Below, one piece after another: positions 1 through 64,000 of a stretch of DNA of 64,000 nucleotides (within the stretch, counting starts at the first letter, position 1; the number at the start of each line of letters is the position of its first letter). Under the pieces are notes generated by a model. That model saw only the letters and a program-made list of their open reading frames with translations. It ran no database searches and had not been told where the DNA came from. The translations under genes were made by a program, and so were the position numbers. The DNA is from a virus. The stretch covers positions 1 to 64,000 of IMG/VR virus record IMGVR_UViG_3300017598_001140. One strand, given 5' to 3'.

Positions 1-13
1 GAGGACGAGTAAA

Positions 14-367
14 ATGAATTCAGCTCAAATAATAGCAACGCAGCTCGGCGGAACCGGCAGGCTAAGCATGATGATAGGTGCAAAAAATTTCGCGCACGAC
101 AACGACGGCCGGACGCTTCTTTTCAGCTTTCCGAACCGGCAGCGAAGCAAGCCCAATTGCATCAAGGTGACGCACAACGGCAAAGACCTTTACGATGTGG
201 AATTTGGCAGGCGAGGAACAAGGAAGCACAAAGAGCTTGGCGAGTTTGGAGTCAGAGAAGACACGTACAAAATTGTCGGCGAGTATTCGGATATTTTCGC
301 GGACATGTTGATGGATATTTTCGAGAAAGAAACGGAGCTGTATTTGACGATTTCCCCCAGGCGTTAA
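14..367 (+). CDS. Hypothetical phage protein
   Basis: ORF with GAGGA upstream; QLGG...MIGAKNF N-terminus resembles a common small phage protein family. Confidence 0.7.
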   Translation: MNSAQIIATQLGGTGRLSMMIGAKNFAHDNDGRTLLFSFPNRQRSKPNCIKVTHNGKDLYDVEFGRRGTRKHKELGEFGVREDTYKIVGEYSDIFADMLMDIFEKETELYLTISPRR

Positions 368-433
368 AATTTTCTTTTCTTCTCCGTGCCCCCTTGAAAA
401 AGGGGGTATCAAGAAGAGCAGAAAAAAAGGAGT

Positions 434-772
434 ATGGTTATGAAATGTGTGGGAGAGATCACAACGCACGGCGAGACGATTTTGGTTAAAAAAATGAGTG
501 GCCGCCAAATGTGCTCATACGGTCAATACAGCCTTGTAAACGAGAAGGCTACCGGCGCCACGGCTCAAGAGAGAAGAGCTTACCACGGGGCTATCATGCG
601 CGTTCTTGCGAGAAAATGCTTTGGCTCTGTCGTTTTAGAGAAAAGCAGCGGCCTGGAGACTCCAAACGAGGAGCTTGATAAATGGGGTTTCTGCAAGGAG
701 AGCCGTGGCTACGTTAATTCAATAGGCGAAGTAAATTGTGTGGTTGTGGATCACTATCGGATCATGCAGTAG
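434..772 (+). CDS. Hypothetical protein
   Basis: AAGGAG SD before ATG. Confidence 0.7.
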   Translation: MVMKCVGEITTHGETILVKKMSGRQMCSYGQYSLVNEKATGATAQERRAYHGAIMRVLARKCFGSVVLEKSSGLETPNEELDKWGFCKESRGYVNSIGEVNCVVVDHYRIMQ

Positions 773-796
773 CGGCCGGAGAAAAGAGGTGGAAAA

Positions 797-1078
797 ATGA
801 GAGAGCAAAAAGTCAACAAAGTCCGGAGCGCGATGGATGCGGACGTGTGGTTTCTTAGCCAGATGGCGTTACTTGTCGGCCAAGCAGAGATCGAAGTCGA
901 GATTGGAAGCAACGTGGCTTTAAGAAAAAAATTCGACAAGGTTGAACAGATGGCCTGGAATTTGCGCGAAGCGTACGCGCTCAAAGAGGACGGAGCCCCG
1001 CTTTCCAAGGTGCTGCGAAAATTGATAAATATTCAGATATTGCATGCGGAAATAGCGAGAGCCTTCGGAGTGAATTAA
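797..1078 (+). CDS. Hypothetical helical protein
   Basis: GAGGTGG SD; tight spacing. Confidence 0.7.
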   Translation: MREQKVNKVRSAMDADVWFLSQMALLVGQAEIEVEIGSNVALRKKFDKVEQMAWNLREAYALKEDGAPLSKVLRKLINIQILHAEIARAFGVN

Positions 1079-1079
1079 A

Positions 1080-1454
1080 ATGGCAAAGAATTTTGAAAAT
1101 CTTGAAGGCTTGCGGGATTGGTTGAAAAATCCTGCCGCTGTGAAAAAAGAAAAAGAAAACAGCGGCGGCTATTTCGCGAGAGCTTTTTCTGTCTTCGTTG
1201 AAGAGTGGCCTGCAAACGGAAGGGCTCAAGCAGCCCTAGTTATAAGGCTCAGGGGATTGGGCGGATACGAAAAAGCTTCCGGCGGATTCTTGACGCCTCC
1301 ATTGGGAAAAATAGTAAAGCTGATGCAAACTCCAAAAGTCGATTTGCCTGTATTGGTTTATGGCGGATTGGTGAAACTAGCGGCGGACGCTTATGTTTCT
1401 GAATTGGTTGAAGCAGGGTGTGAAGCGTACGCCATTCTTGAAGAAGAAGAGTAG
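1080..1454 (+). CDS. Hypothetical protein with N-terminal FxxLxxLRDW motif
   Basis: GGAG SD; starts MAKNFENLEGLRDWLK. Confidence 0.7.
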   Translation: MAKNFENLEGLRDWLKNPAAVKKEKENSGGYFARAFSVFVEEWPANGRAQAALVIRLRGLGGYEKASGGFLTPPLGKIVKLMQTPKVDLPVLVYGGLVKLAADAYVSELVEAGCEAYAILEEEE

Positions 1455-1474
1455 CAAAAAACGGAGGTCGGCCG

Positions 1475-1741
1475 GTGTCAAGTTTCGAGAAATGCGGAGT
1501 CTGTGGTTTGAGATACGATGGCTTTAAAACCGGGCTTACTTTTGGCGATGTCTATTCGATGTTTTGGAGCAACGAAAACGACAACAGAACTTTTGTGAAT
1601 AAAAGCCGGAACGTGATTCTTGGAAAGTGGAGTCAAATAAAAAGAGAAATGTGGGAAGAGCATGTCGAATACTGCGAGAGATGCGAAGCGGAATTTGGCG
1701 GCGCTGATATTGTGGAACACGTTGAACGGATAGAGTATTGA
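1475..1741 (+). CDS. Hypothetical Cys-containing (zinc-binding?) protein
   Basis: GGAGG SD, GTG start; CGVC and H..CERC. Confidence 0.65.
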   Translation: MSSFEKCGVCGLRYDGFKTGLTFGDVYSMFWSNENDNRTFVNKSRNVILGKWSQIKREMWEEHVEYCERCEAEFGGADIVEHVERIEY

Positions 1742-1744
1742 AAG

Positions 1745-2188
1745 GTGGAAAAAATGAGTAGCAATCCAGAAAACAAATTGGTCGGTCAGGCGCTTCGCGA
1801 ATTCGTGACGGCGGGGAAAGCTTTCTTCACTATTCAGAACCCAGAAACGGGGAGCCGTTTTACTTTCAAGATGACGCAGGCAAAAAACAAAAACGGCCCG
1901 TCTCCTCTATGGTTTGTGAGCGTGTTGACCGGGCCTGATAATTACATGAATTATTCGTACATTGGATTTGTTCGGGATTGGATTTTTGTGTACGGCGGAG
2001 AGAAAGCGAAGCTCGGCAGAGAATCGAAAAGTGTAAAGGCGTTTGGCTGGCTGTGGAGGCATCTGGAAAATCCAGCGCCAGCAGTCGTGTGGCATGAAAA
2101 GAAGTGCTGTCGATGCGGTCGCAAACTGACAACGCCGGAGTCGATTGGAAGAGGGATTGGACCGGAGTGCATGAAGGTGGCGTCATGA
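1745..2188 (+). CDS. DUF6011-like zinc-finger protein
   Basis: C-terminal CCRCGRKLTTPESIGRGIGPEC signature. Confidence 0.75.
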   Translation: MEKMSSNPENKLVGQALREFVTAGKAFFTIQNPETGSRFTFKMTQAKNKNGPSPLWFVSVLTGPDNYMNYSYIGFVRDWIFVYGGEKAKLGRESKSVKAFGWLWRHLENPAPAVVWHEKKCCRCGRKLTTPESIGRGIGPECMKVAS

Positions 2189-2547
2189 AAGAGCTAGGCA
2201 AATGTTACGAAATGTCGGGAAAAGTTTTCATGGATCATAGCATGGGTTTTGGTTCGCCGCTCAGAGACGTGCTATCACAGGGTTTCCAGGTTGTATTGGT
2301 GCACGGATTGCCAACGCTTCAAGTGGAGCCGTTTATTAAGTACGGCCACGCATGGCTGGAAATTGGCGAGTCGCTCGTGTACGACGCCGAGAGGGATTTG
2401 GTTATTTTGAAGCATCTGTTTTATGAAGGCGGAGAAATCGATCCGGAGGAGTGCTTTCGGTACGATTTTGAAACTTTTAGGAAGCGGTTGAACAGGTTCA
2501 AACATTGGGGGCCGTGGGACGGCCCAGAAGGCTGTGGGCCAGTGTGA
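2185..2547 (+). CDS. Small protein with possible Cys-His-Asp (papain/transglutaminase-like) catalytic residues
   Basis: ATG at 2185 overlaps upstream TGA; GKCYE...VHG...GHAWLE...VYD. Confidence 0.5.
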   Translation: MKELGKCYEMSGKVFMDHSMGFGSPLRDVLSQGFQVVLVHGLPTLQVEPFIKYGHAWLEIGESLVYDAERDLVILKHLFYEGGEIDPEECFRYDFETFRKRLNRFKHWGPWDGPEGCGPV

Positions 2548-2576
2548 AAAAAAGAGAAAATGGATGTCGTATTTTC

Positions 2577-2605
2577 TTGATTTCTGAACTCTAAAATGTG
2601 ATAAT
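2577..2605 (+). promoter_or_regulatory. Sigma70-like promoter
   Basis: TTGATT-17 bp-GATAAT with TG extended -10, intergenic before the radical SAM gene. Confidence 0.55.
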
Positions 2606-2635
2606 TAAATTGAAGAAAGGGAGAACGGCCAAACA

Positions 2636-2676
2636 AAAAAATCAACTAGACGAGAGACAACCTAGACATGAAAGGC
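2636..2676 (+). promoter_or_regulatory. Bipartite promoter-like motif, copy 1
   Basis: AAAAAATCAAC-N12-AACCTAGACAT; same spacing as four other intergenic copies. Confidence 0.55.
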
Positions 2677-2699
2677 GAGCAGAGTTTTTGCCTTTCATG
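2667..2699 (+). promoter_or_regulatory. Inverted repeat/hairpin in the leader of the radical SAM gene
   Basis: CATGAAAGGC...GCCTTTCATG perfect 10-bp inverted repeat. Confidence 0.5.
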
Positions 2700-2722
2700 A
2701 AGAGAGAGGAAGAGAGAAAATC

Positions 2723-3469
2723 ATGGACGTAATTTACACACCAAAAGGAAGAGCATTGGAGTACGCCGATCACGCATTGAACTTGTTTGAAGGATGCGAG
2801 CACGGCTGCACGTATTGTTACGCACCGTCAGCGATGCGTAGAGACAGAACCGAATACCACGCGACGGCGAAACCGAGGAAAGATATTTTGAAGAGATTGA
2901 AGAGGGATGTTGATAAATTCAAAGAACAAGATCTGTTTAGCAAAGCAGAGAAAAAACCGGAGTCGGTTTTGCTCAGCTTCTCGTCTGATCCGTATCAACC
3001 AATTGAAGAAAAAGTTTGTGTCACTAGGAAGGCAATTGAGCTTTTGCACAGCGTCGGAATAAACGTGCAGATTCTAACCAAAGGCGGGCCGCGAGCCGAG
3101 AGAGATTTTGACCTGTTGAAGTCGTCGGATTTTTTTGCAACGACGATGACATTTTTGGACGAGGACGATTCGATTGAGTGGGAGCCGAAAGCAGCAACCC
3201 CGGCGGAGAGAATTGCAACGATAAGAAAAGCGAAAAAGATTGGAATTCAAACGTGGGTCAGTCTTGAGCCGGTGATAAGCGTCGAGCAGACATTGGCCAT
3301 AATTGACGAGACGCATGAAGAGGTCGATTTGTTCAAGGTCGGAACTCTAAACCACCACGCGCTTTCCAAGACTATCGATTGGAAAAAATTTCGTCGCGAT
3401 GTAGAAGCAAAGCTCAAGTCGTATGGAAAAAATTACTACTTGAAGAAAGATTTGAGGGCGCATGGCTGA
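2723..3469 (+). CDS. Radical SAM protein, spore-photoproduct-lyase-like family
   Basis: LNLFEGCEHGCTYCYA (CxxxCxxC), SSDPYQPIE, ILTKG, WVSLEP. Confidence 0.85.
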   Translation: MDVIYTPKGRALEYADHALNLFEGCEHGCTYCYAPSAMRRDRTEYHATAKPRKDILKRLKRDVDKFKEQDLFSKAEKKPESVLLSFSSDPYQPIEEKVCVTRKAIELLHSVGINVQILTKGGPRAERDFDLLKSSDFFATTMTFLDEDDSIEWEPKAATPAERIATIRKAKKIGIQTWVSLEPVISVEQTLAIIDETHEEVDLFKVGTLNHHALSKTIDWKKFRRDVEAKLKSYGKNYYLKKDLRAHG

Positions 3470-4085
3470 TGTAAAAATTGTTAGCGGTATCGAGGTCCAT
3501 TGCTCGTATGACAAAATTGTTCCTGTCAAGAAATTGAGGCCGCGAAAAAAGAACCCGAACAAGCATCCGGAAGAGCAGATTCTTTTGTATGGGAAAGTGT
3601 TGAAAGGGAACGGCTGGCGGCGACCGATAACGGTCAGCAATTTGTCGGGGTTTATAACCAGAGGCCACGGCGCTCGATTGGCTGCGATTGAACTAGGTTT
3701 GAAATCGGTGCCGGTTGATTATCAAGATTACGAATCCGAGGACGCGGAGTGGGCGGATATTTTGGCGGACAATGAGCTGGCGCGAAAAGCGAAAATGGAC
3801 ATGCCAATGGTCGCAGATATTCTCAGCGATTTTGAAGGCGATTTCGACAAAGAATTGACCGGCTACATGGAGGCGGAAATTGATTCATTGGTTGAAGGGG
3901 TATTGGACGGCGTTGAGCATCTTGATTTGGAAGAGGAATTGATTGATTTGAATATGGAGGAAGTAGTGAGGGAGCCGATCTGGGTCGTTGTCCGAACAAC
4001 GGCTGGAAATAAGGACGCGCTTGAAGAGGTTTTTTCTGTTTTGAAAAACAACAAAAAAATAAAGATTGAGAAGAGCTATGATTGA
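3462..4085 (+). CDS. ParB/Srx N-terminal-like domain protein
   Basis: NPNKHP...GWRRPITV...GHGARLAA...VPV...ILADN. Confidence 0.85.
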   Translation: MADVKIVSGIEVHCSYDKIVPVKKLRPRKKNPNKHPEEQILLYGKVLKGNGWRRPITVSNLSGFITRGHGARLAAIELGLKSVPVDYQDYESEDAEWADILADNELARKAKMDMPMVADILSDFEGDFDKELTGYMEAEIDSLVEGVLDGVEHLDLEEELIDLNMEEVVREPIWVVVRTTAGNKDALEEVFSVLKNNKKIKIEKSYD

Positions 4086-4725
4086 AATCCAAACGGATAA
4101 CAGCGCGGCCGGTTTCAAGTCGGATTTGAGAAAAAAATACACAACAGAAAAAAGCAGAGTGCTGGATTTGTTTTGTGGCTCCGGTGCCATGTACAAGCTC
4201 GCGTATGAAGGGCGAGTAAAAAAATATCACGGCGTCGACAAAGAGAAGATTCACGATGAAAAAATTTGCACGCTAACAGACAACACAAGCTTTGTAAAAA
4301 GCAGAGACATAAGCGGCTACAACGTTTTTGATTTGGACGCCTACGGCGACCCTTGGAAGCTTCTATATCTGATTTTGCAAAAGGCTCCGGATAGGCCGTT
4401 GGTGATTTTTTTAACGGACGGAAACAGAAAGCGGTTTGTGAGGTATCAGGCATTGACGAGAGTTCTGAGAGCCAGTGAAAATATAAAAGTCGGAATGGAG
4501 ATTCCGAACCTTGCAAATTTTTATGAAGAAATTGTGTCAACTTATCTCTTGAAAATAACGGAGTTGACCGGGCGCAAAATCAAGTTGGCCCGGTACGCAT
4601 TGAAAGCAAAATTGAGCGGCGACGAGTCGGGGAATAATCGAGCCGATACAGTCGCTTATTGGGTCGTAAAAATTAAACGAAAAAAGGAGAAAGCAAATGT
4701 CAGAAGAAGAAAAGAAAAATCGTAA
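4078..4725 (+). CDS. Class I SAM-dependent methyltransferase-like protein
   Basis: VLDLFCGSG motif I; FDLDAYGDP motif IV-like. Confidence 0.7.
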   Translation: MIEIQTDNSAAGFKSDLRKKYTTEKSRVLDLFCGSGAMYKLAYEGRVKKYHGVDKEKIHDEKICTLTDNTSFVKSRDISGYNVFDLDAYGDPWKLLYLILQKAPDRPLVIFLTDGNRKRFVRYQALTRVLRASENIKVGMEIPNLANFYEEIVSTYLLKITELTGRKIKLARYALKAKLSGDESGNNRADTVAYWVVKIKRKKEKANVRRRKEKS

Positions 4726-5139
4726 GTCGAAGAAGGCGGCGGTTAAGGCAAAGTTGGAGGCGCTCGAAGCAGAAATTTTGGAGTTGAAAAAGAGCAAGGA
4801 TGCTTTGATCAATTCTCTCACGGCATCAGAGCAGGCGAGCCAAGTATTTATTCGGGAATTGAAGGAACACTGGAGATCGCAGATTCGCTTGAAATGGTCT
4901 TGGATTTTCCCGACGATCAAAAAACTGTGATCCGGCTCGCGGTGTGCGCGCTTCGTGGTCGAAGCATTGCTTCGTTTTTGTCGGATTACAAGCAGCAGGC
5001 GGACGACTCCGAAGACGGCGGGTACACGGGAGAGAAAGTGAAGAAAACACCTGCTAAACCTAACAAGTCGAACGGCGCAAAAAAAGCCAAGTCAACCGGC
5101 GGAAACAGCAAGGGTAAAACACTGGCCGCGCCTGCTTGA
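4697..5139 (+). CDS. Hypothetical protein, probably one gene broken by a -1 frameshift (ORFs 4697-4930 and 4894-5139)
   Basis: AAGGAG SD at 4697; the -1 frame is open from about 4746 to 5139. Confidence 0.45.
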
Positions 5140-5182
5140 ACCAATCCCTTTTTTCTTTCCAAAAAAATATTTTCAAGAGTCG

Positions 5183-5223
5183 TAAAAATCAACTGCTAGA
5201 TTGCTAATCCAATCATATAAGGC
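5183..5223 (+). promoter_or_regulatory. Bipartite promoter-like motif, copy 2
   Basis: TAAAAATCAAC-N12-AATCCAATCAT. Confidence 0.55.
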
Positions 5224-5237
5224 AAGGAGGTGCGAAA

Positions 5238-5588
5238 GTGGAGGAGAAAATTTTCAAGTGCAAGCAGTGCGGAAAATGCTGTCAGGCTTTTGAGGTCGGC
5301 GCGGTCGGCGAAGATTGGGCGGAGAAGATTGGATTCGAGCACATGTATGTGGACGTGGTTGACGATTTTTATATAAAAAGAGTCAGGCGCGATTGGGCTT
5401 TTTCGTGGGCTGTCGATGGGGTGTGTAAATTCTTAACGGAAGAATTGAAATGCTCAATCCACGACAGGAGGCCGCTCGTGTGTAATTGGTGGGAATGTCG
5501 CGGCACAAAAAAGAGCCGCTTGAACAAGGCGATCAAAGAGCTGAAAGTGAAAAGCGAAAATGAGCAAGAGCAAAAAAAATCTGCTTAA
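5238..5588 (+). CDS. YkgJ-family cysteine-cluster (CxxCxxCC) protein
   Basis: FKCKQCGKCC...CKFL...CSIHDRRPLVC; AAGGAGG SD. Confidence 0.85.
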   Translation: MEEKIFKCKQCGKCCQAFEVGAVGEDWAEKIGFEHMYVDVVDDFYIKRVRRDWAFSWAVDGVCKFLTEELKCSIHDRRPLVCNWWECRGTKKSRLNKAIKELKVKSENEQEQKKSA

Positions 5589-5823
5589 TGTTTTGGAGCA
5601 GGAGTGCGAAAGAGTGGAGGCGATTTCAAAGTACCTTTTGAAAAAAAAGAACGGGCCGCAAAATCCTATTGTTGGGATGCAAGTCACAATGGCGTCGAAT
5701 TGTTTGCGGGTGGCTTGCTACGCTGCCGGGAAAGAGCAAGGCGACGGAATCGACAAAGGCGCATTGGCTAAGCAGTTTGTCGATTTTCTAGGCGACCAAG
5801 AGCAGATAGCCGGGAAGGTATGA
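5560..5823 (+). CDS. Hypothetical protein
   Basis: ORF fills gap, overlaps both neighbours. Confidence 0.6.
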   Translation: MSKSKKNLLNVLEQECERVEAISKYLLKKKNGPQNPIVGMQVTMASNCLRVACYAAGKEQGDGIDKGALAKQFVDFLGDQEQIAGKV

Positions 5824-6229
5824 AAAAAATGGAAGCGACAACTTTTGAAAGTGTGGAGGCGCTGAGAAATTTTTTTAGAAGCGGGTGTCCCGTGCCGGAG
5901 CGAAAACCGGCGAAGGTTGAACCGGTAGATCCGTCGTTGCTAGAGGCGATGAGAGAGGTCACTTCCGAAGAGGTTGTACAGGCGGAAAGGTCGGCCGGTT
6001 TAAAAGTGCCTTGGTACATGCCGACGACAAAAGATTGGGATAGGGTTGAAAGCTTGTCAAAAAAGAAAAACATGATCACGGCGACAAGGGCGCATCTTGA
6101 AGCATAAAAGATCCACGCAAGGCGGCTCGGCGTGGGTGGGCTGCTGAGAAAAAAGATCGGCCGATTATGGCGAAAATATTTTTCGATAGGTATCACGAAT
6201 TGATGAAGGCTCCGTGCTGGAAAAAATGA
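5820..6229 (+). CDS. Hypothetical protein with N-terminal FxSxxxLR motif; appears to continue in the -1 frame past 6107
   Basis: -1 frame SIKDPRKAARRGWAA...CWKK ends at TGA 6227-6229, overlapping the next ATG. Confidence 0.5.
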
Positions 6230-6678
6230 ACGAGCCGAAAACATTTGGGAGCATCGGCGAGCTTCGCGATTGGATTCGTGGAGGCTGTCCAATGGGCGTG
6301 GTAGTCGGTGAGGTTGAAGCGCCAAAAACAAAAAAGAAAAAATTTGTCGAGCGTCGTTCTCTCGAAGTTTCTTTCGATCCGCGAGTCGCAGGAAAAAAGC
6401 CGGAGGCGCGAAGATTGAAGCCGGAGTTTAGCGCGGTGGAAAGGGACAGGCTGCGCGTGGTCGTTTCGGACGTGGTTGAAGAGGTTGTGGTGGTCGGCGA
6501 TCTCGTTGCGAAAGTGACGGCGGCTATTTCCACGGAAATGGCAATGTGGCCGGTGCTCAGGTTGAACGAAATTTTTTGTGTCGATGTCGAAAAGGTTCCG
6601 GTGAGAGTGGCTATCCGTGCCGATGAAGAAAAGCACGGAATCGAGCTGTCTTTTTTTGTTCAAAAGTCTGCAAAGTAA
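6226..6678 (+). CDS. Hypothetical protein with N-terminal FGSIGELRDW motif
   Basis: ATG 6226 in ATGA overlap. Confidence 0.65.
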   Translation: MNEPKTFGSIGELRDWIRGGCPMGVVVGEVEAPKTKKKKFVERRSLEVSFDPRVAGKKPEARRLKPEFSAVERDRLRVVVSDVVEEVVVVGDLVAKVTAAISTEMAMWPVLRLNEIFCVDVEKVPVRVAIRADEEKHGIELSFFVQKSAK

Positions 6679-6728
6679 ATCTGAAAAATGCAAGATAATT
6701 TGACTTTTTCGGAGGAAGATTTATCTTT

Positions 6729-7085
6729 ATGGAAAGAGGCAGTCGCTTGAAGGCGAAAGGGAAACAGGAATTGCAGTCGAAAAACGAAACACCAGAAGCA
6801 GCCAGAAATAGTTTCGGGCTTGTTTTGTCTGGATTCGATAAAGGTGCCACAAGGCAACACAAAGTCGTTATGGATCAGCTAACCCTACATATCGTAAATC
6901 TGGCCCAAGAGGAACACGGGCGCTTTCACGGCGTTCTCAGGGGTAAGATCCGGTTTGTTTTCCCTAGCAAAGAGCATGCGATCCGTTTTATGCAGGCTGT
7001 GCACGATGATTTCCCGTCTGTGAACCTACAAGCTTGCAGCGAATGGAAACGAGTAGACGTTCAGAACATGACCGCCGCCGCCTGA
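6729..7085 (+). CDS. Hypothetical protein (start uncertain)
   Basis: ORF fills gap; GGAGG upstream. Confidence 0.55.
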   Translation: MERGSRLKAKGKQELQSKNETPEAARNSFGLVLSGFDKGATRQHKVVMDQLTLHIVNLAQEEHGRFHGVLRGKIRFVFPSKEHAIRFMQAVHDDFPSVNLQACSEWKRVDVQNMTAAA

Positions 7086-7122
7086 TTTTTTTCGCTTCAA
7101 GTAGCGTTTTTTTTCTTTTCAT

Positions 7123-7156
7123 TTTTTTTCACCACGGCGGCTCCAAAACTGGTCAG
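7123..7156 (+). promoter_or_regulatory. Bipartite promoter-like motif, copy 3
   Basis: TCACCACGGCGGCTCCAAAACTGGTCAG, 24/28 identical to 18667-18694. Confidence 0.6.
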
Positions 7157-7174
7157 AAGTTTTGAGGTGAAAAA

Positions 7175-8362
7175 ATGAAAATAAACAGGAAAGCATTACA
7201 GGCCGCTTTGGCTGAATTCTCAAAAATCGCGGACAAAAAACAACCGGACAAAATGTTCAGAAGTGTTCGCTTCAACTCGACAAAAAAGGGGACGTGTCAT
7301 TTGGCGGCGTGCTCTGAAAATGTTTTTGCGAAAAACGTTCTCAAGTGCTCGGAGGTTGGTGAGGACGAGAGGCCGGTTGAAGATGTGTGGTTTGATGTTT
7401 TGTTGCTGAAAGCTTTGGCGTCTGGGCGGTGTGAAAAAGATGAGTCGGTCGAAATTTATTCGGATGGGACTTTGGGCGCGGCCAAGGTTGTTTGTGATGG
7501 AATCGAAGCGAGTTTGAAAGTGGTTGATTCGTCGGAGTTTCTTTTTGATGCTCCAAGAGGCTGGCGCGAATTTATAGAGCTGGATGCAAAAGCTCTTTCC
7601 GGTGCGCTGGAGTATGTTTTGCCGGTTGTTGATTTTAAAGAAAAGCGAAAAAATATTGCTGGTGTTTTTTTTGATTCGGTTGAAAGCTCTGTTGTTGCTA
7701 CCGATGGGCATTCTTTGCACGTTGCAAAGTTTGAGTTTCGCGGAGACGAAGTTGAATCGTTTTCGGTCGTAAGCGGAGTCGAATCGGTTGCGAGGGTTTC
7801 GAAGAAAATTTCAAAAAATTCTGTCTGTAAATTTGCGCTTGCAAAGGGCGAGAATCCTGAGTGGGTTAATTTTCGTTTTGTCGATGTTGACGCGGTGAGT
7901 ATTTGGGAGGTTGCGGTTCGTACAAACGAAGAAGAGTATCCGCCCTATGAAGAGCTGGTTCCGAAAAAAAACCCTGTCATGTTTTTTGATTCGAGGGAAC
8001 TTGAAAAACGCTTAAAGCATATCGCCAAAATCAAGGCGGAAACAATTGACATTTTTATTGGTGAGAAAAGAGCTACGTTTCGAACTTTGTTTTCTGAAGT
8101 TGGCGATTTAGTTTTGGACGTTCCTTTTTCTTCAAGCGAGTGTGAAGAAGGCCAGGAATGTCGTTCGCAACTCGATCCGAAATTGCTTGAACTTTCTGTG
8201 GCGAATACAGGTGGCGAAGTAGATGTGTCTTTTTCGCTTAGCAGTGAAGATCCGAACGCTGCGCTTCGTGTCGACGTTGGCGAAAAATTTGTGGCCGTCG
8301 TTGCTCCTGTGAAGTACCTTGAGCTTGACGACGAAGACGACGAAGACGACGTAGAGGAGTAG
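7175..8362 (+). CDS. dnaN: DNA polymerase III beta (sliding clamp)-like protein
   Basis: About 390 aa; MKINRKALQAAL start, VVATDGHSL, YPPYEELVP, C-terminal AVVAPV; acidic tail. Confidence 0.75.
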   Translation: MKINRKALQAALAEFSKIADKKQPDKMFRSVRFNSTKKGTCHLAACSENVFAKNVLKCSEVGEDERPVEDVWFDVLLLKALASGRCEKDESVEIYSDGTLGAAKVVCDGIEASLKVVDSSEFLFDAPRGWREFIELDAKALSGALEYVLPVVDFKEKRKNIAGVFFDSVESSVVATDGHSLHVAKFEFRGDEVESFSVVSGVESVARVSKKISKNSVCKFALAKGENPEWVNFRFVDVDAVSIWEVAVRTNEEEYPPYEELVPKKNPVMFFDSRELEKRLKHIAKIKAETIDIFIGEKRATFRTLFSEVGDLVLDVPFSSSECEEGQECRSQLDPKLLELSVANTGGEVDVSFSLSSEDPNAALRVDVGEKFVAVVAPVKYLELDDEDDEDDVEE

Positions 8363-8414
8363 AACCCCGTTTTCGAAAAATTTTGTTTTGTAACTTTTTT
8401 GAATTAGAATCGTG

Positions 8415-8442
8415 TTCGTGATTTTTTTATTGGTGGTATAAT
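8415..8442 (+). promoter_or_regulatory. Extended -10 promoter
   Basis: TG-G-TATAAT at 8434-8442 in an AT-rich intergenic region. Confidence 0.6.
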
Positions 8443-8486
8443 GTAGGGGCGTTCGCAAATAAAGAAGCTGATTGGAAGTCGAATAA

Positions 8487-9158
8487 ATGAAATTAACAAA
8501 AGCGCAATTGAAGGAAGCTGCGGCGACTATTTACAACAAGTTGTCTGACGGTTTGACGGACAAAGAAGTCATTGAAGATATGGGGTTGGCTGTCGACGAA
8601 TACATGGTGTTGAAAGAGGCGATGTTAGACCAGAAAGCGGATGAGGTTAGGTCGCGCCCCCATGAGCATATTTATATCGAGTACATGATAGCGCAAACCG
8701 GAAACGTTCGTGACCTTACGGACATGATCGATTCGCTTCACAAAAAAAAGCAGTACTCTGCATTGGTTAGCGCAGTGCGAGCCCGGTCTGATATTTTGGA
8801 CAGATTGGTGGAGAAGGGCCAGGAGTTTGGTCTTATACACAAAACGCCTGAGAGGAAAGAGATAGTTGCAGGTGTAATGATTGCCGAGCTTTCAAATACA
8901 GAATTGAAAAAATTGATTCTTGGAGAGCTTGGAATGTTGAACGATTTGAGAAAGCAGTTTGGCGAGAAAAATTTTGCAGAGGTCAAAGAAGAAAACGACA
9001 TACATTACGGGAGGGCTTTGCCTCCGAAACCGGAGAGCGAAGAAGGTGCCAAAGTGCTTGGCAAAAACGAGGTGCCGAAACACAACAAAGCAAACGCAAG
9101 CAAAGTAAGAAAGGGGCGTCGTGTTCTAAGAAAACCGGCACCGATAAACGTGGAGTAA
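8487..9158 (+). CDS. Putative terminase small subunit
   Basis: N-terminal HTH-like segment, helical core, GLI..PERKEI, LSNTEL, basic tail; upstream of TerL. Confidence 0.45.
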   Translation: MKLTKAQLKEAAATIYNKLSDGLTDKEVIEDMGLAVDEYMVLKEAMLDQKADEVRSRPHEHIYIEYMIAQTGNVRDLTDMIDSLHKKKQYSALVSAVRARSDILDRLVEKGQEFGLIHKTPERKEIVAGVMIAELSNTELKKLILGELGMLNDLRKQFGEKNFAEVKEENDIHYGRALPPKPESEEGAKVLGKNEVPKHNKANASKVRKGRRVLRKPAPINVE

Positions 9159-9751
9159 TGAAAAAACCAAAAAAGTATTTTATTGTTTATTTAATCTGTT
9201 TGCCGAAAGACATTATCACTTGGTTGGCGGTTTTGTTTATTTGGATTTTCTGGGGGACCAAGCTGCATTGGCTGGATGGATTGTGGTGCGAATTAAAACC
9301 TCATTCTTGGCCAGCTAGAACGTGGTATCGGATCAAGGTTGGAGGCAAGCACATGAGGCGACCCGTCAGCGTCCAAGCGGAACGCGGCGAGTGGTTTACG
9401 TGGGGAGGTACAACGTTGGGCCACGGCGGTTTTTACGGGCCAGGCAGTTCCGGCGGCAAGGGTATCGATACAGAGATCGAGTTCCACGAACATGTGCATG
9501 TTGAACAGTTTGTGGCGGCGATGATAATGTCATTGGTTCAGGCGTTGATCTCGTTGTTGTTTGTCGGCTTGTCTGGCGATTGGACGACGGGCGTTCAATT
9601 GGCGCTTGTTCTTTGGGTCATTGGTGGTTTTCTTTTTGCGGCGGCTGGTTGGCTAACAGCTTGGCTGAGAGGCGAAGATCCGTACAGGGGAAGTTTTCAC
9701 GAAGAGGCGGCGTATTCTCTAACCAGAGAAGAAGTGGAGCGAAGAAGATGA
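9158..9751 (+). CDS. Membrane protein with HExxH zincin-like motif
   Basis: HEHVHVEQ...HEEAAY; about three hydrophobic segments. Confidence 0.6.
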   Translation: MKKPKKYFIVYLICLPKDIITWLAVLFIWIFWGTKLHWLDGLWCELKPHSWPARTWYRIKVGGKHMRRPVSVQAERGEWFTWGGTTLGHGGFYGPGSSGGKGIDTEIEFHEHVHVEQFVAAMIMSLVQALISLLFVGLSGDWTTGVQLALVLWVIGGFLFAAAGWLTAWLRGEDPYRGSFHEEAAYSLTREEVERRR

Positions 9752-10728
9752 AGCGTATAACTTTTAAAAAATTTGCAGGTGTTCGGAAAAGAGGAACCGT
9801 GGCGATAGAACCGCCGAAAACGCTATTGCATATTGACCGCGCAGTTTGGTTAACCTGCCTCGTGGAGAGCGGCGGAAAATTCGGGTGCGTGATCAATTTT
9901 GACGGAACCGGAATGACGGCAAGTATTGGACAGTCGATTGCTGTTTTTCCAAGGGCGCTTGGAGACGACACAAAGAAAAACGACCAAGGGCCACTGTGGA
10001 AGGTTTTGCACAGGATAAATTCTTTGCCCGGAGAGCTTGAAGCGATGGAAGAATTGAAAGAGGCTTTGCGAGGTGAAGGTTGGTTTGTTTCTAATGATGG
10101 AAAATGTCGTTACATAGAAACCGGGAAGCTGGTTTCTGGTCGAAAAATAAGAGAAGAATTTTCTGGAGATGTAAACGGTCTTATGCCAATCAAAGGACCG
10201 GGAAAGCGTAGAACGGAAACGTGGGTTAGATTGTTTCATAACCTTTTTGCGTGTCCATGTACTTTTGAGCTTCAACTTGCTTTAGAAAAAGAGCACTTTG
10301 TGAAACGTGCAACCAGAATAAAATTGCGATTTTGTAAAAACGAATTATTGCAAAAAGAGACAATGCAAAAAGCGATTTACGATCCGGTTCATATCAGCGC
10401 GATCACAGTTGATCAAATGGGTTTGGAAATGGATCTCGCAATGTCGATGTACTGGAGTCATTCTGTGAACGCACCGTCCTTTGCTTTGAAGAAATTTTGT
10501 AGGCAGGTTTTGGACAAACCGCAATACGGACGCTCAGAAACAACCAACGGCGAAGCGGCGTTGGCAAAGCACATAATCAAGAAGCTTGGCAACACAACTT
10601 TTGGCCGTTGGGATGATGACATAAAGCACGGGCGCTATCAGAGGACTAGGGCGCACGCGATGAAACTTTGGCCAAGAGAATTGTTTGTTGGTTCGAGCGC
10701 AATCATGCCGATTAATTTGATTGGATGA
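9748..10728 (+). CDS. Putative lysozyme-fold muralytic enzyme
   Basis: ATGA overlap at 9748; VESGGKFGCVINFDGTGMTASIGQ resembles the E..(D)...G..Q lysozyme motif. Confidence 0.4.
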   Translation: MKRITFKKFAGVRKRGTVAIEPPKTLLHIDRAVWLTCLVESGGKFGCVINFDGTGMTASIGQSIAVFPRALGDDTKKNDQGPLWKVLHRINSLPGELEAMEELKEALRGEGWFVSNDGKCRYIETGKLVSGRKIREEFSGDVNGLMPIKGPGKRRTETWVRLFHNLFACPCTFELQLALEKEHFVKRATRIKLRFCKNELLQKETMQKAIYDPVHISAITVDQMGLEMDLAMSMYWSHSVNAPSFALKKFCRQVLDKPQYGRSETTNGEAALAKHIIKKLGNTTFGRWDDDIKHGRYQRTRAHAMKLWPRELFVGSSAIMPINLIG

Positions 10729-11561
10729 AGGGCGTATCGAAAGAGAAACCGGTGAAGAAAAAAACGGTGAAAAGCAAGTTAAGAGAAAAGATGTCGGCTG
10801 GATGGATGACAGTGCCTTCTGGGGCTGAAATCGTGCCGCCAGATCATCCTATGTGTCGGTCAATTGTAGAGCTGATTGGTGACGATTTGCCGGTGGTCAA
10901 CGACGGAGCAATGGTTGGTCGTTTTGTTCGAGAGGAGCCAAAAACTTACAGGGTGGATCTTCGCGTGTCTGACAATGTTGTTTTTGATATAGAGAGGAAT
11001 GGTAGAGGTGCTGTCGAGCATTTTTTAAAAGAGGAAATGATTAAGCGTGGTTTTGATTTTTCTGCTGGCGCACGTTACCCGATACAAAGAGATAGGGACA
11101 TAACAACTGGAGAAACGATTTTCGTTCAGCAGATCACGGAAGAGCATTATGAAAAATTCGAGGCTGAAAGAGATCCGCCGCCATTGGCTCCGCCACCTGG
11201 ATGGGAACCAGGAGAAGACAGGGTTTTTCCAAAGAGTTTTTTTAACGGCGTTGAAGCGAATAAAGAAACCGGCAAAATAATGGGGGAAGAAGTCGTGAAG
11301 GCTTCGGAAAAATTCAGAGCTGACATAGAAAAAGATATGAGAGATGCGATTATGATCGGGGTCGAAGCTCTTTCGAAACATAGGCACCCGACTGCTAAAG
11401 GACCGGCGGCGCCACCGAACAAACCAGTGGAGCCGCCGGAGGGTCCAAAAAAAGTTTTCAAAAAACCGTCAGGTTTGAATTTAAAAGACGAGCCAGAGGG
11501 GCCAAGAAGTTTTGGCTCGCTTGAAGAGCTTCGGGATTGGTTGAGAGAAAAAAACCAGTAA
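10725..11561 (+). CDS. Hypothetical Pro-rich protein with C-terminal FGSLEELRDWL motif
   Basis: ATGA overlap; low-complexity linkers. Confidence 0.65.
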   Translation: MKGVSKEKPVKKKTVKSKLREKMSAGWMTVPSGAEIVPPDHPMCRSIVELIGDDLPVVNDGAMVGRFVREEPKTYRVDLRVSDNVVFDIERNGRGAVEHFLKEEMIKRGFDFSAGARYPIQRDRDITTGETIFVQQITEEHYEKFEAERDPPPLAPPPGWEPGEDRVFPKSFFNGVEANKETGKIMGEEVVKASEKFRADIEKDMRDAIMIGVEALSKHRHPTAKGPAAPPNKPVEPPEGPKKVFKKPSGLNLKDEPEGPRSFGSLEELRDWLREKNQ

Positions 11562-11611
11562 ATTAGGTCTGATAAATTTTCCAAAGTAAAATGCCCGAAA
11601 AGGAGGAACGT

Positions 11612-12331
11612 ATGGAAACGCTATTTCATCGTTTGTGTGCAAGTGTCGTTGTGTTGTTGCTCGTGACAACCGCGCCAAGTTTCGCGCAAACAAAAAGTGA
11701 TTTGAAAAACGAATTGGCTGCCGGGTTCGTGCGAGCGATTAAAGCAGAGTCGGTAACGTGGTACGAATGCGGTGAGAAAACTCCAAAAGAAAAATGGGAC
11801 CAAAGAGCTTTCGAGCTGGTTGAAGCGATATTGGATGCGCTTGCCGAGTTCGATGTGAAAATAAACCCGTGGGGCGTGCTTGGAACTGTGTTCAATGAGA
11901 GCCGTGGAAACCGCTGTGCAATCGGTCCTAATCCGCGCAAAGTTGCGCACGCACGAAACCTCGTGAATCGCAGTGATTGGCGTCTATGGACGGAACACGA
12001 CGTTTTAAAAGTAGTCAAGAGCCCCGATTGGAATGATAGGCCAGCAGACTTGGGTTTAGGTCAGGTTGTGTGGAGAAGATTTGCCAGGATAGAGGAAGAC
12101 GGAAAAGTCAGGATTCCAACGGTCGAAGAAATGTTGTCGTTGAAGGACGGTGCTCGCATTGTAGCTTACGCCATGAAACAGCGCATGAAGTATAAGCATA
12201 ATAGAAGGTGGCGGAATTTGCCGTGGTATTTTTGGCCGGGTGTGAAAGCGAATTTTTCTTACGGCAGAAAGGTCGCTTATACTGTGAAAAAAATGGGCGG
12301 GCCTTATAGGTCGCTACTTAGTTACAAGTAG
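11612..12331 (+). CDS. Signal-peptide-bearing lytic transglycosylase (SLT)-like protein
   Basis: AGGAGG SD; hydrophobic leader ending PSFA-Q; NESRGNRCAIG and DLGLGQV motifs. Confidence 0.6.
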   Translation: METLFHRLCASVVVLLLVTTAPSFAQTKSDLKNELAAGFVRAIKAESVTWYECGEKTPKEKWDQRAFELVEAILDALAEFDVKINPWGVLGTVFNESRGNRCAIGPNPRKVAHARNLVNRSDWRLWTEHDVLKVVKSPDWNDRPADLGLGQVVWRRFARIEEDGKVRIPTVEEMLSLKDGARIVAYAMKQRMKYKHNRRWRNLPWYFWPGVKANFSYGRKVAYTVKKMGGPYRSLLSYK

Positions 12332-12478
12332 ATTGGGCAAATTCAAGAAACTTGCAAAACTGGGGGCGTGTGTTACCTTTTTATTTTGAACCGTCAACTC
12401 CAGAGCAAAAAGCTCAGGCCAAACGTTATAGACAGGCGGCTGGCTGTCAAGAGTTGATTCACTACAAGGAGGTGAAAA

Positions 12479-12784
12479 ATGTCTTCAGGTGTTGCAAGAG
12501 TAATGGTTGGAAAAGTAACTGGCACGGGTTCTGCAATTAGCGTCCGCACGATTGGTTTCAGGCCAAAGTATGTGAAGCTGATGAATGTAACCGGATTGGT
12601 GGTTGCCGAGTGGACCAAGGAAATGGCAGACGCTTCGGCTTTGAAGCAGTTGAACCACGACACGGCCCAGCTTGCGTTGATCACAAGCGACGGAGTTACT
12701 CCACTTTCGGACGGGTTTACCATTGGTGCAGACAGTGACATCAATGCGTCGGCCGAGGTGATTCATTACGTTGCTCACGAGTAA
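12479..12784 (+). CDS. Small virion structural protein (head decoration-like)
   Basis: AAGGAGGTG SD, own terminator, beta-rich IGFRPKYVKLMN; leader shares a 13-mer with the MCP leader. Confidence 0.5.
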   Translation: MSSGVARVMVGKVTGTGSAISVRTIGFRPKYVKLMNVTGLVVAEWTKEMADASALKQLNHDTAQLALITSDGVTPLSDGFTIGADSDINASAEVIHYVAHE

Positions 12785-12834
12785 TCGGTAAGCGGCGCGG
12801 ATTGAATGTGAAAATCACTTTTTTCGCAACCGAT

Positions 12835-12885
12835 TGGCGGGGAGTGGCTTTATTACATCGTGGGGTCGCTTCCCGCCATTTTTTT
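12835..12885 (+). terminator. Rho-independent terminator
   Basis: TGGCGGGGAGTGGC...GTCGCTTCCCGCCA followed by T7. Confidence 0.7.
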
Positions 12886-12897
12886 ACGAGGTAAATT

Positions 12898-13266
12898 ATG
12901 GAAATAACATCTTCAATAAAAAGAGCGCCGGAGTACATGCTGCATAGAGATGCGGGTGCTACAGACGGCGCTAGCGCGATAACAACAAAAGCTTGGGGCG
13001 TTAACACTTCCGGGTACGAGTCCGCTCATGTTCAGGTGGTGCCAGCAGCCGGTGTGAATCCTGGCGTTGCTGTTCAATGGTGGTGTGCCAATGCCGGAGT
13101 CGCTGGCGAATTCATTGGTGAGAATTCGGCTCTTGCAAAAACCGGTCTTGGAAACGGCATTGCTTACGAGTTTACGGTGCCGTGCAAGGGCCGCGTGATG
13201 TTCATCAAGGTTGATGCAGCAACAAAAGTTTACGTTTCAGGATTCGGAAAACGACATCCGGAATAG
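12898..13266 (+). CDS. Hypothetical, probably structural beta-sandwich protein
   Basis: GAGG SD; Gly/Ala/Val-rich. Confidence 0.6.
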   Translation: MEITSSIKRAPEYMLHRDAGATDGASAITTKAWGVNTSGYESAHVQVVPAAGVNPGVAVQWWCANAGVAGEFIGENSALAKTGLGNGIAYEFTVPCKGRVMFIKVDAATKVYVSGFGKRHPE

Positions 13267-13275
13267 GCGGGCGTT

Positions 13276-14751
13276 ATGGGCAACAAGCCTGCTGTGGTTC
13301 CTATTCTTAAAAACGATTCCAAGAAGTTCAAGACGGCTGAACGTTCCGAGCTTGTAGGGTATTTAGATCACTACAAGGCGATGAACAACGAGTGGCTGCG
13401 TCGTCAGATATTGGTCAACAATAGAATTGATATTTTGGCTGTTTGTGTATTGGGCTACCACATGGAGCCAATGCATTCGCTGATGATGCGTTTTCAGTTT
13501 TTGCATCCGGACAGTTTGCAGCTTGCTTTTCGAGGCGCCGGTAAGTCGACGACGTGCACGATTGCAAAAGGTGTTCATTATCTCTTGAAAGATCCGAATT
13601 TTAGAATTTTGATTGCTTCTAAATCTATTGGAAACGCTCAAGGGTTTTTGAAAGAGATAAAAGGTCATTTCGAATCGAACGAAAAGTTGGCCGAAGTTTT
13701 TGGTTTGTATTACGACCCTAGAAAAGTAAACAAGTGGAACGACACAGAGATTGAAGTTTTGCCCAGAACGTCAAGAGCCAAAGAGGCTTCTGTGACTTGC
13801 GTTTCGGTTGAAGGAACGATTGTCAGCAAGCACTATGATGCGATAATTTCGGACGACCTTATCGACGAGGACAATTCCAGAACTCAGCACATGAGAGACA
13901 AGGTGCGGACGTGGTACTACCAGACGCTTGAACCGACATTGGAACCGCCAGACGATAAAGTCCCGCACAGAGGCGAACATCATAGGCTTGGAACTCGGTA
14001 TCATTACGCGGATTTGTACGGTCATTTGATCGAGAACGAAATGGCTGAGCATCACAATGTTATTCCGGCATTGAAAAGTGATCGGAGCCCTTGGCCCGAC
14101 AAGTATCCGCCGGAGTGGTTTGACGAAAAAAAGAAAAAGTCCGGAACGATAATTTTCAACGCTCAATACCAGTGCGACACAGAGGCAATGAAGGGCGAGA
14201 TTTTTCAGTACGATGATTGCCAGAAAATTAATTCGTCTGAGGTGCCAGATCAATTGAGGATTTTTATGGGTGTTGACTTGGCTATAAGTCAGGAGCAAAA
14301 AGCAGATCATTTTGCGATAGCAGTTATAGGAGTAGACACCAGCAAAAGGTATTACGTTCTTGATTGGTACGACGGACAGCTTAGGTTTGGCGACCAGACA
14401 AAAAAAATAGTTCAATTTTACAATAGGTGGGAGCCGATTCGTTGCTGCATAGAAACGAACGGCTATCAAAAGGCGCAGTACCAGAACTTGAAGGACGGCG
14501 ACAAAGATATTCGGCTCACTCCAAAGAACCAAGACAAAGACAAGATCGCGAGGGCTTGGAAGTTGTCTTCTATTTTTGAAGACAAACGCTTTTTTTTCAA
14601 GAAGATTGGTGGAGTTGAATTGGTTATTGAACAGCTTGTTCTTTTTCCTAGTTATCGTTACAAAGATTTTTTCGACGCTCTTGATCTTGCCGTTATGTCT
14701 AGCAGGTTGAGAAAGAGAAGAAGAAGGCGTAATGAGCCTGGGATAATATAA
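13276..14751 (+). CDS. terL: Terminase large subunit
   Basis: Walker A FRGAGKST, Walker B IISDD, GTRYH, FNAQYQ, nuclease GVDLA...D..DAL. Confidence 0.93.
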   Translation: MGNKPAVVPILKNDSKKFKTAERSELVGYLDHYKAMNNEWLRRQILVNNRIDILAVCVLGYHMEPMHSLMMRFQFLHPDSLQLAFRGAGKSTTCTIAKGVHYLLKDPNFRILIASKSIGNAQGFLKEIKGHFESNEKLAEVFGLYYDPRKVNKWNDTEIEVLPRTSRAKEASVTCVSVEGTIVSKHYDAIISDDLIDEDNSRTQHMRDKVRTWYYQTLEPTLEPPDDKVPHRGEHHRLGTRYHYADLYGHLIENEMAEHHNVIPALKSDRSPWPDKYPPEWFDEKKKKSGTIIFNAQYQCDTEAMKGEIFQYDDCQKINSSEVPDQLRIFMGVDLAISQEQKADHFAIAVIGVDTSKRYYVLDWYDGQLRFGDQTKKIVQFYNRWEPIRCCIETNGYQKAQYQNLKDGDKDIRLTPKNQDKDKIARAWKLSSIFEDKRFFFKKIGGVELVIEQLVLFPSYRYKDFFDALDLAVMSSRLRKRRRRRNEPGII

Positions 14752-14761
14752 GGAGATTGGC

Positions 14762-16576
14762 ATGAACGAAATGACAAGAAGAGCGGTGGCCGTAGTGAAT
14801 ACCGGAGATAAAAAAACAGGCAGTGCGCTTCGAGAAATTCACGCAAAAATTATAGAAGTTAGTAAGCGCGCTGAAGACGTGCCAAGCGGCGAAGGAAAGT
14901 CGCACAGCTTGCCGGAAGATCCGTTCACAGAGTTAACAAAAAGCGGGATGGTTTTGCAGCCTCCGTTTGATCTGTTAACGCTGTCGATGCTTCCCGAAAA
15001 TAACACGGAAATGACGCAGTGTATCGATGCTATGGTGACGAACATCAGCGGCTTTGGTCACAGGTACGTTCCGAGGTTGAAAAAAGAAAGCATGGAGGGA
15101 TTGCAGGGGAGCATGAAGGCCAGTGTGAATTTGGAAAAAGTTAGGCTTGAAAATTTTTTCATGTATTGCACTCGCGAATCGTTCACGCGGTTTCGGTCAA
15201 AACAAGATCGAGATTTGGAAGCGACTGGAAACTGTTTTTTGGAGGTGGTGAGGGGTGCGAAGGGCAACATTCAAGGGTTTACTCACTTGCCAAGCTACCA
15301 AATGAGGCTCGCAAAAGTGGAAGACGAGCAGAATTATGTCGATAGGAAAATACTTGAGCTTCAAGAGGATTGGAGCATCGAGGTAAAGACGGTAAAAGAG
15401 TGGCGTAGATTTAGAAAATTTGTGCAGTCAAGAAGGTCAAGGGGTCGCGCTGTCGAGTCTGTGACGGGCAGCGAAAAAGTTCGGTGGTTCAAGCAGTTTG
15501 GTGATCCGAAAAATTACCGCAACGACACAGGGGAAGAGGCGGAGGAAGGTACGCCGGTCGACAAGCTTGCCAACGAAGTGATTCATAGGCGGATTTATTC
15601 TGGCCGTTCACCGTATGGCTTACCGCGTTACATTGGAAATTTGCTTTCGATTTTTGGTGATAGGGCGGCGGAAGAAATTAATTTCATAACTTTTAAAAAC
15701 AACAATATTCCTTCAATGGTGATAACCGTCAGCAACGGGCAATTGACCGATCCGACCATCGACCGCATAAAGGAGTTTGTAGAATCTCAAATTCAGGGCT
15801 CTGATAACTACAGCAAATTTTTGATATTGGAAGCCGAGGGAGTTGAAGAGGGCGAAGACGGTTCGCAAGTGAAAGTTGAAGTGAAGCCATTGGTGTCGGA
15901 GCAGCACAAAGACGCATTGTTTCAACAGTACTCAAAAAACAATCAGGACAAGATACGGCGCCTGTGGAGGTTGCCGCCGATTTTCGTGGGTCGTTCAGAC
16001 GACTATACCAGGGCTACAGCGGAGAGCAGTAGGCGATTGGCGGACGAGCAAATTTTTTCTCCTGAAAGAGATGAGTTTGACGCATTGATGAACAGGGTAA
16101 TTTTTCCGGAGATGGGAATTCTTTACCACAAGTTCAAGTCGAATAGCCCTAACACAACAGACAACACGCAATTGGTGAAAATTTTGGCGAGCGCTGAGAA
16201 GACAGGCGGCATGAACCCGAAGATTGGCCGCATGATTTTGGAAGATGTCTTGAACGCCGAGTTACCGGGGTTTCCGGATGATTTCGATCCGGATGTACCG
16301 TTCAGTTTGACGATGGCCGAAGCTGTGAAAAACGAGGCAGACCCAACGGAGCCGGGGCAACAGGTCACGGCATTGAAAAATTTTGGCACTGCGTTTGGTA
16401 TTGGAGAGGACGAAGAGGAATTAGTTGAAGCGGAGTGCACGGAGTGCGGCAACGAGGAGTTTGTTTTGAAGTCGGACAGCACTGGAGATCCTGTTGTCGA
16501 CCATTTGGTTGCATTGAAAAAGAACGTTGAAAAAAAGTGGAGAACGGCCGTGCTTGAGAACAGCGAAGAAGACTAA
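14762..16576 (+). CDS. Portal protein (PBSX XkdE-like)
   Basis: After TerL; DLEATGNCFLEVVR, NEVIH, YGLPRY, RLPPIFVG. Confidence 0.9.
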   Translation: MNEMTRRAVAVVNTGDKKTGSALREIHAKIIEVSKRAEDVPSGEGKSHSLPEDPFTELTKSGMVLQPPFDLLTLSMLPENNTEMTQCIDAMVTNISGFGHRYVPRLKKESMEGLQGSMKASVNLEKVRLENFFMYCTRESFTRFRSKQDRDLEATGNCFLEVVRGAKGNIQGFTHLPSYQMRLAKVEDEQNYVDRKILELQEDWSIEVKTVKEWRRFRKFVQSRRSRGRAVESVTGSEKVRWFKQFGDPKNYRNDTGEEAEEGTPVDKLANEVIHRRIYSGRSPYGLPRYIGNLLSIFGDRAAEEINFITFKNNNIPSMVITVSNGQLTDPTIDRIKEFVESQIQGSDNYSKFLILEAEGVEEGEDGSQVKVEVKPLVSEQHKDALFQQYSKNNQDKIRRLWRLPPIFVGRSDDYTRATAESSRRLADEQIFSPERDEFDALMNRVIFPEMGILYHKFKSNSPNTTDNTQLVKILASAEKTGGMNPKIGRMILEDVLNAELPGFPDDFDPDVPFSLTMAEAVKNEADPTEPGQQVTALKNFGTAFGIGEDEEELVEAECTECGNEEFVLKSDSTGDPVVDHLVALKKNVEKKWRTAVLENSEED

Positions 16577-16578
16577 AA

Positions 16579-18663
16579 ATGTGCTTAGACACCATTCATC
16601 TTGGCAGGGTCGCGGCTGACGCTCTATTGGCCAAGGCTCTAATGATTTCCGAAGTCGCCCAGATGTCTCGCGCCGAAGTTCGCATGCGAGAGTTTTTGAT
16701 TGGCTCTTGGAACAAGCGAAAAGCCAAGGCCGAAAAACGCGCTGTTGAATTGGCGGAGAAGCTAAAAAGTCCAAGCGAAATAACAAAAGAGATCGATAAA
16801 ATAATGGAGGGGTGGGCTGGCGAAGCTTCAGTGGTGGTTGAAGACGAGATGGATTTGATTTTTCGTCTTGGATTGAACATTGGTTACAAAAAAGCAACGC
16901 GGCAAACGAAAGCTGATTTGAATTATGTTTTGCCGAAAACAAACGACGTTGATGTGGAGAAAGCGGGTAAGAAAAAAGTTGCTGAGATTTTACCAAGCTT
17001 CACAATCGCGGACGAAAGAGCTATTGATGCTCTAAAAAAACACCAAGTGTTTTGGATTGGTGAGCATTACAAAAAAAACGTTTCAAAAACAATAGGGAAA
17101 AGAGTCAAGCAAACGATGCTCGAAGCTGGCGAGAGTCCGCTTAAAGCCGGAAAGCTTATGCGCGTGAAGGTTAGAGATGCGCTTACTCACGTAAAGGTTC
17201 CCGGCGGTTTTAATGGAACTAATTTGCAATATTTTGAAGGCGTGAGCGCGAACGCTGCGACAGTTGCAAGGGTCAACGGCCAGTTGAGATCCTTTGCTTC
17301 TATTGGAATTAGAAGCTATAGGATTTCTGCCGTTAATGACAGGAGAACTTGTGACCGCTGTTCGCATATGGACGGGAAGGTTTTTCAAACGTCGCAAGGG
17401 CTTTCGCAAATGAGTTCTGTATTGGATGCGAAAACGCCAAACGCGGTGAAAGCCGCGCATCCGTGGCCCAACTCTAAAGAGCTGAAAGCTATCTCCTCAA
17501 AGGCCGGGCCGCAATCAGGTAAAGCAGGCGTTGCAGATGCAAAGGCGTTGTCGTCTGCCGGATTGGCCATGCCGCCGTATCATTTTAAGTGTCGGTGCAC
17601 TGTCGATATATCGGACGATATTAGGTCGTACGATCAGCTTTTGCCGATGTCGGTTCCTGCGCCTAAGAAACCTCCGTCAGCGGCGTTCAAACCGAAGCCG
17701 AAACCGAAGCCGAAAAAGAAGCCATTGGTGCCAGAAAAAATAAGTGCTTCGGAGCTTGCAAAAGAGAAGCAGAGAATCAGCGATTTAGAAAGCGCGAAGT
17801 ATGTTGAAAGCCATGCTTTGGGCGTGGGAGTGAATGACGCTCACCTTGTGACTTTTAAAGCAAAAACAGGAGAAGAAATAAAAGGCATTTACAAGTCGGC
17901 TGCTTCTGAATACGAAAATATCAGGCCCGGATTGAAAACGGGTACTTATTACAAGCGCGAGGTGGCTTTGTACGAATTGGATAAAGCGCTAGGAGGAGCG
18001 AAGGTTGTTCCGCCAACGGTCGTTCGAGATATAAAAAAATTAGGAGGGAAAGGCAGTCTTCAATTTTTTGAAAAAGATGCCAAAATGATAGACCATTTTG
18101 GAGAAGATGACGTGGCTGCTTTTCTTAAAGCGAAAGGCGCAGCAGATCCGACTTTGAGAAAAACTTTTTTGCTCGATATTATCAGTGGCAATGACGACAG
18201 GCATAGCCAGAACATAATGTTTAAAATGATAAAGGGCGGTAAAGGAACAAAGCGGATTGGAAAAGCGGTTGCGATTGATAATGGTTTGACGTTTCCGAGA
18301 GGTCATCCGATTCGCTTTATGTTTCCGGGCGATGTGTATGTTTCGACCGGAGATTACACAACTAAATTATTGGCATTGGATAAAATCAGCCACGCACAAG
18401 TGAAGAAATTGGACTTGAAAAAAGTGGCTGCGATGCTGAAGAAAAACGGGGTTGAACGTCATCCGATTAAGCAAGCTCTTGTACGCATAAGGGCTTTGCA
18501 AAAAGATCCAAAAGCAATCGCCAATATAAAAACGCAATACCACTTAGAACCCGATCAAAAAGTGGAGATGTTTTTTGAAAAGAGTGTCGATACTCCGTAC
18601 CGGCTTGTTGGGAATAAAGACCATGATAAAATTTTGAAAATTGTAGCGGAAATTTTTGATTAA
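16579..18663 (+). CDS. MuF/SPP1 gp7-like head morphogenesis protein fused to a PI3/PI4-kinase-like domain
   Basis: MuF: DRRTCDRC..MDGK, PPYHFKCRCT; Pro/Lys linker; kinase: GIYK, REVALYELD, VPPTVVR, GSLQ, NDDRHSQN, IDNGLTF. Confidence 0.85.
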   Translation: MCLDTIHLGRVAADALLAKALMISEVAQMSRAEVRMREFLIGSWNKRKAKAEKRAVELAEKLKSPSEITKEIDKIMEGWAGEASVVVEDEMDLIFRLGLNIGYKKATRQTKADLNYVLPKTNDVDVEKAGKKKVAEILPSFTIADERAIDALKKHQVFWIGEHYKKNVSKTIGKRVKQTMLEAGESPLKAGKLMRVKVRDALTHVKVPGGFNGTNLQYFEGVSANAATVARVNGQLRSFASIGIRSYRISAVNDRRTCDRCSHMDGKVFQTSQGLSQMSSVLDAKTPNAVKAAHPWPNSKELKAISSKAGPQSGKAGVADAKALSSAGLAMPPYHFKCRCTVDISDDIRSYDQLLPMSVPAPKKPPSAAFKPKPKPKPKKKPLVPEKISASELAKEKQRISDLESAKYVESHALGVGVNDAHLVTFKAKTGEEIKGIYKSAASEYENIRPGLKTGTYYKREVALYELDKALGGAKVVPPTVVRDIKKLGGKGSLQFFEKDAKMIDHFGEDDVAAFLKAKGAADPTLRKTFLLDIISGNDDRHSQNIMFKMIKGGKGTKRIGKAVAIDNGLTFPRGHPIRFMFPGDVYVSTGDYTTKLLALDKISHAQVKKLDLKKVAAMLKKNGVERHPIKQALVRIRALQKDPKAIANIKTQYHLEPDQKVEMFFEKSVDTPYRLVGNKDHDKILKIVAEIFD

Positions 18664-18701
18664 AAATCACCACGTCGGCTGCAAATCTAGTCAGGTTTAA
18701 T
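18661..18701 (+). promoter_or_regulatory. Bipartite promoter-like motif, copy 4 (apparently leaderless transcript)
   Basis: TAAAAATCACC-N12-AATCTAGTCAG; ATG 41 nt from motif start, no clear SD. Confidence 0.6.
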
Positions 18702-18998
18702 ATGGACATAAAAATAGTAAAATACGATTCGGAAACCGAAGAGCTAAAATTGCTGGCGGTATTTCGTTTGCGGAAGAAAAAAGTCAAAGCAGAATGGTAC
18801 GGGAAAAGCGATTCCCTGAAGCACAACATAGAGAGGAACGGGGTGGCGACAGGCAACGGTCTTTTCTTCATGAAAGACGGAAAAGATTTCATGGACAATT
18901 TGCTTTTTGCGTACGCGCAAAGCAGTTTTGTATCTGCTGTTGAAATAAAAAAAGACCACAAGCCGAAATTGAAAACCAAATCCAAAAAAGACGATTGA
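18702..18998 (+). CDS. Small protein, candidate immunity partner of the MuF kinase
   Basis: 98 aa directly after MuF-effector; own promoter-like motif; function inferred only. Confidence 0.5.
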   Translation: MDIKIVKYDSETEELKLLAVFRLRKKKVKAEWYGKSDSLKHNIERNGVATGNGLFFMKDGKDFMDNLLFAYAQSSFVSAVEIKKDHKPKLKTKSKKDD

Positions 18999-19148
18999 CG
19001 AGGCTCGGCGCTCGTATGTGGCTTTCATTGGTTGCTATTTTCATAGCTTCTGAATTATCCTAGTATAAAAAAAATCCAGTATAACTTACGTTTTATTTTG
19101 CTTTTTTCACGTTTCGCGTTAGGCTTGCGTTGATACGGCATTGGAAGC

Positions 19149-19583
19149 GTGGAGATTATTTTGGAAACAGAAATTTGTGGGCAAAAAGAAGAATTCAGTA
19201 TCTTTGTTCCCATAGCAAAAGCAAACAAAGAAGAGCACACCGTGACAGGCGTTGTGCTTCAACCAGAAGTAACAGACGCTCAGGGCGATATTATGTCGGC
19301 CAATGTCATCAAACAGGCCGCGCACGATTTTCTCTCAAAGTACAATAAAAAAACAGAGCTTGGCTTCATGCACAAAAGTTTTAAGCGGCGTTTCGAGCTG
19401 CTTGAATCTTACGTTGCGCCAATGGATTTTGTTTTGAAAAGTGCTGTCATAAAAGCGGGTTCATGGATTGTGACCGTCAGGGTAAAAGAGACGAAAGTTT
19501 GGAAGATGATCAAGGACGGAAACATAACGGGGTTTTCGATTGGTGGGAAAGCAAAAGTTGTCATGGTGGAAGCTAATGACTAA
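19149..19583 (+). CDS. XkdF-like prohead serine protease
   Basis: GVVLQPE..DAQGD, AAHDF, GFMH, ESYVAP, GSW, ITGFSIGG. Confidence 0.88.
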   Translation: MEIILETEICGQKEEFSIFVPIAKANKEEHTVTGVVLQPEVTDAQGDIMSANVIKQAAHDFLSKYNKKTELGFMHKSFKRRFELLESYVAPMDFVLKSAVIKAGSWIVTVRVKETKVWKMIKDGNITGFSIGGKAKVVMVEAND

Positions 19584-20496
19584 TAAAACTAAAAGGCGTT
19601 TTGTGGCGCTTGCAGTCGACGAACTTTCGCTGGTGGATACGCCAGCTAACGAAAAAGAATTTGCCGTTGTCAAGCGGCTACAAACGGAGGAAGAAATGGC
19701 AATCGAAAAAGATACCAAAGTAGAGAAAGGCTCTGCCGAGGAAACCGACGAAAAAAGCATTGAGAAAAAAGCCGTTGGCGACGGTGTTGAGAAGGTAGAA
19801 ACAGAGGTTCCGGATACCAACGACGAAGCTGTCGAAAAAGCGATGGGGAAAGTCGTCGAAATGGTTGAAGGGATTGTCAAAAAATCCGAGAAAAAGAAGG
19901 AAGAAAAAGCCGAGGACGAGGACGAAGCCGAAGCCGAAGAAGAAGGCGGCGGAAAGAAGAAAGCGAAAGCGGAAAAGAAAGCGACTCCGCGAGAAGTTTT
20001 TGAAGAGCAGATGAAGAAAAACGGCGTGAAAGATGACGCGCTGAAAACTGCGCTTGAAGCCTTCGACGATTCGGCTGGCGTGGAGAAATCCGAAAAGCCC
20101 GAAGAAGAGGTTGAAAAGAGGAAGGACGACGAGGTTCTTGAGGCGCTTGAAGCTTCCATTGGAAAAGCCAAGAGATTCACGCCCGGCCGCATGGACACTT
20201 TGAAAAACGCCATTGGAACTTTGCAAAAACTTCTCGGCGAATTGACGCCTGCGGAAAAAGCAGTGGAAGAGGCCACAGAGGGAGCGCTTGAAGGCGGTTT
20301 AGGCTCGGCGGTTGCGAAGGCTCTCAAAGAATTCAACGTCAAACTCGACGGCGTGGTAGAGACTCAGAAAAATGTCGGCGAGAGAGTCAAGGAAATAGAA
20401 GAGGCGAGGAATCCGTCAGCGTCATTGGAAGAGGATGGCGAAACAGATACGGACGTGGTTGAAACAGAAAAAAGTCTTTGGAAGGGTGTTATCTAA
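19576..20496 (+). CDS. Capsid scaffold protein (long form; in-frame internal start at 19696)
   Basis: N-terminal ELSLVDTPAN, Glu/Lys-rich with repeated VEK[AS], C-terminal KSLWKGVI; position before MCP. Confidence 0.8.
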   Translation: MTNKTKRRFVALAVDELSLVDTPANEKEFAVVKRLQTEEEMAIEKDTKVEKGSAEETDEKSIEKKAVGDGVEKVETEVPDTNDEAVEKAMGKVVEMVEGIVKKSEKKKEEKAEDEDEAEAEEEGGGKKKAKAEKKATPREVFEEQMKKNGVKDDALKTALEAFDDSAGVEKSEKPEEEVEKRKDDEVLEALEASIGKAKRFTPGRMDTLKNAIGTLQKLLGELTPAEKAVEEATEGALEGGLGSAVAKALKEFNVKLDGVVETQKNVGERVKEIEEARNPSASLEEDGETDTDVVETEKSLWKGVI

Positions 20497-20546
20497 AAAA
20501 GGCCGCAAAAACAGGCCATAAGCCAAACGTTATACAGGAGGAAGAA

Positions 20547-21749
20547 ATGGCTCAGATACCAAACGAAGAATTGGTCCAGAAAGCGGTCATCACAGCAGAT
20601 GCATTGGCCGCAAGTGGAAAGCTAAACACTGCGCAATCAGACAAGTTTATCGATTATGTAGTCGATGAAAGTGTTCTGAAAAACAACGCGCGAGTGGTTC
20701 GCTTCAGGAATGAAGATCTCGACATCGATAAAATCGGGATTGGAACCAGGGCAGCCGTGCCGAAATCCGAAGCAGTTGATCCGGGTGTGCGTCGCGGAGT
20801 CAACACTTCAAAGATCACGCTGACACCAAAAGAGATCATGGTGCCGTTCGAGATTGGTGACACTTTCCGCGAAGTCAATCTCGAAGGTGAGAGCGTGGAA
20901 GATCACATCATCCAGATGTTCGCCAAGCAGCTTTCAAACGACCTCGAAGATCTCTATATCAACGGCAACCTATTGGGGCCGGGCGTATTGGAGTCCGAGC
21001 TTCTCGACGGCGGTTCAAGCTCTCTGTATGTCAAGGATTCTTACTTGGCATTGCAGGACGGTTGGAACCAAGCGGCTGAGAGCGGAAACGTGGTTGATGC
21101 GGAAGGCGCGAACATTGGTCTGAGCGTTTTCAATAAAGGCTTGCTTGCAATGCCTACCAAGTTTCGCAGGAATCGCGGAGCGCTCCGGTTTTTCACAAGT
21201 CCCGACCTTGCACAGATGTACATGGAGAAGCTGAGCACTCGTGCAACAGGTGCCGGTGACGAGGCTGCGCGTGGTCGTGGTCTGATGCCTTTCGGCGTGC
21301 CAATCACAGAGGTTCCGCTTCTGCAATATCTGCCGCCGGTTACAGAGCATGTGGTTCTCGACGACGTGACTCCTGTTTCATTGCTCAACAAGAATGTTTC
21401 CAATGTCGTTGTGACTCCGATCACATTGGGTGGCGCGCCAACCGCTGCTTATCCAAACGGCGGATCGGGTGGTTATATTCTCGACGCAGCCAACGGAACG
21501 CTTCTGTCCTACGATAGTGGCTCCGGTCTTGACACCGAAACCGTGAAGGTCACGTACTCGGCGAGTCCGCAAATTCTTTTGACCCATATGAACAACTTCA
21601 TCATTGGGATTGGAAGAGACATCCGGATCGAAAAAGACAGAGACATCTTCAAGGGCGTGAATCAGTATGCGATCACGGCGAAAGTGTCTGTCAATTTTGA
21701 AGAAGACAGCGCGATTGTCAAAATTCGCAATGTCGGAACTGGCGTCTGA
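20547..21749 (+). CDS. Major capsid protein (HK97 fold)
   Basis: AGGAGG SD; LVQKA propeptide, GKLNTAQSDKFID, NDLEDLYING, IRIEKDRDI; contains an insertion domain. Confidence 0.92.
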   Translation: MAQIPNEELVQKAVITADALAASGKLNTAQSDKFIDYVVDESVLKNNARVVRFRNEDLDIDKIGIGTRAAVPKSEAVDPGVRRGVNTSKITLTPKEIMVPFEIGDTFREVNLEGESVEDHIIQMFAKQLSNDLEDLYINGNLLGPGVLESELLDGGSSSLYVKDSYLALQDGWNQAAESGNVVDAEGANIGLSVFNKGLLAMPTKFRRNRGALRFFTSPDLAQMYMEKLSTRATGAGDEAARGRGLMPFGVPITEVPLLQYLPPVTEHVVLDDVTPVSLLNKNVSNVVVTPITLGGAPTAAYPNGGSGGYILDAANGTLLSYDSGSGLDTETVKVTYSASPQILLTHMNNFIIGIGRDIRIEKDRDIFKGVNQYAITAKVSVNFEEDSAIVKIRNVGTGV

Positions 21750-21754
21750 TAAAA

Positions 21755-21797
21755 GCGTGTTGACCGGCTGATCGTGAGCATTGGCCGGTCGGTGTGC
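21755..21797 (+). promoter_or_regulatory. 18-bp RNA stem after MCP (stabiliser/processing site)
   Basis: 18 contiguous pairs including 7 G-U; no U-tract. Confidence 0.5.
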
Positions 21798-21824
21798 GCA
21801 GCCATTGCTTGGAGGTACTCAAAG

Positions 21825-22217
21825 ATGGCAAAAGCAGAAATAAAATTGATGAAGGGTCGGTCTTTGACCGTTCGAGGCAGGAAGCTACTTCCCGGCTACC
21901 CTCAAACAATAACAGACGCCGCAGATATTCAATATTTCAAAGGTGTGAGCACTGTTCAAGTTACTGTATTGGAAGACAGCCCAAAGAAAGTCAGTGCGCC
22001 TGCGCCAGAGATTGAAAAGAAAGCGTCTGTTGAACCCAAACAAGAACCTAAAAACATGGAACCCGCAAAAAAGAGATTCAGTGAAGGGACGTTGAAAGAC
22101 ATGAACAAAACTGATTTGATTTCTGTGGCGACCGGAATGGGTCTTTACGTGGATAAAAGTGATAAGAAAAAAGTAATTATCACGGAGATCCTAGAGGCTC
22201 AGGACGCGGAGGAATGA
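21825..22217 (+). CDS. Head-associated protein with C-terminal Rho-N/HeH-like helical domain
   Basis: GGAGG SD; LKDMNKTDLISVA..MGL...KKVIITEIL. Confidence 0.6.
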   Translation: MAKAEIKLMKGRSLTVRGRKLLPGYPQTITDAADIQYFKGVSTVQVTVLEDSPKKVSAPAPEIEKKASVEPKQEPKNMEPAKKRFSEGTLKDMNKTDLISVATGMGLYVDKSDKKKVIITEILEAQDAEE

Positions 22218-22218
22218 C

Positions 22219-22584
22219 ATGCCGATAGTTCAGATGCCAAGAGGTGTGTCGCCTGTTCAAGTTGAGTTTGTTTTCAAGGGTAAAGACGCTGCCAAAGAAG
22301 AAGCTTCTTTCGAGCGCTCCGTGAAAGGAGCGATACATTTTAGGCCCGGTTGCACAAAGGTAATCACAAACGACGAGCTTGCTTATATCGAGAAGAATAA
22401 GAAAAAGCTTGCTGTTAAATTGCATGTAGTGCCGGGGACAAAAAATGTGTCGGTTAAAAAGGCCGAAAAAAAGGTCGAAGAAAAACCGGAAAAAGAAGAG
22501 CGGGAAACAGCGCGATCCGAGAAGCCAACAACAGGCGACAAAGGCGATAGGAATAAGAAGGGTAAGAAGTCGTCAGGCGGATAA
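22219..22584 (+). CDS. Hypothetical protein
   Basis: GGAGG SD; charged tail. Confidence 0.65.
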   Translation: MPIVQMPRGVSPVQVEFVFKGKDAAKEEASFERSVKGAIHFRPGCTKVITNDELAYIEKNKKKLAVKLHVVPGTKNVSVKKAEKKVEEKPEKEERETARSEKPTTGDKGDRNKKGKKSSGG

Positions 22585-22636
22585 AACGCATGGCAGATAA
22601 ATCCTTGCTAGGCTCTTAGCTCTATGAGGTAACGCC

Positions 22637-23092
22637 ATGATTAAACTTCACACCAACGACGGTCAAACAAATCGAATTGACCTCGGAGACGAACAGCAAG
22701 CTAGAGAATGGTTGAAACGCTTGAAAGATGCAGCTTTCCAGAAGACGATCACAGGTGTCTCTGTGCTGCAAAAATGCGGTGGCCATTTTCGTTGTCCGGC
22801 TTGTAGTCGATCATCAAAATTAATTTGCTCGCATTGCGGCTCTTCGGCTAACCAAGTGGAGTGCGGAACGGGCGTTCAATTTTCGCTGTCCAGACCTATT
22901 GGAATGGATGGTGTTTTCTATCTTGTCGAGAATATCGAGCCGGATAAAAAAACCAAAACAAAAGGCGGAGAAAAAGTTACTTGTTTTGCTGGCGAAAACA
23001 GGTTGACTTTAATGGTTCATCGGTGTCAATCGGCTGCGAAAATTTCTTTGTCGAAAACAGGGAAGCAAAGGTTTAATCCCAACGAGGTTTAA
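22637..23092 (+). CDS. Hypothetical zinc-ribbon protein
   Basis: CPAC...CSHC; GAGG SD. Confidence 0.65.
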   Translation: MIKLHTNDGQTNRIDLGDEQQAREWLKRLKDAAFQKTITGVSVLQKCGGHFRCPACSRSSKLICSHCGSSANQVECGTGVQFSLSRPIGMDGVFYLVENIEPDKKTKTKGGEKVTCFAGENRLTLMVHRCQSAAKISLSKTGKQRFNPNEV

Positions 23093-23440
23093 ATGGCGCG
23101 GAGTCTTCAAAAATTAAAGCAGATTGATACGCCGTTAGGGTACGACGATCAGAGGACCGGAGCCGAAGTTTCAAACACAGAAACAACGGCCGACGATTTG
23201 GAAAAAGTTTTCCACGGCATGCTGAGCCAGTTGAAGCGAATTATTCACGGTGAAGACGCCGGGAATTGGTTCGATAATATCAACTCTGTTTTTGGTGAAG
23301 ACGTTTCTTTAAAAGCTCTGTTGGCAAAGATTGGAACCGGCGGTGGTGGTGGTATTGATGAAGATAAAATCTTGGTAGAGCGAACAACAGGATTGGTTAT
23401 GATTCTCCGCGCTACCGGAAATGTATTGGTGAGAAGATGA
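23093..23440 (+). CDS. Hypothetical structural protein
   Basis: Translationally coupled to the giant fibre gene. Confidence 0.6.
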   Translation: MARSLQKLKQIDTPLGYDDQRTGAEVSNTETTADDLEKVFHGMLSQLKRIIHGEDAGNWFDNINSVFGEDVSLKALLAKIGTGGGGGIDEDKILVERTTGLVMILRATGNVLVRR

Positions 23441-26400
23441 GCTATCATGATGAGGTGCCTTTAGGGTCTGTTCATCAGCCGTGCAATTGGGAATACGCAG
23501 ACGCGGCCGCAAGAACCGGCGCGAGCGGCTTTGTGTCTGGCGACATTGGAAAGTTCGCCCGGCAATTGGATGACAATTCTGTTTGGATGCTAACTGCTGT
23601 TACTCCTACTTGGGGACAAATAAACGCCGATAATGCGCCACACGCAAGCGACCACGAAAATGGCGGTGCAGATGAAATAAATGTAGCGGGTTTAAGCGGA
23701 GTCTTGGCGGACGATCAAAATCCTGCGGCTCATGCATCGGATCACGAAAACGGAGGTGGCGACGAAGTGAGCGTGGCCGGGCTTTCAGGATTGCTTGCAG
23801 ACGACCAAAATCCAACAAGCCACGGAGCTGCGGCGCATAGCGGAAGCATTGGTTCTCATTCGCAAATAACATCGGTGGGTGAAGATGATCACCACGCTAA
23901 AACCCACGCCACGACTCACGAAAATGGCGGAGCGGACGAAATAAGCGTAGCAGGTTTAAGTGGACTTTTAGCAGACGATCAAAATCCAGCAAGCCACGCA
24001 AGCGAACACGAAAACGGCGGAGTCGATGAGATAAGTGTGGCAGGTTTAAGCGGAGAGCTTGCGGACGACCAACCACCGAAAGATCATGGCGCTGCGGAGC
24101 ATAGTGGGAGCATTGGAACGCACTCTCAAATAACATCGGTGGGTGAAGACGATCACCACGCTAAAACACACGCCACCACTCACCAAAACGGTGGTGCTGA
24201 TGAAATTAATGTGGCTGGTTTAAGCGGTGAATTAGCAGACGATCAAAATCCTGTGGCTCATGCATCGGAGCACGAGGACGGCGGCGCGGATGAAGTCAAC
24301 GTGGCAGGTTTAAGTGGAGAACTTGCGGACGATCAGCCACCAAAAGACCACGGCGCAGCCGCGCACAGCGGAAGCATAGGGACACATTCTCAGATAACAT
24401 CGGTCGGAGAAGACGATCACCATGCTAAAACCCACGCCACGACTCACCAAAATGGCGGAGCAGATGAGATAAGCGTAGCAGGTTTAAGCGGAGAACTTGC
24501 GGACGACCAACCGCCAAAAAATCACGCATCGGATCACTCTGACGGCGGCGGCGATGAAATCACAGTCGAAGATTTAGCCACCAGTGGAGGCTCAGGAACT
24601 GTCCCGATTTCGCAAGGGGATGGAAGCCTTGCGATGGGAGCGCCGACGCCTACAAGCCACGCTACGACCCACCAAAACGGTGGAGCTGACGAAATAAGTG
24701 TAGCTGGATTGAGCGGAGTTTTAGCAGACGATCAAAATCCAACAGCGCACGCATCGGAACACGAAAACGGTGGTGTTGATGAGATGAGCGTGGCCGGTTT
24801 AAGTGGAGAATTGGCAGACGATCAACCGCCGAAAAGCCACGGAGCTGCGGAGCATAGCGGAAGCATTGGAACGCACTCTCAAATAACATCGGTGGGAGCG
24901 GACGACCACCACAACCAATCGCATGGAGCAAGCGATCACAGTGGCGACATTGGTGCGGCGTCTCAAGTGACAAATGATTCGAGCGTTTCTGGCGCGAAAG
25001 TAAAAGAAGCACTTGAAACATTGGAGACGACAATCACGGCATTGGAAAACGGAAGGATACACCGCGACCCAGTTATCAATATAGTGGATTGCACGCAAGC
25101 GCCGCCGTCAGAAGTTTCTGGCGATAGGTTTATCATAGACAACACCATTGGAACGGTCCATGCGGATTACGACGGTGCCAGCAAAAATGACATAGTAGAC
25201 TTCAACGGCTCCACATGGGATGCATTTAGCCCGGTAGAAGGCTGGCTTGCTTATGTAGATTCGCAAAATCAAGATGCGTTGTTTATCGATGATGGAACAC
25301 CGCAATGGCAATTGAGGCCGGTTGCGGTTACTGACCACGCCGATTTGTCTAACGTAACGTCAGACCAGCACCACGCTAAAGACCACGCCGCCACTCACCA
25401 AAACGGCGGAGCAGATGAAATAAGTGTGGCTGGTTTAAGCGGACTTTTAGCAGACGATCAAAATCCGGTTTCCCATGCGAGTGAGCACGAAAACGGAGGC
25501 GGAGACGAGATCAGTGTGGCGGGGTTGAACGGGCTATTGGCGGACGACCAGAACCCAACAAGCCACGGCGCTGCCGCCCATAGTGGTTCTATTGGAACGC
25601 ACTCTCAAATAACAAGCGTCGGTGAAGATGACCATCACGCTAAAACCCACGCTACCACTCACCAAAACGGTGGAGCAGACGAAATTAGTGTAGCCGGATT
25701 GAGCGGAGAATTGGCGGATGATCAACCGCCGAAAAACCACGCGGCGGATCATTCCGATGGCGGTGGCGATGAAGTAACGGTCGAAGATTTAGCCACTAGC
25801 GGAGGGTCTGGAACCGTCCCGGTTTCACAAGGAGACGGAAGCTTGTCGATGGGAGCGCCTGCGCCTGCAACCCACGCCACGACTCACGAAAACGGTGGAG
25901 CGGATGAAGTTAGTGTAGCTGGATTGAGCGGACTTTTAGCAGACGATCAAAATCCAACGGCTCATGCGAGCGAACACGAAAACGGCGGAGTCGATGAGGT
26001 TAGCGTGGCTGGCCTAAGCGGAGAATTGGCGGACGATCAACCGCCTAAAGCACATGGTGCCGCCGCTCACAGTGGGAGTATTGGAACCCACTCTCAAATA
26101 ACATCGGTTGGTGAAGACGATCACCACGCTAAAACCCACGCTACCACTCATGAAAACGGTGGCGGCGACGAAATAAGTGTAGCAGGTTTAAGCGGCTTGT
26201 TGGCGGACGATCAAAACCCAACAGCTCACGCATCGGATCACCAAAGCGGCGGCGGTGATTCAATTAAATTGGATGACCTCGCAACACCGGACGACAATAC
26301 TGATTTGGACGCTACCACTGGGTTACATGGATTGCTTCCGAAACTCGGCGGAGGTACAACAAATTTTTTGAGAGCGGACGGAACGTGGTCGGCTCCGGGC

Positions 26401-29400
26401 GGTGCTCCTAGCGCGCACGCTTCAAGCCACGAGAACGGCGGCGGCGATGAGATAAGTGTAGCTGGTTTAAGTGGGGAATTGGCGGACGACCAGCCGCCGA
26501 AAAGTCACGGAGCTGCTGCGCACAGTGGGAGCATTGGAACGCACTCTCAAATAACATCGGTTGGAGAAGACGATCACCACGCTAAAACCCACGCCACCAC
26601 TCACCAAAACGGTGGTGCTGACGAAATAAGTGTGGCTGGTTTAAGCGGACTTTTAGCAGACGATCAAAATCCGACAAGTCACGCCTCGGAGCACGAAAAC
26701 ACAGGCGGTGACGAAATAAGTGTGGCCGGTTTAAGCGGACTTTTAGCAGACGATCAAAATCCGGTTTCTCATGCATCGGATCACCAAAGCGGCGGTGGTG
26801 ATTCAATCAAATTAGACGACCTCGCAACTCCAGACGACAACACCGATCTCGACGCTACCACTGGGTTACACGGTTTGCTGCCGAAGCTCGGCGGAGGTAC
26901 AACAAATTTTTTGAGAGCGGACGGAACGTGGAGCGCGCCGCCTACTCTTGGAGGTCACGCATCGGATCACGAAAACGGTGGAGCTGACGAAATAAGTGTG
27001 GCTGGTTTAAGCGGATTATTAGCAGACGATCAGAACCCGACAGCGCACGCATCGGAGCACGAAAACGCTGGAGTTGATGAGATAAGTGTAGCTGGTTTAA
27101 GTGGGGAATTGGCAGACGATCAACCGCCGAAATCACATGGAGCAGCAGCGCACAGCGGGAGCATTGGAACGCACTCTCAAATAACAAGTGTCGGCGAAGA
27201 TGATCACCACGCTAAAACCCACGCCACGACTCACCAAAACGGTGGAGCGGATGAGATAAGTGTAGCAGGTTTAAGCGGACTATTGGCGGACGATCAAAAT
27301 CCAGCAAGCCATGCATCGGATCACGAGAACGGCGGCGGAGACGAAATAAGCGTGGCTGGTTTAAGCGGAGAGCTGGCAGACGACCAGCCACCAAAGGCGC
27401 ATGCGTCGGCTCACTCTGACGGCGGTGGTGACGAAATCACGGTCGAAAATTTAGCCACCAGTGGAGGGTCTGGAACCGTCCCGGTTTCGCAAGGCGACGG
27501 AAGTTTGGCAATGGGAGCACCAGCGCCAGCGACACACGCCACAGCTCACGAAAACGGCGGTGGTGACGAAATAAGTGTAGCAGGTTTAAGTGGATTGTTA
27601 GCAGACGATCAAAATCCAACGGCTCATGCATCGGAGCACGAAAACGGTGGAGCCGACGAGATAAGTGTAGCGGGATTGAGTGGAGAATTGGCGGACGACC
27701 AGCCGCCGAAATCGCATGGGGCGGCGGCACATAGCGGGAGCATTGGAACGCACTCTCAAATAACATCTCTCGGAGTCGACGACCACCACGCGCAATTGCA
27801 CGCCGCTGCGCATCAAAACGGCGGCGGAGACGAAATAAGCGTGGCTGGTTTAAGCGGATTATTGGCGGACGATCAAAATCCAACAAGTCACGCATCGGAT
27901 CACCAAAGCGGTGGTGGCGATTCAATTAAATTGGACGACCTCGCAACACCAGACGACAACACGGATCTCGACGCTACCACTGGGTTACACGGTTTGCTTC
28001 CGAAGCTTGGTGGAGGCACGACAAATTTTTTAAGAGCAGACGGAACGTGGGCCGCGCCGGGTGGCGGAGGTTCTCATGCTTCAACCCACGAGAACGGCGG
28101 CGGAGACGAAATAAGTGTGGCTGGTTTAAGTGGTTTGCTTGCTGACGATCAAAATCCTACCGCCCATTCGAGCGACCATGAAGACGGTGGGGCTGACGAA
28201 ATTAATGTGGCAGGTTTAAGCGGAGAGCTTGCGGACGATCAGCCCCCTAAAGACCATGCAGCAAACCATACGGATGGAACGGACGATGTTCAAGACGGCA
28301 CAAATTCGCAAAAGGGTTTGGTAACTGCCGCTCAAATAACTTTGTTGGAAAGGTTGGAAACGTATCAAGCCGACGTGAACAAAACGGGGTTTTTAAATTA
28401 TACAGATTCCGTGCGCAGTTTTGTGAATGGAAGCATGACTTTTTCAATTCAACCGGCGGTGACTAGTTACGAATATTATATTGATGGGGTTAAGTACACA
28501 AAGACCGGAACGGATAATGTTGTCATTGATGACACTGAAGGATTGCATTACATTTATTTTGATGGGGCCACGTTAAAAAAGACAACAACTTTTAGCGTTG
28601 ATTTAGTCAAGATTTACGCCTTTGTTGCGGTCATTTATTGGGACGCAACAAATAACGTACAAATTTATTTTGGTGACGAACGCCATACTCCAATCATGGA
28701 TTGGAAAACGCATATGCGTTTGCACTTTGTTGTTGGTGGTTCAATTTCTGAAGGTGGTGGGTTGGGTGGTATTTTAGCCAACGACAGTGGGGGCGATGAT
28801 GAAGACGCAGAATTTTCGATTGAAGCTACAGAATTTTGGGATGAAGATATAAATATTTCCCACGGTGCAAAAAGTTCAACGGCGAATATTGGAGTGTATT
28901 CCAGAAGTGGCGTTGATGCATCGAAAATATGGCGTGTGGATGAAACGGCCAGCTTTGGCGTTATCACTACCGGGACAGGCCGCGCTGCTTGGAATGAATT
29001 AACTGGTGGAAGTTGGCAACAAACAGAAGTTTCTAATAATGATTTTGTTTTAGCACATGTTTTTACCTATAACGACCCGGACAGAAAGTTTGGAGTTTTT
29101 CAAGGTCAAAACACATATCCAACGGCTAGCCAAGCACGCGCGGCGGCTGAAGATTTAACAGAAATCAATGCGCTTATCACAGAGGGGTTGCCATTACCTG
29201 AATGGAAGTTTTTAGGGACGTTAATTTATCAGACTTCCAATGGTTATGGTAATGCCGTTAAATCAAGGATTCGCTCAACGTCCGATGGCGGTGATTATGT
29301 TGATTTGAGAGGCGCTTTGATTTCAAGAACCGGCACAGGCGTTGCCGGGACATTGGACATCGTAAATCTAACCACGTCAGAACTGGGAACGGCTTATTGG

Positions 29401-30744
29401 TTGGCACCGGACGGAACCGGCGCAACCGAATGGGTTTCAAGCTTGCACGCTACCGCTCACCAAAATGGTGGAGCTGATGAAATAAGTGTGGCGGGTTTAA
29501 GCGGAGAACTTGCAGACAACCAGCCGCCAAAAACTCACGCTTCAAGTCACGAAAATACTGGTGGTGACGAGATAAGTGTGGCTGGATTGTCTGGTTTACT
29601 CGCAGACGATCAGAATCCAGTTTCTCATGCTTCAGATCATCAAAGTGGCGGCGGGGATGCGATCAAGCTAGATGACCTCGCCACACCAGACGACAATACA
29701 GATTTGGATGCTACAGTTTCGCTACATGGCCTGTTGCCGAAGTTAGGCGGCGGAACCACAAATTTTCTAAGAGCTGATGGAAGTTGGGCGGCCCCCAGTG
29801 GCGGCGGTTCTCACGCCAGTACGCACGAAAATGGCGGTGGTGACGAAATCAGTGTGGCTGGTTTGTCAGGTTTACTCGCTGACGATCAAAACCCTACTAC
29901 CCACGCAACAGATCATCAAAGTGGCGGTGGTGATTCAATCAAATTAGATGACCTTGCGGCCCCGGATGACAACACAGATCTGGACGCTTCAACCAGCTTA
30001 CATGGTCTGTTACCTAAACTCGGTGGAGGCACAACTAATTTTCTGAGAGCAGATGGTAGTTGGGCAGCTCCAAGTGGCGGCGGTTCTCATGCTTCAACCC
30101 ACGAAAATGGAGGCGGGGACGAAATCAGTGTGGCTGGTTTAAGTGGTGAATTGGCCGATGATCAACCGCCTAAAGATCACGCCTCGGCGCATCAAAGCGG
30201 CGGTGGAGATGCAATTAAACTAGACGATCTTTCTGCCCCGGATGACAACACTGATTTGAACGCTACAGTTTCGGCGCATGGTCTATTGGCGAAACTTGGC
30301 GGCGGGACTACAAATTTTTTAAGAGCAGACGGAACGTGGGCCGCGCCTGGCAGTGGACCTCCGACAATTATTCAAGGTTCGGAAGCGGCATTAGATACTT
30401 CGACAAGTGAAGAACCAACTTGGGAAAATGTGTATAGGTTTTCCCCTACATTGGAGATAGCAAAATATATATTATGGTTTAGCGGCGAGTACTCGGCGGA
30501 ATCGTCAACTGCATGGGGCGCAGCGCGTTTTCAAATTCAAAGTGATTCAAATGTACTTCAGCGGTTGGCGCACGAAATCGAGTCTGTTGCTAATGATGAA
30601 TGGTTCGCTTTGAGCGGGGTTTATTTTTTTAATAACGGATCTGCCAGGACGGTCAATTTTGATTTCGATCTTATGTCGGAAAATGCGTCAGATGAAGTGT
30701 ACCTTAAAAATAAAAATGTCGTTTTGATAAAGGTGGTGGAGTAA
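23437..30744 (+). CDS. Giant His-rich repeat fibre protein (head/neck fibre candidate) with a DUF2793-like domain
   Basis: 2435 aa; HxxxHxxGGxD repeats; NFLRADGTW fibre motifs; PP..GDRFII...FNGSTW..P.EGW segment. Confidence 0.75.
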   Translation: MSYHDEVPLGSVHQPCNWEYADAAARTGASGFVSGDIGKFARQLDDNSVWMLTAVTPTWGQINADNAPHASDHENGGADEINVAGLSGVLADDQNPAAHASDHENGGGDEVSVAGLSGLLADDQNPTSHGAAAHSGSIGSHSQITSVGEDDHHAKTHATTHENGGADEISVAGLSGLLADDQNPASHASEHENGGVDEISVAGLSGELADDQPPKDHGAAEHSGSIGTHSQITSVGEDDHHAKTHATTHQNGGADEINVAGLSGELADDQNPVAHASEHEDGGADEVNVAGLSGELADDQPPKDHGAAAHSGSIGTHSQITSVGEDDHHAKTHATTHQNGGADEISVAGLSGELADDQPPKNHASDHSDGGGDEITVEDLATSGGSGTVPISQGDGSLAMGAPTPTSHATTHQNGGADEISVAGLSGVLADDQNPTAHASEHENGGVDEMSVAGLSGELADDQPPKSHGAAEHSGSIGTHSQITSVGADDHHNQSHGASDHSGDIGAASQVTNDSSVSGAKVKEALETLETTITALENGRIHRDPVINIVDCTQAPPSEVSGDRFIIDNTIGTVHADYDGASKNDIVDFNGSTWDAFSPVEGWLAYVDSQNQDALFIDDGTPQWQLRPVAVTDHADLSNVTSDQHHAKDHAATHQNGGADEISVAGLSGLLADDQNPVSHASEHENGGGDEISVAGLNGLLADDQNPTSHGAAAHSGSIGTHSQITSVGEDDHHAKTHATTHQNGGADEISVAGLSGELADDQPPKNHAADHSDGGGDEVTVEDLATSGGSGTVPVSQGDGSLSMGAPAPATHATTHENGGADEVSVAGLSGLLADDQNPTAHASEHENGGVDEVSVAGLSGELADDQPPKAHGAAAHSGSIGTHSQITSVGEDDHHAKTHATTHENGGGDEISVAGLSGLLADDQNPTAHASDHQSGGGDSIKLDDLATPDDNTDLDATTGLHGLLPKLGGGTTNFLRADGTWSAPGGAPSAHASSHENGGGDEISVAGLSGELADDQPPKSHGAAAHSGSIGTHSQITSVGEDDHHAKTHATTHQNGGADEISVAGLSGLLADDQNPTSHASEHENTGGDEISVAGLSGLLADDQNPVSHASDHQSGGGDSIKLDDLATPDDNTDLDATTGLHGLLPKLGGGTTNFLRADGTWSAPPTLGGHASDHENGGADEISVAGLSGLLADDQNPTAHASEHENAGVDEISVAGLSGELADDQPPKSHGAAAHSGSIGTHSQITSVGEDDHHAKTHATTHQNGGADEISVAGLSGLLADDQNPASHASDHENGGGDEISVAGLSGELADDQPPKAHASAHSDGGGDEITVENLATSGGSGTVPVSQGDGSLAMGAPAPATHATAHENGGGDEISVAGLSGLLADDQNPTAHASEHENGGADEISVAGLSGELADDQPPKSHGAAAHSGSIGTHSQITSLGVDDHHAQLHAAAHQNGGGDEISVAGLSGLLADDQNPTSHASDHQSGGGDSIKLDDLATPDDNTDLDATTGLHGLLPKLGGGTTNFLRADGTWAAPGGGGSHASTHENGGGDEISVAGLSGLLADDQNPTAHSSDHEDGGADEINVAGLSGELADDQPPKDHAANHTDGTDDVQDGTNSQKGLVTAAQITLLERLETYQADVNKTGFLNYTDSVRSFVNGSMTFSIQPAVTSYEYYIDGVKYTKTGTDNVVIDDTEGLHYIYFDGATLKKTTTFSVDLVKIYAFVAVIYWDATNNVQIYFGDERHTPIMDWKTHMRLHFVVGGSISEGGGLGGILANDSGGDDEDAEFSIEATEFWDEDINISHGAKSSTANIGVYSRSGVDASKIWRVDETASFGVITTGTGRAAWNELTGGSWQQTEVSNNDFVLAHVFTYNDPDRKFGVFQGQNTYPTASQARAAAEDLTEINALITEGLPLPEWKFLGTLIYQTSNGYGNAVKSRIRSTSDGGDYVDLRGALISRTGTGVAGTLDIVNLTTSELGTAYWLAPDGTGATEWVSSLHATAHQNGGADEISVAGLSGELADNQPPKTHASSHENTGGDEISVAGLSGLLADDQNPVSHASDHQSGGGDAIKLDDLATPDDNTDLDATVSLHGLLPKLGGGTTNFLRADGSWAAPSGGGSHASTHENGGGDEISVAGLSGLLADDQNPTTHATDHQSGGGDSIKLDDLAAPDDNTDLDASTSLHGLLPKLGGGTTNFLRADGSWAAPSGGGSHASTHENGGGDEISVAGLSGELADDQPPKDHASAHQSGGGDAIKLDDLSAPDDNTDLNATVSAHGLLAKLGGGTTNFLRADGTWAAPGSGPPTIIQGSEAALDTSTSEEPTWENVYRFSPTLEIAKYILWFSGEYSAESSTAWGAARFQIQSDSNVLQRLAHEIESVANDEWFALSGVYFFNNGSARTVNFDFDLMSENASDEVYLKNKNVVLIKVVE
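23641..30350 (+). repeat. Intragenic modular repeats (about 90-nt unit plus three other module types)
   Basis: Hand count: about 31 DEISVAGLSG units, 9 HSGSIGTHSQ units, 3 GTVPxSQGDG units, 6 KLDDL...FLRADG units. Confidence 0.9.
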
Positions 30745-31304
30745 TGACCGGGCTTTACGAATATAAACCAGCAGACTATGGCAACCAAGAAATGCATCCT
30801 GCAATGGTTCGGGCGCAAATAAAAGCCAGCAAGATTCTAACAGAAGTAAAAAGCGTAAAGTGCAAGGAAGGCGTTCACATTATTGTCAAAACAGCAGATG
30901 AATTGAGCGCCGGGGACGAAACAATTTTGGATGAAATAATAGCGGCGTATGACGATGAAGATTATCAAAAATATTTCGTTGCAAAATTGATAAATAATGA
31001 GGAACTTCCATCGGATTATTTGGAAAAGCGCCTAACCGTTTCAAGCACAGCCAGCGGCCTTGTTATCACAACGACAATTGACGAATTGGACGTGGACGAC
31101 GAAACAACCGTTGAAGCCGATTCTAGTTTGGAAAAATCTGTTTTGATTTCTCTGTGCTATAATGGTGTGGACGGTTTTTACATTGCAGCGTTTGAAAAGA
31201 CAGACGGGCTTTATTCGCTTGAAGACGAGGAAGATAATTTGGCGCAAGATATTAGCGAGTGGACCGTTGAAGCAAACGGCGACACGTTGAGCGAGGTGGA
31301 ATAA
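30744..31304 (+). CDS. Acidic hypothetical protein (fibre-associated)
   Basis: TAATG overlap with the fibre gene. Confidence 0.65.
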   Translation: MTGLYEYKPADYGNQEMHPAMVRAQIKASKILTEVKSVKCKEGVHIIVKTADELSAGDETILDEIIAAYDDEDYQKYFVAKLINNEELPSDYLEKRLTVSSTASGLVITTTIDELDVDDETTVEADSSLEKSVLISLCYNGVDGFYIAAFEKTDGLYSLEDEEDNLAQDISEWTVEANGDTLSEVE

Positions 31305-31471
31305 TGGCAACGGTAAAAATACAAAACGAAGACAAAATCAAAGCCGTCAAAGCTCAAGCGGCGGCGGCAAAGAATGTTCCTCAAATGCGCGAGGCGATAG
31401 CTACTTTGATACAGGCCAACGAGGAGTTGGTGAAGAGGATTGAAAAACTAGAAAAACGAATTGGTCGTTAA
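31304..31471 (+). CDS. 55-aa coiled-coil protein (not in ORF track)
   Basis: TAATG overlap, GAGGTGG SD; MATVKIQNEDK...RIEKLEKRIGR. Confidence 0.65.
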   Translation: MATVKIQNEDKIKAVKAQAAAAKNVPQMREAIATLIQANEELVKRIEKLEKRIGR

Positions 31472-31494
31472 GCTTGATATAGGAAGCATGAAGG

Positions 31495-32043
31495 ATGCCA
31501 CCAAAAACAGATTCATCGCCACCAAAAGAAGTGTATCGATTGAAAGAAGTGCTGCGTGCAAAAGAAGAAGCGGCGCTCGAAAAAAGATTTTTTGATATAG
31601 AAAAAAATTTAAAGGAGGTACGCGAAATGGCAGAAGAACCGCACGGCTGTATTAGAGACGAAACTTTTCAGTTGATAAAGGACACTTTTGCCAGCGGCTC
31701 GGTTGAATTCGATACTATACACGCCAAATTGGACAAGGCGAGCAAGGTGAAATTTTGGTCTGTCGTGAGCGTATTGGCTGGCATTGTATTGGCCGCCCTT
31801 GCTGCGGTTTACACATACGCAAGAAACGAAACCAATTGGGAGCACACAACGGAGAGAGTTCAGAAAGTAGAAACTGCCACAGAGAACATTGATAAAAATG
31901 TGAACGGAATAACCGTGTCGTTTAAATTAATGGAACAATCGACAACGGCGATGAAAGAGAAGCTCGAAAGTGTTTCGCCTAAAAAGATAGAAGACGCTGT
32001 TTCTAAGGGAATAAAAAAAGCGTCAAGAAATAGAGGAAGGTAG
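31495..32043 (+). CDS. Single-TM coiled-coil membrane protein
   Basis: FWSVVSVLAGIVLAALAAVYTY hydrophobic segment. Confidence 0.65.
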   Translation: MPPKTDSSPPKEVYRLKEVLRAKEEAALEKRFFDIEKNLKEVREMAEEPHGCIRDETFQLIKDTFASGSVEFDTIHAKLDKASKVKFWSVVSVLAGIVLAALAAVYTYARNETNWEHTTERVQKVETATENIDKNVNGITVSFKLMEQSTTAMKEKLESVSPKKIEDAVSKGIKKASRNRGR

Positions 32044-32047
32044 AACT

Positions 32048-32350
32048 TTGGCTCTGTACAGTTCAGTGATAAAAAAAGTGAGCGGCGACGTTGACGGCGT
32101 GAATAAAATTTTCACTACTGATTCGGTTTTTGTTGCGGGAACTTTTAGACTGATAGTGAACGGTCAGGTTTACGAATCTGATGAGGACGAATACGGGTGG
32201 GTTGAAGTGGATTCCGAAACGATTGAAACAAACGAAGCTCCGCTGGCCGGAGACATAGTTCAGGCTTTTTATCAGGACGGCAGCGAATCGGCGAGCAGCG
32301 TGATTGGTGTCGTTGGAAGCCCGTTCGATCCGTCCGGAGCTTTACCGTAA
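32048..32350 (+). CDS. Small beta-rich structural protein
   Basis: GDVDGVNKIFT...VNGQ...APLAGD. Confidence 0.55.
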   Translation: MALYSSVIKKVSGDVDGVNKIFTTDSVFVAGTFRLIVNGQVYESDEDEYGWVEVDSETIETNEAPLAGDIVQAFYQDGSESASSVIGVVGSPFDPSGALP

Positions 32351-32387
32351 AAATAAAGGCTGAAAGCCGATAGAAAGAGAGAAGACA

Positions 32388-32798
32388 ATGGCCAAAATGA
32401 TTGTAGCAGTTCACAAAGCAAGTATCACGATGTTGAAGGGCGAGACATTGGACCAATTTACCAACGCGATTGGTGATGCTGGCCGCGAACATGTTTTTAA
32501 GAAGCTGAATTTGTCGCGAGACAGCGGCAGCGCTTGGATGGCCGAAACGTTCGGAGACAGCGTGGTTTTCAGAGCTTATAAAAAAGAAGGTCCGGCTTCG
32601 TACCACGCCTTCACTTATAAGCGTGATGAGAAAGGCGTGTTTGCTTTTGGCGACTTGGTAGAGGTCCAGAGGATGACTGTTTTCGAGCCGAAAGAAAGCT
32701 TGTCTGTGACCAAGGCAAAAGACGTGAACGAATTGTGCTTCAAGAAGTTCGGTGATTGGATTCAAATTTCAAAAAGTTTTTGGAACGGAGTGGTGTGA
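32388..32798 (+). CDS. Hypothetical protein with scaffold-like C-terminal tag
   Basis: Ends ISKSFWNGVV versus scaffold TEKSLWKGVI. Confidence 0.65.
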   Translation: MAKMIVAVHKASITMLKGETLDQFTNAIGDAGREHVFKKLNLSRDSGSAWMAETFGDSVVFRAYKKEGPASYHAFTYKRDEKGVFAFGDLVEVQRMTVFEPKESLSVTKAKDVNELCFKKFGDWIQISKSFWNGVV

Positions 32799-32799
32799 A

Positions 32800-33909
32800 A
32801 TGCCCGCGCTATCGAGAGGACAGGAAAACACGGAATCGATTGTCAATTGGTTCATAACGGTTAACGGTGTTTCGACGGATGCGTACGAGGTTGGTTTTCG
32901 GATTTTCGATATTGTCGGTGGAGTGCCAGGAACACAAATTTACCCCGTCACGCCAGGGGAATACGAGGACGTTACCAATGCGCCTGGTAAATTTGCGGTC
33001 GGTGCATACTACGCTTACAACAACGGAGACGGAAACGGTTGGACGCCGGAGCTGACGGCGCAGATTGGAACGCATCGAATTGAGTGGCGTTGGAAAATAA
33101 GCAGCGGGGCGCCATACCAAGCAGGTCAAGAAGATTTTGAGGTATTGGTTCAGTCCGGAGGTTCAAGCGTTGACACTTACATAACCGTTCAGGAAGTAAA
33201 AAACGCTGGTATTCCAGACGAAGGAAGCGGAGGGCCAACGGATCTTGAAATTTTGGCGCAGATTGAAGTGTGGCAGGCTTTTTTGGATAGGGCGTGTCGC
33301 CAGTGGTTCAATCCGAGGTCGGCTACTTTTAGCGTGGACGGCAACGATTCAAACTTCATGCCTTTTGGAGTGCCGATCATTTCGATAGAATATGTCAGGT
33401 TGAACGGTGCCGAAACGAATTTGAGCACGGATTTCTACAGGGTGTATTCTGCGAGACAATTGCCGGACGACAGAAGGAATCCGCGAATCAAATTGATTGA
33501 GCACCAGCACGACAGAAGGCGCGATATTTTTTCGATGACATATGACGGCAGGTTGGTGTTTAGAAGAGGGGTTCAAAACCAAGAGATCAAGGGCGTGTTT
33601 GGTTTCACTGAGTTGGACGGAAGCGTTCCGAAGCTCATCAAAAGAGCTTTGTTGAAGCTGGTCGTCGAAAAGCTTACCACGCCTATAGTTCCTGGCTCCG
33701 GTGGGTCTGGGATGCCGTCGCCGCCGCCGCTTGTGTCGGCTGTCATTGAAGAGTGGACGGACGGACACAAAAAGAAGTACGGCCAAATGACCACGCCGAA
33801 TAAATCTGGTATTAGCGGGATAACGGCGGATCAAGAAGTTCTGGACATCATAAAACTTTACAAAGCGCCGATTGGAATCGCAACCCCGGCGCATCCGAGT
33901 ATAGGATAA
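32800..33909 (+). CDS. Head-tail adaptor (neck) protein with N-terminal extension
   Basis: YITVQEVK...FLDRACRQWF...VFGF...VPKLIKRA pattern; position. Confidence 0.7.
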   Translation: MPALSRGQENTESIVNWFITVNGVSTDAYEVGFRIFDIVGGVPGTQIYPVTPGEYEDVTNAPGKFAVGAYYAYNNGDGNGWTPELTAQIGTHRIEWRWKISSGAPYQAGQEDFEVLVQSGGSSVDTYITVQEVKNAGIPDEGSGGPTDLEILAQIEVWQAFLDRACRQWFNPRSATFSVDGNDSNFMPFGVPIISIEYVRLNGAETNLSTDFYRVYSARQLPDDRRNPRIKLIEHQHDRRRDIFSMTYDGRLVFRRGVQNQEIKGVFGFTELDGSVPKLIKRALLKLVVEKLTTPIVPGSGGSGMPSPPPLVSAVIEEWTDGHKKKYGQMTTPNKSGISGITADQEVLDIIKLYKAPIGIATPAHPSIG

Positions 33910-34319
33910 TGCCAGTACCTAATCTTTTACATCCAGTACCGATACAGGTTCAGCAATTGGACACGTCGGAGACGTACCAAGACGACGACTACAGAGAGCC
34001 CGTCCAGCAGGCCGCTCACGGGGAAACAAAAACGGTCCAAGGGCAAGTCCTCTGGTCGATGAAAGAGGCGCTGTCGGTTCGCTTGGGTGGCGTGGAGATG
34101 CAGGCGACCGGATACGTTCTGTTTAGGTATGTTGATTTGAGCGATCAAAGCATTGTATTGGCCGTGAACGACAGGCTTATAAAATTAGGCACGCTTGAAG
34201 TGGATGTGTACGTGATAAAGCTGCAACCTATGGGCCATTACTCAGATGTAGGAGGTCCGACATTGGTTAGGGCGTATTTCGCTGATAGAGAACCAGCCCG
34301 GCAAAGATTGGATCTTTAA
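33909..34319 (+). CDS. Head closure/stopper protein
   Basis: Size, position, DDYREP motif. Confidence 0.55.
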   Translation: MPVPNLLHPVPIQVQQLDTSETYQDDDYREPVQQAAHGETKTVQGQVLWSMKEALSVRLGGVEMQATGYVLFRYVDLSDQSIVLAVNDRLIKLGTLEVDVYVIKLQPMGHYSDVGGPTLVRAYFADREPARQRLDL

Positions 34320-34963
34320 TGGCCGCGACGTTCAAAATAAAAGGCATGAAGGCGCTTCAATTTGCAACAAGTCCGGCGAAGATGACTCCGCTTGTAAAAA
34401 AGCATATCGAGAGAGCGAATCAGCTAAACGGAACGATTGCAGTTTCTGAAATACGCAGGGGAATAAACGCGGGCGGTTTTGAGAAAAACAAACCTTTGAC
34501 TGTGGCGATAAAAAAAGATGACAAGCCTCTTATTGGAAGGACTCAAGGGGGTGCCGGAGGTCAATTGTTTCAAGCGGTGACTTGGAAGCAGCTCAACAGG
34601 TCTACGATTTTTGTTGGTGTTCTGAAAGTCAGCAGGTTTTACAACATTGCATATTTTTTGCATGAAGGCGGTCAGATTGGTGTCACCGAAAGAATGAGGG
34701 CTTTGTTTTTTTACTTGTGGCTTGCGAGCATTGGTTCTTTGGAACCTAGCAAGTTGACGGGGCGCGCAAAAGCTTTGTGGAAAATGATGCCCGGAGATTG
34801 GAAGCCGTTGAAGCCCGGAACGAAAGCGATCACTGTTCCGAAAAGACCTTTTATCAGCAGGGTTTTTGGTTCGCGTACTTTTGTTGCTGGTGTTAAAAAA
34901 AATTGGGAGTTAGCTTTGGCCGCCGCTATTAAAGAAGGCAGCAAAAAAGGTGGCAAATCATGA
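34319..34963 (+). CDS. Neck/tail completion protein
   Basis: Basic; LHEGG...VPKRPFI motif. Confidence 0.65.
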   Translation: MAATFKIKGMKALQFATSPAKMTPLVKKHIERANQLNGTIAVSEIRRGINAGGFEKNKPLTVAIKKDDKPLIGRTQGGAGGQLFQAVTWKQLNRSTIFVGVLKVSRFYNIAYFLHEGGQIGVTERMRALFFYLWLASIGSLEPSKLTGRAKALWKMMPGDWKPLKPGTKAITVPKRPFISRVFGSRTFVAGVKKNWELALAAAIKEGSKKGGKS

Positions 34964-36204
34964 GAGTCAAAAGGCTGATAAAAAAGTTTGTGTTTATCGA
35001 AACCAACAGGCAGAGAATCACATTGGACAACGACGTTCGCTTGAACCCGACCGAAAACAGAGTGCAATTGAAATTGCAAAGCGGAGTTTATCCGGCGTCT
35101 GGAATTGTTAAAACGTGGGTGTCAAATCCTAGCTCGGTGAAACAGTGGGTTGGTTTCGAGGCGGTAGCGATACACCAGGAAGATTTTCTTGGCGCGGAAA
35201 TCACAAGTTTATCTTTTCGATTGGGGGACGGGGCGAACGAGTATTGGTGGAACGGAGCGACGTGGGAAATAAACGTTGTTGATTGGAATACAGAAGCAGA
35301 GATTTCGATGAACATAGGTACGTTTCCGGTAGCGGAAAAAAGTATCCAAGTCGTGACAAGATTGGAGACGACCGACGAAACAAAAACGCCGGAACTTTTA
35401 GAGGTTAAAATTCTTTTCGCTTCGGATATTGAGTTTCAAGAAGATTTGGTTGTCAGGTCTTTAATTCCCTTGCTCAGAGAGCAGATAAGACCAATAAGTG
35501 AATACCCGGCGAAGCTATTGGTGGAAACCGACACGGTTGATATGACCGATCCAGATGTGTCTGCTGATTTCCCATTGAAAACGCCTTACAATTTGGTTGG
35601 TGTCGATAGCGTTTTCAATCATACGGATGACCCGAAACATTTAGTCGATTTGCTTTCTTCCTTTGTTCCTTCAACTCGTGTTATCACTTTGTCTTCGGCC
35701 GTTGCTGTAGACAAGGTTTTGTGGATTAGATTTTTGTGGGAGCCAGAGGTGGCTTTATCCACTGGTCAGGAATACGACGAAGTTGAAAAAGTGCCTATGC
35801 TCCTATTGGCCGACGTGGACGGAACAAACGAGATGACATCGGCCACTTCTGATTCCGTAAAGAACAAAGCGGCTGGAACTGCGGTCAAGATTGGCTCTCC
35901 GAGACAGCGTGATTTAAACATCACATTGAGATTGCTAACGAACAAGCAAGCCGATTTGCAAAAGTTCGCAGATCAAGTGAGAGATTTTTTCGATAACAAT
36001 CCGCAAATTATTTCGGTCGGGCTTGATGAAAAGTACGGCTTTTTACAGGTTTCTGATTTCAATGGAAGCACAACTATAAACCAAAAAGAAATTTTTGGAG
36101 GAATGTTTGGCTGTAGAATACTTTCGGCGTTATTCTATACGAAGCCGGAACAAGATGTGTATCTTGTTCAAAATTTAGGATTGCAACTGAGCAAGCAAAC
36201 ATAG
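34960..36204 (+). CDS. Tail terminator-like structural protein
   Basis: Immediately before sheath; function from position only. Confidence 0.45.
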   Translation: MRVKRLIKKFVFIETNRQRITLDNDVRLNPTENRVQLKLQSGVYPASGIVKTWVSNPSSVKQWVGFEAVAIHQEDFLGAEITSLSFRLGDGANEYWWNGATWEINVVDWNTEAEISMNIGTFPVAEKSIQVVTRLETTDETKTPELLEVKILFASDIEFQEDLVVRSLIPLLREQIRPISEYPAKLLVETDTVDMTDPDVSADFPLKTPYNLVGVDSVFNHTDDPKHLVDLLSSFVPSTRVITLSSAVAVDKVLWIRFLWEPEVALSTGQEYDEVEKVPMLLLADVDGTNEMTSATSDSVKNKAAGTAVKIGSPRQRDLNITLRLLTNKQADLQKFADQVRDFFDNNPQIISVGLDEKYGFLQVSDFNGSTTINQKEIFGGMFGCRILSALFYTKPEQDVYLVQNLGLQLSKQT

Positions 36205-36213
36205 GAGGATAAA

Positions 36214-38523
36214 ATGGTTCAAAGAAGATACGGCCCGGTAAGAGGCGCAGGCGTTGGCGTAATTGAAGAAGACGGCGGAAAATCAATTGAGCCCGGCGCG
36301 CTTGGTTGGGCCTGCTACGCTGGTGTTCTGGAAAGAGGGCCAGAAGGCGAAATGATAGAGGCTCAAAACTCGAAAGCTTACGCAGCAAAATGCGGTGGCA
36401 TAATCGACGATTCTCTTTTGCCGGATTGTTGTTTGGATTATTACAAATTGGCGAACGGTGCTGGAGGACTTTTGCTTCGTCGTATTTTGGATGGCAACCA
36501 AGCTCCGGGCTCAAAAACCGTTTACGGTCGATATGGCGATCTTCTTACTCCTATGGGCACTATATCTGCTCACAACGGCGGTCGGTGGAGCGGCAAAAAA
36601 GACAAAACTATTAACGCCGCGACTGGCAAAACGGACACCACGATCACAACCGGCGTCGCCACTTGGAAAACAGATCAATGGAAAGGTGCCACGATCACGC
36701 ATCCAGAGATCACGAATAAGACTTACACGGTGGTTGGTAACACCGATGCCGGGATCATTACTCTTGAAGCTGACTCCACATACTTGGCGGATTGGACGGC
36801 TGCGTCTGCTACGCATGAATATTTTTACATGTCGCTTGAAAACGAAACGAAGTCTTTGTCGTATCTGATTGGAGACGGAGAGGAAAAACCGGACACAGAA
36901 TTTTCTCTTTCGTTTTTCATTGACGGAGCGTTTTGGAAAAAATATCCAAACCTGTCAACCAATCCAACAGACGCACGGTATTGGATCAACATCATAAACA
37001 ACGACACTTCAAATTTCGTTGTCACGGTGGCGGATCTTTGGACCGGTGGACACACGGCGGCGGTTAGACCGGCGAACCATTACGGTAAGATCGCCACGGT
37101 CACAGCTACAGTGCTTACCGCTGTGATTAACGACTTCACGATCAACTCGCCAGTTGGCGCAGGAAATCCGACTTTTGCATTGGGGACCACAGACGATCTG
37201 CAAATTGCGCAGAAACTAACAATCACTATGGTTGATCCAACTACCGGCAACGTAGTGAGTGACAAATTCGGCGCGCTTGGTTTGATGACGTTGGGAAGCG
37301 AGTTCAACCCTCCGGCAAACACTGGTGGAACAACTAATGTGAACAAGTGGGTTCCTCCTTTCACAGTGACCGCCGGGGTTACTCCGCTTGTGGCTCTTGA
37401 TACATTGGTCATAAACTACAAGCCGCTTGTAGCCGATTCGCTTATTGGTGGACGGGTTTATCCGGATAAGCCAAACGCTAAAAGAACGTTTTTCAGAATC
37501 GTTGACAACGACCACAAAACGATCACGGCGGCTGACGGCTCCGACATGACTGTGGACGGCGCGACGGACGATTATTTTCTGGTTGAAGCGCCATTGGAAC
37601 TCGAAGGCGGCAGAGATGGGATCGCGGATCTGGTGGACGCCGATTACAACCAGCAGGCGTGGGACACTGGAACGAGTGTTTTCAATCGCGTTATCAATCG
37701 AAACATGGGCTTGTTGAAGTGCGCAACCCCCGGAGTCACTTCGACCTCCGTTCAAAAAGCCGGTGTCGCTTATGCAGATGCAAAAAACCACCAATACAGG
37801 TACGAAGCACCAGCCAACGTGCTAACAGAATCGGCGGCGATTGAACTTGTGAACGATACGCTTGGACGTTCTGATTTTGCCGTGATTTCTTTTCCGAGTT
37901 ATTCGTACGTGACAGACCCAAACGATACCGGCGAGGGCCGATTGAAATTGGTTTCGAGTACAGGAATGATTCACGGTGCAGAAGCAGCGGTGGCAAAGGC
38001 TTATGGCGGATACCACAAAGCAGAGGCAGGAATCGACGTAAAGCTTCCGGCGATTTTGAAACTGCCGTCCGGCGAAACTGTTTTCGACGAAGAGCAATTG
38101 AACCCGGTTGGAATCGGTGTGATAAAGAAAATCAAGGGCAATTTTGTTCTTTGGGGAGATCGCATGTTGCACCTTGATCCGAATTGGAAGTGGAAGCACC
38201 AGCGAGAGCAAATGAGCTATTACGAGCATGTGCTTCAAGAAAATTTCGATTGGATCGTTTATGCAATTAACGACGCGATTGAAAGGCCGAAAGCAATCAC
38301 GGCGCTGTTGGGTTTCTTTTTACCGGAATGGGCCGAGAAACGAGCCATTAGAGGAACCACGCTTCAAGATGCGGTGATAATCAAAATCGATTCCGAGAAC
38401 AACACCGATGCAACGATGGCGGCCGGTGACATGTGGGCTGAAATAAAACCACGGCTTGCTGATACCGTGGAGCGGTTCATAATGAAGATTGGAAAACAAG
38501 GAATTTTTGAATCTGTAGGATAG
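36214..38523 (+). CDS. Contractile tail sheath protein
   Basis: AGVGVIE, LEGGRDG, LNPVGI, VLWGDR, WIVYAIND, ERFIMKI. Confidence 0.9.
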   Translation: MVQRRYGPVRGAGVGVIEEDGGKSIEPGALGWACYAGVLERGPEGEMIEAQNSKAYAAKCGGIIDDSLLPDCCLDYYKLANGAGGLLLRRILDGNQAPGSKTVYGRYGDLLTPMGTISAHNGGRWSGKKDKTINAATGKTDTTITTGVATWKTDQWKGATITHPEITNKTYTVVGNTDAGIITLEADSTYLADWTAASATHEYFYMSLENETKSLSYLIGDGEEKPDTEFSLSFFIDGAFWKKYPNLSTNPTDARYWINIINNDTSNFVVTVADLWTGGHTAAVRPANHYGKIATVTATVLTAVINDFTINSPVGAGNPTFALGTTDDLQIAQKLTITMVDPTTGNVVSDKFGALGLMTLGSEFNPPANTGGTTNVNKWVPPFTVTAGVTPLVALDTLVINYKPLVADSLIGGRVYPDKPNAKRTFFRIVDNDHKTITAADGSDMTVDGATDDYFLVEAPLELEGGRDGIADLVDADYNQQAWDTGTSVFNRVINRNMGLLKCATPGVTSTSVQKAGVAYADAKNHQYRYEAPANVLTESAAIELVNDTLGRSDFAVISFPSYSYVTDPNDTGEGRLKLVSSTGMIHGAEAAVAKAYGGYHKAEAGIDVKLPAILKLPSGETVFDEEQLNPVGIGVIKKIKGNFVLWGDRMLHLDPNWKWKHQREQMSYYEHVLQENFDWIVYAINDAIERPKAITALLGFFLPEWAEKRAIRGTTLQDAVIIKIDSENNTDATMAAGDMWAEIKPRLADTVERFIMKIGKQGIFESVG

Positions 38524-38541
38524 GTTCTAAACGTTTGAAAA

Positions 38542-38550
38542 AACACGGTT
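38542..38550 (+). promoter_or_regulatory. AACACGGTT intergenic motif (also at 39590 and 57670)
   Basis: Three exact intergenic copies 30-39 nt before start codons. Confidence 0.45.
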
Positions 38551-38579
38551 GAAGCCGTTAAAAAAAGAAAGGTAAGAAA

Positions 38580-39092
38580 ATGACTGATATTGCACAACTA
38601 ACTTCTGATGAACTGTCAGGAATAGGGATTGGACCGGAGCACGGTGCGGCGATGGCTCGCATTAATTCCGTGATTGCAAGATTGGCCGATGGGACTCTGA
38701 AATTGGTCAACGTAGTGCTTACAGCGGTTGGCGGCGCGGGTGGTGCAACTGCTGGCACAATCAGCGCTCAAGTAAACGACTTGGACGGAAACCCAGTCAC
38801 CAGAGCTGTGACTTTGCGGCTTGATATTTCCGACACAGAAGGAGCCGGTCAAATAGACCCGGCAACGACCTGTCAGTTTGGTTCCGCAACTGTCGGAACA
38901 TTGAACGCTGGCAGCGGTGGGCCTGCTGCGTCAGTCACAACCAATGCGGCCGGTCTTTATGAAGGTGCGCTTGCGAATTCGGCGGACGAAACAAACTATT
39001 TCAGCGCGTCGTCTCCGGACGGTGGTGCAGCACTTGCGAATAGCTGTGCTGTAGTTGGATGCGCTACTGCAAGCGCCGCTTGGGCTGCATAA
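38580..39092 (+). CDS. Ala/Gly-rich Ig-like structural protein
   Basis: QVNDLDGNPV...VTTNAAGLY resembles bacterial Ig-like domains. Confidence 0.5.
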   Translation: MTDIAQLTSDELSGIGIGPEHGAAMARINSVIARLADGTLKLVNVVLTAVGGAGGATAGTISAQVNDLDGNPVTRAVTLRLDISDTEGAGQIDPATTCQFGSATVGTLNAGSGGPAASVTTNAAGLYEGALANSADETNYFSASSPDGGAALANSCAVVGCATASAAWAA

Positions 39093-39142
39093 CAAATAAA
39101 GTCAAGGCCAAAAAAATTTGGCACTTTGCTTGGAGGTAAAAA

Positions 39143-39580
39143 ATGAAAGGTGTTATCCAACCAGATCACATCCCGACCAACAATTATGAGTTGTTGATTC
39201 TGACTTTGCCGAAAATTACCGCTGTAACGATGAGCGGCATTGAAGACGAGTTGGAAACAACAGAGCTGCCTGATAGGACGGTGGCTTCTGGCGGGAATCG
39301 TAAAGCGACGGAAGTTACCCTTGGCGTTCCTATGCACCACTTGGTTGAGCAGGCTGCATTGGAAGTGTGGTTCACAGAAGCACAGGGACCGGTTTCGCCG
39401 AGTTACAAAAAAGCAGGCACATTGCTTTACACTTCTGCAAGCGGCGAAGTTGTTCGCTCGTATACTGTTATTGGAGTGTTTCCAAAGAAACGATCTTTGC
39501 CAGAGGGCGAGATGAAAAACGAAGGAGAGCAAGCGAACGTCGAATGGGTATTTTCCATTGACGATCTGCTTCCTATCTAA
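39143..39580 (+). CDS. Tail tube protein (T4 gp19-like)
   Basis: 145 aa after sheath; YKKAGTL...GVFP. Confidence 0.8.
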   Translation: MKGVIQPDHIPTNNYELLILTLPKITAVTMSGIEDELETTELPDRTVASGGNRKATEVTLGVPMHHLVEQAALEVWFTEAQGPVSPSYKKAGTLLYTSASGEVVRSYTVIGVFPKKRSLPEGEMKNEGEQANVEWVFSIDDLLPI

Positions 39581-39636
39581 ATCAAAACCAACACGGTTGG
39601 GCTTAACATTAGCTCATTGCAAAATGGAGGTGAACC

Positions 39637-40482
39637 GTGAACGATTCAAAAAAAAATAGTGTCGAAGAAAGTCTCGTGAAGACCACAACGCTTGGTGAAT
39701 TGGGTTTCAATTTGCCGCTTGGAATACCTGACGGTGGCGGAGGGCTTGTGAGGAGCTTTGCGCTTCGCCCTTGGCGTTTCAAGGAAGAGAAAGAACTTGC
39801 CGAATTGATAGAGCAAAATCCGGACGCTACGCTGGCTCAATATGTTAGCATGGTCGTGGCGACGTTGTGCTCTTCGATTGGGCCGCATGATTTTTCTCAA
39901 ATGAAGTGGGAAGAGAAATTGATAGTGATTGGTCAAATGTGGATGGGAGATGTTTTTTTCATCTATATTACTTTGAGAAAAGAGGCCATTGGAAACGTCA
40001 TTTCATTGGCTCCTAAATGTCCCGGATGCGGAAGAAATTTCAATTTCGATGGACATCTTGATTCGATCAATGTTTTGACCACCGAAAGCGTTTCAAATGC
40101 TCAGTGGGAATACAAGCTGAACACTCCAATTGAAATGAGAGGCAAAACCGTTGGTTCGTTCACGCTTGGACCGCCTCGGTGGAACACGCTTGAAATGATG
40201 ACGGATGACAATTCAGTTTTAAACGTCGGCGCAAAGCTAGATATGATTCGTGGTTCTATTCATGCGGTTGATTCATTTGACCAGCAAATTGTCGTTATAG
40301 AAAGCGACCTCGACGAGCTGACAAAAAAGGACATGGAAACAATTTCGGCGGAGATAGACGAAAAGGTCGTTGGCCCGGATATGTTTGTCGAAACTAAGTG
40401 CCCGAACATAAGGTGCAGAAACGAAATTAAACAGTTGATAGATTGGAGGTATCAACATTTTTTCGGCGTTTCTTCCCGTTAA
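39637..40482 (+). CDS. Tail assembly chaperone
   Basis: Between tube and TMP; CPGCG and CPNIRC; ends HFFGVSSR. Confidence 0.7.
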   Translation: MNDSKKNSVEESLVKTTTLGELGFNLPLGIPDGGGGLVRSFALRPWRFKEEKELAELIEQNPDATLAQYVSMVVATLCSSIGPHDFSQMKWEEKLIVIGQMWMGDVFFIYITLRKEAIGNVISLAPKCPGCGRNFNFDGHLDSINVLTTESVSNAQWEYKLNTPIEMRGKTVGSFTLGPPRWNTLEMMTDDNSVLNVGAKLDMIRGSIHAVDSFDQQIVVIESDLDELTKKDMETISAEIDEKVVGPDMFVETKCPNIRCRNEIKQLIDWRYQHFFGVSSR

Positions 40483-40646
40483 CTGATTTAGACGACTTAC
40501 GGGAACAGATTTTTGCTCTTACTTATTGCGTTGCGGGTATGAATTACAACGAGGTTGTTTCTATGAATTCGCAAGATCGCTTGTGGTTTTTGAAGCGATT
40601 GGAAAAGCAAAAAGAAAAAGAGAAAAAAGAAATGGAGAACGCATAA
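40458..40646 (+). CDS. Tail assembly chaperone -1 frameshift extension
   Basis: T TTT TTC slippery heptamer 40458-40464; -1 frame encodes LREQIFAL...MNSQDRLWFLKRL. Confidence 0.7.
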   Translation, partial: FFRRFFPLTDLDDLREQIFALTYCVAGMNYNEVVSMNSQDRLWFLKRLEKQKEKEKKEMENA

Positions 40647-40649
40647 CAA

Positions 40650-43223
40650 ATGGCTTTTGAACGCTTAGGTATTGGTGCGGTTTTAACTGTCGATGAGAAG
40701 CAATATACCGCTGGCATGGGGCGTGCGGAAACCGCAACGACCAAGTTCAATCAGAAGGTCAGCGTAGCTCCGACAAAAGTTCAGAGATTCGGCCGGGCAA
40801 TCACAGCAATGGCGGCGAAAGTTAAAGCCTCTGCTATGGCAATGGCGGGCGGTTTTAAAAGAATGGGGGCGGGGATACAGAGCCTCGCTTTTGCTGCTTT
40901 GCCAATGGGTGTCGGATTGGGTTTCGCTACCAATTCGGCGGCGTCTTTTCAGCACCAGATGAGCGCGGTCGGCGCTGTCTCAAGAGCTAACGCTCAAGAG
41001 ATGGCGATGCTTGGCACAGAAGCCGAGAGAATGGGCATCCTGAGTGCGTTCAGTGCAACTCAGTCCGCAGAAGGCATGGAGTTGATGGCCAGAGCGGGTG
41101 CCAAACCAAAACAAATTATAGCCGGGCTCAGTGGCGTTATGAACGCAGCGGCGGCCGATCAAATAGAGATGGCGACCGCTGCCGATGTAGTCGCTCAGTC
41201 GGTGAAAATAAACGAGCTTGGATGGGAGAGGGCTTCGCATGTCGCCGATACATTTGCATTGGCTTCGGCTTCGGCGAATACAGATATTGTTGCTTTAGGA
41301 GAGGCGATGAAAATGGGCGGCATGAAAGCCCATTCTATGGGTATGTCGTTTGACGAAATCACTGGAGTTTTGGCGAAATTTGCGGACGCTGGATTGAAAG
41401 GCACGATGGGCGGCACGGCATTGCAAAACATGCTTGTTAAATTGACAAGGCCAACCTCAAAATCAGCAAAGATGTTTGAAGAATTTGGTATCAAGTTGAC
41501 GGACGGCGCGGGCAAGATGAGAAAAGTTCCGGCTATTCTTGGCGACGTGAATTTGATGCTGTCGAAAATACCGGACGACGCGGAAAGAGCAGCGGCGGCG
41601 GCTGAAGTTTTCGGTATCAGAGGCGAGCGTGGATACAACGCTTTTGCTACGGCCGGAAAAGATTCGCTTGAAGAGTACATAAAAACATTGGAAGCGTCGA
41701 GCGACGTGACAGACAAAAACGGTAAAAAAATAGGAGCCGCTCAGCAAATGGCCGAGCGGCGATTGGACAACGTGAAGGGCCAACTTACTTTGTTGAAGTC
41801 GTCGTTCGAGGGATTGGCTATCAAAATGTTCGGGCCGCTTATGGAACCGTTTCAAGGGGTTATTGAAACGTTGAAAACCGGTTTGAATACTGTTCTGGAA
41901 GCGTACACGGATTTGTCAAAAGCGATGACATCGCAAGACATTGAAGCGGCCGAAAAAAAATACGGTAAAACCGCCGTGGCGATTGCGACCGGTTTGGGCC
42001 AAGCTGTCACTTGGTTGAAGGAAGCTTTTACCAGCGTGATTGACAAGGTAAGAGAGTTTTCCCAAATGTTCAAAGAGTCCGTTGGCGAAGACGGTTTAAC
42101 CAAGTTCGTCAAGATTGCAGTGATAGCCGGAGTGGTTGCTGGTGCGGTTGCTCCGTTGCTGATGAGCTTTATTATGCTCAAGTTTCTTATTGGTGGGATT
42201 GTTTCTCTTTTCGCTGGTGCCGGGACCGTTTTGGCTGCTGCTTTTTGGCCGGTCGTTCTTGTGCTCGGAGCTATTGGATTGGCTTATTCGTTTTTGAGAA
42301 AAGAAAACGAAACTTTATTGGAAACAGCGACCCGTGTTTTCGGCGGGATCAAAGCGTGGGTGGTGGACGTTTATCAAAATGCAGTTTTGCCATTCATTGA
42401 AGGCATAAGAAGTTTTTGGGTTCCTGTCATAGAAGATTTAGGCAGGTCTTGGAATTTTGTTATCACAAGCATCAAAACATTGTTTTCCGAATTGTTTGAA
42501 AGCTTCAGCTCGGTTGCTGGCGGAATTTCAGTTAATTGGAAAATGGTGGGCCAGATTTTCATGGCTGTGTTTTCGTCAATTTTGAAAATAGCAATGTTCG
42601 TTATCGAGGGGCTCGTGAGAGGTTTTAAAATCTTGATGTTCCCGATAAGAATAGTGCTTCAAGCTGTTAAAAATATCGCGACGGGATTCGCTGCGCTGTT
42701 CAGCGGAAATATATTGGAAGGGTTCAAGCGAATGGGGCTTGGTCTTCTTGACTTTGTGTTGTCTCCGCTCAGGTGGATTTTGAAAGGCGTCGGTGAATTG
42801 GCTGAATTTTTGGGGTTCGGCCAAGCAGCTAAAGACCTCGCGACTTTTGTGGAAAAAGGTTCAACTGCAATTCACTTTCCAGAGCCAACCGAAGCAGGGG
42901 TGAAAGTGGCTCCAAAAAAACCGACAGCGCCGGGGGCGGCTGGAACAACCGCCGCGAAAAAAGCGACTAGCGATGTGGCGAAAAAAGCAAAAGAAGGAAT
43001 GTCGAAAGACGATTTGAAAAACGCGGTTAAAGACGGCGTAAAAGAAGGCCAAGAAGACGGGCCGTGTGTCGAGGCAAACGTCAACACCGCTGTATCTATA
43101 GATGGAGAAGCGGTTGCGAAAGCAACTGGAAAAAGTCAGGCGAGAGTGAAGGAGCGAAGTGGCGGGAAAGTAACGCCTTGGCAGTACAGACAGATATTGG
43201 AAAACGGTTCAACAGGAGTGTGA
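40650..43223 (+). CDS. Tape measure protein (TP901 family core)
   Basis: FSATQSAEGM..LARAG, GLKGTMGGTAL, helical Ala/Gly-rich. Confidence 0.9.
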   Translation: MAFERLGIGAVLTVDEKQYTAGMGRAETATTKFNQKVSVAPTKVQRFGRAITAMAAKVKASAMAMAGGFKRMGAGIQSLAFAALPMGVGLGFATNSAASFQHQMSAVGAVSRANAQEMAMLGTEAERMGILSAFSATQSAEGMELMARAGAKPKQIIAGLSGVMNAAAADQIEMATAADVVAQSVKINELGWERASHVADTFALASASANTDIVALGEAMKMGGMKAHSMGMSFDEITGVLAKFADAGLKGTMGGTALQNMLVKLTRPTSKSAKMFEEFGIKLTDGAGKMRKVPAILGDVNLMLSKIPDDAERAAAAAEVFGIRGERGYNAFATAGKDSLEEYIKTLEASSDVTDKNGKKIGAAQQMAERRLDNVKGQLTLLKSSFEGLAIKMFGPLMEPFQGVIETLKTGLNTVLEAYTDLSKAMTSQDIEAAEKKYGKTAVAIATGLGQAVTWLKEAFTSVIDKVREFSQMFKESVGEDGLTKFVKIAVIAGVVAGAVAPLLMSFIMLKFLIGGIVSLFAGAGTVLAAAFWPVVLVLGAIGLAYSFLRKENETLLETATRVFGGIKAWVVDVYQNAVLPFIEGIRSFWVPVIEDLGRSWNFVITSIKTLFSELFESFSSVAGGISVNWKMVGQIFMAVFSSILKIAMFVIEGLVRGFKILMFPIRIVLQAVKNIATGFAALFSGNILEGFKRMGLGLLDFVLSPLRWILKGVGELAEFLGFGQAAKDLATFVEKGSTAIHFPEPTEAGVKVAPKKPTAPGAAGTTAAKKATSDVAKKAKEGMSKDDLKNAVKDGVKEGQEDGPCVEANVNTAVSIDGEAVAKATGKSQARVKERSGGKVTPWQYRQILENGSTGV

Positions 43224-43227
43224 CGAA

Positions 43228-44004
43228 ATGGGATTATTTGCACAGCTTTCGCCGCTAGACAATTGGCTATTGGTTAGCTTAGATCAACCGACCCAAATGG
43301 TGATGGGTCAATTCCCCGTCGAAGTGAACGAAAATGTTTCGTCTGAATATGCACAATTCAAGGCGTTGAACAGGGAGAATCCGGTCATTCAGTTTTTGAG
43401 CGGGAACGCTGACACGCTAAGTTTTCAGGCCAGATTTTTTGCTCGTGATATGGTTTTCAGCGGAGTCAACGAAAGCATAACGCAATTAAAAAAATGGAGC
43501 GTGAGAGATAGCAAATTGCAACGGCCGCACATTTTGTCTTTTAGAGTCGGCGATGGCTATGTGTCCGTTGGTTCATGCGTGATCACTGGCTTGTCTCCAA
43601 TCGTTTGGAAAAAACCGACCATGCTTGGTGCCGTCAAAGACGCCACCGTGACAATAAACTTATTGAAGTACAAAGAATTTAGCATGGAGGATTCTGGTAG
43701 CTACGAAACCAGATACCACAGGACAAGGTTTCAAGATTATTACGAGTTCGTTTGTTGGAACGAATACGGGAACCCTAACTTCGGAGATGTCATAAGAAAA
43801 AGGCATCCGAAAAAGCCTATAACCAAACCGGGTGACGTTGTGAAATTGCCATCGGTTGAAGCGATACAAACGAAGCGATTGGAGCCGACAAGTTTGGTTT
43901 TAAAAACAGCGTACAAAAGGAAGGAAACGCCGCAGAGAACTGCAAGGATAAATATCTTTGACAGGAACAACAAAACTTATGTTTCACATGTGGCTGTTGA
44001 ATAA
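43228..44004 (+). CDS. Tube initiator with C-terminal LysM/gpX-like domain
   Basis: IQFLSGNADTLSF; EYGNP...I...PGDVVKLP. Confidence 0.7.
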   Translation: MGLFAQLSPLDNWLLVSLDQPTQMVMGQFPVEVNENVSSEYAQFKALNRENPVIQFLSGNADTLSFQARFFARDMVFSGVNESITQLKKWSVRDSKLQRPHILSFRVGDGYVSVGSCVITGLSPIVWKKPTMLGAVKDATVTINLLKYKEFSMEDSGSYETRYHRTRFQDYYEFVCWNEYGNPNFGDVIRKRHPKKPITKPGDVVKLPSVEAIQTKRLEPTSLVLKTAYKRKETPQRTARINIFDRNNKTYVSHVAVE

Positions 44005-45161
44005 TGAGTTTATTGGACAAACCGGGAGATGCGACATTAGCTCCGAAGTTTTCTTTGAACGTTGGTCCCGGCGAAGGCGAACCGCTTAAATCGGGTATTG
44101 CTGAAATGATTGGAACGGCTAAATACGAGAGCTACGATGGAATGGCGGACATGATGCGCCTTCAAATGAAAAATCCCGGCGGCGAAATTTCAAACGCAAA
44201 AGTGTTTCAACCCGGCAACGAGGTTTCTCTTTATGGCGGGTACGGCAAAAGCAATCTTGGGTACATTGGAAGGACGATAATTGTCCGGCAAACACCGAAC
44301 TTCCCAGAGAACGGCGTGCCTACATTGGAAGTCATTGGATACACAAAAGATTCTAAGATGATGGACAACGAGCCTGAAGGCTCAACCGCTAGGACGTATG
44401 CGGTAACAGAATACAGCGGTGTTTTGGACATTGTTTGCGGAGCATACGGCTTCGAGCTTGACGCAGACCCGTACACTGTTGGAGGGCCAAAAGATCTGTT
44501 GCAAAAAGTGGGCGTTTCGGATTACGAATTTGTAAAAGGTTTGGCGAATATTACTGGATATATTTTCTGGGTTGATGCGGATGAAAAAGGCGTTTGGACT
44601 TTGCACTTTAAAGACCCGGAAAAAATGGTCGAGCAAGAAAAAAAGTACACGTTCAAATATAATTTCGGAGACGGCGGAACATTGTTGTCTTTCAAGCCAG
44701 AGGTTTTGATAAAAGGCGCGAAAACAAAAATCGTTGCAAAAACAATGGACCCGTTTACCGGAAAAGTTTTGGCGGCAGAAATCGAAGAGACAGACGCTAA
44801 AAAATCGCCGGAATTAGAGGCGACAGGAGATCAAGACGGGCCGGTTGAAAAAAGCTATCCGTCCGGAAGCGCGGTCAAATTATATTTGAACGATTTTGCT
44901 TTTGAAGTTGTATCGACAAAAGATTTCAAAACAGAAGTGGAATTGGCGCATTGGGCGAAGCAATGGTTTAAAAGGATGCGCGATAACTTCGTGCTTGCTC
45001 AGGGCAAGTTGGTTGGCGTCGAAAATATGCGAGCGAGACAAACGCACGCATTGGAAGGAACAAGCCCGGCTTATGACGGCGATTATTACTTCACGAAAAT
45101 AGAACATGTGTTTATTGAATCCGGATACACATTGACCTTCGGCGGAAGGAAAGTGGTTTAA
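44004..45161 (+). CDS. Baseplate hub protein (late control D/gp27-like)
   Basis: QKVGVSDYEFVKGLA, YDGDYY..KIEH. Confidence 0.8.
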   Translation: MSLLDKPGDATLAPKFSLNVGPGEGEPLKSGIAEMIGTAKYESYDGMADMMRLQMKNPGGEISNAKVFQPGNEVSLYGGYGKSNLGYIGRTIIVRQTPNFPENGVPTLEVIGYTKDSKMMDNEPEGSTARTYAVTEYSGVLDIVCGAYGFELDADPYTVGGPKDLLQKVGVSDYEFVKGLANITGYIFWVDADEKGVWTLHFKDPEKMVEQEKKYTFKYNFGDGGTLLSFKPEVLIKGAKTKIVAKTMDPFTGKVLAAEIEETDAKKSPELEATGDQDGPVEKSYPSGSAVKLYLNDFAFEVVSTKDFKTEVELAHWAKQWFKRMRDNFVLAQGKLVGVENMRARQTHALEGTSPAYDGDYYFTKIEHVFIESGYTLTFGGRKVV

Positions 45162-46021
45162 TGAAATTGGAAGTCCACGACGCGGTGGTTGCCGCCAATA
45201 ATGACGAAGAGAAAAAAGGCTTTATAAAAGTGACGTGTGTTGGTTTGTTAGGCGATGAAAAAACGGTCTTGCCGATGTGGATTCCGCCGCGTTTTGATTG
45301 GGGTTGGTTTTCTGTTCCGGACATTGGAGAAGTGGTTCAGATTGAAGTGAATGTCGATGAAGAAAAAGACGAATTTTTTGGGCAGTCGTCTATTGATAAT
45401 TTGAACCCGCATTACAGGGGGAAAAGAAGCTACACAACAGACGCCACGGAAGAGAACGTGGAGGTCAGAGAAATTCATGAAGATTTTGTCGGCGACACTT
45501 ATCCGAAAAGAAGAGGCTTTGCGACTCCGGAAGGTCACATAATTTATTTTGACGACACAGAAGGAAAAAAGAAAGTCCAAATCACTTGGAAAGACGGTGA
45601 AAAATTTCAATTTATTTCTTTTGAAAAAACTGGTGCGTTGATTTCAAATCAGAGCGGTTCCTTTATCCATCTGGATGCTGAAAATGAAGAAGTGAAAGTG
45701 ATCGATCAGCATGGGAATATTTACACTTCAAATAAAGATGGAATCAAGATGATGGACAAGTTCAGCAACATCATTGAAATGAAGGACGGCGCGGTTCAGA
45801 TAATTAGTCAAGCCGGAATAGTGGCCACGGGAACGGATTTCACGGCGGCGACAGGAACGGTGAATTTGGTCGACGGCGCGGATGATTTCGCGGTTAGAGG
45901 AGCGGACTTGATCGCATGGTTGGCAGCGCATACTCATCCTACTGGAATGGGGCCGAGTGGGCCGCCTGCAATACCACCGTTGCCCGTAGATTTTTTAAGT
46001 TCGGTGTGTAAATTAAAATGA
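45161..46021 (+). CDS. Baseplate central spike (gpV/gp5-like)
   Basis: OB-fold VPDIGEVV, TPEGHIIYFDD beta-helix, terminal HTH iron-binding motif. Confidence 0.85.
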   Translation: MKLEVHDAVVAANNDEEKKGFIKVTCVGLLGDEKTVLPMWIPPRFDWGWFSVPDIGEVVQIEVNVDEEKDEFFGQSSIDNLNPHYRGKRSYTTDATEENVEVREIHEDFVGDTYPKRRGFATPEGHIIYFDDTEGKKKVQITWKDGEKFQFISFEKTGALISNQSGSFIHLDAENEEVKVIDQHGNIYTSNKDGIKMMDKFSNIIEMKDGAVQIISQAGIVATGTDFTAATGTVNLVDGADDFAVRGADLIAWLAAHTHPTGMGPSGPPAIPPLPVDFLSSVCKLK

Positions 46022-46344
46022 CGAAATGCAATTTCCCAACGTTGCCAGCTTTAGCGCTTCCAATACCGGTGCCCGGATTGCCTGTGGTGCCGTCTTTGCC
46101 AAGCTTGCCACAAATGCCAATGGGTTTACCAAAGGTTCCGACCTTGCCGACATTGGCGCTTCCAATACCAGTGCCCGGAGTGCCCGTCATTCCGTCTTTG
46201 CCGTCGTTGCCACAAATACCTACGGGCTTGCCTAAAACGCCGACACTGCCAGCCCTAGCGCTTCCTATACCGTTGCCCGGAGTACCAGTGATTCCGGCTT
46301 TGCCCGGCTTGCCGCAACTACCGGCTTGCCCATTGGATAATTGA
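46018..46344 (+). CDS. Proline-rich protein with three 34-aa repeats
   Basis: PTLPxLALPIPxPGxPVxPxLPxLPQ x3; ATGA overlap with spike gene. Confidence 0.65.
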   Translation: MTKCNFPTLPALALPIPVPGLPVVPSLPSLPQMPMGLPKVPTLPTLALPIPVPGVPVIPSLPSLPQIPTGLPKTPTLPALALPIPLPGVPVIPALPGLPQLPACPLDN

Positions 46345-46345
46345 C

Positions 46346-46837
46346 ATGGTGATGTTAGCAGCAACATTGGCGAGCGAGCTTGAAGATATGCCGCTAGAGG
46401 CAGAAGAAGAAGACGCGATAGACAATTTCGTGGCGGCGTGGGAAGCGTTTTTCATGGAGTCGTCAGTGGCAGGGCTTTCGCCTTTGGAAGCTGTGCTATT
46501 GGAACCGGCTTTATTGGCGATGAAAGACGAAATGGAAGGGCTTTCCGAAGACGGTGCCGAAGCATTGAAAAAAGGGATTGTTAAATTTTGGGACACGGTG
46601 ATTCTTACTGCTCCCTTGGTTTGGGTAACTGTGCCGCCTGTTTTGTCTGCTACCGGGCCGCTGTTATTAGATACGCTTCCAACAGAACTAGAAGCCGTGT
46701 TTCTTTCCAACACAGAAGGAAAGCTGGACAAAGGACCGGCGGCATTGGCTATTGCTGGCAAAATATATCCGTTGCAGCTTGGAGGATTGGCCACGATGAC
46801 GCCGCCGCCACCAGAAACGAAACTTCCGATTTTGTGA
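46346..46837 (+). CDS. Hypothetical baseplate-associated protein
   Basis: Position; hydrophobic/acidic. Confidence 0.6.
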   Translation: MVMLAATLASELEDMPLEAEEEDAIDNFVAAWEAFFMESSVAGLSPLEAVLLEPALLAMKDEMEGLSEDGAEALKKGIVKFWDTVILTAPLVWVTVPPVLSATGPLLLDTLPTELEAVFLSNTEGKLDKGPAALAIAGKIYPLQLGGLATMTPPPPETKLPIL

Positions 46838-46844
46838 GGTAAAA

Positions 46845-47225
46845 ATGCCAAAAGGATTAAAAGTACCAATGGAGGCAAACGCAAGTGGCGGAATGGCTAT
46901 GGTTGAAGGGGACGAAAACAACCACAAAATAATAAGCCTTGGATTGTCAGACACGGATAACCAAAACGCCTATCAACAGGACGAAGGCATTGGTCGAGAT
47001 ATGATTTTTGAGTTGAATGACGAGGTTCTCAGAGGTTTGCTTGGCGGAAGGGTTGATTTGTTGTTTCAAAGATTTGAATTGCAGAAACGTTTCAAGCTGC
47101 TTCCTGATACTGTACAATGGACCGACAAGCCAAAAGAACAGGAGCTAAAATTGGAGTTTCGTTATGTGGATTTGGAGTCAGAAGAAGAGAAATCGTATTC
47201 AAGAAATTTTAAGGCAGGAGAATAA
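46845..47225 (+). CDS. gp25/GPW-like baseplate wedge subunit
   Basis: Size, position, GIGRDMIFELND. Confidence 0.65.
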   Translation: MPKGLKVPMEANASGGMAMVEGDENNHKIISLGLSDTDNQNAYQQDEGIGRDMIFELNDEVLRGLLGGRVDLLFQRFELQKRFKLLPDTVQWTDKPKEQELKLEFRYVDLESEEEKSYSRNFKAGE

Positions 47226-47228
47226 AAA

Positions 47229-49382
47229 ATGTCAGTCAATATAACGATTCCTCATTTTGATTTTTCTGCTTTTTATTACGGCGAAATATTGGAAGCGCTG
47301 TTGGAGTACAAAAGAAGGTATGTTCCAGAGCTTACCGATGAGTCGGAATTCGAGCCGTCTATACAATTCCTGAGAGCGTTTTCCCTTGTCGGCCACTTGA
47401 ACAATACGCTAGTGGATTTAGTCGCAAACAACAGCACTCTGCCGACCTCTGAAGTTCCTGAAGTAGTTAGGACAATGTTGCGGTTGATAGATTATGAAAT
47501 GCTACCTGCTTCGCCAGCTCAAGCAGATGTTGTTTATGAACTTTCAAAAGTGTTCGCGTCGTCTTTTGAATTGGTGTCGGAAAACGCACAAGTTGCGACG
47601 AAAAAACAAGGCGATGTTGAAGCGGTTCCGTTTGAAGCACTGGAAGCGCTGACCATAGAACCAACCGACGAGTTTAGCTACGTGCTCGGCGAAGAGGATT
47701 CTGTTTTCACGGACTACACAACAGAAGCAAACAATCAAATTTTAGGAAACGACTTTCAACCCGTTGTTACATTGGCCATGAAGGATGCGATTTATTTTGG
47801 CCACAAAAATATAATGTGGGATAAATTGGATTTTGTTTTCGATACCGCCGCGCAATTTGGAACCAAAAGAGTTTTGGAATTTTACGATGGCGATTGGAGC
47901 AAAGGCGCGCCGACTTCTGTTGCAACCGTGTCGTCCACATTGGAATTTGATTTGTCTAGTATTTTAGGCTCTGAAAACCGGCAAGGAACGCAAATAAAAG
48001 TTCTGTTGAACGCGAGCATAACTTCCGAAACCGTAGAGAGCACTTGGAACGGTTCTAAAAATATCGTAACGACTTCTTTTTTGGGTCAGGTTTCGCCGTC
48101 TGTTGACGCTGCCGATTACACTGTTGGTTCTGATTGGTCAGAAGTCACTGTAGATTCCGACGAGACTATTGGTTTAACAGTGGACGGAGAAATTGCCCTT
48201 ACACTACCGCAAACACTAACTCAAAATTGGATCGCGACAGAGATAGATACGAAAACAGCTTATTGGCTCAGGCTTAGAGTGATAGAAGGGACAGGGAGCG
48301 GCCCGGCGATAGAGTATGTCAGATTGGATACAGGAAAGCAGTATGCTCTTAGAACCGTGACGCAAGGAAAGGTAATAACCGACCCGGTTAGCTCTTCAAC
48401 CGGAGTCGCAGATCAGGTTCACGAATTGGCGCAAGAGAATTTTGTATGGGGGAGCGAAGAGATTGCGGTTGGTGGCGAAGATTGGTCGAGAGTATCTAAC
48501 TTTTTGAGTAGCGAACCGACTGCAAAACATTACGTCGTGAAACTGACCGACAACGATAAAGGAACGATTGTTTTTGGTTCCGGAGACAAAGGAAAAGTGC
48601 CACCGGCCGGAGCTGGTAATATTGCAAAATCTTATAGGTACGGCGCGAATTTTGACGGCAATGTCGGCGCGGAAACAATCGTTGTTGATAAGACCGGTTT
48701 GACGTTTGTTAACAAGGTCTGGAATCCGCGCCAAGCGGCGGGCTGGAGAGAGGCGCAAGGAGCATCGGAAGAAAGTCTCGAACAAACTAAATTGGAAGCG
48801 CCTGCGACGGTGAGAATAAAAACCGTTGCAGTTGGTCCGGATGACGTTGTTGATTTGACGATTGCCTATGTGGATGAAAACGGTTCAAGGCCGTTTGTTA
48901 GAGCGGCTGTTTTTGAAGAAGGGTTTGGCCCGAAAACGATGGAGCTTGTTGTGGTGGCCGCTGGTGGTGGATTGGCTGTTATTTCTCAGCTAACTGTATT
49001 GGATCAATATTTCAACGGCGACAAATACGCTTCGCCGCCAGTAGTCAAGCATTTGATAGCTAACCAAGAAGTGACCTCTGTTAATTACGCGCAAAAAGTG
49101 ATTGATGTCACCGCTACTGTTTACGGCAATACAACTATTGAAGCTGTTGAAACTCAATTGGCGAAATACATTCAACCCGAAGCGAAAAAACCTGACGGAA
49201 TTTCTTGGTTGTGGAGTATGGGTGGAGAGGTTCCTGTTGCGAAAATAAACAACATAATTTTTGAAACAGATGAGTCGATAACAGACGTTCAAATATCGGT
49301 TCCGGCGAGCGCGACGAATTTACAGACAAGAGAGCTGCCGGTGATAGGAACTATGGCGATAACCATTGTTTTGCCATCATAA
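47229..49382 (+). CDS. Baseplate J/gp6-like wedge protein
   Basis: PELTDESEFEP, LIDYEMLPASPA, IVFGSG..GKVPP, ESLEQ. Confidence 0.85.
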   Translation: MSVNITIPHFDFSAFYYGEILEALLEYKRRYVPELTDESEFEPSIQFLRAFSLVGHLNNTLVDLVANNSTLPTSEVPEVVRTMLRLIDYEMLPASPAQADVVYELSKVFASSFELVSENAQVATKKQGDVEAVPFEALEALTIEPTDEFSYVLGEEDSVFTDYTTEANNQILGNDFQPVVTLAMKDAIYFGHKNIMWDKLDFVFDTAAQFGTKRVLEFYDGDWSKGAPTSVATVSSTLEFDLSSILGSENRQGTQIKVLLNASITSETVESTWNGSKNIVTTSFLGQVSPSVDAADYTVGSDWSEVTVDSDETIGLTVDGEIALTLPQTLTQNWIATEIDTKTAYWLRLRVIEGTGSGPAIEYVRLDTGKQYALRTVTQGKVITDPVSSSTGVADQVHELAQENFVWGSEEIAVGGEDWSRVSNFLSSEPTAKHYVVKLTDNDKGTIVFGSGDKGKVPPAGAGNIAKSYRYGANFDGNVGAETIVVDKTGLTFVNKVWNPRQAAGWREAQGASEESLEQTKLEAPATVRIKTVAVGPDDVVDLTIAYVDENGSRPFVRAAVFEEGFGPKTMELVVVAAGGGLAVISQLTVLDQYFNGDKYASPPVVKHLIANQEVTSVNYAQKVIDVTATVYGNTTIEAVETQLAKYIQPEAKKPDGISWLWSMGGEVPVAKINNIIFETDESITDVQISVPASATNLQTRELPVIGTMAITIVLPS

Positions 49383-49394
49383 AAAGGAAGCAAA

Positions 49395-49811
49395 ATGAGT
49401 TTTTCAGATTGGACAGAAAACGAAGTTTTAAACGCTTTACTCGGTTCGTCTCAAGTGCTGTTGCCAAGCACAGTGCATATTGGATTGAGCACCACTTCAA
49501 TAGACGACGACGGAACCGGGTACACTGAGCCAGTAGGCGGAAGCTATGCAAGGGTTTCAGTGGCGAACACAAACGCAAGTTTCACCGTGTCTGTTGCGGG
49601 CCAAAAAACAAACGCAATTGACTTCGATTTTCCGCAAGCAAGTGGTGATTGGGGAGAGGTCGTGGAATGGTTTATTTGCGATGTCAGCTTGTCTCAAATT
49701 TATTTGAGTGGAATTCTTGACGATGGCGCAGGCTCGCCCGTTCCAAGAACCGTTTTGAACGGCGATGACTTCAAATTTTTAGCAGGTGATTTGAGAATTG
49801 TATTGGATTAA
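49395..49811 (+). CDS. Small tail/baseplate structural protein
   Basis: MSFSDWTENEVLN...GGSYARV...FPQASGDWG family. Confidence 0.7.
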   Translation: MSFSDWTENEVLNALLGSSQVLLPSTVHIGLSTTSIDDDGTGYTEPVGGSYARVSVANTNASFTVSVAGQKTNAIDFDFPQASGDWGEVVEWFICDVSLSQIYLSGILDDGAGSPVPRTVLNGDDFKFLAGDLRIVLD

Positions 49812-49814
49812 AAA

Positions 49815-50486
49815 ATGACTGTTCACGAAGCAAAAGGATTGGCTTTATGTTCGGCGAGTGCCAACTTCAAAGCCACAATGGTATTGAACAATCAGGGCTT
49901 GTGTTCTGTCGTTGCAACTCCGCTCGGAAAATTTGTAAACCCAATACAAATCGTGAGCATTGAAGCTTATTCGCTAACAAAAGTAAGGGTGACTTTCGAT
50001 AGGCCGATGCTGAAAGATTCCAGATTGGTTGATGTTGATAATTATTTGTTAACTCCGTCTTCGTTAACCGCTGCGGTAGTTCTTTACAGCGAGATCAGAA
50101 CAGAGGGTGTTTCTTTTCCTAGCTACGTTGATATTGTATTGGATTCCGAAATGACAGACGGTGAATCGTACGACATAGAAATAGAAACAAGCAACGGGCC
50201 GGAAAGTCCGGACGGTATGCCGTTTTCTGTGGATACGAACAAAGGTTCGTTTTTAGGGCTTGGAGAACTGCCGCAAATACTGTCGGTTGAAGCGGTTGGA
50301 ATAAACAGAGTGGATGTGACTTTTACCGAAACGATGACGGACAACGAAGCGATAAGAAACGCGGCGAATTATTCGTTCAACAATGGCTTGTCTGTTTTAA
50401 GTGTTCTTTCCATGTCGGATGACGTGGTTAAATTGGCAACGTCAGACCAAGTGCCGGGAACACTTTACACGCTGACGATTGGTTGA
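49815..50486 (+). CDS. Tandem Ig-like structural protein
   Basis: Two VxVTF...NY repeats. Confidence 0.6.
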   Translation: MTVHEAKGLALCSASANFKATMVLNNQGLCSVVATPLGKFVNPIQIVSIEAYSLTKVRVTFDRPMLKDSRLVDVDNYLLTPSSLTAAVVLYSEIRTEGVSFPSYVDIVLDSEMTDGESYDIEIETSNGPESPDGMPFSVDTNKGSFLGLGELPQILSVEAVGINRVDVTFTETMTDNEAIRNAANYSFNNGLSVLSVLSMSDDVVKLATSDQVPGTLYTLTIG

Positions 50487-50501
50487 AAAAGGAGTGGCTC
50501 A

Positions 50502-52454
50502 ATGAGCGTACCAACAACGAATAGAAACTATCCATTTCCAGACGAATGGATGAATCCTTATTACGATGATTTTTGGGACATGTTTGAGGCGATTGATCAG
50601 GACGTTCAAGACGCTTGGGATTCTATTGCTGGTAACGCCACTATGGATGCTGCGTACGATAATTTTGGCGCGCTACCGGCTCTTGTAGAAATCGACGGCG
50701 CAGAAGGCCAAGGCGATCTTGTTTTTGAAGTAGCCGACACAGCTTCTTTTGTTGTTGATTTGGAAAATGTTCTTGGCGCAGATGTCGATGGATTTTTTAT
50801 TGAAAACAACACAGATTATTTTCGCTTTTATCAAGGTGGAACTGATTTTCTAAATATCAGCGCAATGATACACGACTACGATCTGCAAGGTTCTGGCTCG
50901 TGGGGAGTTGATGTCGCAGGCGATGTTTCTGTTAGTGCAGCAACCGCAATAGAAATGGGTTGCGATGATTACATGGAGCTGTATTCCGAACAAGATGTCA
51001 CAATAGAATGGGGTGATGCGAGCACTTGGACAGGGTTGGATGCTTCTTTAATAATTCAAACAGATACGTCAGGAAACATAGAACTTGTTGCTGCTCAAGA
51101 GTTAAATTTTACATGGGACGCGGATAGCGTTTGGAGCGGCAATGGCGCGAGCTTGGAAATAGAGACAGATATTTCTGGAGATATAGAGATTGGATCTGCG
51201 GAAACGTTGTCGCTTGATTGGTCGGCAACGAGTATCTGGACCGGCAATGATGCGGGTTTAACTATTCAAACGCTCACTGGCGGCGACATCGACGTGCTTT
51301 CCATATGGGATCTTACCTTACAAGCCACTGAAGATTTGAGCTTGGCTTCGGTAAATAGCTCAACAATTATTGAATCTGGCGACTACATGGAGCTTTTGGC
51401 CGATGATTATATTACTATAGATTCTAATGCCGGGGATATAGGTTTGGGCACTAATAGCGGTGATATTACTTTTGAGGCAAGTGGCGGCGGGATAGGTTTC
51501 GCCTGGGATGGTTGGAATGATGTAATTTTTGATCTGGTTAACTGCGACGACCCAGAAGGAGAAGGGCCAGGCTTGGCTACTTGGCGTGTTCAAAACGGTG
51601 CTGATTATTTAGAACTTTCGCGTCAAAACACAGACTTGTTGAATTTGGATGCCGAATTTTATGGGATAGACATAGATGCGTCAAGTTCGTTTTATCTTGA
51701 TGCGCCAGGAATATACCTGGATGGAAGTAACGCAATACATCTTGATGCTTGGGGCACAAGTGATTCGTGGTTTCGTGTTCGTGATGCTGATTTAGAAATA
51801 AGAGTAGTGACTGGCGGAGATCTTTGGGTTTCCGCTGATGCTGGCGATGTAACTATGCTCGGACAAGAAGTGTATTTTTACGATCAATGGCTGACAGTTT
51901 CAAACAAAATCACGTTGTCTGAAAGTGGCGAAACGGCATTGGACACAACGAGTCAATCTATTGTTGGTTCAACAAATGAATTGGTTGCGACTATTGGCGC
52001 TCTTACGTTTGACGATATGTACAACAACGATTCTGGCGAGCGCATTGTGATAGTGGATGATGGCGACATGATTTTCCGTATTGCTGATACTGAAATTTTT
52101 TCGCTTCAACCCTCGCTTGGATCGGACGATGACAATATTTCAATAACAGGTGTAAGCACTACTGGTTTGTCTGTGAGAATGGAGATAGCGGATCTGGACA
52201 TTGATATGTCTTCGACATTGGAATTGGACAGCGTTGGAAATTCCTATTTAGCGGTTGATAGCGGCGACCTTGATTTTTCAACAACTACAAGCGGCGATAT
52301 GAATCTGGCTTCTGTTGGCGACGTGACATTTGTTGATCAATGGCTGGTAGGAGTTGGCGCAATTAGTTTGTCCGAAAGTGGCGGAACAAAATTAGACACA
52401 ACGAGCCAATCTATAGTTGGTGCGATAAATGAAATTTTTGGCTTGTTACCATGA
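50502..52454 (+). CDS. Highly acidic fibre/spike-like protein
   Basis: Beta-strand repeats; duplicated DQWL...LSESG..LDTTSQSIVG..NE block. Confidence 0.55.
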   Translation: MSVPTTNRNYPFPDEWMNPYYDDFWDMFEAIDQDVQDAWDSIAGNATMDAAYDNFGALPALVEIDGAEGQGDLVFEVADTASFVVDLENVLGADVDGFFIENNTDYFRFYQGGTDFLNISAMIHDYDLQGSGSWGVDVAGDVSVSAATAIEMGCDDYMELYSEQDVTIEWGDASTWTGLDASLIIQTDTSGNIELVAAQELNFTWDADSVWSGNGASLEIETDISGDIEIGSAETLSLDWSATSIWTGNDAGLTIQTLTGGDIDVLSIWDLTLQATEDLSLASVNSSTIIESGDYMELLADDYITIDSNAGDIGLGTNSGDITFEASGGGIGFAWDGWNDVIFDLVNCDDPEGEGPGLATWRVQNGADYLELSRQNTDLLNLDAEFYGIDIDASSSFYLDAPGIYLDGSNAIHLDAWGTSDSWFRVRDADLEIRVVTGGDLWVSADAGDVTMLGQEVYFYDQWLTVSNKITLSESGETALDTTSQSIVGSTNELVATIGALTFDDMYNNDSGERIVIVDDGDMIFRIADTEIFSLQPSLGSDDDNISITGVSTTGLSVRMEIADLDIDMSSTLELDSVGNSYLAVDSGDLDFSTTTSGDMNLASVGDVTFVDQWLVGVGAISLSESGGTKLDTTSQSIVGAINEIFGLLP

Positions 52455-53092
52455 TTGAAAAAAATTCAAAGGCAACTGTCCTTGTAATGCTTTCCGGTGG
52501 ATTGGATTCTACCGCAATGCTCTACAGGATGCTGTCTGAAACTCACAAGCATGAACGCTTGCATGTGTTGTTTCTCGAATTGGCTGGATGGGAAAGCGGT
52601 ACGAAAGGTGTGGCAGAGCGCCAAGCGGTTCAGAACATATTGAGTTATTTGCAACGCGATTTCAAATTCGACAAGAGTATAGATTTTCATTTTTATAATT
52701 CTTTTGCTTTAGATCAAATGCTTTATTACACGGCGGCAGCTCTTACTGCTAAGTCAATGAAGAATGTTCATAGCGTTGCAATTGGAAGAACCAAAGAGGA
52801 TGTGGGTTTTTTCAATAAAACTATTGAGAGAAGAAGTGTAATAGAAACCGCCGAAAATATATTTCACAATATTGTAAAAGGCAGCTCTGTTATGTCGTTT
52901 ACAAAAGGAAAAAAAGATCGAAATATTGAATTGATTTTTCCGGTTGAAGATTTCACAAAAAAAGAATTATTTTATTTATTGCCGCCGCCGTTGAAAAATT
53001 CTTTTTGTTCTTGTAGAAAACCGGACATTAATTTTCAACCGTGCGGCAAATGTAGTAAATGCAAAAGTATTGAAAAGCTAAAAAATAAATAG
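52451..53092 (+). CDS. QueC-like PP-loop ATPase
   Basis: MLSGGLDST PP-loop; SCRKP...PCGKCSKC zinc site. Confidence 0.8.
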   Translation: MIEKNSKATVLVMLSGGLDSTAMLYRMLSETHKHERLHVLFLELAGWESGTKGVAERQAVQNILSYLQRDFKFDKSIDFHFYNSFALDQMLYYTAAALTAKSMKNVHSVAIGRTKEDVGFFNKTIERRSVIETAENIFHNIVKGSSVMSFTKGKKDRNIELIFPVEDFTKKELFYLLPPPLKNSFCSCRKPDINFQPCGKCSKCKSIEKLKNK

Positions 53093-53112
53093 CAAAAAAA
53101 AGGAGAAAGCTA

Positions 53113-53442
53113 ATGGCTACCGAAAAAACAGAAGAAAAGAAATCGCCTGAAGAAAGACGAGCCACAAGAGAAGAAAAAAAAGAAGCAAAAGTTAGAGCGC
53201 GTTTGCCAGAGGAATTGGTGGATAAAGACGTTGCGGCTTTAAAGGTCCAATTAAAAAAAGAGATTGGTGAATTTGAAGCTCTGAAAGAACAAATGGTGGA
53301 AAAGAAATCGAGAAGCAACGCGATAAGAGAGGCATTGGCGGTTATCGACGAACCGTGCGATCATGAGAACGTCACCAAACAAGGAAAGAAGCGCTACAAG
53401 TGCGATGATTGCGGAGAAGTAATGAAATTTTTTGGCGGCTGA
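53113..53442 (+). CDS. Coiled-coil protein with C-terminal zinc ribbon
   Basis: AGGAG SD; CDH...CDDCG. Confidence 0.65.
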   Translation: MATEKTEEKKSPEERRATREEKKEAKVRARLPEELVDKDVAALKVQLKKEIGEFEALKEQMVEKKSRSNAIREALAVIDEPCDHENVTKQGKKRYKCDDCGEVMKFFGG

Positions 53443-53503
53443 AAATTTCAATCGAGCATCAACCAAGGCGAAAGTTATTTGGCAAATGCAAGGAGAAAAA
53501 AAG

Positions 53504-54049
53504 ATGGAATTTGGAGTAACAAAAAACGGAATCAAAGAGATGCAAAAGGCCATTGCTTATATGAGCGCGTCGGGTAAGCCGGGGGTGGCTCGGCCTGTTG
53601 TTTCTCGAAGTTTTGCGAGAACGGTTTCCGAGAACGAAGACGCCATTGCGCCGAAAATAAAATCGATCAAGGCGGAGGAAGAAACGGAGACAAAATTTCT
53701 CGAATACAAGGACGAAATTAGCGAGCTGTCTTTGTCTCTGGCGGACGACGTGAACGGAAAGCGACCGCGCCCCGGAACCAAGCTCACGATCTCGAAAGAA
53801 AACCAAGCTGTTTTCGATCAGGGTATTTCGGAGCTAGGTGAAAAATACAAAAAGGCGATTGAAGCGCATAATGAGTGGATGCAAGAAGAAGTTTCTGTCA
53901 AATTGATGACGGTTGATTTCGATGACGTTCCGCAGCAAATTGAACCTTGGGTTTACAAGGCGTTGAAGGTCTTTTTTGTTTACGAAAAATCCAAGTCGAC
54001 AAAGCAGAAAACAAAAACGAAAAAAAAGAAAAAGAGAAGAGATAAATAA
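53504..54049 (+). CDS. Hypothetical helical protein (fibre chaperone-like)
   Basis: AGGAG SD before ATG 53504. Confidence 0.55.
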   Translation: MEFGVTKNGIKEMQKAIAYMSASGKPGVARPVVSRSFARTVSENEDAIAPKIKSIKAEEETETKFLEYKDEISELSLSLADDVNGKRPRPGTKLTISKENQAVFDQGISELGEKYKKAIEAHNEWMQEEVSVKLMTVDFDDVPQQIEPWVYKALKVFFVYEKSKSTKQKTKTKKKKKRRDK

Positions 54050-55380
54050 TGGCGACAGGTTTTGGACAATACCCGTTTGGGCATATGCCGTTTGGTCATC
54101 CTTTTAGTGCTTCCAACATCATTGATCTAGCGTACAACCCGCTTGCCAGCCCGTCTACCGGCCAAATGATTGGTTACATCGAGACGGAAGCGGTGGACGA
54201 AACTTTTGGTCTTGAGATATATAAATTTATAATAAAAGAGATCAGAAACAAAGATGTTGAAAAAGGCTTGTTTCTGAAACGGTATTTGGAAGGCCCGCAA
54301 CAGGTTTGGAATTCGATTCAATTGAAGGCATTGGATTTGAAAACGTTGTGGGATGCGACAGCTATCCATGAAGATTGGTTGCCTTTTTTAAAGCCGATTG
54401 TAGGGTGGACCGCAAACCTAGACCACATAACCGATCAACTCGACACAGACCATCTCAGGAGGCTTGTGGCTTCGTCTGTGGCTCTTTGGAAAGCAAGGGG
54501 GAATGAAGACTCCACAATGGACCTGCTAACCCTTGCAACGGGCGTCAGGATGCGAATCTGGAATTGGTTTGATTTCAGGTGGCTTTCGGATGAAACGGTT
54601 TTAGGTGAAGAGCACGAAGGTTTTGACTCTTGGGTGATAGCATTGCCAGAGGGTGACGAAAAAGAAGAGTATTGGTCAAATCTCAGGATAGTTGACGACG
54701 GCGAATTGAACAGGAAATTGATTAGAGATATTGTGAGGTTGATGCGCGGTGTTAGCGAGCGGTATCAAATAACATACCTCGCTTTTCTGGACATGTTTGA
54801 AGTAGACGGCGACGACTCGCAATGGTACGACACGTATCAGGCCGCCACAACAGGGGCTCCGCTGTCCGTAAGCGATGGCGAAGCTTCATTGGTTGATGAC
54901 TCTGTGGCTGAAGCCGCAATAGTAAAAAGCGATGAAGCGCAAGGGTGGGACAATTACGTTTGTTATTGGAAGGTAAAAGTGAGCCAAGTCGGCGGTTCTG
55001 CTGGCGTTGCTTCTTTGCGGTTTTATTCCGATGATTTTGACAATGGATTTATTGTTGCATTGGATGTCCCGAACAATCGTTTTCGGTTGGGCGTTATTAC
55101 AGCGGGCACGCCAGTTTACACTTGGAACGCTTCAATCATTCCGGGTTTTGTTGCAGATCTATATTACGGTGTCAGAGTCGTTGCGACTACGATTCCGGCA
55201 ACTGGTCAGGTCAATATTATTTTGTATGTCGATAATGTCGAATTGATAAACGTCGATACAACGCCAGCGTTCAAGGGCGCTGTAGGATTTGGCCACGAAA
55301 TAGATCAAACGATAACAATAGGCGAGATCGAAGTAATGAGGTTGCCTGTTGCTGAAGATTTAATTGAAATAAACACCTAG
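54049..55380 (+). CDS. Baseplate wedge/tail protein I-like with C-terminal beta-sandwich
   Basis: WLPFLKPIVGW...RRLVASSVALWKARG. Confidence 0.7.
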   Translation: MATGFGQYPFGHMPFGHPFSASNIIDLAYNPLASPSTGQMIGYIETEAVDETFGLEIYKFIIKEIRNKDVEKGLFLKRYLEGPQQVWNSIQLKALDLKTLWDATAIHEDWLPFLKPIVGWTANLDHITDQLDTDHLRRLVASSVALWKARGNEDSTMDLLTLATGVRMRIWNWFDFRWLSDETVLGEEHEGFDSWVIALPEGDEKEEYWSNLRIVDDGELNRKLIRDIVRLMRGVSERYQITYLAFLDMFEVDGDDSQWYDTYQAATTGAPLSVSDGEASLVDDSVAEAAIVKSDEAQGWDNYVCYWKVKVSQVGGSAGVASLRFYSDDFDNGFIVALDVPNNRFRLGVITAGTPVYTWNASIIPGFVADLYYGVRVVATTIPATGQVNIILYVDNVELINVDTTPAFKGAVGFGHEIDQTITIGEIEVMRLPVAEDLIEINT

Positions 55381-55402
55381 CAAGTTTCATAGGAGAAAAA
55401 AA

Positions 55403-57652
55403 ATGGGAACCGGATTAACCAAATTAAATTTTTCAACAAGGCGCTTGCTTGGTAGGGAAGATTTTGAAACTCGTTTTTTTGGATATTTAAAAGAAATAAA
55501 CAAGAGAACAAATCAGGCGTTTGCCGTTGGCGATTTAGTGTTGAACGGTACATTGACGTTTGATGGCGATGGAAACGATAAATTTAAAATAGAAAAAAGC
55601 GTTGCGACCGCAAAGTGTGTTGATTCCAACGGAGAAACAATCGATCCGATTTTGAGCCCCGCTGCTGCGTATGTAGAGGGTGTTGATTTTCCAAATGCAA
55701 ACACTATTCCGTATTATGTTGGAATACAGCATGCAGATTTACCAAGTGCATTGACGATCAACCCTAGAACTGGCGAGCCAGAGTGGACAGAGCAAACGGA
55801 CACTATTGGCGTAACAGACGAGCCCGATTCTGTTGTGGATAACGGCAATGGCACTTTGACTGCGAACCTAGATGCCATCTGTGGTGGATTGGATTGCAGC
55901 GGAAGAACGGCGGTAATTTTCCAAAACGATTTAGCTAGTGGCGCTTTGAATCTTTCAATTGCATTGGAGACGCTGATTGTTTCGTGGAGTGGAAGTGCAA
56001 ACACAATAACAACCGCAGGAGCGCTCGGTCAGCCGGTTATCTCTACAACAGCAGCCGATTATACAATTATTTTGTTGGGGCCGATTGTAAGAGGAACTAC
56101 CACGATCAAAACGCAAGACGGCGTTGTGTATGTCGGCAAGATAACAGGCAATGGCCCCGCAGCAACCCCTATTGCATTCGACTACACAGATCAACAAAAC
56201 GCGAACAGTCTTGCGACTATTTTTTCAACTGGATTTAGCACGGATTTGTTTCCCGACACTGACAACATTTACGACATAGGCCAGCCAGGTTTGCGTTGGC
56301 GCAATATGTATATTGCAAATCTAAATTTAGGTGGTGATTTGCTACCAGCGTTGCACGACACATATCACATTGGCGCAAACGCTACTCGCTGGAAGGATGT
56401 ATTTATATCTGGAACATTGGATTTGGTTGGCAACGTAAAAGGTCATTTTTACCCAGTGAGTGACGCCACATATGACCTTGGTATCACAGGGACGAACCGA
56501 TGGAGAAGTATTTATGCGTATGGAGATTGTTTTTTGGGCGATTTGTATCCTACAGCTCATGGTAGTCGCGATTTAGGGTCAACCGGATTTAGATGGAGAA
56601 GTTTGTATTTGACAGGTGGAATAGCTAGTGGGGGCAGTTTGAATTGTGTTGGAGTTGAAGCTGCATACGCGACCATTGAAGGAGCGATTACTTCGACATT
56701 AGGAAACATATCAGCTAGCAGTGGTGACGTGTCGGCGTCGGGCAAATTGGCTGCGCCGAAAACATGGTTTGGTGGTTCTACCGATTTAATGATTGGAATA
56801 AACACGACAAATAATGATTACATTGGAGTTGATAACAGCGTCTTGCGATTGAACTTGTGTCGTGCGGCGGATTACAATGACGATTTTGAATCGTGGGTCG
56901 ATCACACTTCGGACGATCCGGAATTAGTTTTTTGGGCCGCCAACCCTGCGGCAGATGAATATATGTCGATTAGACAGACTGGTTCTAATTATGGCGAGAT
57001 CGTATCAAGGAGCGGGCCGGTAAGGTTTGCCCGAACAAATACAACCGGAACAAAAAGGCCGTCTTATTGGAGAGAACAAACAACAACGGCCAAGCAATTT
57101 TTGCAAAATCGTTGGACCGGCGGAGGCGCTTACGACGTAGAAGATGTCTATCCGTTAATTTACGCAAGGGGAGGAGACTCTGGCGTTGGCTGGGGGTGGG
57201 GTGCTCTTATAGATCAAGAAGAAAAGCATCTTACAGGGATGATGCATCTTGACGAAGAGTTTAATGATTACAGCGGCGAAGGAGGACTGTGGGTTGAAAT
57301 TCTTTTTGAGCCGCATGTGTACTCTTTAACCACAGATGACATGCGCCCTTATGTTTCAATTTCAGAAGGGCTTCAAGCAAACAATGACGAGGAGTTTACA
57401 TACGACCTTGCAACCAGCGCAGGCACTATCGAAGTCGGAACCAGCGGCCACAAAGTAATGTCGGTTGAAATAGACATATCGTATTTGAGCACAGTTTTTT
57501 CAGGGGACGACTGGTTCAGGTGGGAGGTCTATTTCGACAACTTAGGTGACAGCGGTTATGTCGATGAAGTAATTGTTTACGCCGTAATAGTAAAATACAG
57601 AACTTATCATCCAGCGCGTATTTTGCCGGTTTCTGTTGTCAATCAACTCTGA
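55403..57652 (+). CDS. Tail fibre protein
   Basis: Follows gpI-like gene; four P..D..YDxG....RW..xY repeats. Confidence 0.75.
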   Translation: MGTGLTKLNFSTRRLLGREDFETRFFGYLKEINKRTNQAFAVGDLVLNGTLTFDGDGNDKFKIEKSVATAKCVDSNGETIDPILSPAAAYVEGVDFPNANTIPYYVGIQHADLPSALTINPRTGEPEWTEQTDTIGVTDEPDSVVDNGNGTLTANLDAICGGLDCSGRTAVIFQNDLASGALNLSIALETLIVSWSGSANTITTAGALGQPVISTTAADYTIILLGPIVRGTTTIKTQDGVVYVGKITGNGPAATPIAFDYTDQQNANSLATIFSTGFSTDLFPDTDNIYDIGQPGLRWRNMYIANLNLGGDLLPALHDTYHIGANATRWKDVFISGTLDLVGNVKGHFYPVSDATYDLGITGTNRWRSIYAYGDCFLGDLYPTAHGSRDLGSTGFRWRSLYLTGGIASGGSLNCVGVEAAYATIEGAITSTLGNISASSGDVSASGKLAAPKTWFGGSTDLMIGINTTNNDYIGVDNSVLRLNLCRAADYNDDFESWVDHTSDDPELVFWAANPAADEYMSIRQTGSNYGEIVSRSGPVRFARTNTTGTKRPSYWREQTTTAKQFLQNRWTGGGAYDVEDVYPLIYARGGDSGVGWGWGALIDQEEKHLTGMMHLDEEFNDYSGEGGLWVEILFEPHVYSLTTDDMRPYVSISEGLQANNDEEFTYDLATSAGTIEVGTSGHKVMSVEIDISYLSTVFSGDDWFRWEVYFDNLGDSGYVDEVIVYAVIVKYRTYHPARILPVSVVNQL

Positions 57653-57712
57653 TTTTTGATTTAAAAACAAACACGGTTTATTGCAAAAGCAAACAACCAA
57701 AGGAGAAAGAAA

Positions 57713-58090
57713 ATGTCCGACACGGAAAAAAGCGTTTCAACAGAAAAAAAAGAGCAGCTTCAGTTGCAGCCGCCTCGCCCCGGTTTCAAGGTGATGACCG
57801 ATCAAGATATAAACGAATACATGACAGGGTTAGGGCGCAGCGACGGCGGAAAATTCGAAGGCTCAGAGGCGACGGCTGAAGCAGAGCTTCGACTTGTAGC
57901 TGAAAAAAGAAATCAAATTTTTCAACAGATTCAAAATGTCGAAGTTCAATTGGAAAATATGAAAAAAGAAGCGGAGAGAGTTACTGGCGAAATGGATGCT
58001 TTCGGATTGATTTTACAACGCGCTGAAGACGAAAGGCGCTTCAATCGAATACAAGAAATAAAAATTACTAAAATAAAAAAAGAAGAATGA
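57713..58090 (+). CDS. Coiled-coil hypothetical protein
   Basis: AAGGAG SD. Confidence 0.65.
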   Translation: MSDTEKSVSTEKKEQLQLQPPRPGFKVMTDQDINEYMTGLGRSDGGKFEGSEATAEAELRLVAEKRNQIFQQIQNVEVQLENMKKEAERVTGEMDAFGLILQRAEDERRFNRIQEIKITKIKKEE

Positions 58091-58103
58091 TGGAGGGAAC
58101 AAG

Positions 58104-58487
58104 ATGGCGAAATTTCCAATCAAAGAAATTGAAATGAATGATAGAGCAAACATGGTCAAAATTTTCGAGAAGCATTTTTTGAAGTCAAAAAAGTTTCTTG
58201 CTTTTTTGCTGTTGCTGGCCTTGCTCAGTGCGTTTGTGATTTGTTTTTTGAAATGGCGTTTTGATTTCGGCTGGCCTGCGGCGTCTGTGATGATTGCGAT
58301 CATCTTTACAATGGGTTTTGTCACTCTGGCCTTCAACGGCAAGCAAGCCGCATTGGATCAATACACAAGGGGAATCGCGCTTACCGGAAAGATGCCCGGA
58401 GCCGTAGTAAAAGGTGTTCAGCAAGCAATTCAACCGCCGCCGAAAGACGCCAAACCATACAGCGATGAAGAAAGCGACGAATTGTGA
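58104..58487 (+). CDS. Holin-like two-TM protein
   Basis: SKKF followed by two hydrophobic helices; charged tail. Confidence 0.55.
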   Translation: MAKFPIKEIEMNDRANMVKIFEKHFLKSKKFLAFLLLLALLSAFVICFLKWRFDFGWPAASVMIAIIFTMGFVTLAFNGKQAALDQYTRGIALTGKMPGAVVKGVQQAIQPPPKDAKPYSDEESDEL

Positions 58488-58936
58488 TGAAGCCCGTTTC
58501 AAAAGTTTGGAATTGGTGGAAGAAGAAACCGGCTTTTTTAAAGTGGGTTCTTTTTCTTTTCATGGTCGTCGCGGTTGTTGGTTCTGTCGTGGTCGCATTT
58601 TGCCAAACGGCTTACAGAAAAGGAGCGTTCGGAGTTGACCCAGTTAAAACCGCAAAAGAAGAAGCGGAGAAATTTTTTGCTAGTGAATTCCAAGACGCAA
58701 AGGACGAAGACGAAAAACTTCTCGAAAAAATAGATGAAGAAAAAGATGTCAGAAAAGACTTGGATGAAAAGAGGGCGGTCGATGTTAAAGAAGCAGAAAG
58801 CAAACGCGATAAAATTAAAAACGCTGGTTCTTTTGATGACATTACTTCTGCCATTCATGGCGCTCAGTCAGACCCAGATGAAGACACTCGAAAAACCTCC
58901 GTCCCTCCGAAAGCCTCCGGTCGGCCAAAAGGTTGA
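58484..58936 (+). CDS. Inner-membrane spanin-like protein
   Basis: N-terminal TM followed by a charged coiled coil. Confidence 0.45.
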   Translation: MMKPVSKVWNWWKKKPAFLKWVLFLFMVVAVVGSVVVAFCQTAYRKGAFGVDPVKTAKEEAEKFFASEFQDAKDEDEKLLEKIDEEKDVRKDLDEKRAVDVKEAESKRDKIKNAGSFDDITSAIHGAQSDPDEDTRKTSVPPKASGRPKG

Positions 58937-59300
58937 AAAAAGCAACCAAGAATATTGGTGCTATTCGTTCGGAGAATATCAGGAACTTGGCTTGGTATTG
59001 GTCGACTACGAAGACCTTTGGAAATACGCGCTTTTCATCGAAGAAAAAAACGCATCGTTGAAGAGAGATTTCGTGTCACAGCAGCAACGCGCTCAGAATT
59101 GGAGAGACGCCGCCGAGACGCAAAAAAAGCGCGGTGATTTTCTTGGAAAGATGTGGGACGAAGAGCACAAGTTTCGTTTGCAGCTCGAAGCGAAAAATAA
59201 GTGGCATTGGGTTCCGTGGGCGCTTGTAGTGGTCGAATCTGTAGTGTTTGCGGGCATAGGTGCCTACGCTTTTGCTACCGCTCCAGACCCGTCAAAATAA
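58782..59300 (+). CDS. Overlapping spanin-like partner (signal peptide, coiled coil, C-terminal TM)
   Basis: Starts inside the previous gene in another frame; start uncertain. Confidence 0.45.
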   Translation: MLKKQKANAIKLKTLVLLMTLLLPFMALSQTQMKTLEKPPSLRKPPVGQKVEKSNQEYWCYSFGEYQELGLVLVDYEDLWKYALFIEEKNASLKRDFVSQQQRAQNWRDAAETQKKRGDFLGKMWDEEHKFRLQLEAKNKWHWVPWALVVVESVVFAGIGAYAFATAPDPSK

Positions 59301-59338
59301 AAATCACCTTCAGAATAGTTTTTCCAGTATTATAAAGC
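59298..59338 (+). promoter_or_regulatory. Bipartite promoter-like motif, copy 5 (apparently leaderless transcript)
   Basis: TAAAAATCACC-N14-TCCAGT; ATG 41 nt from motif start, no SD. Confidence 0.55.
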
Positions 59339-60799
59339 ATGGCTGTAAAAATTTTTATCGACAATCAATTTGTGCGAATAAGGAGCGCTACGCCTTCGGT
59401 TATTCGCAAGCTTGAGAAGGTTACGAGTTATTATGTTCAAGGCTATTTTTTTTCTCCGGCTTTCCGAAGCAAAAGGTGGGACGGGAAAGAGCACCTTCTA
59501 AAGTATTCTAAAACAAAGGGCTACAGAGCGCCGGTCGGTTTGCTTGTTGATATTTTGAAGGAGTTGAAGCGAATTGAGATTGGCTACAAGCTTGTGGACC
59601 AAAGGCGAAAGCCGAACAAATTTTTTAAGTTTGGTTGGAACGAAGATTTTGTTCTGAGAGATTATCAAAACGATTGCGTTGAAGTGATCTCAGGAAAGCC
59701 GCTGCCGGGCAGGGGAATAGTTCAAACGCCAATTAGATCCGGAAAGACTTTGATAGCTGCGGCGATAATCAAAAAGCTTGGTGTCTCTACTCTTTTCGTG
59801 GTGCCTTCCAGAATGTTGCTTTATCAGACGAAAGAAGTTTTTGAAAACGTGCTTTGTGAGAACGTTGGAATTATTGGCGACGGGCATTGGAACGTCAAAC
59901 CGATCACCGTGGCGACCGCTCAGAGCCTTCACAGAGCGCACGGAGGTTGGCGCAAGGGTAAGGACAAGAAAAGGTTCAAACTGCCCACAGAACCGCGTTT
60001 CAAGGCATTGGCCAAAGAGATAGACTTGGCTTTCTTCGATGAGGCGCATCATTTGACAGCAGACGGGTGGCACGAGGTCATGCAAAGCTTCAATTCTTTT
60101 TACAAGATTGGATTGAGCGCGACTGTTTTTTTGGAGCACGAGAAGCAGTGTGAAAAGGGTGTGATTTGGTTGAAGGCGTGTTGCGGCGATGTTCAGTTTT
60201 CCGTCACTCCTACGGAGCTGATTGAAAAGGGGTTTTTGATGAGGCCCAAAATACAGATTTACAAAGTGCTTGAACCGAGTCACGTTTTCGAGAGAAGGTG
60301 GAGCGCCGAGCTAAAAAATTTGTGCATTAATTGCAACCCCGTCAGGAACGCTTTGATCTGCGAGCTTGTCGAAAAACATGTGGGAAATAAAAAGAAGGTT
60401 TTGGTGATTTCAAATCGCTTGAACCAAATCGAAATATTGGACGAACTTTTTCACGATGCGGGCCTGATGTATGCGGTCATTGTTGGCAAAACTTCAACAG
60501 AGAAAAGGAAAGAAATTCTTTCGGATTACAAAGAAGGAATTTATGACGTTTTGTTAGGGACCGTTTTCGGAGAAGGTGTGGATCTGCCAAGCGTCGAGTG
60601 CGTGATAAACGCAGAAGGCGGAAAAGACGTGAAAGCAACGATCCAAAGAATGAGAAACTTGACGCCGAGTGAAGGAAAAAAAGAGGCGATTTATATCGAC
60701 TTTGCAGACTTGATGAATCCTTATTTTTCAGGTCACAGCTTGGAGCGTTTAAAAGTGTACAGAGCGGAAGAGGGCTTCGGGGTCAAGCTGCTCAATTAA
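59339..60799 (+). CDS. Superfamily 2 DEAH helicase (UvsW/XPB-like)
   Basis: LRDYQ, PIRSGKT, DEAH, GLSAT, EGVDLP. Confidence 0.9.
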   Translation: MAVKIFIDNQFVRIRSATPSVIRKLEKVTSYYVQGYFFSPAFRSKRWDGKEHLLKYSKTKGYRAPVGLLVDILKELKRIEIGYKLVDQRRKPNKFFKFGWNEDFVLRDYQNDCVEVISGKPLPGRGIVQTPIRSGKTLIAAAIIKKLGVSTLFVVPSRMLLYQTKEVFENVLCENVGIIGDGHWNVKPITVATAQSLHRAHGGWRKGKDKKRFKLPTEPRFKALAKEIDLAFFDEAHHLTADGWHEVMQSFNSFYKIGLSATVFLEHEKQCEKGVIWLKACCGDVQFSVTPTELIEKGFLMRPKIQIYKVLEPSHVFERRWSAELKNLCINCNPVRNALICELVEKHVGNKKKVLVISNRLNQIEILDELFHDAGLMYAVIVGKTSTEKRKEILSDYKEGIYDVLLGTVFGEGVDLPSVECVINAEGGKDVKATIQRMRNLTPSEGKKEAIYIDFADLMNPYFSGHSLERLKVYRAEEGFGVKLLN

Positions 60800-60807
60800 A
60801 AATTTTT

Positions 60808-60836
60808 TGGACTTCTTTTTTTTAAGAAGTTATTGT
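60808..60836 (+). promoter_or_regulatory. Sigma70-like promoter with internal inverted repeat
   Basis: TGGACT-17 bp-TATTGT; ACTTCTT/AAGAAGT inverted repeat. Confidence 0.5.
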
Positions 60837-60879
60837 GGAACCGCCACGTTGAGATCGGCAATCTTTGAAAGGCACGAAA

Positions 60880-62301
60880 ATGGATGGACAAACGACGGCT
60901 ATTCAAGAGGCTTATGACGAGCTTTCACAGCGCGCTTTTGCTGTTTGGGTTCGGCTGATGATGTGCAGCGAGGAAGAGCTTTTGGGGCGCGAGTGTGTGG
61001 CTAAACTTCTTCGTTATTCAACGTCTCAATCAAATGCGATTTTGAAAGAATTGAAAAGGCAAAAATACATCCGGTTTGACCGCTCAGGAAACCCCGGAAC
61101 AAAAACCAGAATTATTGTGTTGAAGCGCGCTCTTATTTCCGGGCCTAATCACTTTGTTAAATTAACGAGCATTATTTCTCAATCTTTTGAAAAAGCTAGG
61201 GAGGCGGATCGTATTCTGTCCATGACTTGTTCGCCGTCTGTCGACAAAAGGGAAGAGCAAAAAAAGTCGATAGATATCGAAGAAAATTGTGGTGCTTCCG
61301 AACCTTTGAAAAAGAAAAAAAGAGGAAAGAAAAAAACAGATTCTTCTAAGTCGTCGGAATCGCAACGCAAACTTGATGAAAACGGTAAACCAAAGAAGAA
61401 GAAAAAATCCAAGAAAACGGCTGGCGATGACTTAAAAACAGTTCATGGATTGAAGGGTAAAAACATTCCAAAAAGTCGAAAGAAAGTGAAAATTTCTGGG
61501 GAACTTTCCGAACTTCCTAATACCAAAAAAAATAAGGGTGCTGTTTCTTCTATATCTAATAATATTAGTTCTATTGATCTGGGAAAGATCAAGAAGAAAG
61601 TAAGTAAAAGAAAGAACGAACAAAACAAGAAGCGTTTCCGTAGGAAACGTATGACAATAGAGCAATTGGATTGGAAACGAATAGAAAAATATAAGTCGGT
61701 TATTGACTTTGAGCCTTCAGAAAAACAAAGAAGAAAATTGATAAGGCTTCTCGACAAAGATGCGAAAAACAAAAAGAGAAAAGAGTTGAGTGAAAACCTT
61801 GGATGTGAATTCGCCGCGATATACATGCGTTACAGGAGATTGGTTCAGGAAGCGAGCGGATTGGCCAGAAGTTTTCGGGTTTACAAAGAAGAGCACAAGC
61901 ACGCTAGGAAAGCCGGAGAGTGGTGCATACGAAAAGAGATAACGCCGCTTGAATTGGTTCGCTATTGGCACGAGCATGTGAAAGATTTTGCAAACAGCAA
62001 GATGAAGGTTCCGCCGCTTGCTTTCTTGGCGTCTCCTGTGAACATTGACACGGCGATTTGTTGTCTTGGTGAACCGGCAAAAGAAGAAGGACAAAAGAAG
62101 CACGGCTTCAGCGATGTCGGAGAGCTTGAACGTGGTTTGAGAGCAGGATTGGAAGGGGCTGGTTTCTCAGTGAAGAAGTACGATGACCGGTTTCTGTTGA
62201 CCATTCAAAAAACAGCCGCCGCCGTGGCAAGTGGTTCTAACATCTATGTGTCGAGCGAGATGAAGCCATTGGTGGATTGGACTGTCAAAAATTTATATTG
62301 A
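60880..62301 (+). CDS. Replication initiator-like protein
   Basis: N-terminal winged-HTH-like segment (LKELKRQKYI), Lys-rich linker, directly before DnaC-like and DnaB-like genes. Confidence 0.55.
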   Translation: MDGQTTAIQEAYDELSQRAFAVWVRLMMCSEEELLGRECVAKLLRYSTSQSNAILKELKRQKYIRFDRSGNPGTKTRIIVLKRALISGPNHFVKLTSIISQSFEKAREADRILSMTCSPSVDKREEQKKSIDIEENCGASEPLKKKKRGKKKTDSSKSSESQRKLDENGKPKKKKKSKKTAGDDLKTVHGLKGKNIPKSRKKVKISGELSELPNTKKNKGAVSSISNNISSIDLGKIKKKVSKRKNEQNKKRFRRKRMTIEQLDWKRIEKYKSVIDFEPSEKQRRKLIRLLDKDAKNKKRKELSENLGCEFAAIYMRYRRLVQEASGLARSFRVYKEEHKHARKAGEWCIRKEITPLELVRYWHEHVKDFANSKMKVPPLAFLASPVNIDTAICCLGEPAKEEGQKKHGFSDVGELERGLRAGLEGAGFSVKKYDDRFLLTIQKTAAAVASGSNIYVSSEMKPLVDWTVKNLY

Positions 62302-62314
62302 AAGTTGGCGTGAC

Positions 62315-63034
62315 ATGAAGACAAAAATCGAGGTTGAAGCGTATTCGGAAACGTTGCGGCATTTTGTTTTGGCGAAGTGTAAAAAGTGCAGGGGATTGGA
62401 TGTGAATTGTGATTGCAGAGAAAAATATTATTTCAACGTGGCGGCTTATGAAGCCTGCGTGCCGAAAGATTTTTGGAGTGTCGCTTCAAGCGATGTCAGC
62501 CACAACAAAGAAGTTTTTAACGGCGTGATTGAAAAATATGTTTCCGGATTGGATAAAGCGCTGAGACACGGGTATGGATTGGTTTTACTCGGCGACAACG
62601 GGGTGGGCAAAACATTTTTTATCAGCTACGTGCTAACAAAAGCAATCAGGTTAAGAAGGACGGTTTATTATACGACCTTGCCACAGCTTGAGCATGACAT
62701 GATGGCAGGGATGGACGACAAGGAAGCGAAGAGAAGATTGGATTGGCTTTTGACTTCTGATTTTTTAGCGATAGACGAGATGGGAAAAGAGAAGAGAAAA
62801 ACAAAAAACGGTTCCTTGTTTGTCAACGTTCAAATGGAGCGGATTTTGAAACAGCGGTACGACGATAGCATGCCTGTTTTATTAGCCACAAACATGGACC
62901 ACGGAGCGCTTGCTGGTTCATACGGTTCAACGGTCATGTCGATTATTGATGGGAAGTACCAAACCGTAGCAATGGAACCCGGCGATTGTCGAAAAAAAAT
63001 GGCTGAAAAAATGACAAAGGATATGAAGTATTGA
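62315..63034 (+). CDS. DnaC/IstB-like helicase loader ATPase
   Basis: GDNGVGKT, LAIDEMGKE, RYD...LATN; N-terminal Cys cluster. Confidence 0.85.
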   Translation: MKTKIEVEAYSETLRHFVLAKCKKCRGLDVNCDCREKYYFNVAAYEACVPKDFWSVASSDVSHNKEVFNGVIEKYVSGLDKALRHGYGLVLLGDNGVGKTFFISYVLTKAIRLRRTVYYTTLPQLEHDMMAGMDDKEAKRRLDWLLTSDFLAIDEMGKEKRKTKNGSLFVNVQMERILKQRYDDSMPVLLATNMDHGALAGSYGSTVMSIIDGKYQTVAMEPGDCRKKMAEKMTKDMKY

Positions 63035-63036
63035 AA

Positions 63037-63048
63037 GGGGGGGGGGGG
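63037..63048 (+). repeat. G12 homopolymer
   Basis: 12 consecutive G ending 6 nt before ATG 63055. Confidence 0.8.
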
Positions 63049-63054
63049 AAGTCG

Positions 63055-63609
63055 ATGGACTTTGAAAGAACTTTGTTCAACAGAAAATACGAACTATTGG
63101 TTAAAGAAATGCTGCGTCTGAAAAGATTAATTATCAAAAGCACAAAAGAGGTAAATCGACTTTTAGAAACAAGCAAAAAGGAGAGAGCAATGAGAGAGCA
63201 GTATAAACCAGATAAGCCCGGCCATTACTGGTATCTACCGGTCGGTGGAAACGTCGACGACGATTGGATCGTTTTGAAAGTGATTCAGTTCGAGGAAAGA
63301 GAAATGTGGACTTCAGTTGAAGGGTACGGCAAAAAAGTTTCCGGGCTAGAGGGTCGTTGGCTGGAAGGTTCATTGGAAGATTCGAGGGGGCTACATTATT
63401 TTTACCAAACGTTGAAGATGTCTGATGAAAGCCCTGCGGAATTGGAAGCGAATGTCGAGCAGCTTTTCGAGGATATGGGTGGTGAATTCAAAGGCAAAGA
63501 ATTGAACGATTGGTTCAACAAACACACAAACGCCACCGGGTCGGGGCCGGTAAAGCCTCCGCCGTCTTTGGTGTCTGTTGATTCTAAAAATGTGAAGCTA
63601 GGCAAGTAG
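63055..63609 (+). CDS. Hypothetical protein (possible internal start near 63190)
   Basis: PDKPGHYWY motif; AAGGAG before internal ATG. Confidence 0.55.
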   Translation: MDFERTLFNRKYELLVKEMLRLKRLIIKSTKEVNRLLETSKKERAMREQYKPDKPGHYWYLPVGGNVDDDWIVLKVIQFEEREMWTSVEGYGKKVSGLEGRWLEGSLEDSRGLHYFYQTLKMSDESPAELEANVEQLFEDMGGEFKGKELNDWFNKHTNATGSGPVKPPPSLVSVDSKNVKLGK

Positions 63610-63619
63610 AAAGAAGCCC

Positions 63620-64000
63620 ATGAAATTTGACCGCGAATTTGAAGAAGAAATTTTGGCGAAAGCTTTGGCGGATACGAGCTATTTGAAATTGGCTTCGAGA
63701 ATCCTAGAATCGCATCATCTCAGCACAAAACAGCACTCGTGGGTTTGGGATACGGCGAGCGGTATTTGGCGCAAGTACAGGGAACGAGCAACGCCGCGTT
63801 TAATGCTTGCTAGGATACGCTCAGACTTTCCGAAAGACGAAGATAGAGAACCGTATGTGAGATTGGTTCAGAAGCTCTACAGGCGTTCTCCCGGCGCTGC
63901 TATGGCTACGCTTGATGAGCTTAGCGAATTTGTGAGGACGACGGACGCTCAAATCGTAATGGAGGCGGCAGCAGACAAACTCGAAAGAGGCAAGGTCGAC
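63620..64000 (+). CDS. DnaB-like replicative helicase, N-terminal part (runs off window)
   Basis: MKFDREFEEEILAKAL...HSWVW; open to the window end; follows loader. No helicase motifs within the window. Confidence 0.5.
   Translation, partial: MKFDREFEEEILAKALADTSYLKLASRILESHHLSTKQHSWVWDTASGIWRKYRERATPRLMLARIRSDFPKDEDREPYVRLVQKLYRRSPGAAMATLDELSEFVRTTDAQIVMEAAADKLERGKVD

Follow-up and report, generated by a model that had tools for sequence, protein, structure and literature searches.

A MuF-type minor head protein with an apparently active type II PI4-kinase-like domain and a coupled partner gene in a large marine phage

In the head gene module of a large marine phage (about 103 kb), a minor head protein of the MuF family carries at its C-terminus what is, judged from motifs and predicted structure, a genuine and apparently active kinase of the PI3/PI4-kinase superfamily. 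The gene of a 98-aa protein follows; it is genetically tied to the kinase and not to the head module, and the two form a cassette at the muF 3' end whose members are acquired or lost together. They lie in a window of 64,000 nt (positions 1 to 64,000 of the IMG/VR record IMGVR_UViG_3300017598_001140), in which no tRNA genes were found; the record itself comprises 79.5 kb, i.e., 77% of the genome. Few routes are open to phages for bringing ready-made enzymes along with their DNA, and MuF-borne effectors are one of them; of such cargos only a few have been studied, for instance nucleases, ADP-ribosyltransferases and (p)ppApp synthetases. The kinase-partner pair suggests an unstudied enzyme cargo carried into hosts, with which protein or lipid phosphorylation would join the tools of first-minute takeover or anti-defence. 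It would further provide a tractable two-gene module, and the partner family, unannotated so far, would constitute a new kinase regulator.

The kinase domain of the MuF head protein

The carrier is encoded on the plus strand by an ORF of 694 aa (16579–18663) and the small protein by an ORF of 98 aa on the same strand (18702–18998), both present as given in the initial annotation. Directly 5' of the MuF ORF lies the portal gene (14762–16576, plus strand; Pfam Phage_portal, E 8.5e-18), whose product shares 57–65% identity with the portals of related IMG/VR phages. The terminase is located 5' of these two genes, while an XkdF-type prohead protease as the next head gene (19149–19583, plus strand; Pfam Peptidase_S78_2, E 2.1e-31), the scaffold and the MCP are found on the 3' side.

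The 694-aa protein begins with a MuF/SPP1-gp7-like minor head protein module (aa 1–354, 16579–17640, plus strand), which is matched by Pfam PF04233 (Phage_Mu_F, 32.8 bits versus a curated cut-off of 29.6, aa 240–342), by TIGR01641 (43.1 bits versus a curated cut-off of 39.65) and by PHROG minor head protein families. As read in the translation, the MuF part ends at PPYHFKCRCT, as proposed before, and is followed by a Pro/Lys-rich linker (aa 355–390, 17641–17748, plus strand; low-complexity repeat D12), which contains KPKPKPKPKKKP and is variable and unalignable among homologues. The remaining 304 residues make up the kinase domain (aa 391–694, including the stop codon 17749–18663, plus strand).

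Structure prediction bore out the kinase fold which the initial annotation had proposed on the basis of motifs. The AF2 model of the domain (pLDDT 94.5, pTM 0.93) found its best structural match in PI4KIIalpha (VIA-align; Z 20.5 and 19.8, 254 aligned residues, rmsd 4.1), followed by Fam20 (Z 14.4), CtkA (12.9), HipT (12.3 and 10.5) and HipA (10.5), and Foldseek retrieved 4hnd_B at E 4.7e-8. Moreover, a profile of the kinase family compared with PDB sequences matched PI4KIIalpha at E 5.4e-18, with the hinge, the catalytic loop and the IDNG segment aligned. Pfam PI3_PI4_kinase (PF00454) scored 26.5 bits on the kinase of the window, slightly below the gathering cut-off of 27.1, and matched 52 of the 58 kinase relatives at E ≤ 0.001 (best E 1.9e-24). 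Pfam HipA_C did not match the window protein and was found in one of the 58 relatives (E 8e-5). By predicted fold and by profile, the kinase belongs to the type II PI4K branch of the PI3/PI4-kinase superfamily.

All elements of the catalytic motif set read from the sequence at the outset were recovered, each showing little or no variation across 16 to 150 homologues: the Gly-rich loop GVGVN (aa 415–419, 17821–17835, plus strand), with G417 invariant in 16 fusion homologues, the ATP-binding K439 (17893–17895, plus strand), which aligns with the FKPK lysine of PI4KIIalpha, R460/E461, the GSLQ hinge (492–495), DDRHSQN (539–545) and IDNG (566–569). The catalytic loop NDDRHSQN (aa 538–545, 18190–18213, plus strand) aligns with NTDRGNDN of PI4KIIalpha, and the metal-binding/activation segment IDNGLTF (aa 566–572, 18274–18294, plus strand) with AIDNGLAFP. 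In the alignment of 16 fusion sequences, N538, D540, R541, H542 and N545 are invariant, as is IDNGLTF including D567-N568-G569. K439, D540, R541 and D567 are invariant in all other kinase alignments as well, where H542 and N545 are either invariant or at least 90% conserved. Domain architecture, fold and intact active site are counted as established here.

Human PI4KIIalpha and PI4KIIbeta (PDB 4pla, 4hnd, 4wtv) have the GSxQxFV hinge, N(D/T)DR..N and AIDNGL.FP in common with the phage kinase, whereas overall identity amounts to about 20%. Unlike type II PI4K, the phage kinase features a His in its catalytic loop (DRH), as do PI3K and HipA, and the structural matches ranking after PI4KII (Fam20C, CtkA, actin-fragmin kinase, CotH, HipA) are those of protein kinases. 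The clear homology to the eukaryotic type II PI 4-kinases is relevant to where this family has its roots among prokaryotes and viruses.

The 98-aa partner and its upstream motif

A profile HMM of the partner family gave a match touching the kinase gene at 23 of the 28 assessable viral kinase loci, with additional weak matches at L022/L023, and a reciprocal search with the small protein alone led to a kinase upstream in 10/10 loci. The small ORF was also looked for in portal-relatives whose MuF is devoid of the kinase, where the initial annotation would have had it absent, and in none of the 17 was the partner family found; the same holds for 80 cellular loci of SCO1664-like kinases (0/80). The partner gene is either located on the same strand as the kinase, inverted relative to it (L013, L025) or fused to the kinase C-terminus, as in L026 and the four representative proteins P0050, P0074, P0115 and P0139. 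In the window, a spacer of 38 nt separates the kinase stop from the 98-aa ORF; in relatives, the partner gene either overlaps the stop codon of the kinase gene, with a 4-nt overlap in many of them, directly adjoins it or is set off by a different spacer. The sequences of kinase and partner drift apart more quickly than those of the head proteins (31–44% identity versus 57–70% for portal and MCP), an observation which we count in favour of an inhibitory partner. The partner gene probably controls the kinase.

MuF C-termini are indeed polymorphic among the relatives of this phage, as had been anticipated: they comprise no further domain, the kinase, an ADP-ribosyltransferase (L123) or unknown domains (L112, L113). 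Relatives with MuF only end at the module boundary, with lengths of 365 aa (L117), 381 aa (L133) and 370 aa (L115). A portal tree (quick IQ-TREE with SH-aLRT support) implies at least three gains or losses of the kinase-partner pair, and both members always change together. Partner-kinase coupling and cassette-like gain and loss are likewise counted as established.

The AF2 model of the partner (pLDDT 83.5) was compared with 48,161 chains, and ranks 1, 2, 3 and 5 were taken by 7vkb_B, 7ab3_B and the HipA N-subdomain 1 of two species. The two first-named chains, which we take to be the two solved HipS antitoxins, reached Z 4.6, a value below the level the structural tool itself calls meaningful, and the HipA N-subdomains 4.4 and 3.8. 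Foldseek against the PDB returned nothing at E ≤ 0.001, and searches of Pfam, NCBIfam, PHROG, PADLOC and PDB sequences gave no match. Pfam Couple_hipA did not match any of 19 partner members at E ≤ 10, and hhalign of the partner alignment against 25 Couple_hipA sequences yielded a probability of 0.14%. As the resemblance of the fold to HipS is weak and the profile comparison revealed no sequence homology, the term "immunity" for the 98-aa protein (18702–18998) is to be read as plausible. A feature search of the ESM Atlas with the partner provided no usable match; the top structural row there, where the partner model is poor (pLDDT 0.52), is a 219-aa HIRAN-domain protein, presumably HipN-shaped.

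The 38-nt spacer contains a copy of a recurrent bipartite motif, AAATCACC-N15-CTAGTCA (18664–18694, plus strand). Its 28-nt stretch shares 24/28 positions with the copy at 7129–7156 before ORF 7175, and exact matches to the consensus of these two copies occur at only those two sites (0 expected). The initial annotation had seen the same motif before clamp, helicase and radical SAM genes; the close likeness to the copy before ORF 7175 holds, whereas the copies before the radical SAM and other genes have in common only a looser bipartite consensus, AAATCAMC-N15-CYRRWMW. Pfam gave no match for ORF 7175, and "clamp" is a putative label. On the plus strand of the 79.5-kb genome, 5 tight and 7 loose sites fit the bipartite pattern, versus 0.01 and 0.33 expected from shuffles, and 6/7 sites are located directly upstream of gene starts. 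On these counts the motif is real and recurrent and a candidate promoter of the partner, which might be transcribed from it. A scan for sigma-70 promoters and terminators (16000–19700) remained at chance level. The 28-nt motif was also considered as RNA hairpin and rejected, as by inspection the four differences between the two copies preserve no pairing. The motif is missing from the relatives, in which the genes overlap or abut or are separated by a different spacer; an early, separately promoted partner is therefore not a property of the family.

Proposed role, known systems and rival explanations

We lean, with slightly better than even confidence, towards an explanation in which the MuF carrier, equipped with a competent kinase of the type II PI4K branch, is packaged and ejected, and in which the partner silences the kinase in the producer. 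By analogy to SPP1 gp7 and MuF-fused effectors, a few copies of the 694-aa protein would be built into the procapsid and leave the capsid together with the DNA, and once inside the next host, the kinase could act on a protein or lipid of that cell. The product of the 98-aa gene would be the dedicated partner of the kinase, in a two-gene cassette at the muF 3' end. Most likely, it would bind the kinase and thereby keep it silent in the producing cell, possibly in the way HipS plugs the Gly-loop pocket of HipT or similar to a polymorphic-toxin immunity protein, and it would stay behind once the kinase is packaged.

The arrangement in the window resembles that of MuF polymorphic toxins and MuF-fused phage effectors (Zhang et al. 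2012, PMC3482391; Jamet et al. 2017, PMC5576092; Iyer et al. 2017, PMC5512222), where a linker likewise joins the MuF domain at the N-terminus to an enzyme that varies at the C-terminus, with a small ORF downstream; Jamet 2017 takes the latter as shorter than 150 aa, and here it has 98 aa and lies 38 nt downstream. In contrast to these systems, the cargo is a type II PI4K-like kinase, which is missing from their lists, and the partner represents a defined conserved family that is in places fused to the kinase. Iyer et al. (2017; PMC5512222) described MuF joined to a zeta-toxin-like kinase and, in polyvalent proteins, truncated Ser/Thr kinases. We found no published description of a PI4KII-like kinase as MuF cargo or of its partner, and the word "kinase" does not occur in Jamet 2017 (PMC5576092), in line with the earlier statement that such an effector was not known to have been characterised in MuF proteins. 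MuF toxins were, however, defined in temperate phages, whereas this phage is large (~103 kb) and marine, and neither integrase nor resolvase was found in the 79.5-kb record, which is 77% complete; a logic of interbacterial competition may consequently not apply to it, and we count this against the explanation we favour.

The HipBST, hipJS, hipIN and hipL modules are similar to the cassette in that an atypical kinase, drawn from the same wide superfamily, is combined with a partner some 80–100 aa long, separate or fused. The antitoxin HipS blocks the Gly-rich loop of HipT (PMC10627512, PMC9325769), a downstream HipS-like gene is found in hipJS and hipIN, and HipL is a fusion of kinase and HipS-like domain (PMC8262856). 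However, the kinase of the window is far closer to PI4KII (Z 20.5) than to HipT/HipA (Z 10.5–12.3) and is not matched by HipA_C, its partner has no Couple_hipA similarity in sequence or profile, and a HipB-like repressor is absent. Furthermore, Hip toxin-antitoxin systems are chromosomal operons, while the module described here rides on a phage head protein. The weak likeness to HipS, which sequence comparison does not support, also counts against the explanation we favour.

A kinase gene at a comparable position was reported by Benler et al. (2021; PMC8008677), who found a HipA-family kinase between portal and MCP in five "Gratiaviridae" gut phages. Like the window, these uncultivated phages feature an atypical kinase gene in the portal-MCP interval, and one relative here (L016) also has an AAA-like N-terminal part; the likeness holds by description only, and the "Gratiaviridae" kinase was not described as a MuF fusion and no partner gene was noted. 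T7 Gp0.7 is another kinase from a phage and, as cited in PMC5512222 and PMC8008677, modifies proteins of the host when infection begins; it differs from the MuF-borne kinase in being expressed early, in belonging to another kinase family and in having neither a virion-borne fusion nor a dedicated partner.

Among the alternatives, the kinase could require the small protein as a structural or activating subunit, comparable to the HipA N-subdomain 1 as a detached regulatory part and co-packaged or co-acting with the kinase, and not as an inhibitor, which we regard as rather unlikely but as the most serious competitor. At least five independent natural fusions (L026, P0050, P0074, P0115, P0139) have the small domain joined to the C-terminal end of the kinase and agree with a required regulatory subdomain no less well than with an inhibitor, which we count against the latter; the 4-nt gene overlap in many relatives implies stoichiometric co-translation. 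In addition, HipA N-subdomain 1, whose fold is weakly similar, is part of the active kinase/toxin (PMC10627512), and HipL has the same order of core and HipS-like domain (PMC8262856). Yet with an obligatory subunit one would less expect the inverted partner genes of L013 and L025, those split versions of the HipS-type fold that have been solved are all antitoxins, and the partner of this phage has its own upstream motif.

Alternatively, the kinase could act late in the producing cell, e.g., by phosphorylation of head, scaffold or host envelope or by a block of superinfection, with the small protein as substrate or timer. The position of the gene in the late head operon, within the portal to protease interval, would agree with this, and for the Gratiaviridae kinase Benler et al. 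suggested a late role related to superinfection (PMC8008677), a reading of a comparable head-module kinase which we count against an ejected effector. We nevertheless consider late action improbable: fusion to MuF via a flexible linker is the architecture of virion cargo (PMC3482391, PMC5512222, PMC5576092), the same kinase also occurs on portal, VG15 and PT-HINT carriers, and close relatives assemble heads without the kinase, which is hence no morphogenetic necessity. That the kinase is carried along in decayed or non-catalytic form, as a pseudokinase or a module for binding, next to an unrelated small ORF conserved by chance, might be read from the PI3_PI4_kinase score below its cut-off (26.5 versus 27.1). 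This idea is already contradicted by the conservation and co-occurrence data and hardly credible, as the catalytic residues are invariant or nearly so over hundreds of divergent clusters, the kinase model is of high confidence, and the small ORF tracks the kinase instead of the head module.

Returning to the packaged and ejected kinase with a silencing partner, this explanation could be extended to a large class of PI4KII-homologous virion-cargo kinases on MuF, portal, VG15 or pretoxin carriers, injected at entry so as to reprogramme the host, each with a HipS-like plug that is left behind. We put this forward tentatively, as somewhat less probable than not; if true, toxin-antitoxin logic would have been re-used for timed enzyme delivery.

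Carriers and distribution of the kinase

The scan of genome contigs recovered only distant chromosomal SCO1664-like kinases from Actinomycetota, Chloroflexota and similar MAGs, and no host could be derived from them. Among 185,579 species genomes there was no close prophage copy of the kinase. A tblastn search with the kinase domain likewise gave no match in 50,697 GenBank phage records, and neither did a single-protein pattern scan of IMG/VR; the IMG/VR relatives were obtained by alignment-based scans.

At 50% identity, homologues of the kinase fall into 743 clusters. Of 158 homologues, 128 have the kinase no further than 80 aa from the C-terminus, and it is carried, among others, by MuF (44 + 18), by portal fusions, by VG15 and by a PT-HINT pretoxin. 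Among the homologues, the kinase can also co-occur with an ADP-ribosyltransferase.

A phosphoinositide kinase-like domain on a MuF head protein

The head genes of this phage lie on the plus strand, where terminase (13276-14751) and portal (14762-16576) are followed by a 694-aa ORF (16579-18663), the 98-aa partner ORF (18702-18998), an XkdF-type prohead protease (19149-19583) and, further 3′, a scaffold-like protein and the major capsid protein (MCP). Residues 1 to ~354 of the 694-aa ORF constitute a MuF/SPP1-gp7 minor head protein, as seen from matches to Pfam PF04233 (32.8 bits, cut-off 29.6), TIGR01641 (43.1, cut-off 39.65) and several PHROG minor head protein families. MuF-only relatives end shortly past the motif PPYHF(K/R)CRC (L117, 365 aa; L133, 381 aa; L115, 370 aa), and in the phage protein a Pro/Lys-rich, unalignable stretch (aa 355-390) joins MuF to the C-terminal domain.

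This domain, the last 304 residues, is homologous to type II PI 4-kinases. Its predicted fold (pLDDT 94.5, pTM 0.93; 45-sequence alignment) was compared with 48,161 PDB representatives by an exhaustive structural aligner, and human PI4KIIalpha came out on top with Z 20.5 (254 aligned residues, rmsd 4.1) and Z 19.8. Lower ranks were taken by Fam20 kinases (Z 14.4), CtkA (12.9), HipT (12.3 and 10.5), actin-fragmin kinase (11.7) and CotH (11.3), with HipA, Vps34 and PI4KIIIbeta at ~10.5; the nearest solved relative is a lipid kinase and the next nearest are protein kinases. A Foldseek search was consistent with PI4KIIalpha as best match. The family sequence profile also retrieved PI4KIIalpha (E 5.4e-18), aligning motif by motif over the hinge GSxQxFV, the catalytic loop (NDDRHxxN, corresponding to NTDRGNDN of PI4KIIalpha) and AIDNGL(T/A)FP. 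Pfam PI3_PI4_kinase matches 52 of 58 relatives (best E 1.9e-24), and the protein of the window itself scores slightly below the gathering threshold (26.5 versus 27.1 bits). Twelve positions, K439, R460, E461, S493, Q495, D533, D540, R541, H542, N545, D567 and G569, show no variation or a conservation of at least 90% throughout alignments of 16, 45, 58 and 150 homologues. Judged by sequence and model, the domain bears every sign of catalytic competence. Membership of the HipA family in the Pfam sense was rejected for this domain.

When 1.84 billion representatives were searched exhaustively, the kinase family was seen in 743 clusters at E ≤ 1e-3, of which 178 passed E ≤ 1e-10. The kinase lies at most 80 aa from the C-terminus in 128 of 158 sequences, and at least 62 of the 158 contain MuF (44 by family HMM, 18 more by Pfam), while other homologues carry portal, VG15, PT-HINT pretoxin, ADP-ribosyltransferase or glutamine deamidase domains. 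Such a C-terminal position on varied carriers is typical of cargo or toxin domains. Together with the fold, the PI4KIIalpha profile match and the conserved motifs, it supports the kinase cargo on MuF proposed in the initial annotation, whose listed sequence features were all found. Several architectures differ from that of the phage: a giant homologue of 2,892 aa (P0154) bears three to four kinase copies in tandem, an AAA_18-like N-terminus precedes MuF and kinase in L016:938-3352, and the kinase is N-terminal to a MuF-like part in L027:7791-9443. On contig L175 (1836-6272), a 718-aa protein ends in the kinase and is followed first by the partner gene and then by a separate MuF-like ORF (4455-6272), so that fusion to MuF is not a constant feature of the kinase in head modules. 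Two kinases without MuF (L025:7878-9525 and L026:7566-9350), located on contigs of 230 kb and 618 kb with cellular-looking neighbours, e.g., a class A PBP-like transglycosylase, may represent stand-alone chromosomal modules. Among 50,697 GenBank phage records tblastn gave no kinase match, and 185,579 species genomes yielded only distant chromosomal SCO1664-like kinases.

The 694-aa protein shares its architecture with described MuF-fused effectors and polymorphic toxins (PMC3482391, PMC5512222, PMC5576092). We came across no published account of MuF cargo that is a PI4K-type kinase. The text of Jamet et al. on MuF toxins does not include a kinase (PMC5576092), and Iyer et al. reported a zeta-toxin-like kinase on MuF as well as truncated Ser/Thr kinases in polyvalent proteins (PMC5512222). 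The nearest published case comes from five “Gratiaviridae” phages, where a “HipA-family kinase” encoded between the portal and MCP genes was interpreted as a late, superinfection-related enzyme, with MuF and partner unmentioned (PMC8008677). MuF toxins were originally defined from temperate phages (PMC5576092), whereas neither an integrase nor a resolvase was found in the sequenced part of this genome, a linear record of 79.5 kb that is 77% complete (CheckV) and of which the window covers 64 kb. The stretch with the kinase ORF is also present in seawater and marine-sediment metagenomes of one study.

Coupling of kinase and partner

Nearly all kinase loci feature an ORF of ~80 aa directly 3′ of the kinase stop codon, frequently with a 4-nt overlap. 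BLAST with the 98-aa protein recovered only its closest relatives; an HMM seeded with close members and iterated over the kinase loci joined these small ORFs into a single family with the consensus V.TF.L..D.V ... G..L.P.DG..(F/Y).(D/E)AL...(F/Y)..S(S/T), in which G60 is invariant. A partner match touches the kinase gene at 23 of 28 assessable IMG/VR loci, leaving out L006, whose contig stops 48 nt past the kinase stop; L022 and L023 gave a weak match. The partner gene is convergent with the kinase on the opposite strand in L013 and L025. In L026, as well as four representatives of 50%-identity clusters (P0050, P0074, P0115 and P0139), the kinase protein itself carries the partner domain, fused at its C-terminus. 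A reciprocal scan from the small protein alone hit ten loci, including one new contig (L175), all ten with the kinase directly upstream. The family is absent from 80 cellular kinase loci and from 17 portal-relatives having MuF without the kinase; retention of the small ORF beside kinase-free MuF, which the initial annotation had regarded as contrary to its proposal, was thus not seen, an outcome that favors the proposal.

In a quick IQ-TREE portal phylogeny with SH-aLRT support, well-supported branches force at least three changes of the kinase-partner pair. Within the window's own clade (98% support, 11 rows), the pair is present in seven rows, MuF stands alone in L117 and ends in a different C-terminus in L112, and the more distant portal-relative L123 encodes a MuF-ADP-ribosyltransferase fusion without kinase (8478-9896; ADPrib_exo_Tox, E 7e-15). 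The co-occurrence counts and this tree show kinase and partner to be a cassette of two genes that is gained and lost at the end of muF. No other genes of the block diverge as fast as these two (31-44% identity); MuF retains 41-53%, portal and MCP 57-70%. The MuF C-terminal extensions of two close portal-relatives, L113:2679-4766 (696 aa) and L112:2817-4352 (512 aa), lack Pfam matches and are additional cargo domains of unassigned type.

Structure and possible role of the partner

Comparison with Pfam, NCBIfam, PHROGs, PADLOC and PDB sequences returned nothing for the partner. The protein is modelled (pLDDT 83.5) as a small domain of beta-beta-beta-alpha-beta-beta-alpha-beta order, for which Foldseek found no structural match. 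The exhaustive aligner ranked 7vkb_B (102 aa, Legionella HipT-HipS complex) and 7ab3_B (100 aa, E. coli HipBST) highest, both at Z 4.6, which is below the level that the aligner treats as meaningful; HipA N-subdomain 1 followed (Shewanella, Z 4.4; E. coli, Z 3.8, rank 5). The identity of the two entries is confirmed by the corresponding papers, and both chains B are presumably HipS, given their size and the match of 7ab3 chain C to the kinase model. HipS is the antitoxin to the HipT kinase and occupies its Gly-rich-loop pocket (PMC10627512, PMC9325769). HipS-like genes lie 3′ of the kinase in hipJS and hipIN, and in HipL a HipS-like domain is fused after the kinase core (PMC8262856); both arrangements also occur for the phage partner. 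This model-based parallel is suggestive. The partner was not assigned to the HipS family, given the low Z, the lack of any Couple_hipA match among partner-family members and a profile-profile probability of 0.14% against 25 genuine Couple_hipA sequences.

By analogy with HipS, we slightly favor a role of the partner as inhibitor or immunity-like plug of the kinase. An obligatory subunit or activator is less likely, and the remaining likelihood falls to roles of neither kind. The natural kinase-partner fusions are explained no worse by a regulatory subdomain built into the kinase than by an inhibitor. Of the proposals made in the initial annotation, kinase cargo and dedicated partner are supported; an immunity role, early expression and ejection remain hypotheses.

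A bipartite element upstream of the partner gene

The 38-nt spacer 5′ of the small ORF contains TCACCACGTCGGCTGCAAATCTAGTCAG. As the initial annotation had stated, this motif at 18664 is identical at 24 of 28 positions to the copy at 7129-7156, and this is the sole such pair in the genome. The latter precedes ORF 7175, annotated initially as “clamp”, which belongs to six consecutive ORFs (197-395 aa; 7175-12331) 5′ of terminase without Pfam match at E ≤ 0.001. The pattern AAATCAMC-N15-CYRRWMW, derived from five aligned sites, occurs five times on the plus and never on the minus strand (0.01 expected), and its looser TCAMC form matches seven times (0.33 expected), including two sites not used in defining it (70540 and 77685). 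The element, with the consensus AAATCAMC-N15-CYAGTCA and found at 2639, 5186, 7129, 18664 and 59301 and, beyond the window, at genome positions 70540 and 77685, is confined to the coding strand and is real. Six of the seven sites lie 10-85 nt upstream of gene starts, i.e., those of the radical SAM gene, ORF 5238, ORF 7175, the kinase partner, ORF 59339 and ORF 77740. It could be an early-acting promoter and is a candidate for a phage-specific promoter class; a sigma-70 promoter scan (16000-19700) stayed at chance level. The element is not common to relatives: L002 to L005 possess a different spacer, conserved among themselves, and in many others the genes overlap. If the partner is made early and separately, this may accordingly be a refinement of this phage rather than a property of the whole system.

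Further 3′ of the capsid genes, a very long gene (23437-30744) contains many diverged direct repeats (families D1-D5, 60-100% identical) at spacings of ~264-nt multiples and probably codes for a repetitive fibre or decoration protein.
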